Shown here piece after piece: positions 1-64,000 of a DNA stretch of 64,000 nucleotides. The notes below the pieces were generated by a model. That model saw only the letters and a program-made list of their open reading frames with translations. It did not search any database and had not been told where the DNA came from. The stretch is from Amphiscolops sp. MND2022 (Eukaryota). Each line of letters opens with the position of its first letter. Positions within the stretch are counted from its first letter, which is position 1. The stretch is from NCBI GenBank assembly GCA_964187785.1, contig OZ076412.1, positions 30,318,001-30,382,000 on the forward strand, written 5' to 3'. The position numbers were made by a program, and so were the translations under genes.

Positions 1-121
1 CGAGTTCGACTGAATCACGTCTTTAGTTTCAAAACCAAAAAATGTGTATGAGCTTTGTTTTTGTCCATATTCTATGAAATCACAAATAAATTTGTTTGTG
101 AGGAAGCTGATACTAATTTAG

Positions 122-1215
122 GCATGGACTACTGGCAGTATGACACCATTGTGTTCACCTTCAAATTCAAACGTCACCCCACATTTTATGTGAACGTACT
201 TCTCTTGCCTTCTATCATGATGGCCTTTCTATCCATCCTCTGCTTCCTGCTTCCAGTCGAGAGTGGGGAGAAAGTGTCGCTGGGAATTACAGTTTTGCTA
301 TCTCAAGCTGTTCAACTTCTAGTGTTATCAGATGTGTTGCCACCCTCTTCCAAAGATTTCCCAATTCTCGCACAATTCGTGGTCTTTACAATTGTGCTGA
401 TTTCAGGGGTGTAAAAATTTCGACCTGTCGTATTGACAGTCGGCCAACTCGAAGCCCCGATATTTTGAGAAAAAATAAAATGAACCTGATTCATGAATTT
501 CAGAAAAAGCTGAAGTTCCAATATCCGCAAAAGTTGGTTCAATACTCATAGTTGGTTGATGAACATCAAGTAATTTCGGTTTCAATTTTTCAACATTTGC
601 TACTAGTTACCAGAAATCACTACAAATTATTGACACTACAAGTATTTGTTAGGTCGAATAAAAACACTGGAAAACACTTGAATATTAATTTTGTTATATT
701 TAGCTTTTTTGTGCAGATTTCTACATTCTAGATATTTCGACATAGATGTTTTGTAGGTAAAACTAAATTTTACACCACTACGTGGTATGGTATCAGTCTC
801 AGTCGTGACGTCAGTGCTAGTTGTTCGAACTTATCTCACTCCGGAGTGTAAAACTTTTCCTCCACTGGGCGTGAAAGCTGTAAATTCCTACATTATGAAG
901 CTACTTCTCATTCCAACTCTCGATGAAAAAGTTCTCGGAGACGGTCAAAAGCATCAGAAAAGTCGAAAAAAGAGCTCCAATCAAATATCACCTCAGTTTA
1001 AGGCGGCCGAAGCCTCGAGAGTTCAGAGAGGAAATGTAGCTGAAGATAATATACAAAGCAGTGATGTTGACACAATGTCTGAAGATGACAAGAAATTGCG
1101 AAATACTCTGGGCTGGAAACTTTTATCAGAGCTAATTGACCGTTTTGTTCTGATCTTGTACATTACAGCCTTGACGGGTGGATCTATTTACTACATTGTG
1201 GCGCTTTTAACATGA
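122..1215 (+). CDS. Nicotinic acetylcholine receptor-type (cation-selective Cys-loop) subunit, 3' exons encoding M1-M4; the ligand-binding domain lies upstream of the window
   Basis: Exon from acceptor ttag|122: YDTIVFTFKFKRHPTFYVNVLLLPS (pre-M1/M1), LPVESGEKVSLGITVLLS (M2), DVLPPSSKDFPILAQFVVFTIVLIS (M2-M3). Resumes at ~757-797 with VSVVTSVLVVRTY (end of M3), an intracellular loop, and WKLLSELIDRFVLILY (M4), stop at 1215. M3 is interrupted by a ~390-bp insert. Confidence 0.93.
404..780. mobile_element. hAT-type MITE inserted in the nAChR M3 coding sequence, candidate transposon-derived intron
   Basis: Left end CAGGGGTGTAAAAATTT (404-420); right end AAATTTTACACCACTA (765-780) is its degenerate reverse complement. 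The left end matches the TSD-flanked MITE at 11208 at 16 of 17 nt. No clean TSD. Confidence 0.75.
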
Positions 1216-1906
1216 TGATAAGAAAAATGAAAAAAATAACGACCGAAATGTCCACACTTTGGTCATGAACACCGGAATCACGGAACCTGCATTATCTACT
1301 TCTAAATCTAGGTTTCCTTTAAAGACGCATAACTTCTCCGTAAAAATTGTATCAAATCATCCGTATGAAATCACATTGGATCTTTCAGCTCTTGTCAACG
1401 GAAGTCGTGAACAACTTTCATTTACTTTTTATTGAATGGCATAAAAATTTTGGTAACTAATCTGAAAACTGACAAACTTGTTGAATTAAATATTTATACA
1501 AAGCTTTACTTCATTCAAACTACTTGATTGGAAGAAACAACTGTTGACCAGAGATTCTTTCAGAAACAATAGACCCATCGTGATTGGAACAGGCTATTTA
1601 TACTGATGCTCTTGAATATATAAAATTCTATACATATTTATATTGTTATCACCCATTTGAACATAAACAAACAACCATGTTGGTCGCGTTTTGTCTATTT
1701 TTGGTATCATGATATCGTCGTCACAATGCTATTAATAGTTACAGGGTCTATGTTTAGAGTTTTGACATAACAAAACCTGAGTGTCATCCCACTTACCCAT
1801 GCCCAAGTCGGCAGACATTCATGCATTCATTAAAATACGTTGAAAACTCACTTGAGAGGTTAAAGAAAGACAGGAAATGAAACTTTGTCCTGAAAAGATC
1901 TTTTCA

Positions 1907-2464
1907 ATGCCTTCCACGAGGAGACAAAAAGCAACGGCAAGGCGTTTAAGAGCAATGGACATCCTCTCCAAAAGTGAGAACATTGATGTAATGTTAGGAG
2001 GATAATTCAAACTCAAACGAGGGAGATCTAGAAAAAAAACCAAATGGACCAGTTAGTCAAGAGCACTCTGGGCCAATTGAATTTTGAGAGGGCTATTTGA
2101 TCTCAGGAAAACGAATTTAGAAAATGGAAACATGACTCCTAGGCCTACACAGACTACAAGAGTCGATGGAAAGAAATATTATCTACCGAGATAAAAATAC
2201 GACAGTCCCAAGAAAGAGATTCGATGATTAGCATGATAGAGCAAAATAAATAAAGCTATTATCTCTGCGGTCAACGATAGAGTTATTCCAGAGATACAGA
2301 AGATTGCCAGTAGATTGCCTTTGAGAGAAAAACAACTGAGACGGGTACGTTCGCTTGTCATCAGTGTCCCGGCGATATACCAGATGGATCCAATGTCAAT
2401 TTAACAAAGAAGAACTCTAGATCCGCCTTTGATACAAAAGACGAAATGGATCACGGTCTTTACA
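1907..2464 (+). repeat. Decayed copy of an ORF-containing dispersed repeat (retroelement ORF1/LTR-like), same family as 15256-15909
   Basis: ATG at 1907 gives MPSTRRQKATARRLRAMDILSKSENIDVMLGG, then SKINKAIISAVNDRVIPEIQ. Both parallel PPSRKQKAKEKRSRQSDVMSDNENLDVMQGS and TRILDATNTAIENRMLPSIK of the 15256 ORF. Interrupted by stops; ends ...TTTACA. Confidence 0.6.
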
Positions 2465-2639
2465 TTTCTCAGAAACTTTATCAAACCAAAGATGAAAATA
2501 CGATCTCCTTACATCAACCCAGTACGTGGTTTACACATGGAGAGAGATAGACTTAATTCCATCAGGGATGTATTGAAATAAAGGCAAATATGTGACTTAT
2601 CCACGACAAACTGAACAAAAACATTCGACAAAATGTGAG

Positions 2640-3330
2640 CTGGATCTGTTCAAATTGTGTAAACTATTATTTCTGGCGATCAGGTATTTAGAGAGGGAAT
2701 GTTTCAACGTTAACAATGACATGTCAAACGAAATGATTTTCAGCCGTATGAGCTCGTTAGCAGCACGTGTTGCTCGGGTGAAAAATTGTCATCTGTTGAA
2801 ATTTTGCGCGAGGAATGATCTGAAGCAACCCGCTTGAAGAGGATCTTGGTGGGGAGGAAATAGAAGGCAAGTTACAATGCACGTCAATAACTCCAATACA
2901 TAGCTTCCATAGAAAAACGATGTCATCTCTGATTAGGCAGTAACACACTGGAAGCATCTTGAGAGATTGAAAACCTGAAACTTCTGAAGAGCATTTAGTT
3001 ATCTAGCGAAGAACTTTATACTGGAACAGTTCGAGTTGATGTAACATAGTTAAAGGGAGAGACCAGACAGGGGCACCGTAAAGCAAAATAGACAAGATAA
3101 GGGATTTGTAAAGTAGGAATTTTCTACTACTAGACACAGCAAATATTCAGCCCCATGCAGAAATTGTGCAGACTCATCGTCTCCAAAATTGAGAACTTCA
3201 CATTTTGTTGGGTGGAATTGGAGACCGTTAAGGTTACTCCAGTCAAGCAGTGAGTTGAAATCATCTTGCACAAGGGAATCAGGAGAAGTGCTGAAATATT
3301 TGAGATCATTAGCGAGAAGGTAAAAAAAAA
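2640..3330 (-). mobile_element. 5'-truncated, decayed CR1/L2-clade LINE: 3' end of the reverse transcriptase ORF
   Basis: Minus strand reads LLANDLKYF (decayed FADD motif), QDDFNSLLDWSNLNGLQFHPTKCEVLNFG, LLYKSLILSILLYGAPVWS and LPVCYCLIRDDIVFLWK, the typical order of C-terminal motifs in CR1/L2 ORF2. Confidence 0.8.
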
Positions 3331-4504
3331 CTGTTCACCACGTTAAAAAAAAACATTCTTGTCTTCGAAACTGTACGTCAACGAACAGTTGGAACTAATA
3401 CACATCTCTGGTTCACCACAATCATTCTGAAAATTTTAACAATTGAAAACTTTCTCTCGAAAGATCAGTTGTAATACGTTTCATGGATTGCCTCTTACAA
3501 ATACAATGTTTCCACCGCAAAAGCTTCGAATGCCCCCTCAGTGGTCCACCGGTGGGATTTCGGTAGATCAGTGGTGACCACCGGTGGACTGCGATTGATT
3601 GGCAACCAGGGATGTGTATGGATAAAAGTCCGTTTTTCAGATTCCGCCCTACCTCATACAAACAATAAGCCAACCTATATATTGGACTCAGGGGCTTTCA
3701 AAAGTGATTGCCATTAATTGAAAACATTGCTTTGCAAAAAATCATTCATTTTGCTGGCAAGTTTTGAAAATGTTGTTTTAAAAAGAGTTGTTACAAGTTT
3801 TTCGTCCCAAAATCTATTGTTGAATTTCAATACTGGTTGTTTTCTTCCACTGATTGTCTGTAGCAAAAAGTTGATGAAAGTACTTTAAAACGGTCTCTTC
3901 TGTTGCTGGCATGGGTATAGAAAACATGAAATGGCAATGCAGAGAATTGTTTCATCTTACAGAGTGAGTGTCTAGCAAGTGCACGTAACCAAACAATTAG
4001 TGTGAAAAGTAAACACTACAGTGCGGATAAAACAATATTATAGTCTATGAAGTCCAATTTATATTCGCAAATAATTGCAATTCATTGGTTTTCAAAACTC
4101 AAATAATTTTAATTGCAATTGTTCAATTTAATAAAGAAGAGAGTGACCAAAACGTCCAACGTTCTAGGACGCCAACCTAGTTTCCAAGAAAGTCTAGAAC
4201 CTCATCCTGTAGAGTCAAAGCAACTTCCAAATTTATATTATTCACAGCTACCACCATTCTATACAGTGCCTGGGTACCTATAGTTTCGCTGTGCTGTCTT
4301 GATAAAGTTTTTGATGGCTTGAATCATACCTAAACTCCTGAGAGTTTCCTCGCTCACAAAAGCGCATGCCCAACCATCATCTACGTATGACACTCTTTCA
4401 CTGCTTTCACCGACACTGCACCAAATTGGTACGATAGATTCCCTCAAGGATGGAGTCGCGATTGGTCTTTGTTCCTCAAACATATAATACGACAAGTTTA
4501 CTCT

Positions 4505-5016
4505 TAACAAGACGGGAACGTCTAAAGTCGGCGCTATATCTAAGGCTTAAAAAGCGCAAGAGACTTTTTTTGAAAAAAAACTTGAAATTTTTGAATTTTT
4601 TTTCTTTCAGAAACCGTCGCATAGTGCCGAAAAATGTAAAAGGGGGACCCTTTGGGCTTTATTAACATATATTATGTTGCAAAATATGAAAAAACTCGAA
4701 GGGGGAAACCCTTTTGAGACATAAAAATTTTTTTTCGAAAAAAAGTCGCACAGTGCCGAAAAAAATCGAAAATGGGGCCCTTTAGTCTCGTCCGGTTTTG
4801 TTGGTTACGTTAAAATAGTAAAAAATGAAAGGGGGACCCTTTTGCACTAATTTCCGCTGACCGGACTTGGCCTTATGGTAGTAGTTTTAGTAGTTTCGAT
4901 TGTAAGAAAAGTGGCCCAATCAGAGTGAGATTGTAGTCTGACGAAAAAAAAGAAAGAAAAAAAACTAGCCACTGTAAGAATCGGGCACTTTTCACTAGAA
5001 AAGCGCCGACTAAAAA
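4505..5016 (+). repeat. Non-autonomous dispersed repeat with subterminal inverted repeats (possibly Helentron/HINE-like), copy 1
   Basis: Starts AACAAGACGGGAACG..AAAGTCGGCGC and ends GCGCCGACTAAAAA, with internal GTGCCGAAAAA / AGGGGGACCC motifs. Related copies at 45829, 51299, 54800 and 55660. Confidence 0.7.
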
Positions 5017-5182
5017 CAGACTTACACCAAATGCTCAGCTTAAAGCAACCTCACTCACAAGGAACACAACGAAAATGTGAGTGATTTCCTACTCAAATTT
5101 GAAACTTCAAATAGTGAAGTTGTAATGTAATGAAGTGATGAAATTTTGGTTCAAAAAGCTCGTTACCCTGTAAAATCTCGAA

Positions 5183-5575
5183 GCAAAACAACCTCATTCA
5201 AAACCACGCCCCCTTTTTTTATGAGAATTTTAACAATTTTTGTCCAAGTGAGCTCCGAATTGTTTTAAATCTCATTGTGGTAAAAATCTTATATTATCAT
5301 ATATCATCATATAATCATATATTTTCCAAGTTTAACTCACGAGAAAATTAACAACCACGAAAAACTTTCGCTCATGCCCCATGGTAGAAATATGAATTAC
5401 ATAACATCACATTAATCAACAGTTGTTCAGTTACGCAAATTACATCAAGATACCTGCTAACGCAAAAGCGTGAGAAGATACCATATTCAAGAAATCACCG
5501 TTTAAATACTGTCACGCCAATTTACTCCTTTATACCAATTCTGTTTCGTTCGAGCAAATCTTTGAGCAAATCGAC
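5183..5575 (+). repeat. Left flanking repeat block of the Gypsy element (segment A then segment B), LTR-like
   Basis: 5183-5385 aligns by eye with 10316-10485, and 5394-5575 with 10120-10300 (for example TCAAGATACCTGCTAACG is shared). Confidence 0.55.
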
Positions 5576-5899
5576 ATTACACTGTGAGCCAATGAATCGG
5601 AAGCTTCACCTTCAGCCCCTTCGCTGGGAGTTTCTTGCAAGTGGCAGGATACGGAAAAGTCCCCTTCGGCCGGTTGGTACAGTTGGATCGAATTATTTGA
5701 ACTGGCAGTACTGGCCAGACATTCAATTTCTGCTTCTGAGTTATTGAAGACGCCGACCGATCAGGACCCAAGAATTCCAGTTTTTTGAGAATTTTTTCTG
5801 TGGAAACTGCTACTAAAAAGGACGAAACCTGCTCTACCTAGCGAATGGAAAAACTGCGCGAAATCAATGATGGACAAATATCCAAATATCCGAGTACTA

Positions 5900-8800
5900 A
5901 CGTCTTCGTAATTGAGTTAGCTGAAAATTTGCAGGTCGTGTTTTGAAATAAGACGTCAGACATCACAGAGACATACATTCCTAGCCAAAAATTGAACAGA
6001 CTGCCGCAGAATTGGAGTCCGGGGGTCAGACTCAAGGCTTGGTTTATGACATTTTCATGCTCAAAATTTCAAACAGGCAGGTACCGCTGAATCTGAGCAC
6101 TGAACGGAACGAGGATCCTGCGGAAACACTTTAATATGCCACAGCGTTTGAAGAAGGCTTAACGAAGCAGCCGACTATCGGACAGCCGGGCACATCCATG
6201 AAAGGTAATGAAGGACCGGTCTTCGCAGTATCAAGTCAAGTAAACAAAAAATGCCGGAGATGCGGAACTCCTGATGCCGGAGTTGCAAGGAACCTGATAC
6301 CATTTGTTATTATTGCCGTTGAAGGCCATTTCGAAAAAATGCTGCCACTCTAAGCAAAAAGGAAAAGAAACCCCAATTCAGGGAAGTTCGACAGAAGCAA
6401 AGGGAGTCGACAGTGCAAAACCATAATATAGGTTAGCATTGATGAACGACTTCAGATTCAAGACAATGACAAACGGTCTGTGTGCCAGTGACAATATTTG
6501 CTATCCACGATATAAAAAACATTATGCGCAGGAGGGACCTTCGAGTCAGACGAATGATAGAGGGGAAAGACGTAGATTTCAATGGCAAAAACCAAAATCT
6601 CGTGGTTTATGTTTTTTGTCACTTACAATTGGGGGTGAGTTGCGCGTTCTATTTAGGAGAAGTCATGAAGAAAATTATCGGAAGGGAGTGGCCTTTTACG
6701 CTAAAATTCCAGATGGTACAAACTTCAGTGGGTGAGTCGGAAAGTGGAGTGGAGAAAACCGTAGTAGAGAAAAAGGTAGAAACAACAGTATTCTCGAACC
6801 ATTTTCCGAAGTTCTTTCCGAGAAAACAAAAGCGAAAGACCGGACAGATAATGAAAGAAAACGCCAAAGTAAAACAGCACAAGGAACGAAAAATCCATAA
6901 CCAAATGCAAAAAACTGTAGATGCCGAAATGAAAAGGCTGATGAAAGACCGATAGGTAAAATTTGCGTTGGATGCAATAGCATTAAAAAACAGATGACAA
7001 CGATCAACTTTGAGTGCCTAACCTAGAAAATCTAATGGAAGTTTTAGCTGAAAGGTTATATAGTAAGGAAGGAGATGTTTGGTATTCATCTTGTCACCTA
7101 ACATATGCGTATGGGAAAATTCCATTACACTTTTAGGAGCAAAACATTGCAAATTTTAGATAACAGGCCGAGAATTACCGGGAAGATACCAATTTAGAAC
7201 GGGCTTGTACGCTCTGACGATTATCCAGACAGAATTGGAAAAAAGTATGGACAATCGTGTAGCTAGGTTTTGAGGAGTATTCGTCCTCATCGATGATATT
7301 TTGATAGTGACAAAAGAAATAAAGCTCTAACATATGACAAAGGTGCGGAAAACACTCAACCCGATTGACTCAGCAAAACTACTAGTGAATGCAGAGAAAG
7401 ATTACCTGGCTCAGTTGTGGCTTAAAATTGGCCAAATCAGGAGTTTCGCAAAATAACCTCAAGGAAACAATGTACTACAGAAAAATTGGCACCAGCGAAT
7501 AAGAAGAACTGAGATGTTTCTGGGTGCAGTTATTCAGTTGAATAATATTATTTCTAGATTCGGCAGCAGTATGTCTTCCGTTCAGATGAAGTTTTAACTG
7601 GTTCTTACATAAAAATGCTTGTTTGAGCATTCAAGGAACTTGGAAGGACAAACGAGCGGGTGGAACAAGTAGCCAAATTATCACAGTCCAAAAGAACCAG
7701 ACCATTGAGAATAATCTTCAATGCAAGTTTCCAAGGACTAGAGGCAGTATTACAGCAGGAAGAAAAAGCTGTTGCACGCCCATAGAGCACGCATCCAGAT
7801 TTTCAACAGGGCAAATTACTCAATAAATTGATTGGATTTGTGAGGAGAAGTGTGGTCACTGGGACATTTTAAAAATTATCTGTACGGAACGGATTTTGAA
7901 AATCTGTCGGATCATACGCCTTGATAAATGTTTTTTAAAGTGAATAAATCAAACGATTCATTCTCGAGTTTTTGAACTAGATGGGTAGACAGATTGCTTC
8001 CAATTGATTTTCGTGTTGCACATGCTCTGAGACAGATTGCTTCCAATTGATTTTCGTGTTGCACATGCTCTGAGGCGAACGCCAGGAATGGCAGGTTATC
8101 TCCACCCCATATCCGTAGAGAGGTGCGATCATTAAGTCTGAGCAAATGTTTAACGATTGGTTTACAATCATGGTAGTGAATGACAATTGCAATCTAGCTA
8201 AATGAATCTTTTGTGGCGAACCAATAAATATGAAAAGTTAAACCAAAGAACCAATCATATGCCAGATTGAAAGTAATAACGTTTTTTAAAAAAACAGCAG
8301 TTGAGTTAAAAGCACGAAAGTGAGGGGTTTAGCAAAAAACAAGCAATGGCCACAAAGGCAGATTTACGCAGTAGTCGTGCATACGTTCAAGCAAGTTATG
8401 AAAAGGATCGGCACCTCCAGAAAATGGTCGAAAAAAATCAATCGCGTGATTCAACACAAATTGCAAGACATGGAGGGAAATTATCAAATCATTTAGCACT
8501 GGTAGGATCAACTTAGTTTCCCTAGACGAAAGTTTAGATATCCCTGAGGACACAAAAGGAAAACTTTTTTACGGCATTCACTTTGGTCAGGAGGGCTCAG
8601 GGAGGCAGTGGATGTCTGGTGGCCAAAAATCCACGAGAATCCATCTATCACAAAGGCCAATAACTGCCCGGAGTGAAGTGGAGCAGGTAAGAAATAAAGT
8701 GTTTGGAAATCTACCAAGTGCAGAAAAACCAAACGAAGAAATAACTCTAGACTTCACAGGACCTTCGCAAGGCTTCAAAATGCCCCAAGGAAATCCGGTA

Positions 8801-9850
8801 AATAGTGGTTTCTGTAGACAATATTTCAGGATGGTCGGAGGAATTTTGTTTCACTAATCCCACTACAGATAAGTGATTGAAGATTTAGAGGAACAAATAG
8901 CGCAACATAGAATCTTCCGAAGGGCAAGAACAGACCCGGGAACCGCTTTCAAAAGTGAGAAATCAAACTGAGAGATTGAAAGAAAGTCATAGAAAGTATG
9001 TAGTGTGCCCAGCTCGAAAAGAGATCATGAGAGAAATGGAAAAGCAAAGTTAGTTATTAGACCAATGAAGAAACAACTCCACAATGATACACGAGTGGTA
9101 CTAGAGCAAAAAAAGTACAGACCTTCCGAATATTCTGTTAGCGATGAGAAATGAAGTTGGAAAGGACAGGTAATCCGCTTTTTGCACGACATTTATGTTT
9201 TGGACGACGTCAAAGACCTAAAACGTAATACCCCTAGAGATGCACTGGTGAATGAATTTCTTTCAGCAAAAGATTCAAAGATCCAACTATAAGAAAAAGA
9301 CTTTAGCCCAGATGTGGATTCTACCGTACTCATTTGCAAGACTTCTGGAGGTTCAACGCTAGAAGGGATTTTAACCGAGCGGAAGACCAAAGTGATCAGA
9401 GAATGGAGACACAGTATAACGATTTTGCTGAATCGTGGAAAGGCAGCGGTTGTATCCGAGATGTGGCTTGAAAGTGAAGAAGGATTGACCGGTCCAAGTG
9501 GAGGAAAAAAGCAAAAGAGGAAAAAATGCCAAAAGTTGAAGAACTGGCTGACAAACCGAAACATCTGAAGCCGAAAAGAAGGACAGTTATATCAGAAGCC
9601 GCAGCAAGCAAAGAAATGGGCTATGCGGTGAAGGAAATGGAAGCAGAGAAGCCAGCCACTACAGCAGAACCTGACACCGGAACAGACGAAGTAGGAGTAA
9701 TTGTGTTTACAAGGTCAGAAGACGGAATATTGGCTTACAACCATAGAGGCGGAGGAGACAAAAGTGAAACGATGCTCATAAACTGGGAGCTTCCAAAGAT
9801 ACGAAGCCGTTCGAGAAAGTTCATGAAGCGACTGGAGTGACAATGCCAAA
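5900..9850 (+). mobile_element. Decayed Ty3/Gypsy LTR retrotransposon internal region (gag knuckle remnant, RT, RNase H, integrase)
   Basis: KKCRRCG (~6250); QKTVDAEMKRLMKD (RT start, ~6905); VFVLIDDILIVTK (YxDD-type motif, ~7280); ASFQGLEAVLQQ and SDH (RNase H); DRLLPIDFRVAH; EKPNEEITLDFTGP and RTDPGTAFKS (integrase). Many stops and frameshifts. Confidence 0.85.
7987..8072 (+). repeat. Exact 43-bp tandem duplication inside Gypsy pol
   Basis: AGACAGATTGCTTCCAATTGATTTTCGTGTTGCACATGCTCTG x2; a frameshifting duplication in the RNase H-integrase linker. Confidence 0.95.
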
Positions 9851-10119
9851 ATATCATGATTAGCGAGGTGGAGGCCAATGAGAAAGAGCAGGAAGTGTAG
9901 AAATAGAGCGTAGTGAACTTATAAAGCTTTTGAAACAACTTGTACTTGTACATGTACTTGTACTTGTGCTTGTACATTCTTGTAGTCTTGTACTGGCAAT
10001 TTCATGCTGTTCTATTTGAGTTGGTATTTATCATCGTGTATACTTGGGTGATATTTTGCTTCTGTTCCCACTAGTACCACTTACTGTTTGTGATTTAAAA
10101 AAAGGAATGTGAGAGCTGT

Positions 10120-10485
10120 GAACTACAAAACATCATGTTATTCAACAATTGTTCAACTACATAAGGTACTTCAAGATACCTGCTAACGTAGAAGCGTGAG
10201 TAATTAACACTTTCAAGATATCACCGTTAAAATACTGCGTCGCCAATATACTCATTTCTATCAATTCTGTTTCTTTCGCCAACTTTGAGCAAACCGACAA
10301 CGCAAAGCGAAACAAGCGAAATAACCTCATTCAAACTACCATCCCTTTTTTATGAACATTTCACTAGTTTTCGTCCAAACTGTGCTCACAACTGTTTTAA
10401 CCACCAGCGTGGTAAAAGTCTTGCAATTATAATTCAAGCATTACTCAAGAATAACAACCATGAGGAAACTCTCGGTCATTCCCTC
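10120..10485 (+). repeat. Right flanking repeat block of the Gypsy element (segment B then segment A), LTR-like
   Basis: Same two segments as 5183-5575, in swapped order. Confidence 0.55.
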
Positions 10486-11207
10486 ACTCAAGAAACAACT
10501 CGTATAATCATGCACACAACTCTTTAGGAATAAGTTTGATAACTTTGTTTCTTCAGGAGAATCACATCGTTCAAAATACTAACAAGAGTAATGAAACAAG
10601 GCAAAACGTCGCAGAATGCCAATTAAAATCCCAACAAAAAAACCGTTTGGACTCCTCCTCTTTTGCATATATGCAACAGTTGTTACAGCGCGGGGTTTGA
10701 AACCACGTACTTTTTGTTCACCAGTCTCGCCCATCCACGCACTCACATGCGGTAACAGTTACACCGAGTGGCAAAGGCAAGAAGGTTCCAACAATATCTT
10801 TTCAGTAGTTACGCACAAACAGCTGGAAAAGGAGAAAAGGCCTCAAAAAGAGAGAATAGAAAGAGGCAAACTGGTAAACCAATTTTGCAAAAACAAATGT
10901 AATTCCCAGCTGACAATTATATTAATTTCAGTCAAATCTACTGGGATGTTTTTAATCCTGTTTTTATGCATACAAGGCTAATTTTTACAATTGTTAACAG
11001 TAGAAAAACTCTGGGATCTTTCTTAAAAATATGCCTAGGATTACAATGCCGCGTTAACTATTTCAACCAACTTGAAAATATATTTTTTTGTCATTTTCTT
11101 TGTCTGGATCACTTTGTTTTTACACGTTAATTTCCTAAGCCTTAACTCATAGAATTAACATTAAAATGTCTATAACTGGTGTCAAATTGCACTCTGACGA
11201 TGACGTC

Positions 11208-11729
11208 CAGAGGTGTAAAAATTTATATTGTATTGCAATATATTGCAATTAAATACAATTAATATATTTATTTAGTTGGAGCAAAAATACAATATATTTA
11301 TTGAAATAAGAGAAATATTGTCAGAGCACTACAATATTTTGCGCAAAAAGTTTATGCAATATAGAAATAAAACTTCATTTAATATGCATTTTAAACGGAC
11401 CTCCAATTCTTCCTGCCAACAAATATGACTGGGTGCCTGGGACTTCCAACTTAGCGGTACGACTTTTCAGCCATGCTCGATTCACCCTTCCTGACTACCG
11501 CAAGGAAACGCTTCCTATTAATTTCGAGAGTGTATTATACAAATAGACAACATTGGGATGTTTGCCTTGTAAATGAATGTTTCTCTGCCCAATAAATAAT
11601 TTCACAATTTATTGTTTTTCTAAAATATTGCAGGACAATAAATACAATATTTTTATTGCTGAAATTGAACCAAACAATATATTTATCTTTTTGAAAAAAT
11701 ATACTTAAATACAATATTTCACACCCCTG
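11208..11729. mobile_element. hAT-superfamily MITE (522 bp)
   Basis: TIRs CAGAGGTGTAAAA / TTTCACACCCCTG with a perfect 8-bp TSD ATGACGTC (11200-11207 and 11730-11737). Confidence 0.92.
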
Positions 11730-11815
11730 ATGACGTCACCAATCAAATCTATATAACGACTGAATTCGATTTTCATTAGAAGGGCGGTACAATTGATAGG
11801 TCTATAAAATAAAAC

Positions 11816-12014
11816 GGATCTTTTCTGTTAATTCCCCCCATCAGTTTAATCCCCCCAGTTAAGCGGTCAAGTGAAATTATCACTGAATTAATAGTAACAA
11901 CCAATCAAATTGCAGTATTTTATAACTCTAACTGCAACTGAAACACATCGCTGATAGTGGTGGGGAATTAAAATTTATGCGCTTACTGTGGGGGGGAATT
12001 AACAGAAAAGATCC
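11816..12014. mobile_element. MITE (199 bp) with GG-starting TIRs and an 8-bp TSD (Merlin-like signature)
   Basis: Perfect 24-bp TIR GGATCTTTTCTGTTAATTCCCCCC / GGGGGGAATTAACAGAAAAGATCC; TSD AATAAAAC at 11808-11815 and 12015-12022. The superfamily assignment is inference. Confidence 0.9.
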
Positions 12015-12552
12015 AATAAAACTATTGCATGTTAAAACTTGAAAAACTTGTTGCAAAGGTTCGATTCGGGCCCAAATTCAGAATGCATCTTTTAGGCAGC
12101 TTTATAAATTGCAATTACAACAGTAAAGTTTTGATGCTGGGAAGTTTCAGTGAGAATTTTGTAGAATGATGGTGAATTTGCTTAGCAACCTACAAAAACT
12201 TAAGTTCCAGCAGTTTCAACCAAGAAAAAGATAGATTGCAAGAAGAGTATCACTGATGAGAATGAAACCAACGTTAGTTTTCACAAAAAGCAGATATCTT
12301 TGATTTTGAGCTATTTGGATTGCTAAAAATTCAATTGGAAAAAATCTTCAGTCCCATTTTTCCACCGCATTGTAATTTTGAGTGAATACGCAATATAAAA
12401 CGCGGCAGTTAGGTGAAGCACAGCATTTGCGCATTTCTGAGAAAAAGAAAATACGGTTTTTAGATGGTACACATGTGCTGAAAGTGGTCGCTAGTTTTTA
12501 TAATGACGCAGAAATACATGCCACGAATTTTGTTTGAACGTAAAATTTGGTA

Positions 12553-13868
12553 CAGTTTAACTTCAGTATTACACACCTCGCTGGGAGAAAACGCTCAAGT
12601 ACGTTATTCTGAAGTGTGTATTATAGGCAAAAAAAGACCAAATGATAAAAATCAATTGAAAAAATCAGTTATGGAAGTTTGAACTTTATTCTCCATTATT
12701 GATTTATATATAGCAAGACCGATTTTCTCGGATTGTTGAGCTATATCACCGAGTCCCATTGAGCGCAGCTTCCGAGCAAGTTTTTCGGTATATTCAAAAG
12801 CTTCAAGATCGGAAATTTCCGATTCTTGTATTTCTTCTTCGTTTTCTTCACAATTCTGCTCATCTTCAAGACTGATTTCACAGCTTTCGATCTTCAAACG
12901 ATCCGCAATGATTTTGGCCTGTTGTTAGGGGTGTTTTAATAAATAATTTAAAAGTAAATTAATTTTGAATTAATTTAACAATTATTTCCGCTGTTGAACA
13001 CCCTACCAAAAATCAATCCCCCCTTCAGAGAAATTTTTTTTTGTTTTTTAAAATTTTTGCAATAATTGCATTTATTTATTTTCGTTAAAGAAAGTAAAAA
13101 AGGTTATTTTTGCGTAAAATATTATTGCAAAATATTTTTGAACACCCTTGCCTGTTGTTGAAGCAAAAGACCGCTCACCTCCACTTTATTTCCTCGCATT
13201 GTAACAAACCACATAAAGCTCTTTACCTAACTGGGGATGATCTCCTTGTCGAAGTTTTGTTCGGTTAGAAGGCATATTGGAATGGAACGCGTTGAAAATT
13301 TCTTCTTTTTTGGTAAGAATTGTGTTTAATGATGAAATATTAGGCAGTTGAAACCTCGAAACAATTGCTGCTTTAGCACCCTTTTGTGCTGAAACTTCTT
13401 CATAAGCTTTTATGATTGTAAACTTTTGTTCAATGGTACGTTTCGTACGTTTCGTACGTTTTGTACATTGGGCAGGCATTTTGGAATGAATTAGTAATTT
13501 ATGCGTGTTAAAAGACGCTACATACAATAACACGTGGTTAATAAACTGTTAGTATGCGTGGAAACGATGTGGAGCCGAGCACATTCGGTCTTTTTGTTAC
13601 TTAACAAATAGAGCCGGAGCAAAGATTGCTTTGTTTATGATTGGTTGCGAGACAAATTGCGTAATAGCCGAGTTTGTTTGCATGGCATTTTAGCATTTCG
13701 GCCGAACAATTACGTCACGCTATACTGAATGTTGCTTAAAAGCGCATGTGCGCTTTAAGCGTAATTTTCTAACTTTAATCTTTCAATTCTGTACGCTGGG
13801 GCACAAAATACGTGCGTTATTCTGAAGGTTACACTATAGTGCACGTGTGTGATACTGAAGTTGAACTG
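12553..13868 (-). mobile_element. Internally deleted pogo/Tigger (Tc1-mariner superfamily) DNA transposon
   Basis: 24-bp TIRs CAGTTYAACTTCAGTATYACACAC with TA on both flanks. Minus-strand transposase remnant has CENP-B-type HTH domains (KRTIEQKFTIIK...RTKLRQGDHPQLGKELY...VSGLLLQQQAKIIADRLKI) joined to an acidic tail ending KVQTSITDFFN. The DDE domain is absent. Confidence 0.9.
12926..13150. mobile_element. hAT-type MITE (225 bp) nested in the Tigger transposase
   Basis: Ends TAGGGGTGTT / AACACCCTTG with a perfect 8-bp TSD CCTGTTGT (12918-12925 and 13151-13158). Removing it rejoins LLQQQ-AKIIADRL. Confidence 0.9.
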
Positions 13869-15255
13869 TATTGCTGAATTTCGTTTTATTGCAGCGTCGG
13901 CATTTGAGAACACGCAACATCAGCTGATACATGTATCTGTACCGCTATTCGATTTGTCTATGTGTTTTTACTTTCTGAAAACGTCGTAGAAAGTAGAATA
14001 TTCCACGCCATATCGTTGGAAATTTCGTTTTTGTTTGGTAAGTTGAGTAATACTACGTAGCATTATAACTTTCAGAACTCTTTAATAGTAAAAATCTGTT
14101 TTCAAATACAAATTATACTCTGTTTTCCTATTATTGACTATAGCAATCTTATAATTGCATTTTTTTATTGTTGTTGTTTGTCATTTCAATGCAGTATTGA
14201 CTTAAAAAGAAGTAAAATTGAAGGTAACAATGTCGAAGATAAAAAGCGTCTAGATTTGTGCAACGGCAAACTAAAGTCATAAAGTATCAATACCAACGCG
14301 TTAGTTTTTAGTGGACGCTTTTTGAAAAAAAGGCAGCCCGGGTTGGGGTGGGCCATTGAAATGGCCCCGACCTTTCTGCCATGGGCTATCGATGGACCAT
14401 CGCGATGTTGGTCTGGATACCAAAATCGTCTTTCCAAGGACTCTTTTTATAACATAAGGGCATCAAATCTATTTTGAATGACAGTAAAAGAGACGCAAAC
14501 GACTATTTAATGCCTGTATATTTTTTCCCGATAGATATGAAACAAAATGAACGTTAAAGTAGAAATCTCTTTGGGACACCTGGGGAAAAGCTAATGTCTA
14601 TAATAACCGGTTATTACAGTGATTGGTTTTTCTCCAGATGTCCAAAAGAGATTTCTACTTTTTCGTTCATTTTGTTTCATAACCATCTGGAAAAAATATA
14701 CAGTGCATCGAATAGTAGTTCGCGTCGCTTACAAAGCTAGACGGTACCGGATAGTCCCCCTCGGTGTATCTTTGACGCTCTGTGCCTTTGTTCGAATCTT
14801 CTTTTGAGGGTACCTCTATTTTTTAAAGTTGATCAGGTAAAAAGTCTTCTTTAGCGAAAAACGCTTTGCATGTTTTTTGGCACTGTGAAGAAAAAGAGTT
14901 GAACTATTTTTTGTTGCCCAAGTGCGTACAAACAACAACTTAAAGATCGATATCAGTACTAGAGCACCGAGTAGTTATCGAATGCAAAAACTTTGCAAAA
15001 TTTTTTGCTAAATTCTTATCAGTTAAATGAAAGTTACTTGTGACCTAATAACTAGGCTATAGCTAAATTTAGACTGATTTCATCTTAAATTTAGTTACCT
15101 TACGCACAAATTCATGCTTGTCATGCTGATTTGACTATACATACACATAATTTGTTGCTAAAGGATCATTTTGAAGATATGCACTGCTTACACTCAATAC
15201 ACGATATTGTTCATTTGTCATTCTGACTATTCACTATTGAAATCGCACTTCTCGT

Positions 15256-15909
15256 TTGAATAAGCCCCCATCTAGAAAACAGAAAGCAAAGGAAAAGCGC
15301 TCTAGGCAATCTGACGTGATGTCTGATAATGAAAATCTTGATGTAATGCAAGGGAGTTATCAAGGAAATAACAGAGAAATGCAAGAAGGTAATAGCGACA
15401 ACGAAATGGACGAAAAGTTAAATAGACACGAAAGAAGATCGAATCAAAATGGTGGTGAATTCAGGTCTTACTTGAACACTAATCTTAGTCAGAATAGTGG
15501 TTTAACCGTAGCAACTAGTAGGGCGACTAGCTCAGAAATTTCATCAGAGATGTCTAGAAAACTCGAGGAAATGTCATCTGATCTAAATACACGCATTCTA
15601 GATGCGACTAACACTGCAATTGAGAACAGGATGTTACCGAGCATCAAAAATGCTGTTGGAGGCCAAAATTCAGCTAGAAACACAAATTTGGACCTTCGGT
15701 CAGATGTACCGCATCCAAATAATTTTAGTCAAGTACATTCTCAGGGGACTTTCGGTCTATCGGGCTGCATTCGGAAAATGCTAGCCAGGTGGCTCAGGAT
15801 GCTCAGAAGGACTTCCCGAGATTAGTAGGAATGAGTAGTAACCGGATAAATCACCATGGAGAGAAATAAGTGGATTCTAGTCAAAGTGATGAAGATGAAG
15901 GTTACGACA
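15256..15909 (+). repeat. ORF-containing dispersed repeat (retroelement ORF1/LTR-like, 189-aa ORF), same family as 1907-2464
   Basis: Basic N-terminus (PSRKQKAKEKRSRQSDVMSDNENLDVM) and coiled-coil-like middle homologous to the 1907 copy; ends ...GGTTACGACA. TTG start, no recognisable enzyme domain. Confidence 0.55.
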
Positions 15910-16930
15910 GATTACAATGCAGCTTCCACTATATCAATTAAAACCGAAAAAATTTCCACTTCTTCACCACCGCGATCACATTGTTTTCACGCGTAAGTTC
16001 CTCAAGTAAGTACCTTATGTGATCACTGTTAGTAAAATAGCACGCTGGATATGACGCTACTTTAAAACTTATAGTGTGAGTGAAATTTATTTACATTAAA
16101 ATCGCGGTAAAATTGATGAAGATCTCAGCTGCTTTCAAAATTAGAGCGGCGTCTCAATGAAACCCTCTAAAACTTTGCGGCGCAGAATTGCCGCCAAATT
16201 TAGTATGCATGTCATAGGCAGCTTGATAAAATTAAATCGAATCAGTGAAGTTTTGTTGCAGGGACGCTTCTTTGAGAATTTTATAAAATCATGGAAAATT
16301 AGGTTGGTAACCTACAAAACCATGTAAAAAGTTCAAGCAGTTCCAACCAGGGAATTATTAATGTCATTTGGGTAGTTGCAGTAATATTTAGGTAAAAGTT
16401 CTTTACGCTTATCGTCGGAGCTCTTGCATTTCAAAAACAGATGATACTCATCTGGTTTTACATCGGGTCTCACAAAAGGGGCAGGGCTCTACTGGACAGT
16501 TTAGGAATTTCGATTTTACGTTGGTAGAGCAGTTGCAGCACACCTAAAAATTGCTAGCTTTACTCTTTCTGATCTTAAATGAGTTTCCAAATAGGGTTCA
16601 AAGGCAAGTCGGTATTTATATAGTCGGTGTGTGAATCTCTGCAGAAATGAAAAAACTTCTGTTTTGTCAAAAATAAATTGCTTTTGGCGTTTTTTTATGC
16701 CTAATCAATGCGCGGACTTGGTCCGGATCCGGCTTGCTATATATTAAATTTTGAAAGAATGCAAAATTTGAAAACGAAATAGGAAATGAAGTTTCTGCAA
16801 TAAAGGATAAGAGAGAGCAGAATAACGCTGAGCAGTCTGTCGGGGAAAAAGAATTGCGGAATTGGAACTCCTTTTTCTATTTTGGTCTCTTGGTGAAAAA
16901 CTCCTGTTTCGATGTGTTTTTTTAATGTAG

Positions 16931-18730
16931 ATGGATGCGGCTAATGAAGAAATTGGTCAGATGGATCTGCAATCAAGCCAGCATTTTGCTCAATTGCAAC
17001 GAGATTTCGGAGATCGTCTCAACGAAGAAATGACTTCACAAGTTCAAGCATGGGAATCAACTCAAGTAAATATAGCTGTCATAGGCGAAACATCTGTGGG
17101 CAAATCTTCTCATATCAATGCGCATTTTGGAAGTTATGTCTGCATCGTCGGTCATTCTGGAAACGTTACCCAAGAGGTGACCCCTTATGGACAAACCGGG
17201 CGCATGACTGGATCTAATCCAGGGATATTGAAATGATTATTTTTGAACGATAGTTTCATTGATTGTTCAGAGTCTATTCCTAGAGACTACATTGCAACAT
17301 TTTTCTCTGAAGCTTAGCTATACTAGAATGACCTATTGGTCAACTTAAGGTAACTCTTAGAAGCATCCCGATTGCACTGAAAAATGTTTCCAACATAGAA
17401 AAAAAACGCACTAAGGATTGCTTCAGTGGAATTTGGAATTGATCATCAGAGAACTCCCAATAAACATCAGAGATGTTTGAACTTTTGTGTTTCTGAAATA
17501 TTTTTCGATTCTTGAATTGTATTTCATTTTTGTTGGCTTTTCAATTGTATCAACGAGAGACGGAATCATCAATTTTTCACTTTGATCATCATACTCACTT
17601 TGATCGTTTTCCAATATATTTTTTGAAATCCCTGATTCAATTGAGACACGGATCGATCGGAAGTTTTGGTGTTTTGGGATCTGCCTGGATTCAACACTAT
17701 GGACTACAATAAAGAAACATATAATGGGGTTGTGAAATTAGACCGATATCACTTCTTTTTAATCGTTACTGACAAAATTTTCACCCATGATATTCATTGG
17801 CTTCTGGGCGAAATTCTTCGACGTAATAAGAAATTTTTTCTAATTCGCACCAAGATTGATCAAGCTGTCGAGAGTGCAAGGAAGCATCCTCCCAGACAAA
17901 GTCGGGAGGAAGTTATGGCAGAAATTAGGGGTAAAATTGAAGGAGATCTTAGGAAGAGTTTAGAGGTGTTCAAACGCCAAAACCCCAACGTGAGCTATGC
18001 ATACGACCCCAACTATTTCAAAGTATATTTTGTTGACAACTATGATCCCTCAGATTACGATTTTCGTCAGTTGCGCGAAGATATTTGGGCGTCAATGACT
18101 TCTTTGCAAAAAGAGGTGTATCTAATGCAATGCAGGAGCTACACGGCGCAAATGCGAGATGAAAAATACAAAAACTTCAAATGGAGAATCCCCAAAATCG
18201 CTGCTGGTTCAGCTGCCGGGGCTCCAATTCCGGGAAGCACTTTGCTGTTTGACATTCCCCTGATCACGTATGAAGTATTGCAATACATGAAAGCATTTGG
18301 CGTTGATAAGCAAACAATCCGTGAGATGGAAGTCGACGCTGGATTTGATCCCGGGAGAGTTGAGGATCCATTCGCTAACTTCTTGAAAAGATCTCATAAA
18401 GCTCTATACACGATTCGCGAGACGATTGGCGAGCAGAGATCTGTCACAGTGCCGGGTTTGAGACATCTGGCTCCAATGATACTCGGGGCTCTTTCACTGA
18501 TTGCTGTATCTGGCACTGTCGAAACAACTGCCGAGGCTGCTGTTCCCGTTGTAGGAGTTGCTGTGGCATCTCTTCTCTCATTCGGCACATCTTCAACGCA
18601 ACTCTATTGGCGTAAGTTTTCACCTTCCTTGCAGCTCATTGATTCTTCCTTTTTTGCAGAGAGATGGCATTATACGGTAAAAGCAACATCATTATTTTCC
18701 GTGTTCTGTGCTACTGGAAAATCTTTTTAA
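16931..18730 (+). CDS. Interferon-inducible GTPase (IRG/p47, IRGC-like), coding sequence interrupted by a 423-bp insert; 3' end uncertain
   Basis: G1 NIAVIGETSVGKSSHINA, switch I VTQEVTPY, G3 VFWDLPG, YHFFLIVT, G4 FLIRTKID, and C-terminal AAGSAAGAPIPGSTLLFD helices, all typical of IRG proteins. A GTAAGT donor at 18612 means the true last exon may differ from the read-through ORF. Confidence 0.85.
17220..17634. mobile_element. Old hAT-type MITE (415 bp) inside the IRG coding sequence between G2 and G3
   Basis: Ends CAGGGATATTGAAA / TTTGAAATCCCTG. Degenerate 8-bp TSD ATCTAATC (17212-17219) vs ATTCAATT (17635-17642), 5/8 with three C/T transitions. Removing element plus one TSD (423 nt) fuses the two IRG ORFs in frame. 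Confidence 0.65.
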
Positions 18731-19709
18731 CATCTTTAACACCCCTTCTTGTCTATAACTTGACGTAACGAAACGGGGTTACGCTACGATTGCTTGCATA
18801 AGTGCACATGAACAAACAAAAAACACAGCTTCCTTGGAAACAGACATTTATAGAGCACAAATTAATTTGCCAAAAAAAGTCTTGAATTCTTCCGAAACAC
18901 AAACACGACTAAGCTTGACTGTCAACCGATTGATCGCTACAGAGAGCAGCACTATCAGTTAAAAAATACTTCCATTTGCGCGAAAACACTGTAAGTAAAG
19001 TGGATATCTCAACTAAGTACCATTTAATTTCCTAGAAGATAGAAATGAAAAATCTGGAACGAAGTTTTGGTCTCGCAGAGTCAAACTATGTCATTTAGAA
19101 TTCATGATTAGAAATCCCGCAACGGAGAACGTGAATTGCGCAAAACGGTGAGTTGTTGTTGCTGAGAATATGAGAACGGATATACCGACCTTGATGGTCA
19201 GTTTTGTCGTCCTCAAAAGAAAACATAAGACTAATGAATTCTATGGTCGGATGACTGCATGAAAAAAAAACATTCCCACAGTGATAGGTGTGTTACCAAT
19301 GGCATCTTCACGAAAACGAATGAACATTCAAGCAAGTTTGTGGGGAGATACGGCCTCGTAGAAAGGAGGAAAGAGGGTTTTTCAGAGATTTTTTGTTTTT
19401 CCAGGCTGCATTGACTTTCTGATGATCTTCACTAGACTTGTTTGCATTTTCTACTGACTGAAATGGTGTTAAGATCCCTAAATCTACGGTTAAAGCAAAT
19501 GGTCTGTAACAAAATCTTCAACTATATTCTTTCGAAACTGTGGCATGGGTGCTTTTTAGAGGTCACATCATACATTACATGACAATATGACCTTTTTATG
19601 TTATGATGTAAAAGTACCTGCCAATACTGATAGCTATGATTACATTAGTAGCTATAAAAGTAGGAACCCTGGGTCACTTTTGCTCCGTTTTTATTCGGCA
19701 TGCGGAATT

Positions 19710-19812
19710 GATTCGTCGCTCGGGAAAAACGTTGATTCGGCAGTAGGAAATGATTCGTCGCTCGGGAAAAACGTTGATTCGGCAGTCGGAATTAATTCGG
19801 CGCTTGGGAAAA
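19710..19812 (+). repeat. 42-bp minisatellite (~2.5 units); duplicated at 24079-24181
   Basis: GATTCGTCGCTCGGGAAAAACGTTGATTCGGCAGTAGGAAAT x2 plus a degenerate third partial unit. Confidence 0.9.
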
Positions 19813-21449
19813 GGCCGGGCGGTTACCTTGGAATAAGGACAGTTGATGTGGGACTTAAATAGGTGTGGCTTTATTTCTCACGTTGTGGTCTTTTATGTGT
19901 GCAGCACCATTTGATGTTTTCACCACTTGCGCTGAGGCGAATTCTCAAGTAGTTCTTGTTTACAAATCGTAAAAGGTTTGACTTGCGTGTCAATAAAGAG
20001 GGTGCATGTCGTTTCCAATATTTTGAGACGGCAAAAGTTATTTCATCAAGACGTTGTTATCATCGAGTGACTTCAAGAGATTAATTGAATAATTGGGTCA
20101 ATATGTTAACTAACAGTGAGAAATACGTTTCCGAGGTCAATTCAGAAAATTTTTTTGAGAAAACACTGAATCCATAAAAGGAGAAATCTGGATTTCAAAG
20201 AGATCTGTAAGTCGCTTTCGCCAAAAAAGAACGTAATTTTTTACTTGGGGGACTGCCTTCAGACTCTTGTGATGGTGAAAATAGAGTGTAAACTCAATCC
20301 ACGCGGGGGACATAAGTTCGAGAGTAATCGCCACCACTTTCGAGTAACATTAATAAAAATAGATCATCTTGAATAGCTACAGCTATTATAGTGAAGATTT
20401 TCTGCAAATATAGTGAAAACCACTTCAAGTTATGGAACTGCATCTGAAGTCTTTGGTAAAGTATATACCAATTAAGAATGTTTGCACCATAGCACCTTCT
20501 TAAAATGAGTTTTAGCAAACATTTTAGTACTTCAAATCCTATGAATTATGGAGTTGGTATTAAAAATACAACTACTTCATTCCTACGTTTCGACATAGCC
20601 GGAGAATACAACCAGCTCTACATGATACGGGAAGCTAGATTCCAGAAGTTGAATGTTTCAATAAATGTTCAAAAGACAAATTAAAACTTCAGGTTGTTAT
20701 ATCTAGTCATTACAAGAAGTGATTTGCATACTTTTTAATTACCAACAGTATTACAGGTATCCCTATTGTATACCAACGAACAGACAGATACTATTTCAAA
20801 GGATGGCTCGAACAGTTTATGAGTGACAACACTTTTGGATTCCTGTGGTGGTTAATTGATAATTCTTACCTGTTTCAAGGTAAAACGGGTAAGTTGAAAG
20901 CACGAGTTTTTAAAAAAATTAAATATCTCAATACATTTCAACATGTTCAAGGTGAAAAACTTAAATGGATTATGGTGGAAAATTTAACAACAGGACAACC
21001 AATAAACCGACTTTCGTACAATGTAATTCGTTCCAATGTTGACGGTTGTTGACGAGTTGAAAGAATTGAGTGATCTAATTGCAGTGAACCGTCAGAATAG
21101 TAATGGACTTTGTTGTGAGAAAAATCAAAGATGGAATGTTTCAAATTCGGAAAGAATACCCAAGAATACTAACAAGAGCCCCATATGCGGTAAAGGAGTC
21201 GGCTCAAGTCTTTTTCCTCCAATCCCAGATATACGAATTTATTGAAATTGCACACATAGACCATACCATGGTTTAGAAAAAGACTGTAGAAATTTTCGTT
21301 CGAATCGTATGGACTGTTTTTGCGAACACAAAACTGTTGAAACATAACTGTTTTTTGGCCATTTTTGGGCTAATTTTGGCTATGTTTCTCACATCCCAGC
21401 CATACAATGTTGACGCCATTGCACATATAGGACTCTAAAAAGGTGTAGA

Positions 21450-22575
21450 ATGACTGTAGAAATGTTCATTTGAATCGTATGGGAAAAAACGTTTTACTTG
21501 CTCTTGAAAGGCTCCACTGTTCTGTTTTCCGGCAATTTTGTGAAAATATCGGGAATAAAAACTGCAGTCTTCATATTCGATAATTATATAGTACCTAGAG
21601 CAACATATTCAAAAGGCAAATTGCCACTTCGGGCGAGGACTTGAAACAAGGACTTTTTTGAGAAAGTCGAAGAAAGTCGAAAAATGACGGTTTTTTGGCC
21701 ATTTTTGGCTAATTTTGTCTATGTTTCGCACATCCCAGCCATACAATTTTGAGGCCTTTGAGCAGGCAGCCCCTCCTTTGGGTTTAGAATGACTCTGCAA
21801 AAATATTTGTCAGTTATTGAGAAATTTGAAATTTTCATGAAAAGGTCAGTAGAAAAGAAAACATAAAAACGACACGATTGCATAAGTAGTCGAAAATTTT
21901 TTCCGACTCCTAACAAAAACTATTCACTGTTCGTGTTTGAAGGTTATAGAAAGTGATGATAGAATATTACAAGTTGTGCTTGATTGAAAGAAAAAAACAC
22001 TGAACTATGACCAAGAGGAAGGTGTTGTCAACCAATTTTTCCAACCATTGTAATTTTTCTCAATACAATTTCAAAAAAGCCAACCGACTATCATAAGTTT
22101 TAACTGTTATCAAAACCGTTCTTCTTCGAAAAATCCAAAAATTTTGTTTCAAAGTCTTAGAAACGCTTCAAAATTACGTTTACAGGTAACACACAAAGTT
22201 TTTTGGTCAATACCTAGTTCAAGAAGAGATGGTAATGTTGGGGGGAACTAACAATGGTAGTTTAACAAGGAAGACCATACTTTTGGAAGTAAAACAAACT
22301 AATGAAACATCGACTATTGACACAGATCTCAAGTAAGTAAAATACTCAAATTTTTATACTGTTTCAAGTACTCACCCCAAGTGGCAATTTGACTTTTGAA
22401 AATGTTGCTCCAGGTACTATATAGTTTTTTATATATGGAGAGTGCAGTTTTCATTCCCGATACTTTAACACAAATTTTCCAGAAAACAGAACAGTGGAGC
22501 CTTCGTTTGGACAGTAACTTTTCAAGAGCAAATGAAACGTTTTTTTTCCATTCCGCCGTTCATATTCGAGCAAAA
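21450..22575. mobile_element. Foldback-like element with ~200-bp imperfect inverted arms (duplicated at ~25845-26965)
   Basis: 21450-21640 (…GGCTCCACTGTTCTGTTTTCC…AAAACTGCAG…GGCAAATTGCCACTT) is the reverse complement of 22370-22575 (AAGTGGCAATTTG…TGCAGTTTT…GAAAACAGAACAGTGGAGCC). Exact ends and TSD not resolved. Confidence 0.65.
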
Positions 22576-22853
22576 TTCGATTTTGTTGTCTCAAGATTGA
22601 ACTCATCAATTACCGTAACCCCAGTCCAATCTTACCTGGATGGAGACAACTTACAGGGACACGAACAAGCTCTTTGGATCCTATTTTTACACTTTGTTTA
22701 GAGCGTAAAAAGTGAATATGGAATAACCCTCTATGCCATGAATCAGGCCCTAATCACATGACTTGGTGATACTTACTTGAACTCTTTCAGCGTTTCCTAA
22801 AGCATGTGTTAGAATCAAAAGTCAATGCATGGGAATAGTTTTAGTTTATTAAA

Positions 22854-22980
22854 GGGGCTCTTCCACTGATTGCTGTATCTGGCACTGTCGAAACAACTGC
22901 CGAGGCTGCTGTTCCCGTTGTAGGAGTTGCTGTGGCATCTCTTCTTTCATTCGGCACATCTTCAACGCAACTCTATTGAC
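22854..22980 (+). pseudogene. Duplicated 3' fragment of the IRG exon carrying a premature stop
   Basis: Copy of 18485-18611; TGG (Trp) has become TGA just before the GTAAG donor. Confidence 0.85.
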
Positions 22981-25900
22981 GTAAGTTTTCACCTTCCTTG
23001 CAGCTCAATGATTCTTCCTTTTTTGCAGAGAGATGGCATTATACGGTAAAAGCAACATCATTATTTTACGTGTTCTGTGCTACTGGAAACGCTTTTAAAC
23101 ATCTTCAACACCCCTTCTTGTCTATTACTTGACGTAACGAAACGGGGTTACGCTACGATTGCTTTCATAAGTGCACATGAACAAACAAAAAACACAGCTT
23201 CCCTGGAAACAGACATTTATAGAGCACAAATTAATTTGCCAAAAAAGTCTTGATTTCTTCCGAAACACAAACACGACTAAGCTTGACTGTCAACCGATTG
23301 ATCGCTACAGAGAGCAGCACTATCAGTTAAAAAATACTTCCATTTGCGCGAAAACATTGTAAGTAAAGTGGACATCTCAACTAAGTACCATTTAATTTCC
23401 TAGAAGATAGAAATGAAAAATCTGGAACGAAGTTTTGGTCTCGCAGAGTCAAACTATGTCATTTAGAATTCATGATTAGAAATCCCGCAACGAAGAACGT
23501 GAATTGCGCAAAACGGTTAGTTGTTGTTGCTGAGAATATGAGAACGGATATACCGACCTTGATGGTCAGTTTTGTCGTCTTCAAAAGAAAACATAAGACT
23601 AATGAATTCTATGGTCGGATGACTGCATGAAAAAAAAAACATTCCCACAGTGATAGGTGTGTTACCAATGGCATCTTCACGAAAACGAATGAACATTCAA
23701 GCAAGTTTGTGGGGAGATACGGCCTCGTAGAAAGGAGGAAAGAGGGTTTTTCAGAGATTTTTTGTTTTTCCAGGCTGCATTGACTTTCTGATGATCTTCA
23801 CTAGACTTGTTTGCATTTTCTACTGACTGAAATGGTGTTAAGATCCCTAAATCTACGGTTAAAGCAATTGGTCTGTAACAAAATCTTCAACTATATTCTT
23901 TCGAAACTGTGGCATGGGTGCTTTTCAGAGGTCACATCATATATTACATGCCAATATGACCTTTTTATGTTATGATGTAAAAGTACCTGCCAATACTGAT
24001 AGCTATGATTACCTTAGTAGCTATAAAAGTAGGAACCCTGGGTCACTTTTGCTCGGTTTTTATTCGGCATGCGGAATTGATTCGTCGCTCGGGAAAAACG
24101 TTGATTCGGCAGTAGGAAATGATTCGTCTCTCGGGAAAAACGTTGATTCGGCAGTCGGAATTAATTCGGCGCTTGGGAAAAGGCCGGGCGGTTACCTTGG
24201 AATTAGGACAGTTGATGTGGGTATTTACAGTTGAAATTCAGAATGATTTAAATAGGTGTGGCTTTATTTCTCACGTTGTGGGCTTTATGCGTGCAGCACC
24301 ATTTGATGTTTTTACCACTTGCGCTGAGGCGAATTCTCAAGTAGTACTTGTTTACAAATCGTAAAAGGTTTGACTTGCGTGTCGATAAAGAGGGTGCATG
24401 TCGTTTTCAATATTTTGAGACGGCAAAAATTATTTCATCAAGACGTTGTTATCATCGAGTGACTTCAAGAGATTAATTGAGTAATTGGGTCAATATGTTA
24501 ACTAACAGTGAGAAATTTGTTTCCGAGGTCAATTCAGAATATTTTTTTGAGAAAACACTCAATCCATAAAAAGAGAAATCTGGATTTCAAAGAGATCTGT
24601 AAGTCGCTTTCGCCAAAAACGAACGTAATTTTTTTACTTGGGGGACTGCCTTCAGACTCTTGTGATGGTGAAAATAGAGTGTTAACTCAATGCACGCGGG
24701 GAACAAAAGTTCGAGGGTAATCGCCACCACTTTCGGGTAACGTTAATAAAAGTAGATCATCTTGAATGGCTACAGCTATTATAGTGAAGATTTTCTGCAA
24801 ATATAGTGAAAACCACTTCAAGTTATGGAACTGCATCTGAAATCTTTGGTAGAGTATATACCAATTAAGAATGTTTGCACCATAGCACCTTCTTAAAATG
24901 AGTTTTAGCAAACATTTTAGTACTTCAAATCCTATGAATTATGGAGTGGTGATTAAAAATACAACTACTTCATTCCTACGTTTCGACATAGTCGGAGAAT
25001 ACAACCAGCTCTACATGATACGGGAAGCTAGATTCCAGAAGTTGATTGTTTCAATACATGTTCAAAAGACAAATTAAAACTTCAGGTTGTTATATCTAGT
25101 CATTACAAGAAGTGATTTGTATACTTTTTTATTACCAACAGTATTACAGGTATCCCTCTTTTATACCAACGAACAGACAGTTACTATTTCAAAGGATGGC
25201 TCGAACAGTTTATGAGTGACAACACTTTTGGATTCCTGTGGTGGTTAATTGATAATTCTTACCTGTTTCAAGATAAAACGGGTAAGTTGAAAGCACGAGT
25301 TTTTGAAAAAAATTAAATATCTCAATACATTTCAACATGTTCAAGGTGAAAAACTTAAATGGATTATGGTGGAAAATTTAACAACAGGACAACCAATAAA
25401 CCGACTTTCGTACAATGTAATTCGTTCCAATGTTGACGGTTGTTGACGAGTTGAAAGAATTGAGTGATCTAATTGCAGTGAACCGTCAGAATAGTAATGG
25501 ACTTTGTTGTGAGAAAAATCAAAGATGGAATGTTTCAAATTCGGAAAGAATACCCAAGAATACTAACAAGAGCCCCATATGCGGTAAAGGAGTCGGCTCA
25601 AGTCTTTTTCCTCCAATCCCAGATATACGAATTTATTGAAATTGCACACATAGACCATACTATGGTTTAGAAAAAGACTGCAGAAATTTTCGTTCGAATC
25701 GTATGGACTGTTTTTGCGAACACAAAACTGTTGAAACATAACTGTTTTTTGGCCATTTTTGGGCTAATTTTGGCTATGTTTCTCACATCCCAGCCATACA
25801 ATGTTGACGCCATTGCACATATAGGACTCTAAAAAGGTGTAGAATGACTGTAGAATTGTTCATTTGAATCGTATGTGAAAAAACGTTTTATTTGCTCTTG

Positions 25901-27996
25901 AAAGGCTCCACTGTTCTGTTTTCCGGCAATTTTGTGAAAATATCGGGAATAAAAACTGCAGTCTTTATATTCGATAATTATATAGTACCTAGAGCAACAT
26001 ATTCAAAAGGCAAATTGCCACTTCGGGCGAGGACTTGAAACAAGGACTTTTTTGAGAAAGTCGAAAAAAGTCGAAAAATGACGGTTTTTTGGCCATTTTT
26101 GGCTAATTTTGTCTATGTTTCTCACATCCCAGCCATACAATTTTGAGGCCTTTGAGCAGGCAGCCCCTCCTTTGGGTTTAGAATGACTCTGCAAAAATAT
26201 TTGTCAGTTATTGAGAAATTTGAAATTTTCATGAAAAGGTCAGTAGAAAAGAAAACATAAAAACGACACGATTGCATAAGTAGTCGAAAATTTTTTCCGA
26301 CTCCTAACAAAAACTATTCACTGTTCGTGTTTGAAGGTTATAGAAAGTGATGATAGAATTTTACAAGTTGCGCTTGATTGAAAGAAAAAAACACTGAACT
26401 ATGACCAAGAGGAAGGTGTTGTCAACCAATTTTTCCAACCATTGTAATTTTTCTCAATACAATTTCAAAAAAGCCAACCGACTATCATAATTTTTAACTG
26501 TTATCAAAACCGTTCTTCTTCTAAAAATCCAAAAATTTTGTTTCAAAGTCTTAGAAACGCTTCAAAATTACGTTTACAGGTCACACACAAAGTTTTTTGG
26601 TCAATACCTAGTTCAAGTAGAGATGGTAATGTTGGGGGGAACTAACAATGGTGGTTTAACAAGGAAGACCATACTTTTGGAAGTAAAACAAACTATTGAA
26701 ACATCGACTATTGACTCAGATCTCAAGTAAGTAAAATACTCAAATTTTTAAACTGTTTCAAGTACTCACCCCAAGTGACAATTTGCCTTTTAAATATGTA
26801 GCTCCATGTACTATATAGTTATTATATATGGAGACTGCAGTTTTCATTCCCGATACTTTCACACAAAATTTCCAGAAAACAGAACAGTGGAGCCTTCGTT
26901 TGGACAGTAACCTTTCAAGAGCAAACAAAACGTTTTTTCCCATTCCGCCATTCATATTCGAGCAAAATTCGATTTTGTTGTCTCAAGATTGAACTCATCA
27001 ATTACCGTAACCCCAGTCTAATCTTATCTGGATGGAGACAACTTACAGGGACACGAACAAGCTCCTTGGATCCTATTTTTACACTTTGTAGAGAGCGTAA
27101 AAAGTGAATATGGAATAACCCTCTATGCCATGAATCATGCCCTAATTACATGACTTGGTGATACTTACTTGAACTCTTTCAGCGTTTCCTAAAGCATGTG
27201 TTAGAATCAAAAGTCAATGCATGGGATAAGTTTTAGTTTATTAAAGCTTTCGTTCCAATTCAATCAGTGAAGAATATGTTGAAATTCAATAATTTATGAC
27301 TTCTAACTAACGAAGTCATGTTGTCAAAGACTTGTTAAAAAACCTTACGAGGAAATAATGAAACTAAGAGATCAAGACTCAATAATTTGAAATGAATTTC
27401 GTTGCATTTAAAATTTTTTCCAAAAGAAGATGACTTTCTCGATGATTAAGGTTAATCAACTATAAGAATAACTATGAACATGAATAATGTTTTAAGACTT
27501 CGGGTTGAATCGATAATCACTAGTGTTTTGTACCATTCTAGTGTCGAGAAAAAAGCAACTTCTTGAGTTCAAGAAAAACTCCACTTTGACTGAACCTTGC
27601 AAGTCAACTAATCTTTTTCGAGAAGAGGTCATATTCTGAGATCAAAAAATACCTTAAAACAACTACAACTATAACTATACATAAACAAATACTAAATGAG
27701 TTAATTTAAGCTCCCTAGATTATAATTTTCAGTAGAAACAGTCTCTCTGGGGTCAAGAACAGAATTTTTGGAAAAACTACAAGAAGTTCGCAGAATACCT
27801 CGGAACATGCACAATCGTAAATTCCATGTGAACAAGATTGTAACAGGGAAACACATATTTAATATTGCGACCAATAGGAAGTGACTATCGCGAATTTCCA
27901 AGATTTTGATCAATACCCAATAAACTTTTCTGAAAAACAGACTGAAAATTTCTGTTTGAAAATTTTATACTCTCCCTTTGCAGTCGCTCCTCAATT

Positions 27997-30900
27997 ATGG
28001 ACCAAAACTTTTTTGTGAAACTTGCTTATAATGTTTCAAACACAAGCGAACATTTAACAGACACGTACGGTAAAAACACAGAGATCATTCGAACGACCGT
28101 GAGGTAACTTTTTAAATTTACTCAAAAACAACAAGAGAGCACTCAACTGACAGTAATGACTATGATTTTGAAAAGAACACCAGACGAAAGCACTTGAAAG
28201 GTTTTGCTTTCAAACCAATAAAAAATATCCTCGAACCCATTGTTTTCCTGAATAACTACTATCCGAACATCTACGCTTTACTTATCAAAACTTTAAAAGA
28301 GGCAACTAGTTTAAAAATCCAAATATTCTTGTGTGTTTTATAATGCAAACTAGGTACTGAATTGGAAATTGAGGCTTGTTTCAACATGCTTTCGAGAGAA
28401 ACATTCGACAAAATTAAAAACCACATTGTGAAACAGTTTGAGAACTTCTGTCAGCATGGTTCTGGATGGAGAGTTAGGAATGTTTCAAAATTGGGTAATA
28501 AGTTCGCTCAAAACAAGCCCATTCAACCCCAAGCGAACATCAACCAAATTTTCAAACAATACTTTTTTGCTTAACATCCAAACAATTAGGAGAAATAACT
28601 GTTTTGAGCTTTGTAATCTTGCAGCAAGTCATTATCGCGATATAAAAAACAAGAAGAGTCGTTCCAGCATTTATGAAAAAGTTCAGAAAAATGACTTATA
28701 TGACGCGGAGAATCCTGTTAAAAGTAAATACATTGGCAAGATCGAAGGAGCTGGTGATTTATCAATTTATGTTTTTGCTCTGGATACGGAAGATTATTCC
28801 ATTCGAATTCCCAACATAAAGGGATTTCCGGGGGATTTATTGCAACTTGAGAAAGACGGCCGTTATCACTACTGTTTATTTACAAGTTTTAATGGGTTTA
28901 TGCGAAGAGAAACAAAACTGGAGAATCAGTTTTACTGTCGACGTTGTTTGACTGGAAGTTCAATCTTGAGTCGCTTCAAGACTCATCAACTCATGTGTTC
29001 TGAACAACCGGGAAATGGACGATTGAGTCTTTGTTGCAAAAAGCGACAATTGAGTCCCAAAACAAAATTAGTCCCAAAATAAATAAACTTTGGTTGTCGA
29101 CAATCGAGTCCAGCGACAATTGAGTCCCAAATAATTCAAATCCTCCAGAATAAAGTTTAGTGCTAATGCTAGCATAATTAGCATGAGGTTTTAATAGTTT
29201 ACCGACCAATATACTTGACTTCTTATACCAATATACTTGATAATTACTAATGGAATAAAAGCGATGTGAGCTAATTGTTAAATTTCAATCATGAATGATT
29301 TTCAAAATCATACCTAACAATTTATTTGGGACTCAGTTGTCGCCTTTTACATTTGGGACTCATTTGTCGGCATCTGGTAGGTTCATCAAAAAATTTATTT
29401 TGAGACTTAATTGTCGCGGGACTCAATTGACGTTTTTTGCAATTGGGACTCAATTTGTATTGGGACTCGAATAGTTTTGGGACTCAGTCGTTGCCTCTCC
29501 GAACAACCTTGCCGAATAAAGGTGAAACAAAATGGTAAGATGTCTCGGAAAAGTGTTGCAGCAGGAATGCGAGTCCCGCTTGTTATTTATGGAGACCTAG
29601 AGGCCATCACACCTAAAATTACCGACACACCCAACCATTTACACGCACGAAAAATTGAAAGAAAGACCTTGTGGCATTCATGCAATTTGCTTAAATGAAA
29701 AAGGGAAACTGATAAAGCTACATTCCAGTTGGAGTGAGGGGTGGGTTACGGGTTTCGTTGGTTTATGGGCTGAAGAAACATATCAATACAAGAGAATACT
29801 GTGAGGCATAGCCCATAGTAAATAAAACATATCATGCAGAACACCAACATTCACTGCAGTTATTTTTCACAAAAGCTCAAAGTATGATCTTTAGCAACTT
29901 CTGAGGTCTTATAGGCTTGGAGACGTATCGAAAAACTGGAGTGTTTTGCAAACAACTCTCAAAACTTCCTCAGCTTTTCAAATTGAGTACTACAGGATTT
30001 TTCCAGATTGACCAAAAACAACAATTAATTTGATAAGCTCAAATTTATTGATGGTTTCCGATTCCAAGCAAAGTCATTGAGCAGCCTTATTGAAACAATG
30101 AAAACTTATAATGTTCCCTTTGCTACCTTCAAAGAAGGTTTCAGTCAATTATCACAAGATCAGCAAAATCTAGTTCTTCAGAAAGAGTTTAGCCTTATAG
30201 CTATATGCACTCATTTGACAAATTCCAAGAAACCGAACTTTCCCCATCTGGATTGACACTTTATCCAACGAACCGATATCGGATCAAAACTACCAGCACG
30301 CCAAAAATTTGTGGTAAAATCTAGGTACAAAAAATCAGGGGATATCTTGATATATATCTTCAAGTTGATGTTTACACCCCAGCCGACGTTTTTTGAGAAC
30401 TTTCGACAACTAGCTTACAGCAGTTTTGGTCTGGACCCAGCGCACTTCCTTACAGCTCTTCAATTTGCATGGAAAGCAATGCTCAAAACAACAAAGGTTG
30501 AATTGGGTTTACTATCAGAAAAAAGCTGTCTTGATTTTGTGGAACGAGGAATCAAGAGTGGAATACGTGGTGTTTTTCAAAGCGAACAAACCACAATGTG
30601 AAAATTTTAACGCCACAGAGCCAAAAACCTGGATGATTTTATTAGACGCTAAATTCCTCTATGGAGGAGTAATGCGGAAAAATGTACCCATTGGCAACTT
30701 TTCAAAAACAACAGATTCTCTAGTAATTGTATTAGCAACTGCTGACGTTGTTGAATTTGGATTGATTTGGATGTTGTTGATTTGGAAAATCCAACAGAAT
30801 TACCTCATCAACACACTGATTATCCCTTGGGAACATAGCATTTGAAATTAGCAAAAGACATGCTCTCACCTTTACAAGAGCGGAACAAGTGTGAATCAGG

Positions 30901-31862
30901 GGAATCGTTCAAGCTTTTGCAAAATTTTAACATATAGGAACATTACGTTTGCCACTACAGGATTTTGAAACTTTACGTTTCTCATGGGTTACAAGTGGTA
31001 AATGTTTATGCAATTATCAAATTTAAGTAGAGCAAAAGGATGAAATTCCATATTGACATCAACACAGAAATTCGGCGTAAAACATAAACTGATTGTTTGA
31101 AACATTTCGGAAAACTGTTAAACAATTCAGTTTCTGGGAAATCCATGGAAGATTCGACTAATCGTCAATATATAAAGCTTTTCACAAATGACACTCATTG
31201 TGAAAAGTTCATTAGCAAACCCAACTTCAATTCTCTTAATTTTTTCAACCGGATTTATGTGTTTTGATTATGGGTAAGTCAATAGTAACTTGGAAAAAAC
31301 CTACACACTTTGGAGCTACAGTTTTGGATTTGTCCACTTTGATCATACACAGATTTCTCTACGAAACAATAAATTCAATTATTGTAGACAAGGCGAAACT
31401 CCTCTACTCAAACACAGATTCGCTTTTGTTATCAATTGAGAGGGAAAATTTGTAGGAAGACTTCCAAAAGTTCCAGGACGTGTTTGAATTTTCAAATTAT
31501 CCAAACGATCTCCCTTTGCACAGCGATAAAAACTGAAGATGGAAGACGAGATGAATAATGGAGTCATCAGCGAGTATGTCGGACTGAGAGCAAAACTGAA
31601 CAGCTCTCAATCATTGGTCGAATTCAAAAAGTGTGCAAAAGGTGTTATGACGATGAAAAGATAGTAAAGAAAACTCTCCATCACGATCTATACAAAAAAG
31701 TCTTGTCTGACAAGCTAACGATCAAAGAGAAACTGAGAACATTCAAATAGCACAACTTGAATCTTTCCGTTGAGGAAGCCGACAAAATTGTTTTGAAGTG
31801 CTGATTAAAAACGATATATTGAAAAAGATGTGAATGAATTCTTAGCTTTTGGGCATTATTAA
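27997..31862 (+). pseudogene. Decayed Polinton/Maverick (adintovirus-type) protein-primed DNA polymerase B
   Basis: N-terminal C2H2-like FCETCL*CFKHKRTFNRHVR*KH; QFENFCQHGSGWRV; FYCRRCL…HQLMC; exonuclease PLVIYGDLE; FENFRQLAYSSFGLDPAHF; motif A LLDAKFLYG; motif B GKLLNNSVSGKSME; motif C LLYSNTDS; terminal LAFGHY*. Numerous stops and frameshifts. Confidence 0.9.
29010..29500. mobile_element. MITE (Mutator/foldback-like) inserted in the pPolB gene
   Basis: Flanked by GAACAACC (29002-29009 and 29501-29508). Subterminal arrays of TTGAGTCCCA on the left and TGGGACTCAA on the right. Removal restores ...MCSEQP-CRIKVKQ... in frame. Confidence 0.85.
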
Positions 31863-34800
31863 ATACTCCGCTCATCGCCAACAAGTATATTGCCAGCAAT
31901 TTTGGTTGATCCAACGATAACAATGGACGAGAAGCACTTTTTTGTGTCAAAGCAAAGAAGGACACAAAGCGAAAAAGATATACAAGACCCATTCTTCCTA
32001 TCGTGTGACACGCCCGATGACAAACAAATGTACTCACCCCCAAAACGAGCGCAAAAATTCCCATCCATCATAATTGAAGCTCAAGAAGCCTAACTTTTTT
32101 CGTTTTTTTTAAAATGAAACTTAAACTTTAACGTCTGGCCAATTTAATATTCTTTTGTTACTTTTCGAAACAGAAAGACTACAAGAAGTAAACTTGATTT
32201 GCAATGCTGATTAGATTAAACTTCATTATTCTCGGAAATTGATGAATATAAAACTTGTTTAAAACAAGCAACATAATATAAATAGTGGGATCCACACACA
32301 CGCATACTTTTTCAAGACAATCTTTGTACTCAGTCCACAGGTTATTGATCTTGTCACTTGAAAGTATTGTTGCAAATTTTAGAAATCAGGCCTATCCTGA
32401 AGATTTTTTGAGCATATCTATCAACGCAATTTCACAGCAATTTTGTTCTAGACCCAGCACACTCCCTTACAACTCTTCAATTTGCATGGAAAGCAATGCT
32501 AAAAACAACAAAAGTTGAATTGTGTTTACTATCAGAAAAAGGCCATCTTGATATTGTGAGGAGAGGAATCAAGAATGGAAAATGTGATGTTTTTCAAAGC
32601 GAACAACCGACAATGTGAAAATTATAACGCCACAGAGCCAAAAACCTGGATGATTTTATTAGACGCTAAAAACCTCTATGGATGAGTAATAAGTGAAAAT
32701 TTACCCATTGGCAACTTTTCAAAAACAACAGATTCACTAGTAACTGTATAAGCATTTGCTGACGATGCTGAATTTGGATTTTTTGTTGTTGTTGATTTGG
32801 AAAATCCAACAGAATTACACCATCAACACACTGAATATCCCTTGGAAACATAGCATTTGAAAATATCAAAAGAAATGCTCTCACCTTTACAAGAGCGAGA
32901 CAAGTGTGAATCAGGGGAATCGTTCAAGCTTTTGCAAATTTTTAACATTAAGGAACATTAGGTTTGCCACTACAAGATTTTGAAACTTTACGTTTCTCAT
33001 GGGTTACAAGTGGTAAATGTTTATGCAATTATCAAATTTAAGTAGAGCAAAAGGATGAAATTCCATATTGACATCAACACAGAAATTCGGCGTAAAACAT
33101 AAACTGATTGTTTGAAACATTTCGGAAAACTGTTAAACAATTCAGTTTCTGGGAAATCCATGGAAGATTCGACTAATCGTCAATATATAAAGCTTTTCAC
33201 AAATGACACTCATTGTGAAAAGTTCATTAGCAAACCCAACTTCAATTCTCTTAATTTTTTCAACCGGATTTATGTGTTTTGATTATGGGTAAGTCAATAG
33301 TAACTTGGAAAAAACCTACACACTTTGGAGCTACAGTTTTGGATTTGTCCACTTTGATCATACACAGATTTCTCTACGAAACAATAAATTCAATTATTGT
33401 AGACAAGGCGAAACTCCTCTACTCAAACACAGATTCGCTTTTGTTATCAATTGAGAGGGAAAATTTGTAGGAAGACTTCCAAAAGTTCCAGGACGTGTTT
33501 GAATTTTCAAATTATCCAAACGATCTCCCTTTGCACAGCGATAAAAACTGAAGATGGAAGACGAGATGAATAATGGAGTCATCAGCGAGTATGTCGGACT
33601 GAGAGCAAAACTGAACAGCTCTCAATCATTGGTCGAATTCAAAAAGTGTGCAAAAGGTGTTATGACGATGAAAAGATAGTAAAGAAAACTCTCCATCACG
33701 ATCTATACAAAAAAGTCTTGTCTGACAAGCTAACGATCAAAGAGAAACTGAGAACATTCAAATAGCACAACTTGAATCTTTCCGTTGAGGAAGCCGACAA
33801 AATTGTTTTGAAGTGCTGATTAAAAACGATATATTGAAAAAGATGTGAATGAATTCTTAGCTTTTGGGCATTATTAAATACTCCGCTCATCGCCAACAAG
33901 TATATTGCCAGCAATTTTGGTTGATCCAACGATAACAATGGACGAGAAGCACTTTTTTGTGTCAAAGCAAAGAAGGACACAAAGCGAAAAAGATATACAA
34001 GACCCATTCTTCCTATCGTGTGACACGCCCGATGACAAACAAATGTACTCACCCCCAAAACGAGCGCAAAAATTCCCATCCATCATAATTGAAGCTCAAG
34101 AAGCCTAACTTTTTTCGTTTTTTTTTAAAATGAAACTTAAACTTTAACGTCTGGCCAATTTAATATTCTTTTGTTACTTTTCGAAACAGAAAGACTACAA
34201 GAAGTAAACTTGATTTGCAATGCTGATTAGATTAAACTTCATTATTCTCGGAAATTGATGAATATAAAACTTGTTTAAAACAAGCAACATAATATAAATA
34301 GTGGGATCCACACACACGCATACTTTTTCAAGACAATCTTTGTACTCAGTCCACAGGTTATTGATCTTGTCACTTGAAAGTATTGTTGCAAATTTTAGAA
34401 ATCAGGCCTATCCTGAAGATTTTTTGAGCATATCTATCAACGCAATTTCACAGCAATTTTGTTCTAGACCCAGCACACTCCCTTACAACTCTTCAATTTG
34501 CATGGAAAGCAATGCTAAAAACAACAAAAGTTGAATTGTGTTTACTATCAGAAAAAGGCCATCTTGATATTGTGAGGAGAGGAATCAAGAATGGAAAATG
34601 TGATGTTTTTCAAAGCGAACAACCGACAATGTGAAAATTATAACGCCACAGAGCCAAAAACCTGGATGATTTTATTAGACGCTAAAAACCTCTATGGATG
34701 AGTAATAAGTGAAAATTTACCCATTGGCAACTTTTCAAAAACAACAGATTCACTAGTAACTGTATAAGCATTTGCTGACGATGCTGAATTTGGATTTTTT

Positions 34801-37800
34801 GTTGTTGTTGATTTGGAAAATCCAACAGAATTACACCATCAACACACTGAATATCCCTTGGAAACATAGCATTTGAAAATATCAAAAGAAATGCTCTCAC
34901 CTTTACAAGAGCGAGACAAGTGTGAATCAGGGGAATCGTTCAAGCTTTTGCAAATTTTTAACATTAAGGAACATTAGGTTTGCCACTACAAGATTTTGAA
35001 ACTTTACGTTTCTCATGGGTTACAAGTGGTAAATGTTTATGCATTTATCAAATTTAAGTGGAGCGAAAGGATGAAATTCCATATTGACATCAACACAGAA
35101 TTTCGGCGTAAAACATAAACTGATTGTTTGAAACATTCCGGAAAACTGTTAAACAATTCAGTTTTTGGGAAATCCATGGAAGATTCGACTAATCGTCAAT
35201 ATATAAAGCTTTTCACAAATGACACTCATTGTGAAAAGTTCATTAGCAAACCCAACTTCAATTCTCTTAATTTTTTTCAACCGGATTTATGTGTTTTGAT
35301 TATGTGTAAGTCAATAGTAACCTGGAAAAAACCTACATACTTTGGAGCTACAGTTTTGGATTTGTTCAAGTTGATCATACACAGATTTCTCTACGAAACA
35401 CTAAATTCAATTATTGTAGACAAGGCGAAACTCCTCTACTCAGACACAGATTCGCTTTTGTTAGCAATTGAGTCGGAAAACTTGTACGAAGACTTCCAAA
35501 AATTCCAGGACGTGTTTGACTTTTCAGATTATCCAAACGATCTCCCTTTGCACTGCGATAACAACTGAAGATGGTACACGAGATGAATATTGGAATCTTC
35601 AGCGAGTATGTCGCACTGAGAGCAAAGTTGAACAGCATTCAATCATTGGTCGAACTTAAAAAGTGTGCGAAACGTGTTACGACGATAGTAAGTTAGTACA
35701 GAAAACTCTCCATCACGATCTATACACAAAAGTCTTGTCTGGCAAGCTAACGATCACAGAGAAAATGCGAACTTTCAAGTCGTACAGTATGGTTTTTTTT
35801 GTTGAGGAAGCCAACAAAATTATTTCGAACAGTGCTGATAACAAACGATATTTTGAAGAAATTGTGTATGAAACACTTGCTTTTGGGCATTATTAAATAC
35901 CCCACTCATCGCCAAAAAGTATATTGCCAGAACTTTTGGTTGATCCAACGATAACAATGGACGAGAAGCCCTTTGTTGTATCAAATAAACGAAGAACAGA
36001 AAGCGAGAACGATATTCCTGGCCCAGGTTTCCTATCGTGTGACACGCCCGATGACAGACAACTGTACTCACCCCCTAAACGAGGGCAAAAAAACCCATTC
36101 ATCGTAATTGAATCTCAAGAAGCCTAACTTTTTTCGGTTTAAATGAAACTTAAACTTTAATTTGGCCAATTTAGTATTCTTTTGTTACTTTTCAAAACCG
36201 AAAGACTACAAGAAGTTCATTTGATTTCCAATGCTATTTACAATAAACTTCATTATTTTCTGATATTGATGTATAGAAAAAACTTTTTCAAAACAAGCAA
36301 CATAAAATAGTTAGTTGGATCCACACACACGCATACTTTTTCGAGGCAATCTTTGTAATCAGTGCACAGGTCGTTGGTCTTGTTACTTGAAAATATTGTT
36401 GCAAATTCTAGAAATCAGGCTTGTCCTGAACATTTTTGAGCATCTCTATCAACGCAATTTTAAAGCAATTTTGGTCTGGACACAGCATACTTCCTTACAG
36501 CTCCTCAATTTGCATGGAAAGCAATGCTCAAAACAACAAAGGATGAATTGGGTTTACTATCAGAAAAAGACCGTCTTGATTTTGTGAAGAGAGGAATCAG
36601 GAGTGGAATTTGTGGTGTTACCTGGATGATTCTATTAGACGCTCAAAACCTCTATGGACGAGTAATGCGTAAAAGTTTACTCATTGGCAACTTTTCAAAA
36701 ACAACAGATTCTGTAGTAACTGTATTAGCAACTGCTGACGATGCTGAATTTGGATTTTTCGTTGTTGATGATTTGGAACATCCAACAGGATTACACGATC
36801 AACACGATGATTATCGCTCGGGAACAGAGCAGTTGAAATTAACAAGAAAATGCTCTGACTTTTACGAGCGCGGGACAAGTGTGAATCAGGGGAAACAATC
36901 AAGCTTTTGCAAAATTTTAACATAAAGCCTTATTACGTTTGCCACTACCGGATTTTGAAATTTTACGTTTCTCATGGGTTACAAGTGGTAAAGGTTCATG
37001 CAATTATCAAATTTAAGCAGAGCAAAAGGATGAAATGATATATTGACATCAACACAGAAATGAGGCGTAAAACATAAACTGATTGTTTGAGACATTTCGG
37101 AAAACTGTTAAACAATTCAGTTTTTGGGAAATCCATGGAAGATTCGACTTATCGTCAATATAACAAGCTTTTCACAAATGACACTCAGTGTAAAAAATTT
37201 TTTAGCAAACCAACTTCAATTTTTTTAATTTTTTCAAACGGATTTTTGTGTTTTAATTATGTGTAAGTCGATAGTGACCTGGAACAAACCTACATATTTT
37301 GGAGCTACAGTTTTGGATTTGTCCAAGTTGATCATACGCAAATTTTTCTACAAACAATAAACCAAATAATGTAGATAAGGCGAAACTTCTCTACTCAGAC
37401 ACAGATTCGCTTTTGTTACCACTTGAGACGGAAAACTTGTACGAAGACTTTCAAAAATTCCATGACGTGCTAGACTTTTCAGATATTCCAAACGATCACC
37501 CTTTGCAATGCGATAAAAATTGAAGATGAAAGACGAGATAAATAGTGGAATCATCAGCGGGTATGTCGAACTGAGAGCTAAATTGAACAGCAATCAATCA
37601 TCGGTCGAATTCAAAAAGTGTGCAAAAGGTGTTACGACGATAGTATTATAAAACAGAAAACTCTCCATCACGATCTATACAAAAGAGTCTTGTCTGACAA
37701 GCTAACGATCAAAGAGAAAATGCGAACATTCAGGTCGCACAACTTGGATCTTTTCGTTGAGGAAGCCGACAAAATTGTTTTGAACAGTGCTGATAACAAA

Positions 37801-38400
37801 CGATATTTTGAAGAAAATGTGTATGAAACCCTAGCTTTTGGGCATTAATAAAAACTCCACTCATCGCCAACAAGTATATTGCCAGCAATTTTGGTTGATC
37901 CAACGATAACAATGGACGAGAAGCACTTTTTTGTGTCGACGCAAAGAAGAACACAAAGCGAAAAATATATACATGACCCATTTTTCCTATCGTGTGACAC
38001 GCCCGATGACAAACAAGTGTACTCATCTCCAAAACGAGCGCAAAAATTCCCATCCATCGTAATTGAAGTTCAAGAAGCGTAACTTTTTTCGTTTTTTTGA
38101 ACCTAAACTTTAATGTCTGGCCAATTTAGTTTTCTTTTGTTTCTTTTCAAAACCGAAAGAATAAATTTGATTTCCGATGCTATTTACAATAAACTTCATT
38201 ATTCTCTGAAATTGATGAATTAAAAAAAACGTTTTTAAAACAAGCAACACAATATATTCAGTGGGATTCACAGACACATACTTTCCGAGACAATCTTTGT
38301 AATAAATTCACAGGTTGTTGGTCTTGTCACTTGAAAATATTGTTGCAAGTTCTACAAATCAGGTTTATTCTGAACGATTTTTGAGCATCTCTATCAACGG
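30410..38400 (+). repeat. Tandem array of four ~2-kb units, each containing the pPolB 3' half plus downstream short ORFs
   Basis: Units start near 30410, 32440, 34455 and 36455, each restarting at the (F)GLDPAH region after the junction ...ATCAACG|. 30960-33030 and 32975-35045 are nearly identical (offset 2015-2016); units 3 and 4 are more diverged. Unit 3 keeps KLLNNSVFGKSME and LLYSDTDS in one ORF (35128-35568). Confidence 0.95.
31890..32093 (+). other. Short open frame (67 codons from TTG; first ATG gives MDEK...) directly after and in frame with the pPolB stop; repeated at 33905, 35924 and 37879
   Basis: LVDPTITMDEKxFxVSxxRRTxSExxIxxPxFLSCDTPDDxQxYSxPKRxQK…IxIExQEA is open and the same length in all four units. 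Confidence 0.4.
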
Positions 38401-41400
38401 AAATTGGAAACTGCTTGCAACCTTCATCTCGTAAAAATACTAATAGTTTTTTCTTCAATTTTGTTGATTTTGTATTGTGGTATGAGAATTGCTGAAATTC
38501 AAAATGTATACGAGAATTCCGTCCATTTCTCAGGTTTTCGACAGTCAAGAAAGGAGTCATTCAATATTGGTGTAAATCTCTTTCAGGAAACCATTAAAAG
38601 GTTGTGACATGGTGGATTTACAAAAAAGAAAAACTGTCGTTTTAGACAAAGTGTTTTTCTCACCGAATTGTAATTTTTTACCATTTATTATGGAGATGAC
38701 AACAGAGGGCAACAGAGGGCAACAACATGGCGAAGCCATGATCTTATTGACAAATTGTTTTGCAAGTTAAAAGTCAATCTCAGAGATTCACGTTTTCTTC
38801 ATTTTCATTGACATGTATTCAGTTGAAAATTTCAACGAAAAAGACGTTGCTAACTGAATAAAACTATCAAAAAGATATAACATTAGGTAGAATAAAACTA
38901 TAATGCGTTTTTTTGTACAAGTTGAACAATCATGCAACTGAGAAAAGACCTTTATGAGTACTTCCTCCACGTTTTAGAGTCAGTACCGGAAGAAATCACA
39001 AATAAATTGCAGAAATCTTTTGAAAATCAAAATCAAGGCTTCGAACACAAGCATCATTAAAATAGAGCAATTAATATTAATTTCTCGGAAAATTGGTTAA
39101 ACGAGTGCTTACATTAGACAAGCATTTAAAAGGAATTCAGATGAACAATAGTTGAAAACATTTGTATCCATTGAGTCCACTAGTACCAAACCACTGTCAG
39201 GCGAGAAAGAATTTCTAACTAGCGATGTCGTTTGCCATATGTGCAAATGCCAAAATAGCAACATGTCAACTGCCAACTACTTGAAGTAAAGCTTAAAACT
39301 TTACCTACCTAACAATTCATAAGTCAAAACCTAATGACCACTTTGATACCTCTTCCAGCTACCAGTAGTTTCAAATATTCAGCTCGTTCGAGGCAAATAA
39401 TATCAGTTCAAGTAAAGACTATCATCAGACTGATTAGAAAATGTGATTTAGAACAATTTTCAAAACATCAGAAGTCACGGTGATACTTGATCCAGCATAA
39501 AATTTCAAAAACTTCCAAATTGCAACCATGGAATTTAAGTAAAAAGTCAACTTGTTCACATTGATTTACCGTGGATACGTATAGTAAATAAGGATTGCAT
39601 TCAAGCTTCCCAAATCAAAAGTAACCGAACAGCAAAAAACATCGACAGTCAGCCTGCTATTTATTTTCATTACACATTTCTACAGTTCAGTGCTTTGAGT
39701 ATAGGGGCAAGGTCTGTTTTTCCCTTGAAAAAAAAACAGGCATTCTCTGATTTGCCTCCAAGCGTAATAACTGAAAAATGAAGTAACACTCACATTTTTA
39801 TATTCCTTTCATTGCAACAATACAGCCAAAACAATTAAATTTCATAAACTGGTGGCTCGCGCGCATTTCAAACGGAGAGAATAAAAACAACAATCCTGCC
39901 TATTCATACAAATTGCGAACAAACATTACATCGACATTGACAAAAACGTCCATGATGAAGCTAAGCATGAAAGTAACGTTCATCGGAAGCAGTACTCGAA
40001 GTTTCGCAATTGAGATTATGTTCGTCTGCTCCAAAATGAACGTCATCAAACAAACTGCTGTCTATTCCAATACAAAACTTCAACATTTAACAACATCTCT
40101 TGCTAATGGTAGGAAGAGTGTCTTCAAAAACCAGAGTTTGAGTTCCATGTCACATCTTGAAGAGGTGGGAGCTAAGTGGGAAAAAGTTAGAAGATATTGA
40201 GAAGTAGTCTGTAACCACTCAACAGAACATGTTCAATCTGTACAGCTGAAAAGTCCTGTTTTCACTCGATATCTTTTCAATTTCAAGAAGTTTCGTCTTG
40301 AAAGTCAAAGACAAGGTTGAAAAAATTAACATTCACAGTGATATCTCTTCCAACGCCAAATTGCAACAATCTGCATAAGTTGGTATTTGAGAAAGTAAAA
40401 AAAAACAAAGCTAAGTACAGTAATTGATCTCAAAAGTTTTCCGGAAAAACCTGCAGATGATGGAAACACCAACAACCACATTGATCCAATTGAAAGACGA
40501 AAATGAAACAAATAGTTGAGATATAAAACTGACATAATTCACTGCGATAATATTCCCACAGAGGACTACTCGGTCCAGTAGAGCCAACGGTCCTTTAAAT
40601 CTTTGTATAGTTCGTCGAATTTCGAAACGACAGTTGTACAATAAGTCCTCGAAATTTTAGGGAAGGCAAGTTAAAGGAAGATTAAAGCGCTAAAATGTCG
40701 GAAATTCAGATCAAAATTTCGATTCGGCAGAGATTACCTAAAGTATGTTTCACTGAAATGCTGCCAACATTATCCAGAGACAAGTTTAAAAATGTTATAC
40801 CGCTAAAAACTATGGAAGGTTAGACCAATGTATTTGTCAATTATACTTTCAGTTTCGTGTGTGTGTGGATACTACATGTATATTCTGACAAATGTATGCA
40901 GAAGATATAGAGTATTATAGCTCTAAATGCAGTGTTGCTCAAAGTTTTTTAAATTAACTGGAGAGTAGTAGTGTTTCATAGTTGTCAGTTTCATTGTTTT
41001 CCTTGACCTTTTTTTGATGTTGAACTGTGGTGATGATGTGTAAGCATGAAACCATCGAAAACACCGAGTACAAGGTTTTCGTATTGGCTTTTGTTACTCT
41101 AGTTGATAATTCATGAATTTAGACAAAGCAAATAAACAACCTCTATTAGTTTTGCTTGAGTTGTTGCTGTTTTTTTGGTTGATGCTTCTAGCGTGTTTCT
41201 CTTTCTCATGGATTGCTGAAGATGATTGCTGAAGATTGCTGAAGTTTTGAATTGGAATAGATATCACAATAATCTTCGATGTTATGGTTGTCTCTGAAAC
41301 ATTCAGAGTTAGAGAAATCAGGATTGAAAAAAATTGGTGTACTTAATTCATTTCAAAATCACTTGAGTTGTGAAGATTTCCGAAGATCGGTTTATAAAGT

Positions 41401-44400
41401 TATCCTAGAATGGCAAGTTTTGGAAAATGATCAGTTAAACACTTACCAGGCAGTTGTTTTTACTTCAGGGTTTTGTGCAATGACATGAAAGCTGTAACGA
41501 ATTAAATATGGAAGAAGCTGCCGACTTGGTTCATCATATTCATAAAACTTACAGTGCGGGAAAATACTGAAAAGAAACATCAAATTTTTTTGTTTTTTTG
41601 GAGTCTTACAGTGCCGAAATACTTTTTCTACAAAAAATCTATCAGTTCCACAGGATCCAAAATAATCAAAGGTCATTGTTTCTGCTAAAAATCAAGAGCG
41701 TGGCACGTTTATAAATTCAGAAAAAAATCATACAATGCCGAAAAACACCAAGGGGCCCTCTACATCGGCAAATATAAAATTTTTTGATTTAGTACGAGAC
41801 TCTAACCCAAGCTTCCTGCTTCTCTGGCCTCAAAAAATCCGGGTTAACCTCTTGGCCACGTGGCATTTAGAAGTTACTGTAAACTATTTACTGCTATAGC
41901 GGGCTTGTACTTCGTGAGCGCTGACTGAAGAAAAAACACGCTTGAGCATACGTAAGGATCTTAGTGCTTTGTGAGCCCCGACCGAGCGGGGTTAAATTTG
42001 AGACGGTCCATTTTGTGATAGCTTTCAACAGAAACAAAAGAATGGTTTTTTGTGAATGCCAAACAAAACGTTGAATTCACAAGTCAGGAACATTTTTTGA
42101 AATGACAGTTTGATGGTTTACAATAGGTTTCGGATAACAACGATACTTCCTCATTTCTTACTATTGGAAAACAGATTGTTGAGTTTTGCTTTAGATAGGC
42201 AAGATTCATTCAATTTGGACGGCTCTGCAGGGCAAGATAACTGATGGAACTTGGGCGCAGAGCGTTCACTGCTCGTTTTTTGTGATCGAAAATTAGAGCG
42301 ACAAGAAAAGTGGAAATCCAAGTCGAATGAGTGACCATTTCCATTATGTGGAACCTCGTCATCCTTCACTAAACGTAAAGGGAATTGCTTTGAGTACGAA
42401 GTGAAGCACTTTTGAAAACGGAAGGGACAAGTATATGAAAAAAGGAGTATATACAAGAAGATCAAGTATATGGAAAATCAGACAAGAAAAGTTGAAAAAT
42501 ATACAAAGCCCCTATCTAAAAAATTGCTGCATACAAACTTTGTATCTTTGATTCAGATAACTTTTGGAATAAGCAAAGTGAACACTTATTCTGAAAACGC
42601 GCCCCTTGAATATTCACCCATATCACATAACGCAGTCTTCTATTTTTGCTCAGTAAGAATATTGTTTCGAAGGTATTAAAACAGTTTTTGCTGTTCATTT
42701 TCCGAAAGTTAAAATTGAAAGTTGAAGAAAAGTGTCAAGGCTATAATGAGGGTTCTTCTGACCAGCCGTTTTTGAGATATCGCTTAGATTCAAAAAATCC
42801 AAAATTCCTCATCATGTTTAACTTTTCCGGATTACATTTAAAACAAAAAAATCGGTAATTTTGATCAAAATCTGAGAAACTTTCGCTCCTGGTACTTTTT
42901 AGTCAAACGCATGTCCTAAAGAAAATGTGATATGAGCTGTATTTGGCTTTATTTTTTCCAATGAAATTAAGCAGTTGAAACGAATATCTCCTAGATGAAG
43001 TCAAAACATTGGTTGTATGACTCGGCCTTCCTTCTTCCGATGTGCTTCCCTCTCTCCAGATCAAACTTCGTCAAAACCAGCCACTGGATCAGTAGTGGCA
43101 CGTCATTCCGCTTCACTTCTGGATTTAGGGTACTATCAGCATGGGAAAGTAGCTAATCTGATTCCCCAATTTAGATTTTAACTTGGAAGATTTTGACCTG
43201 ATATCGTGTAGTACATTGCGATGGTGTGGGGAAGTTCAACAAAATCTCTTCAACAAAGTAGAAATATCGACAGAAGTTGGAAAAAGCCCATTCCAACTTG
43301 AAGATTGTTGCCATGGAGTTACTTTTCGTGAAAATTGAAATATTTGGTCTGAAGAGGCAATAAAGAATGCCATTGATGAATGAATTTTTCGATACTTTGT
43401 TCTGAGAAAATAACTGCCAAATTACTGCAATTAGTTCGATTATTGATGTGAAGCACCGATCAATTTCAATAAATAGATTTTGTCACAGAAAATATTGCTA
43501 AGGCAGCGTTTTTCAAAACTCTTACACGTCATTCTCAAGTTTGTCGTTTCGAGTTACTTATGATCTTTTTTGTTTCAGTTCTGTCTTCAGCATACGCTGC
43601 AAACGAGTGGATCGAGAAGAATACTGCCAACTTTACATAAAATTATTCATTTACTTCATTTCGACTGCTTACATTGCCTATTGCCGTCACTGAAGTTTCG
43701 AACTAAAACAGAACTAAGTACCTGCATGGGGTTCTTTCTGAAAGACCATTTTATTGAAGTTTCTGGTGTCGTTCCTCTTACTCATCTACTAATATCAAAC
43801 GTCAGACAAGTAAAAATGCTTTGATCAACTGTTTTGTATTTCCCAACCAAAGCGTCCACATTCATCTACTTTCATTTCTTCAACTGATGAATCTAATGAA
43901 AAAACACGTAATATTGTTCTGAATGGAATTTCATATTTGAAAATGGAAAATCATTGCTTCAAATGACTTCAAATATCAGTTCAAAGTTTGTAAAAGATTA
44001 TATATGCATCTCAGATGCATATTTCTCACCTGCCCTTTTGTAAATATATTCACACGTGTTTTTAGTTTTCCCACATCCTGTTTTAATTGTTAAACACAAG
44101 TTTACCGAAAATGATTTTTCCTTTTCTAATACTTTTTTGATTGATGGAGCGGCCTGGTCAGCCGTAAAAAATCATGGCTCTTTTCTGTTTCCCCCTCCCC
44201 ACCACCAAAATTTTTGAAAATATCTTTCCTTAAAAACTTTAGACTTTAGACCTAATTAAAAGTAAAACCTTACTTCATAAAAGGAAGTTAACTTCCATTA
44301 GGGTAGTTTTCCGCGTGAACAAAACATTGTTCATACTTTTGACTATAATTTTGTTCGTATTAAGTGTTTATTGATGATTCAAAACGAAGCTGTTGATTTC

Positions 44401-45828
44401 TTCATCAAAAATGCGTCACGACATAAGTTTTTATCTGAATCCTAAACGGTCACCCTGAAAATAAATATATAATTGAACCTGTCTGGTTGGTATTCAAGTC
44501 TTTTTGTAATAAGATTTCCATTATTTTTCCAAACAGAAAAGAGCCAAGATTATAGCTATTGACGAGACAATCATAATGAAATTAATGTTTGGCCGAAAAA
44601 GACGTTTCCAATGCTAAATAAGCACACAAAGTGCTCACATCTGAGTCAGTGCAATGGCTTCTTTCGGTGACGTTTATGACGTCTCATCGTCCATCGATTC
44701 AAACTCCAACAGGTCCCGTTGACCTCGTATAGTAAGTAGTAGTTCTTGAATGAGTCTTTGAAGCACGAATGGCACGAGAAACGAAAACATAATTTACGAG
44801 GGCTTGAAGAACTCATTTAGTCAACGTGAATTCTTTTTCACCGCGTTACCACTTTCGTTGTTTCAACGTTTTCACAGTTCAACAAGGTCAATTCAAGATT
44901 ATTCCATGCTAATTGATTCGAGCTGATTTTGAAATTTTTGTTTTCCTAATTTCATTGATGCACGCAGGAACATAAATCGGTGCATCAAAGGAAAGTTTTC
45001 ACATGTTTCGTTCAACCGTTGTCACGATTTCGTTCATGCATATGGCATTGAAGTTTAGTAGTTGACTAAGTGTAATTACATAAACTTTACATAAGACCTG
45101 TGATTCACAACGTCAAAAATCAATTCGGATTTGATTTGGCTAATTTCGTTAATCTAAATCGTGAGAATATTTGTTCAATTGATTTCCACATAGTTTCTCC
45201 GCCTCTAAACAGAGATACAAACGAGAGGCACAGCGGCACTGTGGTATCTTTGGCCGTAATAAAACCTGCCTAATAGGCAAAATTTTCAACCATCCAGCCG
45301 CAATGGCTTAACGAAGAGAAAGTTCTAGAATTCTTTTATCAAATGAATGACTACACTTCCGAAAACTAGTTCATGCATATATGGTTCCAACAACATCGCA
45401 GATGAAAGAGAAACCATTTTCTCAAAAACGACCTACAAATAATATGCGAGGAGTATTATTAGCATCAGTAAGGTAGCGTTGCAGTTTTTGTTGAATGTCT
45501 TTCTTCTCTGAGTGCAATTCGAAAATGCAAAGTTGAAACGTAGGAAATACTTTTTAAAAATTTAATTTCACAGTGTCAGACAAAGCGTTGAAGACAGTTA
45601 CTTTGGGCGCCTTTCGAATTTTCAGAAAGTCTATTGGAAACGAATGGAAGCTTCAAGGTTAAATGGATGCAAACCCTTACTTTTTGTTGAAAAAAATTCC
45701 TCTATATCCGAACTTTGTTCGTTACATCTAATTTATCTTACAACCTGTTCAAGTATGAATTGATACAAAAGTTTGGCACCGAGTCGGTCCGATCCCACAT
45801 CGTCTTCCTGACGAAGTATTTGAAGACG

Positions 45829-46365
45829 TTAAGCCGGGAACGGCCCAAGTCGGCGCCATATCTGAGGCTCAAAAGTAGCAAAAAGATATCAAAGTGAAGT
45901 GTCACAAAAACTCAAAGCATCAAACGAACAAAAAACTCAATGACCGAACTGGCGCCCCGGGTGCCCGTTAGCACGGGCCCCTGGCGCGCTAAAAAGGGAG
46001 ACTTTCGGAATTTTATTCTGTCCCGAAACATCAAGGAAATAGAAGGGGACCCTTTGAGAAAAATGTTTTCTGAAAAAATAGTCTCACACTGCCGAAAAAC
46101 TGAAAGGAGGACCCTTTGGGATTTTTCAACACCCATTCTGTCGCAAAACATCAAAAAATTGCAGGGGACCTTTTAGTCTCGCTCTGTATTGTATGTTACG
46201 CTGAAAAAAGGAACAACCTTTATAGTTCAGTTCGCTGGACCAAATAGTCCAATTTGACACCTTAAAATTTCGTAGAACTTCAAAGAACTATTTTGATCAG
46301 TTCGGGTGGATTGAAAATAGTCACTAGTTTAGTCGCGTTTCACTTCATGAAGCGCCGACAAAAAA
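45829..46365 (+). repeat. Copy of the 4505-family dispersed repeat
   Basis: AAGCCGGGAACGGCCCAAGTCGGCGCC … GAAGCGCCGACAAAAA. Confidence 0.7.
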
Positions 46366-46814
46366 TCGAAAATGACGTGTATATAACAAATACATACGAT
46401 ATGCCAGTTAGTACATCTTTTTGTGAAAGTAGTCAATAAAGTAGACAAATTAGGCATTTGAAGGAATGGAACCCACAATCTCCTGCATACCGGCGCATGT
46501 AACTAACGAACAGACGACCCAGCCCACCCAAAAGCATGGCAAAAACTTTTTTCTGCGACAGGGATTATATTTCCAGATATTAAATATGGCCAAATGAAAA
46601 GTTTAGGTCTCTACCGTAATAAAAAAACGATTCCAACAAAATTAGGGAAAAACAAGAGGCTGAGAGATAAATTTTCCTTTCATATGGAATACAGCGGAAA
46701 ATGAAATAAAAAGGGTTTTCGAAAAAAATCTTGAAGCAGCAAGTTTTTTCTTCCGGTGACACTATAGTGGCCTTTTTCTTATAAGTTAAATTTATTTTGA
46801 AGTAAAAATACCCA

Positions 46815-46862
46815 ATAGCCTAGTGGGTAGAGCGTTGTTTAGGAAAGACGTGTTCGAAAACT
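46815..46862 (+). repeat. tRNA-like A-box/B-box remnant within a dispersed repeat
   Basis: TAGCCTAGTGGGTAGAGCG … GTGTTCGAAA; no full cloverleaf. Confidence 0.4.
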
Positions 46863-48115
46863 AGCACACTAATATTTTTTTCTCAAAATATCATTACAAA
46901 TAACGTTTTTCGATTTAGCGTACTTAGTTAATTCTTCCGGATACAATGTCGAAACAATCGATAAAGGGAACTTGTATTTAGCTTTTTTGCGCTTGTTTTA
47001 CGTTTAATTATACAGGACGGGATTTTGTATCTGACCGAACTAGAACTTTCAAAATGAAATTGCCTTTTCAGACAGACTCAAATTCACATTGGATTTTTTT
47101 TCGGTATTGTGAGACCTTATCTTTTCGACTTAACCGAATAGCTGTTTTATTCTCAATACTTTATCATACTTTGAACTTAGAACTTTTTTTGGCTCTGTGC
47201 GTTTTTTCCGAACTTTCATTTGGTCAAAGGGTACCCTTTCGCTTAGCGGATTTCGGCTTAAGAAAAGGTATTTTTGAGAAAAGGTATAAAAAGAAAACCT
47301 ATGGGGTTCTTTTTTCGGCACTATGAGATTTATCCGGAACAAAAATTGATTTTTTTGTGCTTCCAGTTGGGGAAACTGGTTTAAGAGTCTTATGCGTATC
47401 CTATGGAGTGATTTTCGGCACTGAAAATGTGATAAAAGTTCAAAAACAGTATCCTTTGTATATTCAAGAAACTTGAATGGGGCGTCGACTTGGGCTGTCC
47501 CACCCGCCGTGGTAACCACTAGGCCTAGTGGCAGTACTGTTACAGCTTTTGGAAATCTGTCAGTTCGCTGGTCTTTTAAAATACCACTACTATAGCCTGC
47601 GTTTTCTTCCGAAAGTGGCAACTAAAATTCAGATACTAAGAAAGGATAAACCTGAGTTTCTTGCCTGGTAATCAACCGAAGTCAGCAGTTTACCTATTTA
47701 ACACTCATTTTACTCACCTTCGCTCAAAATTAGAATAAAACAAAACATGTCACTTTGAGCGAGAGCAGCTGTTAGAGAACCATCATTTTGTCGCAGCAGT
47801 GGATACACAATGACTCCCAAAGATATTCATCTCACTAGGCATTAAGTAAACTATTAAGGTAGTTTATCAAGCTAACTAGACTGGCCATTTTGCCTAAGAT
47901 ATTTTTTGCAGTGAACAGAAATAAAAATACTCAACTTCACGACAGACAAGTTTCTTCTCGGTGCAAGGTGTTGATTTCAGAATAGATACCTCTGGTATAT
48001 AAAGAGGACAATCAAAATAGTTTCATTTGAAGAAAAATTAGGTTTGTACAGGTTTGATACACGTAATGACAAGTCACTCAAATTTAATAAAGCCCAAAAC
48101 ATTTTTCATAAAGAT

Positions 48116-49226
48116 CTAAGAAGAAATCTTAGAGACTTCATGAAAATATTGCGCAAACAATTGCATGCCATTGAAATAGTTGAATTTATCCAGCTTTTCG
48201 TTCTGCGAGTGCGGATTGTCGTCTTCGGCTCCCATAGGAAGTAGCAACACGCTTTTCTGCAACTCATTCTCCAAAGTGAGAGTTATGGGAATGCTTCCTC
48301 CAGCTCTCACAAGATCTGGCTCCACTCCGAACACAGATTTCATTGCTGTTCTGGCCGCCTTGTAATGGTCGTTGTTGAAATCAGTGACCCAAGCATCTTC
48401 GCTGCCATCTTCAGCCTCTATCACCATTTTATTCGGACTTTTCAACTTAGCGAACTCAGCTTTGACGTAGTCAAAAACAATTTGTTCGACCTTTTTACTG
48501 TCCATGTCAGGGACTAATCGTATGGAAAACTTGCCGATAACCTTTCTTGGAATGACAGTCTTGCTTCCGCTTTCGTGGAAAGCTCCCTCGATTCCGTGCA
48601 AAGACAAGCAAGGGTATCTCCATGTTGCCATCAGATAATCTTCCTTGGTTTTATGCATGAACTCGTAACAGCCTGTGCCTTCTTTCTGGGTCTCTAGTTC
48701 AAAGTCTATCAAGGGATAAACACTTTTTTCCTCCTGGGTGAGGGGAGCAACCATCTCGTCGATACCGGGAATCAGGATCCTACCTTGCTCGTCAACCAAT
48801 GTGGCCATAAGTCGCACCAATTCCGTCATGGCTTCGTGAACCACTCCTCCGTACATTCCTGAATGCAGATCCCGCTTGGCACACTCAATGGACAGAAAGA
48901 AGTAGCAGATACCCCGCAGACCGTAGTTCAGACACGGTTTGGTCTTGCTTGTCCAGTTGCTGTCACTGATGCAAATGAAATCAACGTCTTTGAACAAGTT
49001 GTTCTTCTCCTTTTTCACTGTCTCTACCAGTCCTTGGCTGCCACTTTCCTCCATGCCCTCGAAGAAGAGTCTCAAATTGACAGGCAGGTCTACTTGGCAT
49101 TTCTGGAATGCTTCAATCACATTTAACCAGCCCAGAACAGGTCCCTTATCGTCTGATGATCCTCGACCACACATCTTACCGTCTTCCTAAAACAACCTAT
49201 TTATTTTACCAAATAATTAAAATCAT

Positions 49227-49276
<50 letters not shown>

Positions 49277-50202
49277 CGTAAAGCTACAAAATAACAATTT
49301 GCCGCTAACAACCTACCTGAATTCATTCAAATCTTCAGGCCATAAAAAAGCTTCAACTTTTTGGAAAATGGAGCGAATTTGGTTAAAAGAAGATAAAGTC
49401 AGTAACGAATATTGATTATAGCGAAATAATTACGAGGCACAATTATAAAATGCCGACGTTTATAACAAATAAACGACGATTACAACGATCGTGGAATTAA
49501 CCAATCATGGTCATTTTTGCCAATAATCTCCTCACAGAGAATTGAACACTCAACCGTTTAAAACTTCGCGCGCATTTATTAAGCATAATTACAAATTCGC
49601 GTTCCATTATAAACTTTGTGAAAAATCTTCGTGTATTTCGGTTATAACAACAATTCTCAAACATTAGGACAGACTTGTTGCATTTTAATAATTTCATTCA
49701 ACAAACTTCGATTATACCAAGCTAAAAGAACATGTATCAATTCGTTTTTACGGGAGTTGACTGTATTTCATTGGGAAAAACTGATTTCACCAAGCGCACA
49801 AACTGAACGAAAATCGTAAAAGTAGATTGTAACCTTTTCTATCAGGACGAATGGTTCTGTATCCCATCCATCTGCCTTGGCGGCCGGCTGAACATCTAGA
49901 TGTCCGTAAATCAGAATGGTCTTTTTGTTTGGATCTTCTCCCAGTTTTGCACAGAGGATGGGCGGCAACTTCAGTCTTCCGGAACCCCCCGGCAGTTCTT
50001 GCTCTCCGATGTCTACCAGCTCCACTGAAGCCCCAAGAACTTCCAGCTCACTTTTCGCTTTGTGCACCATGCGGATGACATCAGGCCTGTGTTCCGGACT
50101 GGCCGACACGCTCGGAACTGCGACCCATTCTTTCAGTCGCTGCACGTACAAGTCCTCGTGAGATTTCAAATAGTTCAAGACTTTTTCCATGTTGTCAGAC
50201 AT
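48116..50202 (-). CDS. CNDP2: Cytosolic non-specific dipeptidase (M20A, CNDP2-like), paralogue A; exons 50202-49834 and 49186-48116; 479 aa
   Basis: Metal and catalytic motifs YGHLDVQPA, GRGSSDDKGP, EGMEESGS, ISD, DLHSG, SIRLVP, HSQNEK. Canonical phase-0 intron AAG|GTTACA … TTTTAG|GAA joins IEK-EDGKMCGRG. No signal peptide. Confidence 0.95.
49227..49274 (+). repeat. Compound microsatellite (AC)7(AG)17 in the CNDP-A intron
   Basis: Read directly from the sequence. Confidence 0.95.
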
Positions 50203-51298
50203 GACCTACAGCGAGTAAACATTCCTTCTAGGTGTCATGGTCGATATGAAAAATAGCACTTGGTACAAAAATCTGTTCCCAATATATGAGTGAAAATATG
50301 TACCTGTACTCAGTGATGATCTTATAATCAATGATTATAGTATTTTTTATAGTATATGCCATAATCAGTCAATAGTAGTATTCTATAATAGTTTTATTGA
50401 AAAACTGAGAGAATCGAATAATTTATTCAAAATAAATTGTGTCAACGCACATAACAATTAAACAAACGAGTTTTAACATTTCACGTCAAGATTCGGTTCC
50501 GTCGTCCAGCAGGCAAGTACACTGGTTTTGAAAAACTCTTTCTGCAACTGCTGGCGAAGGCAATACACCAAAAATATATTGGTCCAGCTTAGAAAAATGT
50601 CCATCCTTTTCTTGCATTTTGAAGAACCCAGTCTGTAATCCGATCGTAACTAACGCTATAATTCTTATTATAACATTCTATGATAGAATTCGCAATAAAT
50701 AGCGCAACGATTGATTATAGCTTTACTTATAGTCTACAATAGAATACTATATGATCATCACTGCCTGTACTGACAATTGGGTGGGAATTTCGGAGCATTT
50801 AATGGAAATGAAAACTATTTTTAAACCACAGCTTCTAGAATTTTCAAAACTTGTATCCAGTATCAGAGTTTTGACACCGCTAATTTACGAATTAGCGGCA
50901 GCGCAGGATTTTTTCAATGTTTTCATCAGCGATTCAAATTAGTGGCAACTAAAAATGTCAAAAAATCAAAATTTCCTTGGAATCTTAAACGGGGTTTCAA
51001 AATGAATTTCGAGAAATTCCAACACTTACCATTGTAAAACCCACACAGTATTTAAAATTCCACTTTTTTCCTGCAAAAACTAAATTATCAATAAATTTTA
51101 TAACACGTTTGAAGTCGAGCATTTGGAGAAAAACGTTTTCAGCGAAATTGCGAATTTGATATTAGCGGTTTAGCGATCAGCGAAAAAATAGCGATGCCAA
51201 AATGTTTTATGAAGGTACCAGGAGCAATGGAACATTATTGGAAAAGTCTGTGGAAATGCTCATTAATTTTTCATAGAAGTGTTTTTTTGGAATACAAA

Positions 51299-51990
51299 AC
51301 AAGCCGAGAACGGCCGAAGTCGGCACCCCACTCAAGGTTCAAAAGAGTAATGTTTCTTAACTATGCAAGGGACATTTTTGTCAAAAGTTTATCAAATTTA
51401 CAGTGCCGAAAAATGCCAAAAGGGATACACATAAAACTCGAACACCGCTTGTAGATCTTTTCCACAAACATTACACAGAGGCGAAGCGGTGCTTCGCAAC
51501 ACATGACGAAGACAACGATTATTTTAATATGCGTATATATATTATTTTAATCGCATGCGTATATATTCAACAGTTCAACTTTATTCAATAACGTCCTTAT
51601 GGCACAGTGATTAACACTTATGCCGCGCAATCGGGAGGCTGCAGGTTCGAATCTCTATGGGGTTTTGGCTTTTCTCTAAAAGGCGCTTATTATGAAGTTG
51701 GCTATTGTGGAAAAAAAAACTTTCTTAGCTGGACTGCAATGCACATTGACTTCGTAATGTGCAAAAACTCATCAGTTCCACAGGATCAAAAAATTCACAA
51801 AAAGTCTCACGTGCCGAAAAACGCAAGAGGGGATTTCTTTGGGCATTATCATCCAGTTGGGTGCAAAAAAAATTAAATTCCCAGAGAGGGACACTTTGGC
51901 GACATCAAAAAATTTCGGAAAAAACTCTCAGAACGCCGAAAAAAATCAGTATAAGCAAAAATGCCTTCTGAGTTGTCTAGTAACGAAAAA
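51299..51990 (+). repeat. Copy of the 4505-family repeat, interrupted by a tRNA-derived SINE-like segment (~51590-51725)
   Basis: AAGCCGAGAACGGCCGAAGTCGGCAC start with GTGCCGAAAA motifs. The insert has A-box TGGCACAGTGA, B-box GGTTCGAATC and an A-rich end. Confidence 0.6.
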
Positions 51991-52928
51991 GGCTTTAAAA
52001 GCTATGGTAGCCAAAGGTAGTACCCTTTCAAAAGTACCCGAGTTTGCTTTCTAGTAAGATATAAAGGCCTGTAGAAATGGCCTGTGAAAGGCCTTCTGTA
52101 AATAGTGGACCTTTTCAGTGAGAGGTTTGTGGTCTGGAGAAAAAAAACAAAAAGGCAAGCTAACCGCTATATGCTGAAAATTCGAAGTGATAACCACCAG
52201 TCACTATTTCTGGAAATGTAATAAAACCAAACCAATGCACGATCGAAGATTATTGCAACAAAAATGTTTATGAAGCTTGGGTTCTCTGTCGACTATATTA
52301 TAGAGTATTGACAAGAAATCAATGATCAAACTGTTTGCGACAAATAATAAATATAAAACCCGGTGAAATCATTCCATTGCATCATAAACCTAACAAGAAG
52401 TTTGTTTCTGTATACACAATAAAGTACATTATATGAAATACGGACCGGAACAAGCTTAAACAGGCATTTTCAATATTCGAGGTGATTCAGAGAATTTACC
52501 TAGCACACATTCCTTTGAACCAGTCGCTATGAAAGAAACGCTGCTTGTATTGTACAAGAGTTTATGAGATATGAGCAGAAGAAAACTAGCTTTACAGCAC
52601 GATCGTCAAATGAAAGTCTGTCTACTCCACGATACCGCAGAACAAATATGCACTGAAGAGCTCTAAGCTAATAACCATCATATATTCATCGTCGAAATTC
52701 TGACAATTAGAGAACCATGGTCAGTGGGTTCTGTGTCGAGAGGCAAGCATTACTGCAAACAAATTGAACCATTCCATTTTAACAGGCGTTTCAGTTGCCC
52801 TTACTTCGCACGAAAAGGTGTAACCTTGAACAGCAGCTGCAGAAAATAGTTCTATTGAAAGATTTTTTTGGGATGCAGTCCATTTTTTCGCACCGCTATT
52901 GGCGGAGCCATTGCCAGATGGAATCCAG

Positions 52929-53024
52929 AGTTTCCATGCTGTAACTTGTGGTCAAGTAAACTCTTATTCATCTCAATTGAGATGAATAAGAGTTTACTTG
53001 ACCACAAGTTAGAGCATGGAAACT
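52929..53024. repeat. 96-bp loopless palindrome (48-bp arms, one mismatch)
   Basis: Centre TCTCAA|TTGAGA at 52976/52977. 35 consecutive perfect pairs, a G/G mismatch (52941/53012), then 12 more pairs. Confidence 0.97.
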
Positions 53025-53149
53025 TCAGGAACACTTCAATAGTTCGTTTTCTAAAGCAAATGGTTGTTTTCCTTTTCTTGAGGCTTCAACAAAGTTTTTT
53101 ATTGACAATTTCTGACTGAAACTCCTAGATAATGTGAAGTCGAACTTCC

Positions 53150-53245
53150 CATTTGGCATGTGGGTTAAAGCCAATTTCCCAGCCTGGTAATGGAGCCTGG
53201 GAAGCAGGTGTGCATCGGTTCGAACCTCACGCTGGAGTTGAATTT
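53150..53245 (+). repeat. tRNA-derived SINE-like head
   Basis: A-box-like TGGCATGTGGGTTAAAGC and B-box GGTTCGAACCT; spacing is not that of a real tRNA. Confidence 0.45.
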
Positions 53246-54799
53246 TATCATGTTAGCAATGGTGAACAAAAAGCGGCACCTGGGCATTGTGCAATTTTCC
53301 TTCGAAATTTTCATTTTACCATAGCTCCTTTTAATGCTAGTTGATAATTTCAGCAAAGAAAACTCATTTCGCGAGAGTAGCTCCCAGACTTTTGGATTTT
53401 ATGAAAGCGCAACTTTTTTTAATATTACCAAATTATTGCCATTTTTTAGATTAAGTTTTGCCCAGGAGAAAGCGGTGCAAAAATATACTATTTGAAAGTT
53501 CTATTTTGGAACCCTTGAAATTGTTTTCAATTCAGATCTTGAGATTTTTTTAGTTGAGGTCATTCCTTGGCTTTTTGCGAAAGGCGTTTTGTAACAATAT
53601 ACTGAAAACATTGCAGAGCCACTGCGCCTCTCGTCTATTTTGGACTAGGAAGTAATGCAAGTTCGTTGTTTGAGAGAATTGCTGGAGGAGCAAATATACT
53701 GGACACCGGGATAAGGAAGCAAATCTGATTTGACTATTGATCTCATATAAATTCATTCCGAAAATTCTGCAAGTTTCTTCGAATATGAATCATTTGCAAT
53801 TTTATTGGTTTCGACCAATCGGTCAACATTCGTATATCCTTGAAAAATGGCTTTTTGGGAGCTCAGTAAAAATTTTGCTAATGCAAAAACTTCCAAATAA
53901 ACTATGTTTATCCCCACATGAATTTCTTGTTGCAAAATCACACTCGAAAGTTCGAGAAATACATTAGGGTACCGTTTACGCATATCTAAGTGCTTTATAG
54001 TTTTATACAAATTTTAGCTGTAAAAACAAATTTCGTAGAACTTCATAGTTCGGTGTGTGATTCTCAAGCATTTCTCGATACAGGTACTAAACAACGTTAC
54101 CCTATTTAGGCATTACAGGTATCTCAAGCCTCCTCTGTCAATGTCCAGACAGTGCAGTAACGTTCAGAAAAATCAGATTTTTACACCAAGCTTTCAAAGA
54201 TCCAACTGTATCATTTGACAATTAAGATCGCCAAATGACGTGCAAATATTGCTCATTAAATTACGTTTGAAATATCTTCCAGCCACTTCTGTCATGAAAC
54301 AAGGGCATGTAAGCTGATTCTGCCGCGATTGTCAGACTGAGCCGATCAAATTTTGGAAATCCAATACTAAACTTCGAAAGAGTTTCCTCCTCTAACTTCA
54401 AAAACGTACATTTGAGTGCCATTTCAATACTAGAAGCAATGCAACGTTTTTGTGTAATATAGGACTTCATTTAGAGCATCTCCAATGGCGAAATACTACT
54501 TGAGAAACAATGGCTAAAAATGGTTGTTTCAATCTGACATCCGTTCAAAAGCTCTGGCTTTGGCGTCTCGTGTTTACATCTTTGATCGAAAAGAAATGAC
54601 TGTGCGTAGCCTTTTGGTAGCCGTCTCTTTAAAGTCTTGGAAAAATCTAACTTTGAATATCTAATTCTGCAAAAAAATGCGAAACCAGTCTTGTTTGAAA
54701 TCTTGGAACTTCGGGAATGTTGACATAACAAGGTTTTCTGATATTTCCGAAGTTTCAGCATACAAGATAGGCTTGTAAAAATGAGCTAGGCTCAATTGA

Positions 54800-55155
54800 A
54801 ACTAGACGAAAACGTTTCAAGTCGGTGGTCCACTCAAGGCTCCAAAATTGCTGAGTTTTTCAAGAGACTGCTTTATGAAAATTCAGAAAAAATCTCACAT
54901 TGCCGAAAAACCCAAAACTGGACCCTTTGCAGTTTCTGTTTCGTAGGCCATGTGAAAATAAAGAAAATATGAAGCAAGTACCATTCAGTCTCATTTAGAA
55001 CTCTTTAGTTCTTATGCTACTTATTATCTACATTCCTATCCGTTTCAAACGAAGTTCGTCGCATTCGTGTCTGTTTTGATAAAAAAGACTGTATTAGTCA
55101 GGCGATTTTAGTTGGCTAAGAAAACCGACTAAAAAACAGTCCCCTGCGGGGCACA
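54800..55155 (+). repeat. Diverged copy of the 4505-family repeat
   Basis: GACGAAAACGTTTCAAGTCGGT … TTGCCGAAAAA … CCGACTAAAAAA followed by the small hairpin CCCCTGCGGGG. Confidence 0.5.
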
Positions 55156-55659
55156 CTATTACTTCTGCATTTACGCTTCCATCTTCAATAATAGAAACAT
55201 ATCTTAATCATTTATATAGCGCACAATTAATCACTCTACCAGTTTACACCGCCTTTAATTCTTCTCGGACTAAGTAAATATAACTACTAAGCGTAGACGA
55301 ACTTTCGCATTGGTATTTGAACGCAGGCGAAGCTCTCGGCGAACGAATAATTAACACTCGTTCGCTTCATCTCAATGACTCGGCGTACCCACTCGCTCGT
55401 TCCATCGCACGAGAAAGTAAATGTTGTCGGCATCTTGAGGAATTGAAATCTCACGCTTATACTCACTGCTGAACAAAATATCTGAATTTTTCAGTATCAC
55501 GACAAGAATTGTACTGAACAAAAAAGTGGAAATCTTGAGGTTTCAAAATTATTCCTGCTATCGCAGAAATAACAACAAACTGATGAGTTTGAGCTGAAGA
55601 AATAGCAGATATAAGACAGTTGGAATGCTATCTATTTCCTGTATTGAGCAGAAACCTCA

Positions 55660-56192
55660 TTTTTAGTAGGCGTTTTCGAAGAAAATCCCGACTCTTACAG
55701 TGGCTAGTTTTTTTCGTCAGTTCAACGCGAAACGTCCACTTTTTGTGCATTATTGCACATTTACCAAGTTTTACCATATGTACTTAGTACTTCATTTTCA
55801 ACGCATCCAAAGCCTCTAACATGAGATAAAAAGCCATTCCAAAGCAGAAGAGTCCACTTTTTTTGACACTATGAGACTTTCCTCCTTTTTTCGGCACTGT
55901 GAGACTGATTTTTTTCCGAATTTTTTTTTATTGTTCCTCCCATCAATTTTTGATATTTTTCAACAGAATGGATGTTCAAAAAATCCCAAAGCGTCCCCCC
56001 GTTTACATTTTTCGGCACTATGCGACTTACCGGAAACTTCAAAAAAAATGTCAAAAAAAAATTCGGATTTTTTTCTCAATTTTTAGTTTTTTGAGAGCTT
56101 TTGTTGTCTTCAGTTGCAGAAAAAGTGGTTTTCGTTTTCGAGTCTTTTTGAGACTTAGATATGGTGAAGACTTGGGCCGTTTCCGGCTTGTT
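55660..56192 (-). repeat. Copy of the 4505-family repeat in reverse orientation, just 3' of CNDP-B
   Basis: TTTTTAGTAGGCG … TTTTTCGGCAC … GACTTGGGCCGTTTCCGGCTTGTT. Confidence 0.7.
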
Positions 56193-56378
56193 ACATTTTT
56201 ACAACCTCGTTTTTACAGACAAAGCCTTTAATTTTTATCACGAACGAAAGGTCTGATATCACTTACACTAGCATAATCATATGAGGAAGTAGAAGGGTAA
56301 TAATTTATTTACATTATTGAAGCAAAGATTACACAAACCACTAATCAACTTGATTGAAGGAATAGTTCAAATATGGAA

Positions 56379-57818
56379 TCAGCACTTGGGAATTTTTCCC
56401 ATTTCATTAAAATAATGAGTAAAAAGTTGCATTCCTTTGAAGAAATTTCGTTGGTCAAGCTTTTCGTTTTGAGAGTGAGCCGAGTCATCGCAAGCACCCA
56501 TAGGCAAGAGCATGACATTTTTGCCGAGGGCATTTTGGAAGTAGAGGGTAGTTGGGATGCTGCCTCCTTCTCGGGTCAAATCAGGTTCAACTCCAAACAC
56601 CTTTTTACACGCCTCGCGACCTGCAACATACTGGGGGTTGTTCACATCTGTGACCCAAGCTTCGGCTCCGTGCATAAGAAACACGTCGAACTTATTGGGA
56701 CTTGACAGTTTGGCGAACTCAGAACGTAGATACGAAACAACACATTTCTCAACTTGGTCGATCTTCATATCGGGAACAAGGCGAATCGAGAACTTTCCGG
56801 TAACTTTGCGAGGTATGACAGTTTTAGCACCAGGACCGTGGAAAGCACCTTCGATTCCGTGGATGGACAGAGAGGGAAATCTCCATCTGGACATCAACAA
56901 TTCTTCCTTTGTCGCGGGCATTAGCTTCGTGGCCCCTATTTCGTTTTTGAAAGCTTCAGGGTCGAAATCCAACTTTGGGTAGATCTTCTTCTCTTCTTCC
57001 GTAACTGGAGCAACCATCTCCATCAATCCGGGAATGAGAATTTGGCCAGTTGGACTGATCAGTTTGGACATGACAGCAAACAAGTCAGACATACCTTCGT
57101 GCACGGCTCCCCCGTAGACACCAGAATGCAAATCTTTACATGCACATTCGACTGATACTCCGAAATACGACATTCCTCTGAGGCCATATGTCAGACAAGG
57201 CTTCGAAGTTCCCAGCCAATAGTTATCAGAGATGCACACAAAATCAACGTCTTTCAAAAAGCCGTCTTTCGCACCTTCGACCACCTCTTGCAACCCCACT
57301 GATCCACTCTCTTCCATGCCCTCAAACACAAACTTGAGATTGACAGGAATTTCGACTCTGCACTCATTGAAAGCTTCTACGACATTGAGCCAACCCAGAA
57401 CAGGGCCTTTGTCGTCAGAAGATCCTCGCCCGAACATACGACCCTTGTCGTCAATTGTCAGTTCGAATGGCTCTGTGTTCCACCCATCGCTCATTTTAGC
57501 AGGTTGAACATCCAAATGGCCGTAGATACACAAGGTATTTTTATTGGGGTCGTTGCCCAATTGAGCGAAAAGTACAGGCGGTAGTTCTATATCTTTGCTT
57601 TCTCCATCAACGGTGACAGTCTGAGTTCCAATGTCTTTCAACTCCGTTTTTGCACCTAGCCGTTCCAATTCACCTTTGACATGTTTCACCATCTTGATCA
57701 CTTCAGGGCGCGATTCAGGCTGTGAAGACACACTCTGGACGGCTACCCATTTCTTCAGCCGATCTACGTAGAAGTCCGAATTGTTCTCCAAGTGTTTTAG
57801 AACGCTGTCAATGCTCAT
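56379..57818 (-). CDS. CNDP2: Cytosolic non-specific dipeptidase (M20A, CNDP2-like), paralogue B; single coding exon; 479 aa
   Basis: Uninterrupted ORF with YGHLDVQPA, GRGSSDDKGP, EGMEESGS, ISDNYW, DLHSG, SIRLVP, REGGSIP and DDSAHSQNEK. Confidence 0.97.
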   Translation of the reverse strand: MSIDSVLKHLENNSDFYVDRLKKWVAVQSVSSQPESRPEVIKMVKHVKGELERLGAKTELKDIGTQTVTVDGESKDIELPPVLFAQLGNDPNKNTLCIYGHLDVQPAKMSDGWNTEPFELTIDDKGRMFGRGSSDDKGPVLGWLNVVEAFNECRVEIPVNLKFVFEGMEESGSVGLQEVVEGAKDGFLKDVDFVCISDNYWLGTSKPCLTYGLRGMSYFGVSVECACKDLHSGVYGGAVHEGMSDLFAVMSKLISPTGQILIPGLMEMVAPVTEEEKKIYPKLDFDPEAFKNEIGATKLMPATKEELLMSRWRFPSLSIHGIEGAFHGPGAKTVIPRKVTGKFSIRLVPDMKIDQVEKCVVSYLRSEFAKLSSPNKFDVFLMHGAEAWVTDVNNPQYVAGREACKKVFGVEPDLTREGGSIPTTLYFQNALGKNVMLLPMGACDDSAHSQNEKLDQRNFFKGMQLFTHYFNEMGKIPKC

Positions 57819-59186
57819 TCTAATCCCTGTTTAATTTTATCTGAAAAGTTGGAACAAAACTTACTAGTATGAAATCACACGAAGAAATGACACACCTGTA
57901 TTAGTGGACTAGGTGAAATGCACAAATTTAGATATTTGAGTGAACAAATAGAAACCACCAAATGATTACTGTCGTCAAAACAATGTTGCTTGGCAAGCTG
58001 AATGTATGTATAGTGATTAAATTATAACGACAGCATTCCTTTGGTTTATTGGACCATCGCACACAGCAATTGATGAAATACGGAATTACTGGAGCAAAAA
58101 ACACTATTTTGAGCTGAAGTATGAATTCACCAGACAATAAAATTTTTCTTGAACCTTCTAAACATTAAAACTGCTGCAGACACTTCAAGACAAAAACTTT
58201 GAGACAATGAAATTGAGAAATACTTGACAAAAATAGTGCACTATTTCATACCTGAGGTTTCTTGGCTTGAATAATACGGTTAATTATGCGTACATTTTTA
58301 AAATTATTGTTTGTTGCATTTCATGCAGAGTACATTAAATCTTCGAATGGAATATTGTTTCAGATGTACGATGGCAACTCAGTAATAAGTTTTCTTCCGA
58401 AACTTTCACTCCAAGCTTTTTTGAAGATCCGTTTTTGAAGTTTCATAGTTTATTGGTTGAGGATCGAGCCGCCAAAAATGGGCCCCAGTGGGGCACAGTA
58501 ATATTTCTGCTTTATGTATCGTATAGTTCAGAAGTTTTAATTATTGAACATTAAAGTTAATGGTTATCCATATCGTTCAAATAACTTCGTTCGGTCGATT
58601 TCATCGAATTCATCCCATGTCAAACTGAGGATCGGCCCAGACCTCGAAAAAAATATATTTGAAAAAGTATTTTTGAAACTTTTCAAGTCAATCATTAGCC
58701 CCCGAATCTCCTAGACATGCTGATATGATTTGATTGAAACACTTTTTCGATTTCAAATAAAAATCATCAATTTTCTAAATATAATTCTTATAGCCTATCT
58801 TAATACATGTATCGCAGTGCTCAAAGACACAACATAGTGTGCATTTTTTTCTGATTTGAAAAATTCTCGATCAAAACAATTCAGTAGGTTCGGGAGATAA
58901 GGAGTCTCCGAATAAGAAAAATCCCAAAAGTGTTGATTCTATGCTACTCCATTTTCGACAAAAAACGAAAACTCAAATGCCAATCAAAATTTTCTAAAAT
59001 TTGAATTTTTCAACTTTTTTAGTATGGGTCGTAGAACTTTCAAAGAAATATTTTTGTAAACTAGATGAAATTCTAAGAAACTTTGTAGCTGGCAAATTCT
59101 TGTACTCGTGAGTTTACGAGATTTTGAATTTTGCCATTTTAAGCAATGAGGTTGCGATAATTTGGAACGCTATATTTTCCTGTTAA

Positions 59187-59443
59187 CCCTCAATGGACCA
59201 TTGGGACGTATACGTCCCAGTTAGTTTTTGCAAACTTCTGAACCAGCCAGATGACTGTATGATAAAGAAAACTCTTGAATAAGATTTTCAGACGATATTA
59301 CATAGCATTGCATGCCTTTTCATGGAATATTGGCAAGTTGTCGCCAAAATCAAGAAAACAGGACCAAAAAATCAAAAAAATTCAGCGCAGATTTCCTTTT
59401 TTTTCAGTTTTAATTTATGGCCATTTTATCCTACTAAGATTGG
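59187..59443. mobile_element. One end of a piggyBac-type non-autonomous element, interrupted by the BEL element
   Basis: TTAA (59183-59186) followed by CCCT… and the subterminal palindrome GGGACGTATACGTCCC. The other end is not in the window. Confidence 0.55.
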
Positions 59444-59692
59444 TGTTAAGATTGGGTCTGTTGATACTTTCCAAAAATATTCGTTTGTGATGCTAACTTT
59501 TGAATCAACCAATCAGAATTCAACACATGAAATTACGTATGAATAAGTTTGAACTGTTGATTTTCTGCCACGTTTATTCACACTTTATTTTAAGAGTCAA
59601 GTTTGTTCTACTCTTCTCACTGAATAAAAACTGTCTTGTCATTATCAAATTTAATTCAATCATTTCATAAAAACAACTTTCAAACAGCAACA
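59444..59692 (+). repeat. Probable 5' LTR of the BEL/Pao element
   Basis: TGTTAAG… start (best guess), internal AATAAA (~59622), and a …CA end at 59692 followed by a PBS. The 3' LTR is outside the window, so the start is unverified. Confidence 0.55.
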
Positions 59693-59695
59693 TTT

Positions 59696-59718
59696 TGGTG
59701 CCGCGCTTACCCAGGAAT
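59696..59718 (+). other. Primer-binding site of the BEL element
   Basis: TGGTGCCG directly after the LTR's CA, complementary to a tRNA 3' end (…CGGCACCA, tRNA-His-like). Confidence 0.6.
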
Positions 59719-59769
59719 TTCGAAACTTGGAAATTCAATCTATTGAACAGAAGGATTATTAAATTTGAA

Positions 59770-62700
59770 ATGGCTGAAGCTTTGAAAAGAACGAGATCTG
59801 GCTATCTCGGAACAATTACCAGGACAGAAAACTCAGTGAAAGAAATCCTTGAGAGGGAACCTAGCACACTAACGCTGCTGGAAATCTCAAAGATCAAGTG
59901 TTCTCTTGAAAGGTGCAGGGAACAAGTGTCCAAGATTGAAGAACTAAACGAACGCATCATCAACGAATTGACTGAAGGTGACACAATCTCGGAAGAGTTC
60001 GAAGCTGAAAAGTCTAGAATTGATGATAATGATCTCAGGATCAAAACAACGATCAAAGCGCTTGAAATGGCCGAAGAACGGATCGAACAGGCTGCTGACG
60101 CCGCCCCGAGACAACCACAGACTGTGACTGAAGATAGTCAAACATCCACTTCTGGTTTGAAACTGCCGAAACTCAGTCTTCCTACATTTACTGGGAAAAA
60201 CTCTGAGTGTACACCATTCTCAGACACATTCAACAATACCGTGGATAGCAATCGTACGCTTAGCAGCATTCAGAAACTCCACTATCTCAAGTCTTCGCTG
60301 AAAGATAAGCCTGCTCGTCTTTTATCGCATTTACCTACTTCCAGTGCGAATTACGAAGTTGCCAAAAAACTTCTCCAAGACAGGTATGCGAAAAAACGAT
60401 TGATAATTCACACTCATCTAGGAGCCATCTTTGATTTTCGTCCGATCAGAGAAGAATCACCTGATCAGCTCCGGAAATTGATTAGCAATTTCATGGAAAA
60501 CACGATGGCCCTACAAGGAATGGGATTAGATGTCGGACCATCAGATTTCACCTGGGTTCACATCATAGCAAAAAAGTTGGACACCCAGAGCCGCAGACAA
60601 TGGGAACTTCACAGCAAGGGCGATGATGCTCAGAGCATGGACAGCCTAAAGCAGTTTCTTGAAGATAGATACCGAGCACTTGAAGCCTCAGCCTCATCAA
60701 GCAAGTTAGTCAAGAAAAATCAAGAATCAAACAAGGTTCAAGGTTACCAAGGCTCTACTGCTAGCGTGTCCTGCATCAACTGCTCCGAGGGACATAAACT
60801 ACACCAGTGTGATAAATTCAAGATTATGAGTTATGAAGACAAACAGAAATTTATCAAAACGAAGAAGTTGTTTCAATTGTTTACGACCAGGTCACAATTC
60901 TAAGGCCTGCAAATTCAAGTCAAGGTGTCAGAAGTGTCAAAAACTGCACCATACCCTGCTCCATACCCCTGGTGAGCAAACTGAACAGATCCCCGTGGCC
61001 AATTCTCATTTGGGTCACGAGGGGATATTTTCTGCGAAATACATCCTACCTACAGTGGAAGTGTCAGTCATGTCGAAAACTGGTGCTCACAAGTGTCGAG
61101 CACTTCTGGATAGTGGATCGGAATTGACATTTATTAGTGAGGAATGTGTACAACGTTTGCAGCTGAAACGACTCAAATCCGAGATAATTATCAATGGCAT
61201 TGGATGTTCATCAAAATCAACTACCCGTGGAAAGACTGATCTGACAAATGTTGATGAAAATTCCATCTCCTACGATGTTTCAGCATTCATTTTACCACGA
61301 CTGCCAGCTGCTATTCCCTTCAGTCTGCTGAAAAAACCAGAGCTAATCAAGATTCCAAATATCAAGCTTTCTGACCCAAATTTTGCAAAACCTTCCAACA
61401 CTGATATCATCATCGGAATTGATCTTTATGAACAAGTCATTGGAAACGAAAGAACCAAAGTGTGTGATGGTATCTACGCACGCAAAACAGTATTCGGGTG
61501 GACAATCTGTGGATCAAAACCTGGTAAATCAGTGACAACCGTTAGTTCCTTCCAATCATCAGTCGACTTTGATTTTAGGCAATTTTGGGCATTGGAGGAA
61601 ATTCCAAAAGGTCGTCAGTTCTCCAAGGAAGAAGCCTGTGAGCAACATTTCGTTAACACGACAAAATATCAAGACAACCGTTTCACTGTAAAATTACCCT
61701 TCAAGCATATTGTCAGTTGGGAGAAAGTTTAGATCAAGCAAACAGAAAGTTCAACTCACTTGAAAAACGTCTAGATTCAGATCCAGACCTCATCACGCTA
61801 CAAGTCAGTCATCGATCAATTTGTGGAAACTGGGCATATGGAGGAAATTCCAGCGAACGAGACACGCTGCGAGGACAGCAAAAGCTTCTACCTACCCCAC
61901 CATTGCGTATTCAAAGACGATTCGACCACTACAAAACTTCGTGTTGTCTTTGATGGATCTGCGAAGACTTCCACTGGAAAGTCTTTAAATGACACTCTGA
62001 TGGTTGGTCCAACAGTACAAGACGATCTTTACTCCATCATAATGCGCTTTCGAGTGGTACCTGTTGCTTTGTCCGCTGATATAGAGAAAATGTACAGACA
62101 GGTTGCTTTAGAAGCACCAGACAAGGATTTTCATCGGATCATTTGGCGTGATAGAAAGGACGTACCTTTGCATATTTTTCGCATGACAAGAGTGACATAC
62201 GGCATTGTATCATCATCTTTTCATTCCACAAGATGCCTGAAAGAAGTTGTCAAGCGAACTTGCAACTCAAAGGTCCAATGTCACTTGGAGCACTCCTTCT
62301 ATGTGGATGATTTTCTTGGCGGAGCCAATTCTGTTGAAGATGCACGGAAACTGATTGCAGATCTTCATTCCGAACTCCTAAAATATGGATTCCCACTGCG
62401 TAAATGGGTATCAAGCTGTTCTACATTGATTAAGGAACTACCCAATGAGCTGCGAGAAACAGCTAACGAATGTGAAATCTTGTCAGACGACTACAAAATA
62501 AAGGCTCTAGGAATGATTTGGAAACCACACCTGGACATCATATGTTTCAAAACGGACCTACCTGCTGTGACAGTACTCACCAAACGCAGTCTATTGTCAG
62601 CTACAGCCAAATTGTACGATCCAATGGGTTGGCTAGCTCCCATTATTATCGTGTTCAAAATTCTACTTCAGCAAATTTGGTTGACTGGAGTCAAGTGGGA

Positions 62701-64000
62701 CGAGCTCGTTCCCGAACCGATCAAGCAGCAGTTTTTACAGCACTATTCTAAGCTGAAAAAGTTGGCTCAAATCACAATGCCGCGTGCAATTGTAAAAAAT
62801 GCTGCCGTCATCTATGCTCGTACCACTGGTCTTTGGAAATGTGAGCTCGCATTTGCTCACTTCTAAAACGAAGGTTGCCCCAGTGAAGGTTGTCTCAATG
62901 CCTCGTCTTGAGCTTTGTGGTGCACACTTAGCCGCAAAACTGCTTGAAGCTACCATGTCAACTCTTCAGATAACTGGTCTTGAACAATCTTTCCACGCAT
63001 GGACAGACTCCACCATCACTCTCCAGTGGTTATAGCAACTCCCGCGAACTTGGACCACATTTGTAGCGAACAGTTTCCTACATACAAGAAATTATCAAAA
63101 GAGATAGCTGGAATCATGTTCCAACAAATGACAACCCAGCAGATCTGGCCTCAAGGGGACTCTCAGTTGAAGATACGGTTGACTCTCGCCTTTGGTGGTC
63201 TGGCCCTGAATGGCTACCACACCCAAAATCTTATTGGCCTCAACTAGATGTACAATCCTCATCTGTGTTACCAGAGAAACGTGAGCTGAAGGAAACTTCC
63301 AAGGCCAAAAACAGAACATTTACTCCTGTAGAAGTTACGACACTCACAAGCAGTCAGAGACTCAATTCAAGTACTCAAGTTCTGCCGACTGAAAAATTCA
63401 GCAGCTTCAATAAGCTCATCAACGTCGTCAGCAACGTCATACGATTCATCAATGCGCTGAGAATAAGAATCGACTGTCATACTCCACAACTAGCAGAAAT
63501 CGAAATTCGTAGATTGCAATAGCAAAGATCATTAGACAAGATCAGATACAAACGTTCCCAGATGAGTACGCAATTCTGCGAAGGCAAGCTGAATTGACAC
63601 GAAAATCCCCTCTCCTCAATCTGTCACCCTTTCATGACAAGGAACTTGATGTCATTCGTGTCGGAGGTCGTCTCGCACAATCAAGTTTGCATGAAGACAA
63701 GAAGTTTCCCTATCTGATTGCTAAGGATTCACCTCTAAAGGAGCTTCTAATTCGTCACTACCATGAAGTTACCATTCATGGGGAGGCATATTGACTCTCA
63801 ATACAATGAGAGAACAATTCTGGCTGGTGAACGGAAGAAAAACGGTAAATAAATTCATCAAGAACTGTGTCAAATGTTTCCGTTTTCAATCGAAGTCTAC
63901 TCAGCTAATGGATGACCTACCTAGCGAACGCGTGACCCCAGCTAGGGCGTTTTCCACCTGTGGAATAGATTTCGCTGGACCTTTCAATGTCAAGGACAAG
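59770..64000 (+). mobile_element. BEL/Pao LTR retrotransposon gag-pol (gag, zinc knuckles, protease, RT, RNase H, integrase), frameshifted; runs off the window end
   Basis: LKLPKLSLPTFTG…QKLHYLKSSL (gag); CINCSEGHKLHQC, CFNCLRPGH…C and CQKCQKLHHTLLH knuckles; ALLDSGS (protease); YLPHHCV, KLRVVFDGS, DIEKMYRQV, FYVDDFL (RT); KLYDPMGWLAP, SKTKVAP…[12 protein letters not shown] (RNase H); VGGRL, C..C, GIDFAGPF (integrase). Frame breaks near 60870, 61720-61820, 62800-62830 and 63050. Confidence 0.96.

What the first reader, a model, noticed from the sequence alone, without database searches (positions are those of the whole stretch)
404..17645. Shared geometry of two exonic insertions suggests an introner-like system using CAG|GG donors
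Seen in both genes: the element starts CAG-GG, and the host sequence just beyond the insertion starts NAG (CAG 794-796; GAG 17643-17645). The TIR's CAG can therefore replace the host NAG, and a GG…AG excision is frame-neutral. Established: introner transposons create introns by co-opting splice sites from TIR and TSD sequence, and non-GT donors occur in a few lineages. Inference: a downstream AG at exactly this offset at both exonic sites is unlikely by chance (very roughly 1 in 12-16 per site), hinting that only spliceable insertions survive. The same TIR family also occurs at 11208 (intergenic) and, more loosely, at 12926 (in a dead Tigger). Two cases are only suggestive.
Basis: inference. 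Interest (0 to 1): 0.85.

Follow-up and report, generated by a model that had tools for sequence, protein, structure and literature searches.

The report
Jumping-gene pieces probably serving as introns
Two small hAT-type transposon remnants sit inside the coding exons of two genes of a probable acoel worm. They can be removed without damage only as introns that start with GG instead of the usual GT, and indirect evidence suggests that at least one of them is so removed, but no RNA data were available to prove it.

Summary
Both insertions start CAG|GG. Removing 407-796 (390 nt) or 17223-17645 (423 nt) keeps the frame and restores gap-free alignment to relatives.

The claim of an AG "at exactly this offset" holds only at the GTPase site. 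The receptor site has 5 extra bases and no convincing target-site duplication. The two elements share only hAT-type ends, so they are not one family.

New evidence:
- Both insertions are present in both haplotypes of the sequenced animal.
- The receptor gene shows 5 synonymous and 0 non-synonymous haplotype differences, so it still looks selected. The GTPase shows 8:3, no constraint signal.
- A same-genome paralogue (85% identical) has an uninterrupted exon across the receptor site.
- The receptor gene also has two GC-AG introns after exonic AG, one with its GC donor conserved in a paralogue.

The organism is probably an acoel.

Best reading (about 0.6): these are hAT-derived introns spliced at AG|GG...AG in a lineage with relaxed donor position +2. 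This resembles Eurytemora GA/GG donors and Fritillaria MITE introns.

There is no RNA evidence, and the GTPase may simply be broken. The scan noted the same class elsewhere in this genome (s1-193540).

The parts
1..120 (+). 3' end of intron 3 of the Cys-loop receptor gene. This is a GC-AG intron whose donor AAG|GCATGC lies upstream of the window, at L004 8451.
   Evidence: The junction RSFKG|MDYW aligns without a gap to paralogue P0141, and the GC donor is conserved in the L007 paralogue.
121..406 (+). Receptor exon D, covering M1, M2 and the first half of M3. It ends ...ATT TCA G.
   Evidence: translation; Pfam Neur_chan_memb positions 1-68, E 1e-17.
404..780 (+). Element 1, a 377-bp hAT (Tol2-like) TIR element. 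The 5' TIR is 404-419 (CAGGGGTGTAAAAATT) and the 3' TIR is 765-780 (reverse complement TAGTGGTGTAAAATTT).
   Evidence: The TIR is 15/16 identical to that of the 11208 element. Tol2 ends are CAGAGGTGTAAA... (PMC4818426).
407..796 (+). Proposed GG-AG intron of 390 nt (TCAG|GGGGTG...GGTATCAG|TCT). The CAG repeated at both ends makes 404-793, 405-794 and 406-795 give the same product.
   Evidence: enumeration; exact fit to 7 relatives.
781..793 (+). 13-nt spacer CGTGGTATGGTAT between the 3' TIR and the CAG. It may be a degenerate TSD copy plus a 5-nt GGTAT duplication.
   Evidence: It matches the left flank GCTGATTT at 4/8, which is not above chance.
797..1215 (+). Receptor exon E, covering the second half of M3, the M3-M4 loop, M4 and the stop codon.
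11208..11729 (+). Intergenic Tol2-like hAT MITE with a perfect 8-bp TSD, ATGACGTC (11200-11207 and 11730-11737). It is followed by ACC, not NAG.
12926..13150 (+). 225-bp hAT MITE (TAGGGGTGTT...AACACCCTTG) with a perfect TSD, CCTGTTGT. It is followed by TGA.
16931..17222 (+). IRG-type GTPase exon 1, from Met through the P-loop GETSVGKS to ...TGSN, ending CCA G.
17220..17634 (+). Element 2, a 415-bp hAT-type element. The TIRs are CAGGGATATTGAAA (17220-17233) and, as reverse complement, CAGGGATTTCAAAA (17621-17634).
   Evidence: The TIRs pair in the predicted fold.
17223..17645 (+). Proposed GG-AG intron of 423 nt (CCAG|GGATAT...CAATTGAG|ACA).
   Evidence: The resulting loop length equals that of paralogues P0003 and P0004.
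17635..17642 (+). Putative right-hand TSD copy, ATTCAATT, against ATCTAATC at 17212-17219 (5/8 match).
17646..18612 (+). IRG GTPase exon 2, containing the G3 motif DLPG and the G4 motif TKID. The open frame runs on to 18730, but a GTAAGT at 18613 and a 4-nt haplotype indel suggest the coding part ends or is spliced near 18612.

Best explanation
Both insertions are old, fixed remnants of hAT-superfamily non-autonomous transposons that landed in coding exons and now behave as spliceosomal introns.

Proposed mechanism:
- The transposon's own terminal CAG|GG imitates the exon-end AG plus the intron-first G of a 5' splice site.
- The first AG after the degenerate target-site duplication serves as the 3' splice site.
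- What is removed equals what was inserted. The mRNA is therefore restored except for the junction codon. In the receptor this codon reads Val (G|TC), with its G supplied by the TIR, where most relatives have Ile.

This can only work because the lineage, probably an acoel, tolerates non-T at donor position +2 after an exonic AG. Insertions lacking a suitably placed AG would destroy the gene and be lost.

Shown here: the insertion anatomy, fixation in both haplotypes, absence from paralogues, exact restoration of the frame and alignment, purifying selection on the receptor gene, and GC-AG introns in the same gene.

Inferred, not shown: actual splicing at GG-AG, relaxed U1/U6 recognition, and the survivorship filter.
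For: 1. Exact restoration. Removing 407-796 gives ...FTIVLIS|VSVVTSVLVV..., which aligns with zero gaps to seven relatives. One of these is an 85%-identical same-genome paralogue whose M1-M4 exon is uninterrupted. Removing 17223-17645 gives a 12-residue loop, the same length as in paralogues P0003 and P0004.
2. Other in-frame excisions are worse. They add 14 residues inside M3 (GT409-AG756), delete M3 residues, or delete 24-30 residues of the GTPase including the conserved TQEVTPY segment.
3. Both haplotypes of the sequenced animal carry both insertions (L003 and L005).
4. Receptor gene haplotype differences are 5 synonymous, 0 non-synonymous and 0 indels in 1150 coding nt. The element has 2 substitutions plus 2 indels in 390 nt, and other non-coding DNA has 70 plus 17 in 9296 nt. 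P(0 of 5 non-synonymous) under neutrality is 0.001-0.002.
5. The TSD and TIRs are decayed (4-5/8 and 11-13 of 14-16), whereas nearby intergenic MITEs have perfect TSDs. The open frames of about 385 and 458 codons are nevertheless intact. This suggests old insertions in genes that stayed selected.
6. The same receptor gene has two GC-AG introns after exonic AG (CAG|GCATGT and AAG|GCATGC). They are placed by gap-free homology, and the second donor is conserved in the L007 paralogue.
7. Hints from other readers and one follow-up in this scan report many GG/GA/GC donors and hAT-TIR introns elsewhere in this genome. These are unverified notes.
8. Precedent: GA/GG donors with obligate exonic AG make up 12% of introns in Eurytemora affinis (PMC5714493), and MITE-derived non-canonical introns occur in Fritillaria (PMC11282704).
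Against: - No transcript evidence of any kind. No spliced protein is in the 5.8-billion-protein collection, and there is no junction match in JGI contigs. Both results are uninformative because this species seems absent from the RNA data.
- The GTPase gene has 8 non-synonymous: 3 synonymous haplotype differences, and its coding divergence equals that of the element (about 0.95%). This is what a pseudogene would show, although it also fits a fast-evolving immunity gene.
- The selection signal in the receptor rests on 5 substitutions. Three of them lie 1.2 kb upstream, where recombination could decouple them from the insertion.
- Site 1 has G, not the A that Eurytemora GA/GG donors almost always have, at +3. 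Its TSD is not demonstrable.
- No second copy of either element was found in about 190 kb of this genome, so hAT membership rests on the termini alone.
Confidence: 0.6

Rival explanations
1. The insertions are plain gene-disrupting events. One or both genes are recently dead members of large families (Cys-loop receptors, IRG GTPases), and the frame-neutral AG|GG...AG solution is coincidence found after the fact.
For: - GTPase haplotype differences are 8 non-synonymous: 3 synonymous, at the same rate as in the element.
- Both families have many paralogues, and one receptor paralogue (L007) carries an in-frame stop.
- The geometry at site 1 needs an ad hoc 5-nt duplication, and the TSDs are weak.
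- There is no RNA evidence.
Against: - The receptor gene shows 5 synonymous: 0 non-synonymous differences and no indels.
- Both open frames are intact in both haplotypes although the TSDs and TIRs look old.
- The exact, gap-free restoration at both sites has a chance of roughly 0.003 for a pre-set offset.
- The gene's other introns use non-GT donors.
Confidence: 0.25
2. The elements are removed by ordinary GT-AG splicing at cryptic sites, giving altered proteins. In the receptor this would be GT409...AG756, which is in frame but adds 14 residues. In the GTPase it would be GT17133 or GT17151...AG17645, which deletes 24-30 residues.
For: These combinations are in frame and open. GT409 is followed by GTGTAA, and AG756 has a T-rich tract.
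Against: - The 14 added residues (VKLNFTPLRGMVS...) would sit in the middle of helix M3 and are absent from all seven relatives.
- The GTPase deletions would remove the conserved TQEVTPY segment.
- Purifying selection on the receptor argues for a functional product.
Confidence: 0.08
3. The elements are excised by something other than the major spliceosome. Candidates are structure-guided removal through TIR pairing, as for euglenid non-conventional introns, or precise somatic DNA excision.
For: Element 2's TIRs pair in the predicted fold and bring the ends together. Euglenid non-conventional introns are MITE-like, with paired ends and TSD-like repeats (PMC11282704).
Against: - The folds are no better than shuffles (z -1.3 and -1.1), and element 1's TIRs do not pair in the best fold.
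- hAT excision leaves footprints (general knowledge).
- No such pathway is known in animals.
- The AG|G...AG boundaries fit spliceosomal rules.
Confidence: 0.04

Closest known systems
GA/GG-donor introns of the copepod Eurytemora affinis (Robertson 2017, PMC5714493); Oikopleura has similar G*-AG introns (from my own knowledge)
   Same: G at +1 with a non-T at +2. AG is obligate at the end of the upstream exon. The 3' end is an ordinary AG. The introns are lineage-specific and recent. Site 2 (CAG|GGA) also has the +3 A.
   Different: No transposon origin was reported for the copepod introns. Site 1 has G at +3. Here the donor is the transposon's own terminus. The organism is probably an acoel, and no splicing data exist.
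MITE-derived non-canonical introns of the tunicate Fritillaria borealis (Henriet 2019, as summarised in PMC11282704 and PMC13326754)
   Same: Non-autonomous DNA transposons inserted in exons are removed as introns with non-GT donors. The idea is that the spliceosome neutralises insertions.
   Different: Fritillaria boundaries are mostly AG-AC or AG-AT and affect most introns. Here the 3' end is a normal AG, the conserved intron is GT-AG, and only +2 is relaxed. The AG-start registers possible here (405-794 AG..TC; 17221-17643 AG..TG) do not match the Fritillaria types.
Introners (Micromonas, fungi, many aquatic eukaryotes; Gozashti 2022, PMC9860276)
   Same: A DNA transposon with TIRs and a TSD creates an intron. 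One splice site comes from the element and the other from the duplicated or adjacent host sequence.
   Different: Introners are defined by many near-identical copies forming introns in unrelated genes, and they carry canonical sites. Here there are two unrelated, decayed, apparently low-copy elements with GG donors.
Splicing of Ds/dSpm from maize exons and of Tc1 from C. elegans pre-mRNAs (recalled from the literature, not checked here)
   Same: Exonic DNA-transposon insertions are partly rescued because sequences at or near the element ends act as splice sites. Ds is also a hAT element with a CAGGGATGAAA end, like element 2.
   Different: Those cases use cryptic canonical sites, are imprecise, and usually leave altered mRNAs in mutant alleles. 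Here the excision would be exact and the insertions are fixed.

Membership tests
hAT-superfamily non-autonomous element (MITE) | Terminal inverted repeats beginning YARNG | tested here: met
   Element 1: CAGGGGTGTAAAAATT paired with TAGTGGTGTAAAATTT (13/16). Element 2: CAGGGATATTGAAA paired with CAGGGATTTCAAAA (11/14). The element 1 and 11208 ends match the Tol2 termini CAGAGGTGTAAA.
hAT-superfamily non-autonomous element (MITE) | 8-bp target-site duplication | tested here: inconclusive
   Site 2 matches 5/8 (p about 0.04). Site 1 matches 4/8 with 5 surplus bases. The intergenic relatives at 11208, 12926 and 50311 have perfect 8-bp TSDs.
hAT-superfamily non-autonomous element (MITE) | Multiple related copies in the genome | tested here: not met
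   No second copy of element 1 or element 2 was found in about 190 kb of this genome (window plus L001-L008). Only terminal similarity was seen. The whole genome was not searchable.
Introner / transposon-derived spliceosomal intron | Removed from the transcript by splicing | not testable with these tools
   No RNA data for this species could be reached. The only support is indirect, from selection on the receptor gene.
Introner / transposon-derived spliceosomal intron | Absent from the same site in paralogues or orthologues | tested here: met
   Uninterrupted exons are found in L006, L007 and L008 for the receptor and in P0002-P0004 for the GTPase.
Introner / transposon-derived spliceosomal intron | Splice sites supplied by the TIR and the TSD or adjacent host sequence | tested here: met
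   The exon-end AG and the intron-first G are TIR bases 2-4. The acceptor AG is the first AG after the TSD-like stretch. This is geometry only.
Introner / transposon-derived spliceosomal intron | One element family forming many introns in unrelated genes | tested here: not met
   The two elements are unrelated internally.
GN-AG (Eurytemora-type) non-canonical U2 introns | Exonic AG at -2/-1, G at +1, non-T at +2, AG at the 3' end | tested here: met
   TCAG|GGGG...TCAG| and CCAG|GGAT...TGAG|.
GN-AG (Eurytemora-type) non-canonical U2 introns | A at +3 (nearly obligate in the copepod) | tested here: inconclusive
   Met at site 2 (GGA) and not at site 1 (GGG). The GC donors of the same gene have A at +3.
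Fritillaria-type AG-AC/AG-AT MITE introns | Intron boundaries AG...AC or AG...AT | tested here: not met
   The AG-start registers would end in TC (405-794) and TG (17221-17643).

The most novel reading that the evidence does not exclude
A probable acoel lineage has evolved, independently of tunicates and copepods, a 5' splice-site recognition that needs only AG|G. The CAG|G termini of hAT transposons therefore act as ready-made donors. Exonic hAT insertions next to an AG become near-neutral and are a continuing source of new GG/GA/GC-AG introns. The two cases here would be individual, datable examples in which the junction codon still carries a base donated by the transposon.
Probability: 0.4. 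Interest if true: 0.75.

Novelty: new variant of a known kind. Interest (0 to 1): 0.6.

Why it matters
How new introns arise in animals, and why a few lineages tolerate non-GT donors, are open questions. So far there are only a handful of animal examples (Fritillaria, Eurytemora, Oikopleura). A third or fourth independent lineage would give a concrete, testable mechanism if the donor is literally the end of a hAT transposon and the acceptor is the first AG beyond the target duplication. That mechanism links transposon termini, relaxed +2 recognition and intron gain.

It would also matter for annotation. Gene finders that insist on GT or GC donors will break such genes; in the collection searched, both genes here are stored only as split pieces. 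[quoted passage not shown]

Tried and rejected
- Transcript or annotated-protein evidence. Only the split pieces of both genes are in the protein collection. Exact junction strings are absent from JGI contigs. Both results are uninformative.
- RNA structure. The folds of both proposed introns are no better than shuffles.
- Rfam. No snRNA or other RNA family was found in the window.
- A third case in the window. The split CNDP2-like gene at 48116-50202 has an ordinary GT-AG intron.
- TSD at site 1. No alignment is better than 4/8. The alternative 8-mers ending in CAG (GATTTCAG and GGTATCAG, 6/8) are explained by splice-site consensus and conflict with the family TIR starting at CAG.
- AG-enrichment test. 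Only 3-4 clean intergenic hAT MITEs were found in about 190 kb, none followed by NAG on either side. The sample is too small.
- Empty-site DNA for the GTPase. The paralogue is too diverged at the loop.
- Canonical donors for receptor intron 3. My first models used C|GTTTGG or A|GTTCAG. I gave them up when the paralogue showed they would delete 8 or add 4 residues; the A|GT version cannot be fully excluded.
- Fritillaria-type boundaries do not fit.
- Polarity of introns 0, 1 and 3 (gain in this lineage or loss in L006/L008) was not resolved.


Full report
**What is in the sequence**

The window is animal DNA with about 37% G+C.

- Positions 121-406 encode M1, M2 and the first half of M3 of a Cys-loop ligand-gated channel (Pfam Neur_chan_memb 1-68, E 1e-17). 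Positions 797-1215 encode the rest of M3, the loop and M4.
- Positions 16931-17222 and 17646 onward encode an IRG-type GTPase with intact P-loop, DLPG and TKID motifs.
- Each gene is interrupted by an AT-rich block that starts CAGGG. In each gene the open frame stops a few codons into that block.

**The elements**

- Element 1 (404-780) has the ends CAGGGGTGTAAAAATT and, as reverse complement, TAGTGGTGTAAAATTT.
- Its 5' end differs by one base from that of a 522-bp element at 11208-11729, which has a perfect 8-bp duplication, ATGACGTC.
- Both ends match the termini of the fish hAT transposon Tol2 (CAGAGGTGTAAAG... and CAGAGGTGTAAAAAG...), quoted as blunt-end primers in PMC4818426.
- Element 2 (17220-17634) has CAGGGATATTGAAA and, as reverse complement, CAGGGATTTCAAAA. 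From memory, its first seven bases are those of the maize Ac/Ds end.
- A fourth element (12926-13150, TAGGGGTGTT ends) has a perfect duplication, CCTGTTGT.
- The four elements share no internal similarity. No other copy of element 1 or 2 occurs in the roughly 190 kb of this genome that I could reach. "The same TIR family" therefore means the terminal bases only.

**Geometry**

The TIR ends at 17634, eight bases ATTCAATT resemble the left flank ATCTAATC at 5/8, and GAG follows at 17643-45.

At site 1 it does not hold exactly. Thirteen bases (CGTGGTATGGTAT, with GGTAT repeated in tandem) separate the TIR end from the CAG at 794-796. The best 8-mer matches the left flank at only 4/8. A 5-base slippage inside a decayed duplication would reconcile the two sites, but that is an assumption.

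What holds at both sites is the outcome. Excising 407-796 (390 nt) or 17223-17645 (423 nt) has boundaries AG|GG...AG| and keeps the frame.

I enumerated every G-start, AG-end, stop-free excision:
- For the receptor, the only canonical option is GT409...AG756, which adds 14 residues in the middle of M3.
- For the GTPase, canonical donors (17133, 17151) delete 24-30 residues, including the conserved TQEVTPY segment.
- AG occurs at 5.8% of positions. A pre-specified AG at both sites has a chance near 0.003. Because the offset at site 1 was chosen afterwards, this overstates the significance.

**Is the exact excision the biologically right one?**

A search of 1.8 billion representative proteins with exon D found relatives whose single open frames run through M3. 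Seven of them align across the site without any gap...VLIS|ISVV... against ...VLIS|VSVV... here.

The best, P0141 (85% identical), is a paralogue in the same sample and genome (contig ctg182004). Its DNA reads GTGCTCATTTCA ATC TCAGTGGTG where this gene, after excision, reads GTGCTGATTTCA G|TC TCAGTCGTG. The junction codon is Val here and Ile in most relatives, and its first base comes from the transposon's CAG.

For the GTPase, three uninterrupted paralogues (68-75% identical) span the site. The excised product has a 12-residue loop, as in two of them.

**Are the genes alive?**

The same ENA sample (ERZ25074608, metaMDBG contigs at about 100x) holds both haplotypes.
- L002 and L004 are identical to the window.
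- L003 is the other haplotype for the GTPase region, and L005 is the other haplotype for the receptor.
- Both insertions are present in both haplotypes.

Haplotype differences for the receptor, over five exons placed by homology (1150 nt):

| Region | Substitutions | Indels | Length (nt) |
|---|---|---|---|
| Coding exons | 5, all synonymous | 0 | 1150 |
| Element 1 intron | 2 | 2 | 390 |
| Other non-coding DNA | 70 | 17 | 9296 |

Zero non-synonymous out of five has a probability of 0.001-0.002 under neutrality. Since both haplotypes carry the element, this argues that the gene has been selected while carrying it, which requires clean removal of the element from the mRNA.

Two caveats apply. 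There are only five changes. Three of them lie 1.2 kb upstream, where recombination could give them an older history.

The GTPase differs at 8 non-synonymous and 3 synonymous codons, and its coding divergence (about 0.95%) equals that of the element. That fits a pseudogene or a fast-evolving immunity gene, so for this gene the question stays open.

A softer argument applies to both genes. The duplications and TIRs look much more decayed than those of the neighbouring intergenic MITEs, which are perfect. Yet both open frames are intact in both haplotypes.

**Non-GT donors elsewhere in the same gene**

I used the paralogue as a guide and DNA upstream of the window (L004). The receptor gene has five introns in the part recovered:

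| Intron | Boundaries | Type | Note |
|---|---|---|---|
| 0 | CAG\|GCATGT...TTTCAG | GC-AG | |
| 1 | CCG\|GTTGAA...ATCGAG | GT-AG | |
| 2 | CAG\|GTTTGC...TTCCAG | GT-AG | Classical Cys-loop position; present in all paralogues examined |
| 3 | AAG\|GCATGC...ATTTAG | GC-AG | A 7-base direct repeat, AGGCATG, spans both junctions |
| 4 | The transposon intron | GG-AG | |

- The GC readings rest on gap-free homology: LYQ|LIDVDEK and RSFKG|MDYW.
- Intron 3's GC donor is conserved in a second paralogue (L007, AAG|GCATCC).
- Introns 0, 1 and 3 are missing from paralogues L006 and L008. Whether they were gained or lost was not resolved.
- Three of the four variable introns therefore have non-GT donors after an exonic AG, while the conserved intron is canonical.
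- Notes by other readers of this scan, and one follow-up (s1-193540), report many GG/GA/GC donors and hAT-TIR-bounded introns elsewhere in this genome. I treat these as leads. My own check is limited to this gene.

**Organism**

An intronless CNDP2-like dipeptidase in the window (56379-57818) is closest to proteins of the acoels Convolutriloba macropyga (71%) and Symsagittifera roscoffensis (70%). All other animals are near 60%. In a tree it falls inside a 100/100-supported clade with them. The G+C content matches the 36.7% reported for S. roscoffensis (PMC9911081). The genome is therefore probably that of an acoel without a public NCBI annotation.

I found no paper linking acoels with introners or non-canonical splice sites.

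**Comparison with known systems**

- *Eurytemora affinis.* GA/GG donors make up about 12% of its introns. They always follow an exonic AG, nearly always have A at +3, and sit in lineage-specific introns of unknown origin (PMC5714493). Site 2 fits this fully. Site 1 has G at +3.
- *Fritillaria borealis.* It removes MITE-derived introns, but mostly with AG-AC or AG-AT ends (PMC11282704, PMC13326754). Those boundaries do not fit here.
- *Introners.* They co-opt TIR and TSD sequence for splice sites (PMC9860276), but they are defined by many near-identical copies, which is not the case here.

The best description is a new variant. hAT termini act as AG|G donors in a lineage with a relaxed +2 position, giving exact GG-AG introns.

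**Verdict**

- The anatomy is confirmed, with corrections.
- The intron interpretation is well supported indirectly for the receptor gene. My estimate for that gene alone is about 0.7.
- It is open for the GTPase, at about 0.45.
- The survivorship idea (only insertions next to an AG persist) is reasonable but untested. It rests on two cases.
- No RNA evidence could be obtained, and that is the decisive missing piece.

Noticed in passing
L004 4820-5224 and L004 8451-9334 (the latter ends at window 120): Two GC-AG introns of the receptor gene, both starting G|GCATG after an exonic AG. The second has a 7-base direct repeat, AGGCATG, across both junctions and an 8-nt subterminal inverted repeat (TCAGCTTC/GAAGCTGA). 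This hints at an insertion origin. Its GC donor is conserved in paralogue L007.
   Followed up: partly
window 21482-25616 (compare 18485-21730 with 22854-26121): A tandem duplication of about 4.1 kb covers the 3' part of the GTPase gene and its downstream DNA (97% identical copies). The other haplotype (L003) has a single copy.
   Followed up: partly
window 12536-13868: A 1.3-kb segment is absent from the other haplotype (L003), so it is an insertion/deletion polymorphism. It includes the Tigger-like fragment and the 225-bp MITE at 12926. The MITE at 11208 has a deletion of about 130 bp in L003.
   Followed up: partly
window 50311-50763: Another clean hAT MITE (TIR CAGTGATGATC, perfect TSD CCTGTACT) lies about 110 bp upstream of the start of the CNDP2-like gene on the minus strand.
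   Followed up: no
window 48116-50202 (-) and 56379-57818 (-): Two CNDP2-like dipeptidase paralogues. One is intronless. The other has a single ordinary GT-AG intron (49187-49833) that contains (CT)n and (GT)n microsatellites.
   Followed up: partly
L004 5366-6235 (receptor intron 1); window 4506-5018, 45831-46174, 55886-56192; several sites in L003 and L006: A dispersed repeat. Its 5' end is AACAAGCCGGGAACGGCCCAAGTCGGCGCCATATCTAAGGCTCAAAAA. Its 3' end has a hairpin (GTCGGGC...GCGCCGAC) followed by TAAAAACA. It has internal tandem units. It is SINE-like or an unclassified element.
   Followed up: no
L007 8430-8432: The receptor paralogue that shares introns 1-3 with the window's gene has an in-frame TGA in the M3-M4 loop. 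It may be a pseudogene.
   Followed up: no
window 18613-18659: A GTAAGT follows ...QLYWR, which is where paralogues P0002 and P0003 end. T-rich tracts ending in AG follow, and the haplotypes differ by a 4-nt indel just downstream. The GTPase C-terminus may be spliced or may end here rather than at 18730.
   Followed up: no

What the first reader, a model, noticed from the sequence alone, without database searches (positions are those of the whole stretch)
396..800. A hAT MITE splits nAChR helix M3 and appears to serve as the intron
Seen: a CAGGGGTGTAAAAATTT…AAATTTTACACCACTA element sits in mid-M3. Removing 407-796 (390 nt, begins GG, ends AG) yields FTIVLISVSVVTSVLVVRTY, which aligns without gaps to the standard nAChR M3. 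A canonical alternative lies inside the element: GT at 409 to AG at 756 (348 nt) is also in frame but leaves 14 extra residues (GVKLNFTPLRGMVS) in the helix. Inference: this is either a transposon-born intron with a non-canonical GG donor, a canonical one that remodels a channel TM helix, or a disrupted allele. A 5-nt duplication (TGGTA x2, 783-792) is what puts the canonical route in frame.
Basis: partly seen in the sequence, partly recalled or inferred. Interest (0 to 1): 0.8.

Follow-up and report, generated by a model that had tools for sequence, protein, structure and literature searches.

The report
Transposon-born intron splitting a receptor helix
An old hAT-type transposon sits inside the code for the third membrane helix of an otherwise complete acetylcholine-receptor-like gene and is most likely removed as a newly gained intron with an unusual GG start, a pattern I also found in other genes of this genome, though no RNA data exist to prove it.

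Summary
A 377-nt element (404-780) with hAT-type ends interrupts M3 of a Cys-loop receptor gene. Removing 407-796 (GG...AG, 390 nt) restores M3 exactly. GT409...AG756 is also in frame but leaves 14 extra residues.

Six close paralogues have an uninterrupted M3 at exactly this point, so this is a lineage-specific insertion, not an old intron. The gene is otherwise complete: 450 codons that align end to end with an acoel nAChR.

- The branch on which the insertion happened shows strong purifying selection (21 synonymous to 8 non-synonymous changes).
- The element looks old: its target duplication has decayed to 4/8, and it has no other copy in the genome.
- Both haplotypes carry it.

In this genome, an IRG GTPase and two actin paralogues have GG/GC/GA-AG introns whose inverted repeats start at CAG|G. 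Eleven GT-AG control introns do not. The geometry fits: intron = element + 8-bp duplication, shifted 3 nt.

Best reading (about 0.6): a transposon-born intron spliced at CAG|GG...AG. Rivals are the canonical route with a remodelled helix and a dead allele. No RNA run of this organism is available. The scan had already noted hAT-derived GG/GA/GC introns elsewhere in this genome.

The parts
1..121 (+). 3' end of intron 4 of the receptor gene. The intron spans window -763..121 and is GC-AG: AAAG|GCATGC...TAATTTAG|GC.
   Evidence: Paralogue L005 is continuous here. Paralogue L006 has an intron at the same position, also GC-AG.
122..406 (+). Exon 5: pre-M1, M1, M2 and the first half of M3 (...FPILAQFVVFTIVLIS, then the G of a Val codon).
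   Evidence: Translation. Pfam Neur_chan_memb, 1.1e-17. 85% identical to paralogue L005.
404..420 (+). Left terminal inverted repeat CAGGGGTGTAAAAATTT. Its first three bases (CAG) stay in the proposed exon.
   Evidence: 16/17 identical to the CAGAGGTGTAAAAATTT hAT MITE family. The pattern CAGRGGTGTAAAAATTT has 216 exact genomic matches against 0 for the reversed control.
404..780 (+). hAT-type non-autonomous element, 377 nt, single-copy in sequence.
   Evidence: TIR arms. Only a self-match in the genome, while the control family gives 575 candidates. The interior shares nothing with 30 copies of the related family.
407..796 (+). Proposed GG-AG intron (CAG|GGGTGT...GGTATCAG|TC), 390 nt = element 377 + target duplication 8 + later duplication 5, shifted 3 nt to the right.
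   Evidence: Its removal restores M3 exactly, with the same residue count as the paralogues, and gives a 450-codon ORF.
412..414 (+). In-frame TAA that ends the reading frame if the element is not removed.
409..756 (+). Rival canonical GT-AG intron (GGG|GTGTAA...TGTTTTGTAG|GT), 348 nt. It leaves 14 extra residues, GVKLNFTPLRGMVS.
   Evidence: Enumeration of in-frame, stop-free donor/acceptor pairs.
765..780 (+). Right terminal inverted repeat AAATTTTACACCACTA. Its end has diverged from the family's ...CACCCCTG.
781..796 (+). Decayed right copy of the target duplication (CGTGGTAT against the left copy GCTGATTT at 396-403, 4/8 matching). It carries the TGGTA tandem duplication (783-792), followed by CAG, whose AG (795-796) is the first AG after the right repeat and the proposed 3' splice site.
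   Evidence: The same family makes perfect 8-bp duplications in most young copies.
797..1215 (+). Exon 6: second half of M3, the cytoplasmic loop, M4 and the stop codon (TGA 1213-1215).
   Evidence: Translation. tblastn to the paralogues and to P0003.

Best explanation
**What it is.** A non-autonomous hAT-type transposon landed in the exon that encodes M3 of a Cys-loop (nAChR-like) receptor paralogue. It has since been kept as an intron.

**How it is removed.**
- The pre-mRNA is cut right after the first three bases of the element's inverted repeat (…UUUCAG|GGGUGU).
- It is rejoined at the first AG beyond the right repeat (…GGUAUCAG|UC).
- That AG lies 3 nt past the right copy of the 8-bp target duplication.
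- The intron therefore equals element + duplication (plus a later 5-nt intronic duplication), shifted by 3 nt.
- Because the host bases at that spot were also CAG, the mRNA is identical to the uninterrupted gene.

**Shown:**
- the insertion and its hAT-type ends;
- the empty sites in paralogues;
- the exact restoration of a complete ORF;
- purifying selection on the branch that carries the insertion;
- signs that the insertion is old;
- the same CAG|GN...AG geometry, with inverted repeats, in other genes of this genome.

**Inferred:** that the spliceosome of this animal really uses the GG donor here.
For: 1. **Empty sites.** Paralogues L005-L010 read ...IVLIS(I/V)SVV... without interruption exactly where the 390 nt sit. 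No paralogue has an intron there.
2. **Complete gene.** With this removal the gene is a 450-codon ORF running from a signal peptide through the Cys-loop to M4. It aligns 20-449 to residues 22-449 of a Convolutriloba macropyga nAChR with 4 gaps.
3. **Selection.** Changes specific to this gene's terminal branch in M1-M3 are 21 synonymous to 8 non-synonymous. That is as constrained as the paralogues or more so (L005 20:11, L006 15:21). Heterozygous coding SNPs are 3 synonymous to 1 non-synonymous. The other variants lie in intron 4 and in the element, and none lies in exons 5-6.
4. **Age.**
   - The target duplication has decayed to 4/8 and carries a 5-nt duplication. By contrast, 22 of 25 young copies of the related family have 7-8/8.
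   - The element has no other copy, while a control element finds 575 candidates down to 79% identity.
   - Both haplotypes carry it.
   - An unconstrained ORF would not survive that much decay.
5. **Same geometry elsewhere.**
   - The IRG GTPase in this window is a 458-codon ORF only if 17223-17645 (CAG|GGATAT...TTGAG|) is removed. That is 423 nt = a 415-nt element + 8, and there is no in-frame GT-AG alternative.
   - Two actin paralogues have GG-AG, GA-AG and GC-AG introns.
   - Five or six of 7 non-GT introns carry inverted repeats that start at -3/-2 of the 5' splice site. None of 11 GT-AG controls does.
6. **Ongoing intron gain.** The gene has three further introns that L005 and the acoel homologue lack: two GC-AG (CAG|GCATGT, AAG|GCATGC) and one with a perfect 10-nt terminal inverted repeat. 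Its one ancestral intron has no such repeat.
7. **Frame history.** Before the 5-nt duplication only the GG-AG route was in frame.
Against: - No RNA exists for this organism in the served runs, so no junction has been seen.
- GG donors are very rare in well-studied spliceosomes.
- A good-looking canonical pair lies inside the element (GGG|GTGTAA and TGTTTTGTAG|G) and should compete.
- The predicted RNA fold does not pair the two repeats (z = -1.4), so structure offers no obvious help.
- The gene belongs to a family of more than 115 loci, where dead copies are expected.
- The poor target duplication could reflect a messy insertion rather than age.
- The supporting cases (IRG, divergent actins) also come from multi-copy families and also lack RNA proof.
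Confidence: 0.6

Rival explanations
1. The element is removed only through the canonical sites inside it (GT at 409, AG at 756). The mRNA then keeps 42 extra bases and the protein carries GVKLNFTPLRGMVS in the middle of M3. That gives either a remodelled subunit or a non-functional one.
For: - GGG|GTGTAA and GATGTTTTGTAG|G resemble the confirmed donors and acceptors of this genome.
- The route is in frame and free of stops.
- The TGGTA duplication is what makes it so.
Against: - The insert puts K, N, P and R into the centre of a helix that six paralogues keep at a fixed length.
- Being in frame and stop-free over 14 codons has a chance probability of roughly 0.17, so it is not evidence of selection.
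- Before the duplication this route shifted the frame, yet the gene stayed under purifying selection.
- Other genes with the same geometry have no canonical alternative at all.
Confidence: 0.13
2. The gene is a dead or dying copy. A transposon hit one member of a very large receptor family, and the open frames on either side persist only because too little time has passed.
For: - There are more than 115 family loci, some with internal stops.
- The frame hits a TAA 6 nt into the element.
- No expression evidence exists.
- Exact in-frame restoration is expected for any element plus its target duplication.
Against: - The insertion does not look recent. Its target duplication is 4/8 plus an indel, its right terminus has diverged, and it has no relatives in the genome.
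- Yet all six coding segments are intact over 450 codons.
- The terminal branch shows 21 synonymous to 8 non-synonymous changes.
- Segregating variants avoid exons 5-6.
- Both haplotypes carry the insertion.
Confidence: 0.2
3. The interruption is removed at the DNA level (somatic excision by a hAT transposase), not by splicing.
For: Young hAT elements with the same terminal repeat type appear active in this genome: most copies have perfect target duplications.
Against: - hAT excision leaves footprints and would not restore a reading frame reliably (established knowledge of hAT transposition).
- The element's termini and target duplication have decayed, so a transposase would recognise them poorly.
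- DNA contigs from the sequenced animal show no joint that skips the element.
Confidence: 0.02

Closest known systems
Introners: DNA-transposon-derived spliceosomal introns (Micromonas, Aureococcus, Symbiodinium and others; Gozashti et al. 2022, PMC9860276; review PMC11282704)
   Same: - A short non-autonomous element with inverted ends and a target duplication lands in an exon.
- It is removed so that the mRNA length is unchanged.
- One splice site comes from the element and the other from or next to the duplicated target.
- Rare donors occur: GC and GA reach 50% and 40% in some families (PMC9860276).
   Different: - Introners are defined as multi-copy sequence families. This element has no relative at about 80% identity or more.
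- The donor here is GG, which that paper does not list.
- The ends are of hAT type.
- The host is an animal, and that survey found Introners in only two animal groups (PMC9860276).
Non-canonical, MITE-derived introns of the tunicate Fritillaria borealis (Henriet et al. 2019, as summarised in PMC11282704; see also PMC13326754)
   Same: - Species-specific intron positions lie beside a few old GT-AG introns at conserved positions.
- An origin from miniature transposons is inferred.
- The spliceosome is thought to have become tolerant so that insertions are neutralised.
   Different: - The prevalent ends there are AG-AC and AG-AT. Here the 3' end is always AG and only position +2 of the donor varies (GG, GC, GA).
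- Here GT-AG is still the majority: about 18 of 23 actin introns.
- Splicing was shown experimentally there, not here.
Oikopleura dioica G*-AG introns (GA/GC/GG donors).
   Same: A G at +1 with a free +2 position, and a normal AG acceptor.
   Different: As far as I recall, they were not linked to hAT terminal repeats. This comparison is a lead from memory, not a test.
Nonconventional introns of euglenids (PMC11282704, PMC12501133)
   Same: They have transposon-like inverted ends that contain CAG...CTG, repeats at the junctions that resemble target duplications, and no polypyrimidine tract.
   Different: - There the ends must pair in RNA, and the junctions lack G...AG.
- Here the fold does not pair the repeats and the ends follow G...AG.
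Young hAT MITE family of this genome (window 11209-11734; CAGAGGTGTAAAAATTT...CACACCCCTG)
   Same: The first 17 bases match 16/17, the size class is the same (about 380-530 nt), and neither has coding capacity.
   Different: - That family has hundreds of copies with perfect 8-bp duplications.
- The M3 element shares nothing with it internally, has a diverged right terminus and lacks a recognisable duplication.

Membership tests
hAT-superfamily non-autonomous element (MITE) | Terminal inverted repeats that start with YARNG | tested here: met
   The left end is CAGGG..., the right end (reverse complement) is TAGTG..., and the arms are 13/15 complementary. The left end matches 16/17 a family shown here to make 8-bp duplications.
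hAT-superfamily non-autonomous element (MITE) | 8-bp target-site duplication flanking the ends | tested here: not met
   GCTGATTT (396-403) against CGTGGTAT (781-788) matches 4/8, followed by a 5-nt tandem duplication. This is compatible with decay but is not demonstrable.
hAT-superfamily non-autonomous element (MITE) | Many related copies in the genome | tested here: not met
   Only a self-match. The control element gives 575 candidates down to 79% identity.
Transposon-derived spliceosomal intron (Introner-like) | Sits where relatives have continuous coding sequence | tested here: met
   Six paralogues are uninterrupted at this codon.
Transposon-derived spliceosomal intron (Introner-like) | Removal restores the reading frame without a change in length | tested here: met
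   Removing 407-796 gives ...LISVSVVTSV..., and a complete 450-codon ORF results. The length equals element + 8 + 5.
Transposon-derived spliceosomal intron (Introner-like) | Standard splice dinucleotides (GT or GC ... AG) at the restoring junction | tested here: not met
   The exact route is GG-AG. The GT-AG route adds 14 residues.
Transposon-derived spliceosomal intron (Introner-like) | Spliced out of RNA | not testable with these tools
   No RNA run of this organism is served, neither for this gene nor for actin. The single read-laying run showed DNA-type contigs only.
Transposon-derived spliceosomal intron (Introner-like) | Recurs in other genes with the same boundary geometry | tested here: met
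   The IRG GTPase and actin paralogues at C2:4.33-4.35 Mb and C8:48.47 Mb show it. Inverted repeats start at -3/-2 in 5-6 of 7 non-GT introns and in 0 of 11 GT-AG controls.
Cys-loop ligand-gated channel subunit (nAChR-like) | Ligand-binding domain with a Cys-loop plus four transmembrane helices | tested here: met
   Pfam Neur_chan_memb on exon 5. The full-length alignment to C. macropyga nAChR P0003 has E about 1e-138, and the Cys-loop CSFNVRLFPFDTQEC is present. No vicinal Cys pair was seen, so it looks like a non-alpha subunit (sequence reading).

The most novel reading that the evidence does not exclude
In this animal (probably an acoel) the spliceosome accepts CAG|GN as a 5' splice site. 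Any hAT element (ends CAGGN...) that lands in an exon with an AG three bases beyond its target duplication would then be born as a working intron. This would make hAT transposition a continuing, genome-wide source of new introns in a bilaterian. The M3 case would be a paralogue-specific example caught with its empty sites still visible.
Probability: 0.5. Interest if true: 0.8.

Novelty: new variant of a known kind. Interest (0 to 1): 0.58.

Why it matters
How animals gain introns is a long-standing open question, and a large survey found transposon-made introns in only two animal groups (PMC9860276).

This gene shows the steps side by side:
- paralogues with the empty site;
- an old transposon with recognisable hAT ends;
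- a frame that is restored only if a GG donor is used;
- older introns of the same gene at later stages (GC-AG, and a terminal repeat remnant).

If RNA confirms the junction, three things follow:
- This genome would be an animal system for studying intron birth from hAT elements.
- It would also be a system for studying a spliceosome that tolerates G-not-T at donor position +2.
- Gene predictors that insist on GT/GC-AG would mis-annotate many of its genes as broken.

Tried and rejected
- **RNA evidence.** Two run searches (this gene; actin as a positive control) found no RNA run of the organism. Absence of RNA holders therefore says nothing about expression.
- **Empty-site allele.** Laying the four DNA-type runs (one sample) on the locus gave no joint that skips either interruption. 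Both haplotypes carry the element.
- **Second assembly.** The ENA contig that carries the same ORF is 100% identical over 12.4 kb, so it is not independent.
- **Orthologue in another species.** A protein search with the gene-specific C-terminal part found only the window's own ORF.
- **Relatives of the element.** A whole-genome search and a comparison with 30 copies of the related TIR family found nothing beyond the 17-nt end.
- **Structure-assisted splicing.** The minimum-energy fold does not pair the repeats (z = -1.4), so I dropped this as a mechanism for this intron.
- **The upstream 885-nt interruption as a second recent insertion.** I first read it this way because of the direct repeat AGGCATG. 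Rejected: paralogue L006 shares an intron at the same position with the same GC donor, so it is an older real intron.
- **General relaxation of the donor.** Rejected as stated: about 18 of 23 actin-family introns are plain GT-AG. The odd donors go with hAT-like ends.
- **Wider surveys.**
  - The junction survey on the 30 receptor loci was too noisy at 40-50% identity to use.
  - I did not try to read U1 snRNA through pattern matches, for the same reason.

Full report
**Observation.**
- CAGGGGTGTAAAAATTT lies at 404-420 and AAATTTTACACCACTA at 765-780. The arms 405-419 and 765-779 are 13/15 complementary.
- The reading frame of the exon runs ...FPILAQFVVFTIVLIS, continues GV and meets a TAA at 412-414. 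It resumes in the same frame at ...VSVVTSVLVVRTY... and ends at TGA 1213-1215.
- I enumerated every in-frame, stop-free donor/acceptor pair. Removing 407-796 (GG...AG, 390 nt) gives ...LISVSVVTSV....
- GT409...AG756 (348 nt) is the only canonical pair with its donor at the element's edge, and it leaves GVKLNFTPLRGMVS.
- The TGGTA tandem duplication is at 783-792. Without it the canonical route would shift the frame.

**Is it a transposon?**
- The 17-nt left end differs at one base from CAGAGGTGTAAAAATTT.
- The pattern CAGRGGTGTAAAAATTT occurs 216 times in this 1.07-Gb genome, against 0 for the reversed control.
- In 30 copies I fetched, it starts elements of about 460-500 nt that end in ...CACCYCTG. 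Of 25 with an identified mate, 22 have a 7-8/8 target duplication. One such copy lies in the window at 11209-11734 with the duplication ATGACGTC. So this terminal repeat type belongs to active hAT-type elements here.
- The M3 element differs in three ways:
  - Its interior matches nothing else in the genome and nothing in the 30 family copies. The same search with the young element returns 575 candidates down to 79% identity.
  - Its right terminus reads ...CACCACTA.
  - Its flanks match only 4/8 (GCTGATTT against CGTGGTAT) and are followed by the 5-nt duplication.
- I therefore call it a solitary, old-looking hAT-type non-autonomous element. It is not a MITE family member in the strict sense.

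**Is the site empty in relatives?**
- The genome holds more than 115 loci that match this exon.
- The six closest (L005-L010, 67-85% identical over M1-M3) all read ...IVLIS(I/V)SVV... without interruption. The two halves of the query abut to the base.
- No paralogue has an intron at this place, so the interruption arose on this gene's own branch.

**The gene as a whole.**
- Using a Convolutriloba macropyga (acoel) nAChR found by protein search as a guide, all upstream parts lie within 4.6 kb 5' of the window.
- The gene has five interruptions:
  - GC-AG, window -4394..-3990 (CAG|GCATGT);
  - GT-AG, -3865..-2471;
  - GT-AG, -2297..-939;
  - GC-AG, -763..121 (AAG|GCATGC);
  - GG-AG, 407..796.
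- With all five removed the gene is a 450-codon ORF with a signal peptide, a Cys-loop and M1-M4. It aligns 20-449 to residues 22-449 of the acoel protein with four gaps.
- Only the third intron is ancestral. It is the single intron of the acoel gene and the only one in paralogue L005.
- I first took the fourth for a second fresh insertion because AGGCATG is repeated at both junctions. Paralogue L006 has an intron at the same codon with the same GC donor, so it is an older, real intron.
- The second intron has a perfect 10-nt terminal inverted repeat (2 of 300 shuffles reach it). The ancestral third intron has none (119 of 300).
- Another paralogue (L011) gained a GT-AG intron at the start of M3.
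- Intron gain is thus frequent in this lineage and often leaves transposon marks.

**Dead or alive?**
- Direct evidence is out of reach. No RNA run holds the locus, and none of this organism holds even actin.
- The four DNA-type runs come from one sample. They show the element on both haplotypes and no empty-site joint.
- Indirect evidence favours a living gene:
  - On the terminal branch, changes unique to this gene in 112 codons of M1-M3 are 21 synonymous to 8 non-synonymous. The paralogues show 20:11 and 15:21.
  - Heterozygous coding SNPs are 3 synonymous to 1 non-synonymous. The remaining variants lie in intron 4 and in the element, and none lies in exons 5-6. These counts are small.
  - The decayed target duplication, the diverged terminus and the lack of any relative say the insertion is not recent. 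An unconstrained 1.35-kb ORF would hardly stay open over that time. This last step is inference. Its weak point is that a messy insertion could mimic decay, although only about 2 of 25 young copies look that poor.

**Does the GG donor have company?** The scan's earlier notes pointed to a second exonic element in this window, and I checked it.
- An IIGP-family GTPase (Pfam) is a 458-codon ORF (16931-18730) only if 17223-17645 is removed (CAG|GGATAT...CAATTGAG|).
- That is 423 nt = a 415-nt element (17220-17634, ends CAGGGAT.../...ATCCCTG) plus 8.
- No in-frame GT-AG alternative exists.

Independently, I surveyed actin paralogues, using an intronless copy as a ruler.
- About 18 introns are plain GT-AG.
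- A six-exon actin at C2:4.33-4.35 Mb has CAG|GGATCT..., CAG|GGATGG... and AAG|GAAAGA... introns.
- An actin at C8:48.47 Mb has AAG|GGATTT... and CAG|GCAAGG... introns.
- Their canonical alternatives either do not exist or change the length of conserved actin segments.
- In a terminal-repeat test, 5-6 of these 7 non-GT introns (counting the M3 and IRG cases) have inverted repeats that begin at -3/-2 of the donor. The clearest is CAGGCAAGGATTGTCACAAA, 18/20, reached by 0 of 300 shuffles. None of 11 GT-AG controls does.
- The right arm ends 7-11 nt before the acceptor, which in every case is the first AG after it. In M3 the distance is 16 nt, that is 11 plus the 5-nt duplication.

**Mechanism proposed.**
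- hAT ends read CAGGN.... The exon keeps the CAG, so the intron starts at the fourth base of the repeat. Donor position +2 is therefore whatever the repeat carries (G, C or A).
- The repeat's other end (CTG) cannot serve as an acceptor, so the first AG downstream is used.
- If that AG lies 3 nt beyond the 8-bp duplication, the intron equals element + duplication and the mRNA keeps its length.
- In M3 the host bases were CAG as well, so the message is unchanged.
- CAG|GGGUGU would still match the usual U1 register at 7 of 9 positions. This is my reading of the standard consensus, not a test.
- The fold does not pair the repeats, so I do not invoke structure.

**Rivals.**
- The canonical GT409-AG756 pair has good-looking signals and may well compete. 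Its product carries K, N, P and R in mid-helix, and before the duplication it was out of frame.
- A dead allele stays possible in so large a family.
- I put the GG-AG intron at about 0.6, canonical-only at 0.13, a dead allele at 0.2 and DNA-level excision at 0.02.

**Comparison with the known.**
- Transposon-made introns (Introners) are established, including families with many GC and GA donors and splice sites borrowed from the target duplication. They were found in only two animal groups (PMC9860276; review PMC11282704).
- Fritillaria borealis has MITE-derived introns with AG-AC/AG-AT ends and an adapted spliceosome (PMC11282704, PMC13326754).
- My literature searches found nothing on acoels, Introners or non-canonical splicing in this group.
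- The present case differs in its hAT ends, its GG donor, its single-copy sequence and its host.
- The scan itself has already reported hAT-derived introns with GG/GA/GC donors on other DNA of this genome. My actin and IRG tests agree with that. This finding is therefore a further, particularly clear example, not a first sighting.

**Organism.** The best named homologues are from the acoel Convolutriloba macropyga at 42-60% identity. The genome is probably that of an acoel or a relative, but this is not established.

Noticed in passing
window 11209-11734: A young hAT MITE (CAGAGGTGTAAAAATTT...CACACCCCTG) with a perfect 8-bp duplication, ATGACGTC. The family gives 575 search candidates at 79-96% identity, and most of 30 fetched copies have perfect duplications, so hAT transposition looks recent in this genome.
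   Followed up: yes
window 16931-18730 (element 17220-17634): An IIGP/IRG-type GTPase gene is interrupted by a single-copy hAT-like element. A 458-codon ORF results only if 17223-17645 (GG-AG, element + 8 nt) is removed. No in-frame GT-AG alternative exists.
   Followed up: yes
window -4571 to 121 (loci L066, L004): The receptor gene has three introns that paralogue L005 and the acoel homologue lack. Two have GC donors that share the motif AG|GCATG. One has a perfect 10-nt terminal inverted repeat, GGTTGAAAAT/ATTTTCAACC. The GC-AG intron before M1 is shared with paralogue L006.
   Followed up: yes
G000:C2:4329500-4352617 (-) (L080, L082, L083) and G000:C8:48474900-48477900 (L072): Two divergent but open actin paralogues carry GG-AG, GA-AG and GC-AG introns with hAT-like inverted repeats that start at CAG|G. 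One GG-AG intron sits at the same codon phase where paralogues L074 and L075 have a GT-AG intron.
   Followed up: partly
L011 (G000:C1:58151576-58154812): A receptor paralogue with a 1240-nt GT-AG intron at the start of M3 (CCGG|GTTTAT...GTCACAG|TA), another lineage-specific intron in the same ancestral exon.
   Followed up: partly
whole genome: A very large expansion of Cys-loop receptor genes: at least 115 loci match the M1-M3 exon, several of them in tandem clusters (for example C2:83.77-83.84 Mb, C1:58.07-58.15 Mb, C4:2.1-2.4 Mb).
   Followed up: no
L004:959-997 (window about -418 to -380, inside intron 4): A short stretch of about 39 nt has roughly ten-fold higher contig depth than its surroundings, with many loose ends. 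It is a high-copy repeat fragment embedded in the intron.
   Followed up: no
G000:C6:29808557-29809951: An HSP70 locus matches Pfam positions 54-510 with two in-frame TGA codons. This may be another exonic interruption.
   Followed up: no
L004:537-598 (exon 4 of the receptor gene): Four heterozygous SNPs lie within 62 nt of coding sequence (3 synonymous, 1 Gly/Ser), so heterozygosity is locally high in the sequenced animal.
   Followed up: partly

What the first reader, a model, noticed from the sequence alone, without database searches (positions are those of the whole stretch)
17212..17650. A second exonic hAT-type MITE, in the IRG GTPase, is removable only as a GG-AG segment
Seen: CAGGGAT…ATCCCTG with a degenerate 8-bp TSD lies between switch I and the DLPG motif and contains an in-frame stop (17234-17236). 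Removing 17223-17645 (423 nt; CCAG|GGATAT … TTGAG|AC) gives …TPYGQTGRMTGSNPDTDRSEVLVFWDLPG in frame. I found no GT donor that keeps both switch I and the frame; only a weak GC option at 17202 exists. The downstream 354-aa ORF is intact although the TIR and TSD look old, which suggests the gene stayed under selection after insertion (inference).
Basis: partly seen in the sequence, partly recalled or inferred. Interest (0 to 1): 0.75.

Follow-up and report, generated by a model that had tools for sequence, protein, structure and literature searches.

The report
Transposon-like insert splitting an immune GTPase gene
A 415-base transposon-like insert sits inside the coding exon of an immune (IRG-type) GTPase gene and can leave the message in frame only as an intron starting with GG instead of GT, but no RNA data exist and the gene now appears to be evolving without constraint.

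Summary
An IRG/IIGP GTPase gene (exon 1 16931-17222, exon 2 17646-18611) is interrupted between switch I and DLPG by about 423 nt carrying an in-frame stop. Three homologues from another organism read straight through this site. The insert ends in CAGGGAT/ATCCCTG (arms 21/32 alike), flanked by an 8-nt repeat matching 5/8. At these homology-defined boundaries that is unlikely by chance (about 0.1-1%).

No GT donor keeps the frame. Of six G-starting candidates, only 17223 (CAG|GGA) has the exonic AG and +3 A seen at working GG donors in a copepod. Its acceptor (17644-45) follows an 86-nt AG-free stretch.

- No related copy of the insert was found anywhere searchable, so a "MITE family" is unsupported.
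- Continued selection is not supported. Three haplotypes all carry the insert, their coding differences are 8 non-synonymous to 3 synonymous, and one haplotype has a nonsense codon plus a frameshift.

No RNA run exists. My verdict is a transposon-born GG-AG intron (0.5) against an insertion-killed young pseudogene (0.4). Earlier notes of this scan report similar GG-AG introns elsewhere in this genome.

The parts
16931..17222 (+). Exon 1 of the IRG/IIGP GTPase: start codon, P-loop GETSVGKS and switch I (..VTQEVTPYGQTG..), up to the proposed donor
   Evidence: ORF and translation. Pfam MMR_HSR1 26.2 bits; IIGP 23.1 bits, just under its cut-off. Aligns to the N-termini of P0002-P0004.
17212..17219 (+). 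Left copy of the putative 8-nt target-site duplication (ATCTAATC), inside codons S-N-P
   Evidence: matches 17635-17642 at 5/8 positions
17220..17251 (+). 5' inverted-repeat arm: perfect core CAGGGAT (17220-26), then degenerate. The first 3 nt (CAG) would become exonic.
   Evidence: arms 21/32 alike in register, 11/16 over the first 16; terminal helix in both the MFE and centroid folds
17223..17645 (+). Proposed GG-AG intron, 423 nt, phase 1 (CAG|GGATAT ... CAATTGAG|AC)
   Evidence: frame-keeping enumeration. The length equals element 415 + repeat 8. The GG and both ends are identical in the second haplotype and unvaried in 4 DNA runs.
17234..17236 (+). In-frame TGA that ends the exon 1 reading frame if the insert is retained
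17559..17643 (+). AG-free, pyrimidine-leaning stretch before the acceptor, with branch-point-like CTCAC / TTGAT motifs
   Evidence: 86 nt between successive AGs; only 0.8% of AG-to-AG gaps in the window are this long; 62% pyrimidine in the last 50 nt
17603..17634 (+). 3' inverted-repeat arm (core ATCCCTG at 17628-34)
17635..17642 (+). Right copy of the putative target-site duplication (ATTCAATT), intronic in the splice model
17644..17645 (+). Proposed acceptor AG, made of host sequence just after the right repeat copy
   Evidence: The residues encoded from 17646 (DTDRSEV) resemble ESDRNEV of P0002, so coding resumes here.
17646..18611 (+). Exon 2: DLPG (G3), TKID (G4) and the helical domain
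   Evidence: Pfam IIGP E=1.3e-22, 80.8 bits; 69-75% identical to P0002-P0004
18612..18659 (+). Likely canonical 48-nt GT-AG intron (GTAAGT...TTTTTTGCAG)
   Evidence: the GTAAGT/GTTAGT donor motif lies at the same place in all three homologues. Caveat: P0002 and P0003 have an in-frame stop (CGT TAG) inside that motif, so they may simply end there.
18660..18730 (+). Short C-terminal exon, not conserved. The second haplotype has a 4-nt insertion at its first base, which shifts the frame.
17192..17192 (+). Polymorphic site: C>T turns CAA (Q) into TAA (stop) in the contig of run X2 (a second individual)
18028..18031 (+). T4 run that is one T shorter in run X2 (frameshift in exon 2)

Best explanation
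**What happened (inferred).** An old, now degenerate hAT-like element landed in the loop-coding part (between switch I and DLPG) of the large coding exon of an IRG-family GTPase gene. The element is 415 nt and has an 8-nt target duplication, 423 nt in total.

**How it is removed (inferred, not shown).** I think it has been removed from the mRNA as a spliceosomal intron with a non-canonical GG donor.
- The first three bases of the element's inverted repeat (CAG) serve as the exon end.
- The intron starts at G|GA (17223).
- It ends at the first AG after an 86-nt AG-free tract (17644-45), made of host sequence just past the duplicated target.
- So 3 transposon bases are exonised, and 3 host bases plus the duplication are intronised. 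The frame and the 12-residue loop length are kept (N-R-D becomes N-P-D).
- The 7-bp terminal helix may bring the two splice sites together.

**Present state (shown).** The gene is evolving with little or no constraint, and at least one allele is null. Any function is weak, dispensable or recently lost.
For: 1. **Insertion into a formerly continuous exon.** P0002-P0004 read through the site with loops of 9-12 residues, and the splice model gives 12, with S-N-x-D as in P0004.
2. **Transposon-like ends at the homology-defined boundaries.** The combination has a chance probability of about 1%, or 0.06-0.25% with the YARNG end.
3. **A degenerate signature, unlike young elements here.** Three bona fide hAT MITEs in the same window have perfect 8/8 duplications. 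The 5/8 duplication and 11/16 arms here therefore point to an old event. No piece of the insert recurs at >=88% in four DNA runs.
4. **An intact frame despite that age.** If the insertion is that old, an untouched 418-codon frame is unlikely without selection: 5.7% at 5% neutral divergence and 0.6% at 10%, counting substitutions only.
5. **Donor context.** Only donor 17223 has an exonic AG and A at +3, the features Robertson found nearly obligatory at working GA/GG donors in Eurytemora (PMC5714493).
6. **GG is original.** The +2 G pairs with C17630 in the repeat, so GG is not a decayed GT.
7. **Acceptor context.** It follows an AG-free stretch of a length reached by only 0.8% of AG gaps in the window.
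8. **Same geometry in the nAChR-like gene.** The other exonic hAT-like insert of the window also has an in-frame, phase-1 CAG|GG...AG solution.
9. **Ends invariant.** Donor, arms and acceptor are identical in both haplotype contigs and in run X2's contig (a second animal) over the part of the insert it spans (from 17271).
Against: - No RNA run holds the locus, so nothing shows that the splice occurs.
- The donor is weak beyond +3 (GGAUAU against GUAAGU).
- The gene shows no sign of present constraint. There are 8 non-synonymous to 3 synonymous differences among haplotypes, so omega <=0.2 is rejected at p about 0.035. Non-synonymous divergence (8 differences over about 980 sites, 0.8%) is about equal to synonymous (3 over about 280 sites, 1.1%) and insert (0.95%) divergence.
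- Derived changes hit invariant positions: P-loop T>L, and P>S.
- One haplotype has Q>stop and a 1-nt deletion, and another has a frameshifted tail.
- The age argument rests on 8+8 bases of putative duplication.
- The insert has no known relatives, so its transposon nature is inferred from its ends alone. Window-wide, equally loose TIR/TSD pairs are as common in random controls: 10 against 9-14.
Confidence: 0.5

Rival explanations
1. Insertion-killed pseudogene. The insert, transposon or not, simply broke the only copy of this IRG subfamily fairly recently, within about 1-1.5% neutral divergence. It is not spliced. The two halves are still open only because too little time has passed. The in-frame GG-AG path is a coincidence helped by the CAGGG consensus of hAT ends.
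For: - The polymorphism pattern is neutral-like: 8 non-synonymous to 3 synonymous.
- Exon and insert divergence between haplotypes are equal.
- Derived changes fall at invariant residues in each haplotype.
- One sampled individual carries a stop codon plus a frameshift.
- The lesion count across three haplotypes is about what I estimate for neutral decay over about 1.7% of total branch length (my estimate from the simulation rates).
- An intact ORF is expected at <=1% divergence (57%, substitutions only).
- A GG donor is unproven in this species, and none of the acoel genome papers I checked mentions non-GT donors.
Against: - A young hAT insertion should have a perfect 8-nt duplication, as the three real MITEs of the window do; this one has 5/8.
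- No source or sister copy >=88% alike was found in four DNA runs.
- Several features would all be coincidences: the frame (1 in 3), AG|GGA at the donor, and the 86-nt AG-free tract before the in-phase acceptor (0.8%).
- The window's branch is not accelerated in dN relative to the homologues (0.11 against 0.07-0.12, derived), so any loss of constraint is recent.
Confidence: 0.4
2. The insert is spliced, but at other sites: GC at 17202, GA at 17190/17211/17235 or GG at 17199 as donor, and/or the AG ending at 17663 as acceptor.
For: All these pairs keep the frame without a stop. With acceptor 17663, the distance from the switch I threonine to VxFWDLPG equals that of mouse IRGs (alignment). A donor at 17190 would place the X2 nonsense site inside the intron.
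Against: - None of these donors has an exonic AG.
- Donors upstream of 17199 would delete all or part of TPYGQTG, which is conserved in the homologues.
- D-R-x-E-V after 17646 matches P0002, and 17660-17697 recurs elsewhere in the genome, so coding resumes before 17663.
Confidence: 0.05
3. The insert is not a transposon at all. It is unique-sequence filler or an intron gained by another route, and the 7-nt inverted repeat and 5/8 flanking repeat are chance. This concerns origin only; either fate above could follow.
For: The insert is single-copy at every sensitivity available and has no internal likeness to known hAT MITEs of the window. Loose TIR/TSD pairs are common window-wide in random controls.
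Against: At the homology-defined boundaries the combination is rare: about 1%, or 0.06-0.25% with YARNG. The arms stay alike in register for 32 nt (21/32), including a shared AACGAT block.
Confidence: 0.15

Closest known systems
GA/GG-donor introns of the copepod Eurytemora affinis (Robertson 2017, PMC5714493) and G*-AG introns of Oikopleura dioica
   Same: The intron starts with G followed by a non-T/C base. It has an obligate exonic AG and A at +3 (here CAG|GGA), a normal AG acceptor, and a species-specific, recently gained position.
   Different: Those cases are proven by spliced RNA reads and occur in about 10-12% of introns. Here there is no RNA. The lineage is different (earlier notes of this scan call it an acoel; I did not test that), and the intron carries transposon-like ends.
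MITE-derived non-canonical introns of Fritillaria borealis (Henriet et al. 2019, as summarised in PMC11282704; also PMC13326754)
   Same: A short element with terminal inverted repeats inserted into coding sequence and removed by the spliceosome despite non-GT/AG ends. The paired ends could bring the splice sites together.
   Different: Fritillaria uses mostly AG-AC/AG-AT ends and has large families of related introns. Here the ends are GG-AG and the insert is single-copy.
Introner elements (Micromonas, Aureococcus and others; reviewed in PMC11282704; Gozashti et al. 2022 cited there)
   Same: One splice site is carried by the element and the other recruited at or beside the target-site duplication, so the insertion is neutralised at once.
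   Different: Introners are defined by hundreds to thousands of near-identical copies and give canonical GT-AG ends. Neither holds here.
Polymorphic IRG pseudogenes in vertebrates (general knowledge of the family, not tested here)
   Same: A fast-turnover immune GTPase family in which null alleles and decaying copies are common.
   Different: This gene appears to be the only member of its subfamily that the word-index protein search found in this organism's assemblies. It is broken, if broken, by an insertion that leaves both halves open.

Membership tests
IRG / IIGP interferon-inducible-type GTPases (Pfam PF05049) | Significant match to the IIGP profile | tested here: met
   Exon 2: 80.8 bits against a cut-off of 24, E=1.3e-22. 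Exon 1: 23.1 bits (just under) plus MMR_HSR1 26.2 bits. The intact homologue P0002 matches Irgb10/Irga6 chains at E about 1e-23.
IRG / IIGP interferon-inducible-type GTPases (Pfam PF05049) | G1 GxxxxGKS, G3 DxxG, G4 (N/T)KxD | tested here: met
   GETSVGKS, DLPG and TKID are read directly from the translations.
hAT-superfamily non-autonomous element (MITE) | 8-bp target-site duplication | tested here: inconclusive
   ATCTAATC against ATTCAATT, 5/8. Bona fide hAT MITEs in the same window have 8/8.
hAT-superfamily non-autonomous element (MITE) | Terminal inverted repeats with a YARNG end | tested here: met
   CAGGG at both ends; 7 nt perfect, 11/16 and 21/32 in register.
hAT-superfamily non-autonomous element (MITE) | Member of a multi-copy family | tested here: not met
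   No other copy in the window. None >=88% alike in 4 DNA runs. No likeness to three window MITEs or the nAChR insert. Exact 21-mer scan of JGI metagenomes and insert-ORF protein search both blank. A sensitive whole-genome search was not possible.
hAT-superfamily non-autonomous element (MITE) | Empty site in related genes | tested here: met
   P0002-P0004 (L001-L003) are uninterrupted across the site.
Spliceosomal intron with non-canonical GG donor | Spliced junction seen in RNA | not testable with these tools
   No RNA run holds the stretch. No transcript-derived full-length protein is in the collection.
Spliceosomal intron with non-canonical GG donor | Exonic AG before the donor and A at +3 (Eurytemora rule) | tested here: met
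   CAG|GGA at 17220-17225; the five other G-start donors lack the exonic AG.
Spliceosomal intron with non-canonical GG donor | Credible 3' splice site that restores the frame | tested here: met
   First AG after an 86-nt AG-free tract (0.8% tail). Phase 1 matches the donor. The loop length of 12 residues matches the homologues.
Spliceosomal intron with non-canonical GG donor | Host gene kept under purifying selection since the gain | tested here: inconclusive
   Long-term dN is much lower than the saturated dS, and the ORF is intact in two haplotypes. But present polymorphism is neutral-like and one allele is null.
Introner elements | Many near-identical copies serving as introns in unrelated genes | tested here: not met
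   The insert is single-copy at the available sensitivity.
Pseudogene | Disabling lesions and omega near 1 | tested here: inconclusive
   If unspliced, the insert is itself disabling. hapC has a stop plus a frameshift. Non-synonymous to synonymous is 8:3 (neutral expectation 78% non-synonymous). But hapA and hapB keep 418 open codons.

The most novel reading that the evidence does not exclude
In this lineage (earlier notes of the scan suggest an acoel), hAT-type elements whose inverted repeat begins CAG|GG act as ready-made introns. The spliceosome would accept G at +2 when the exon ends in AG and the element's terminal helix holds the two splice sites together, so exonic insertions are neutralised on arrival. 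On this reading, the IRG insert is an old example whose 7-bp terminal helix and AG-free 3' tract were kept by selection while the rest of the element decayed.
Probability: 0.35. Interest if true: 0.75.

Novelty: new variant of a known kind. Interest (0 to 1): 0.5.

Why it matters
If the splice is real, this is one more case of intron birth by DNA-transposon insertion in an animal, using a donor (GG) that is almost never functional elsewhere. It would lie in a phylum for which the genome papers I could search say nothing about non-GT introns.

It would show how a relaxed 5' splice-site rule lets coding exons tolerate transposon hits. It would also mean that standard gene finders mis-annotate such genes in this genome; here the gene calls on the public metagenome assembly split the gene into 101-aa and 343-aa ORFs.

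If the splice is not real, the locus is an ordinary young pseudogene of a fast-turnover immune gene family. It then serves mainly as a caution: an open frame on both sides of an insert is weak evidence for selection when haplotype divergence is only about 1%.

Tried and rejected
- **RNA evidence:** the run search found only four DNA-type runs of one study, so expression and splicing could not be tested. The single read-laying run was used on DNA contigs.
- **An apparent anomaly, now withdrawn:** those contigs suggested zero variation inside the insert. The full second-haplotype contig shows 4 SNPs and one indel there, so I drop that idea.
- **Local trough in haplotype divergence** (0.6-1.8% against 2-5% in the flanks). 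I considered it as evidence for a young insertion or a sweep. I set it aside because the left half of the insert has about 1.5% and pairwise coalescence times vary that much by chance.
- **dN/dS against homologues:** synonymous sites are saturated (pS about 0.8), so it is uninformative for the time since insertion.
- **Searches for other copies of the insert:** window BLAST, an exact 21-mer in JGI metagenomes, a protein search with the 63-aa ORF of the insert and earlier findings by sequence were all blank.
- **Search for other split copies** with the 101-aa exon 1 ORF found only the gene itself.
- **Functional RNA inside the insert:** Rfam found nothing on 16500-19000 or on the whole window, and there are no tRNAs.
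- **GT-AG, GC-AG and U12-type solutions:** no GT keeps the frame, GC at 17202 lacks any consensus context, and there is no ATATCC/GTATCC motif.
- **Independent test case in the window:** the M20 peptidase paralogue pair has an intron in one copy only, but it is canonical GT-AG, so it neither helps nor hurts.
- **Not done, by rule:** the joined (spliced) protein model was never sent to a search or folding tool. Exons were searched apart by reference, and joining was done only in local frame enumeration.
Full report
**1. What is there.**
Reading 16600-19000 and listing ORFs shows a 101-codon ORF from ATG 16931 that ends at TGA 17234-36, and a long ORF running from 17645 to 18730.
- Pfam places both in the IRG/IIGP GTPase family. 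Exon 2 scores 80.8 bits (E=1.3e-22). Exon 1 scores 23.1 bits for IIGP and 26.2 for MMR_HSR1.
- The G1 (GETSVGKS), G3 (DLPG) and G4 (TKID) motifs are present.
- Between switch I and DLPG lie about 423 nt of non-coding sequence.
- Its ends are CAGGGAT (17220-26) and ATCCCTG (17628-34).
- The flanking 8-mers ATCTAATC and ATTCAATT match 5/8.

**2. It is an insertion into a once continuous exon.**
A word-index protein search with exon 2 found three full-length relatives (P0002-P0004, 69-75% identical, 417-448 aa). All come from another ENA assembly (ERZ26859043; loci L001-L003).
- All three read straight through the site.
- Between TPYGQTG and EVLVFWDLPG they have 9-12 residues.
- The junction S-N-P-D resembles S-N-A-D of P0004, and DTDRSEV resembles ESDRNEV of P0002.
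- The homologues share the GTAAGT/GTTAGT donor motif of a likely 48-nt canonical intron at 18612-18659. One caveat: P0002 and P0003 have an in-frame stop (CGT TAG) inside that motif, so they may simply end there. On this reading the ancestral gene had one large exon plus a short tail exon, and the 423 nt were gained in the window's lineage.
- Synonymous sites between the window gene and these relatives are saturated (pS about 0.8), while dN is 0.18-0.23. The window's dN branch (about 0.11) is not longer than that of P0004.

**3. Is it a transposon?**
- A perfect 7-nt inverted repeat somewhere within the homology-allowed boundaries is common by chance (17.6%). Adding a >=5/8 flanking 8-mer makes it about 1%. 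Adding the hAT-type YARNG end makes it 0.06-0.25%.
- The arms stay alike in register for 32 nt (21/32).
- The terminal helix appears in both the MFE and centroid folds, although the fold as a whole is not unusual (z -0.69).
- The window holds three unmistakable hAT MITEs with perfect 8/8 duplications: 11208-11729, 12926-13150 and 50311-50763. Markov controls gave none with 8/8. So hAT MITEs with CAGNG ends are real and recent in this genome.
- Against that background the IRG insert is degenerate (5/8, 11/16) and internally unrelated to all of them and to the nAChR insert (z<1).
- Equally loose TIR/TSD pairs are as frequent in random controls across the whole window (10 against 9-14). The signature therefore counts only because it sits exactly where the homologues say the insertion is.
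- No other copy was found in the window. No piece >=88% alike was found in four DNA runs, although that tool did pick up 34-38-nt look-alikes of neighbouring sequence. The JGI 21-mer scan, the insert-ORF search and the earlier-findings search were also blank.

I conclude the ends are hAT-like and probably old. A 'MITE family' is not demonstrated.

**4. How could it be removed?**
Enumerating every frame-keeping, stop-free removal gives only two AG acceptors, with exon starts at 17646 and 17664. Both are phase 1. No GT donor works. The six G-start donors are:

| Donor | Position | Exonic AG before it |
|---|---|---|
| GA | 17190 | no |
| GG | 17199 | no |
| GC | 17202 | no |
| GA | 17211 | no |
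| GG | 17223 | yes (CAG\|GGA) |
| GA | 17235 | no |

- Only 17223 follows an exonic AG and has A at +3. These are the two features Robertson reports as obligate or nearly so at RNA-verified GA/GG donors in Eurytemora (PMC5714493).
- The +2 G pairs with C17630 in the repeat, so GG is original to the element and not a mutated GT.
- The acceptor AG (17644-45) is the first AG after 86 nt without one. Only 0.8% of AG-to-AG gaps in the window are that long.
- Motifs like those upstream of the canonical intron's acceptor (CTCA..TTGAT) lie 40-55 nt upstream (read).
- Element (415) plus duplication (8) equals the intron length (423), shifted by 3 nt. Three transposon bases (CAG) become exon, and GAG of the host plus the duplication become intron. 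This changes the inferred N-R-D to N-P-D.
- The other exonic hAT-like insert of the window, in the nAChR-like gene, has the same phase-1 CAG|GG...AG solution. There 390 nt are removed and the M3 helix is restored.

**5. Is the gene still under selection?**
There is no RNA, so I used haplotypes.
- **hapA** is the window, identical to ENA contig ctg181651 (L004).
- **hapB** is a second contig of the same assembly (ctg179058, L005), found through cluster membership.
- **hapC** is the Logan contig of run X2, from a second animal.

All three carry the insert, and the donor, arms, duplication and acceptor are identical in hapA and hapB and show no variant in run X2's contigs.

Divergence between hapA and hapB:

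| Segment | Differences |
|---|---|
| Exon 1 | 5 SNPs in 292 nt |
| Insert | 4 SNPs + 1 indel in 423 nt |
| Exon 2 | 7 SNPs in 966 nt |
| Flanks | 2-5% |

- Between hapA and hapB the coding differences are 8 non-synonymous to 3 synonymous. The differences seen in the DNA-run contigs also number 8 to 3. The neutral expectation is 78% non-synonymous; omega <=0.2 is rejected at p about 0.035 and omega 0.1 at 0.0016.
- Non-synonymous divergence (8 differences over about 980 sites, 0.8%) is about equal to synonymous (3 over about 280 sites, 1.1%) and insert (0.95%) divergence.
- Polarised with the homologues, each haplotype has its own derived changes at invariant positions. hapA has N>Y. hapB has P-loop T>L and P>S. 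hapA and hapB share W where the homologues have K.
- hapC has CAA>TAA at 17192 and a 1-nt deletion at 18028.
- hapB has a 4-nt insertion at the first base of the tail exon, but that tail is not conserved in the homologues.

An open frame is also weak evidence at this depth, since 57% of sequences stay intact after 1% neutral divergence.

**6. Weighing.**
For splicing:
- The insertion looks old (degenerate duplication and arms, no relatives), while young hAT insertions here are perfect.
- An intact 418-codon frame after >=5% neutral divergence is unlikely (<=5.7%).
- The donor and acceptor context is the best possible for a GG intron.
- Two of two exonic inserts in the window share the geometry.

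For a dead gene:
- Polymorphism is neutral-like.
- One allele is null.
- The age estimate rests on 16 bases.
- The transposon call rests on the ends alone.

A reading that fits everything is an old insertion that was spliced, in a gene that has recently lost constraint. The simpler alternative is a fairly recent insertion with an imperfect duplication that killed the gene. I put 0.5 on the first, 0.4 on the second, and the rest on other splice sites.

**7. Relation to what is known.**
- GG/GA donors at about 10-12% of introns are documented in Eurytemora (PMC5714493).
- MITE-born non-canonical introns are documented in Fritillaria, and introners in algae and others (PMC11282704, PMC13326754).
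- In the acoel genome papers I could search (Symsagittifera, Xenoturbella, Hofstenia) I found no mention of non-GT donors.
- Earlier notes of this scan report GG-AG introns, several with paired hAT-like ends, in other genes of this genome, and call the genome acoel-like. Those are unverified AI notes on other loci, also without RNA. I used them as context only and did not test the taxon. The window's GC of about 37% is compatible with the 36.7% reported for S. roscoffensis.

**8. Limits.**
- There are no RNA data.
- A whole-genome DNA search for relatives of the insert was not possible.
- Haplotype C is known only from short-read contigs.
- The spliced model was never sent to a search or folding tool.

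Noticed in passing
window 11208-11729, 12926-13150, 50311-50763: Three clear hAT-type MITEs with perfect 8-bp target duplications (ATGACGTC, CCTGTTGT, CCTGTACT) and CAGNG/TAGGG-type ends. The first shares its terminal repeat (CAG.GGTGTAAAA) with the insert in the nAChR-like gene at 404. The third lies about 110 nt upstream of the start of an M20 peptidase gene.
   Followed up: partly
window 18485-21730 and 22854-26124: A segmental duplication, 96.9% identical, that copies the last 127 nt of IRG exon 2, the 48-nt intron and the tail. The copy has TGG>TGA in the last tryptophan codon. It is a gene fragment.
   Followed up: partly
window 56382-57818 (-) and 48125-50193 (-): Two M20/M25/M40 peptidase paralogues, about 60% identical. 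One is an uninterrupted 479-codon ORF. The other carries one canonical GT-AG intron of about 650 nt (49187-49832) that contains (CT)n/(GT)n microsatellites. This is an intron presence/absence pair with normal splice sites.
   Followed up: partly
window 404-796: The insert in the nAChR-like gene can be removed in frame as CAG|GGGTGT ... TATCAG|TC (407-796, 390 nt, phase 1), restoring an M3-like helix ...FVVFTIVLISVSVVTSVLVV.... This is the same geometry as the IRG insert.
   Followed up: partly
window 15036-21482 against L005: The two haplotype contigs of the same animal differ by 0.6% to 5% in a mosaic along 6.5 kb. The lowest values lie across IRG exon 2 and the highest 1.5-3 kb away on both sides.
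   Followed up: partly
window 43566-43636; L001 5075-5145; L002 5350-5420: A 71-nt stretch about 81% identical between this window and the DNA 1.4-3 kb downstream of two IRG homologues in the other organism's assembly. It has no Rfam or tRNA match. It may be a conserved short repeat or an unknown small RNA.
   Followed up: partly
window 17660-17697: A 38-nt piece encoding EVLVFWDLPGFNT recurs elsewhere in the genome (>=88% alike, all four DNA runs) in a different context. An in-frame stop soon follows, so it is probably a decayed fragment of another IRG copy.
   Followed up: no
window 59695-62866: Gag-like (DUF1759), aspartyl protease, reverse transcriptase and Pao-type peptidase ORFs on the + strand: a BEL/Pao-type LTR retrotransposon.
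   Followed up: no
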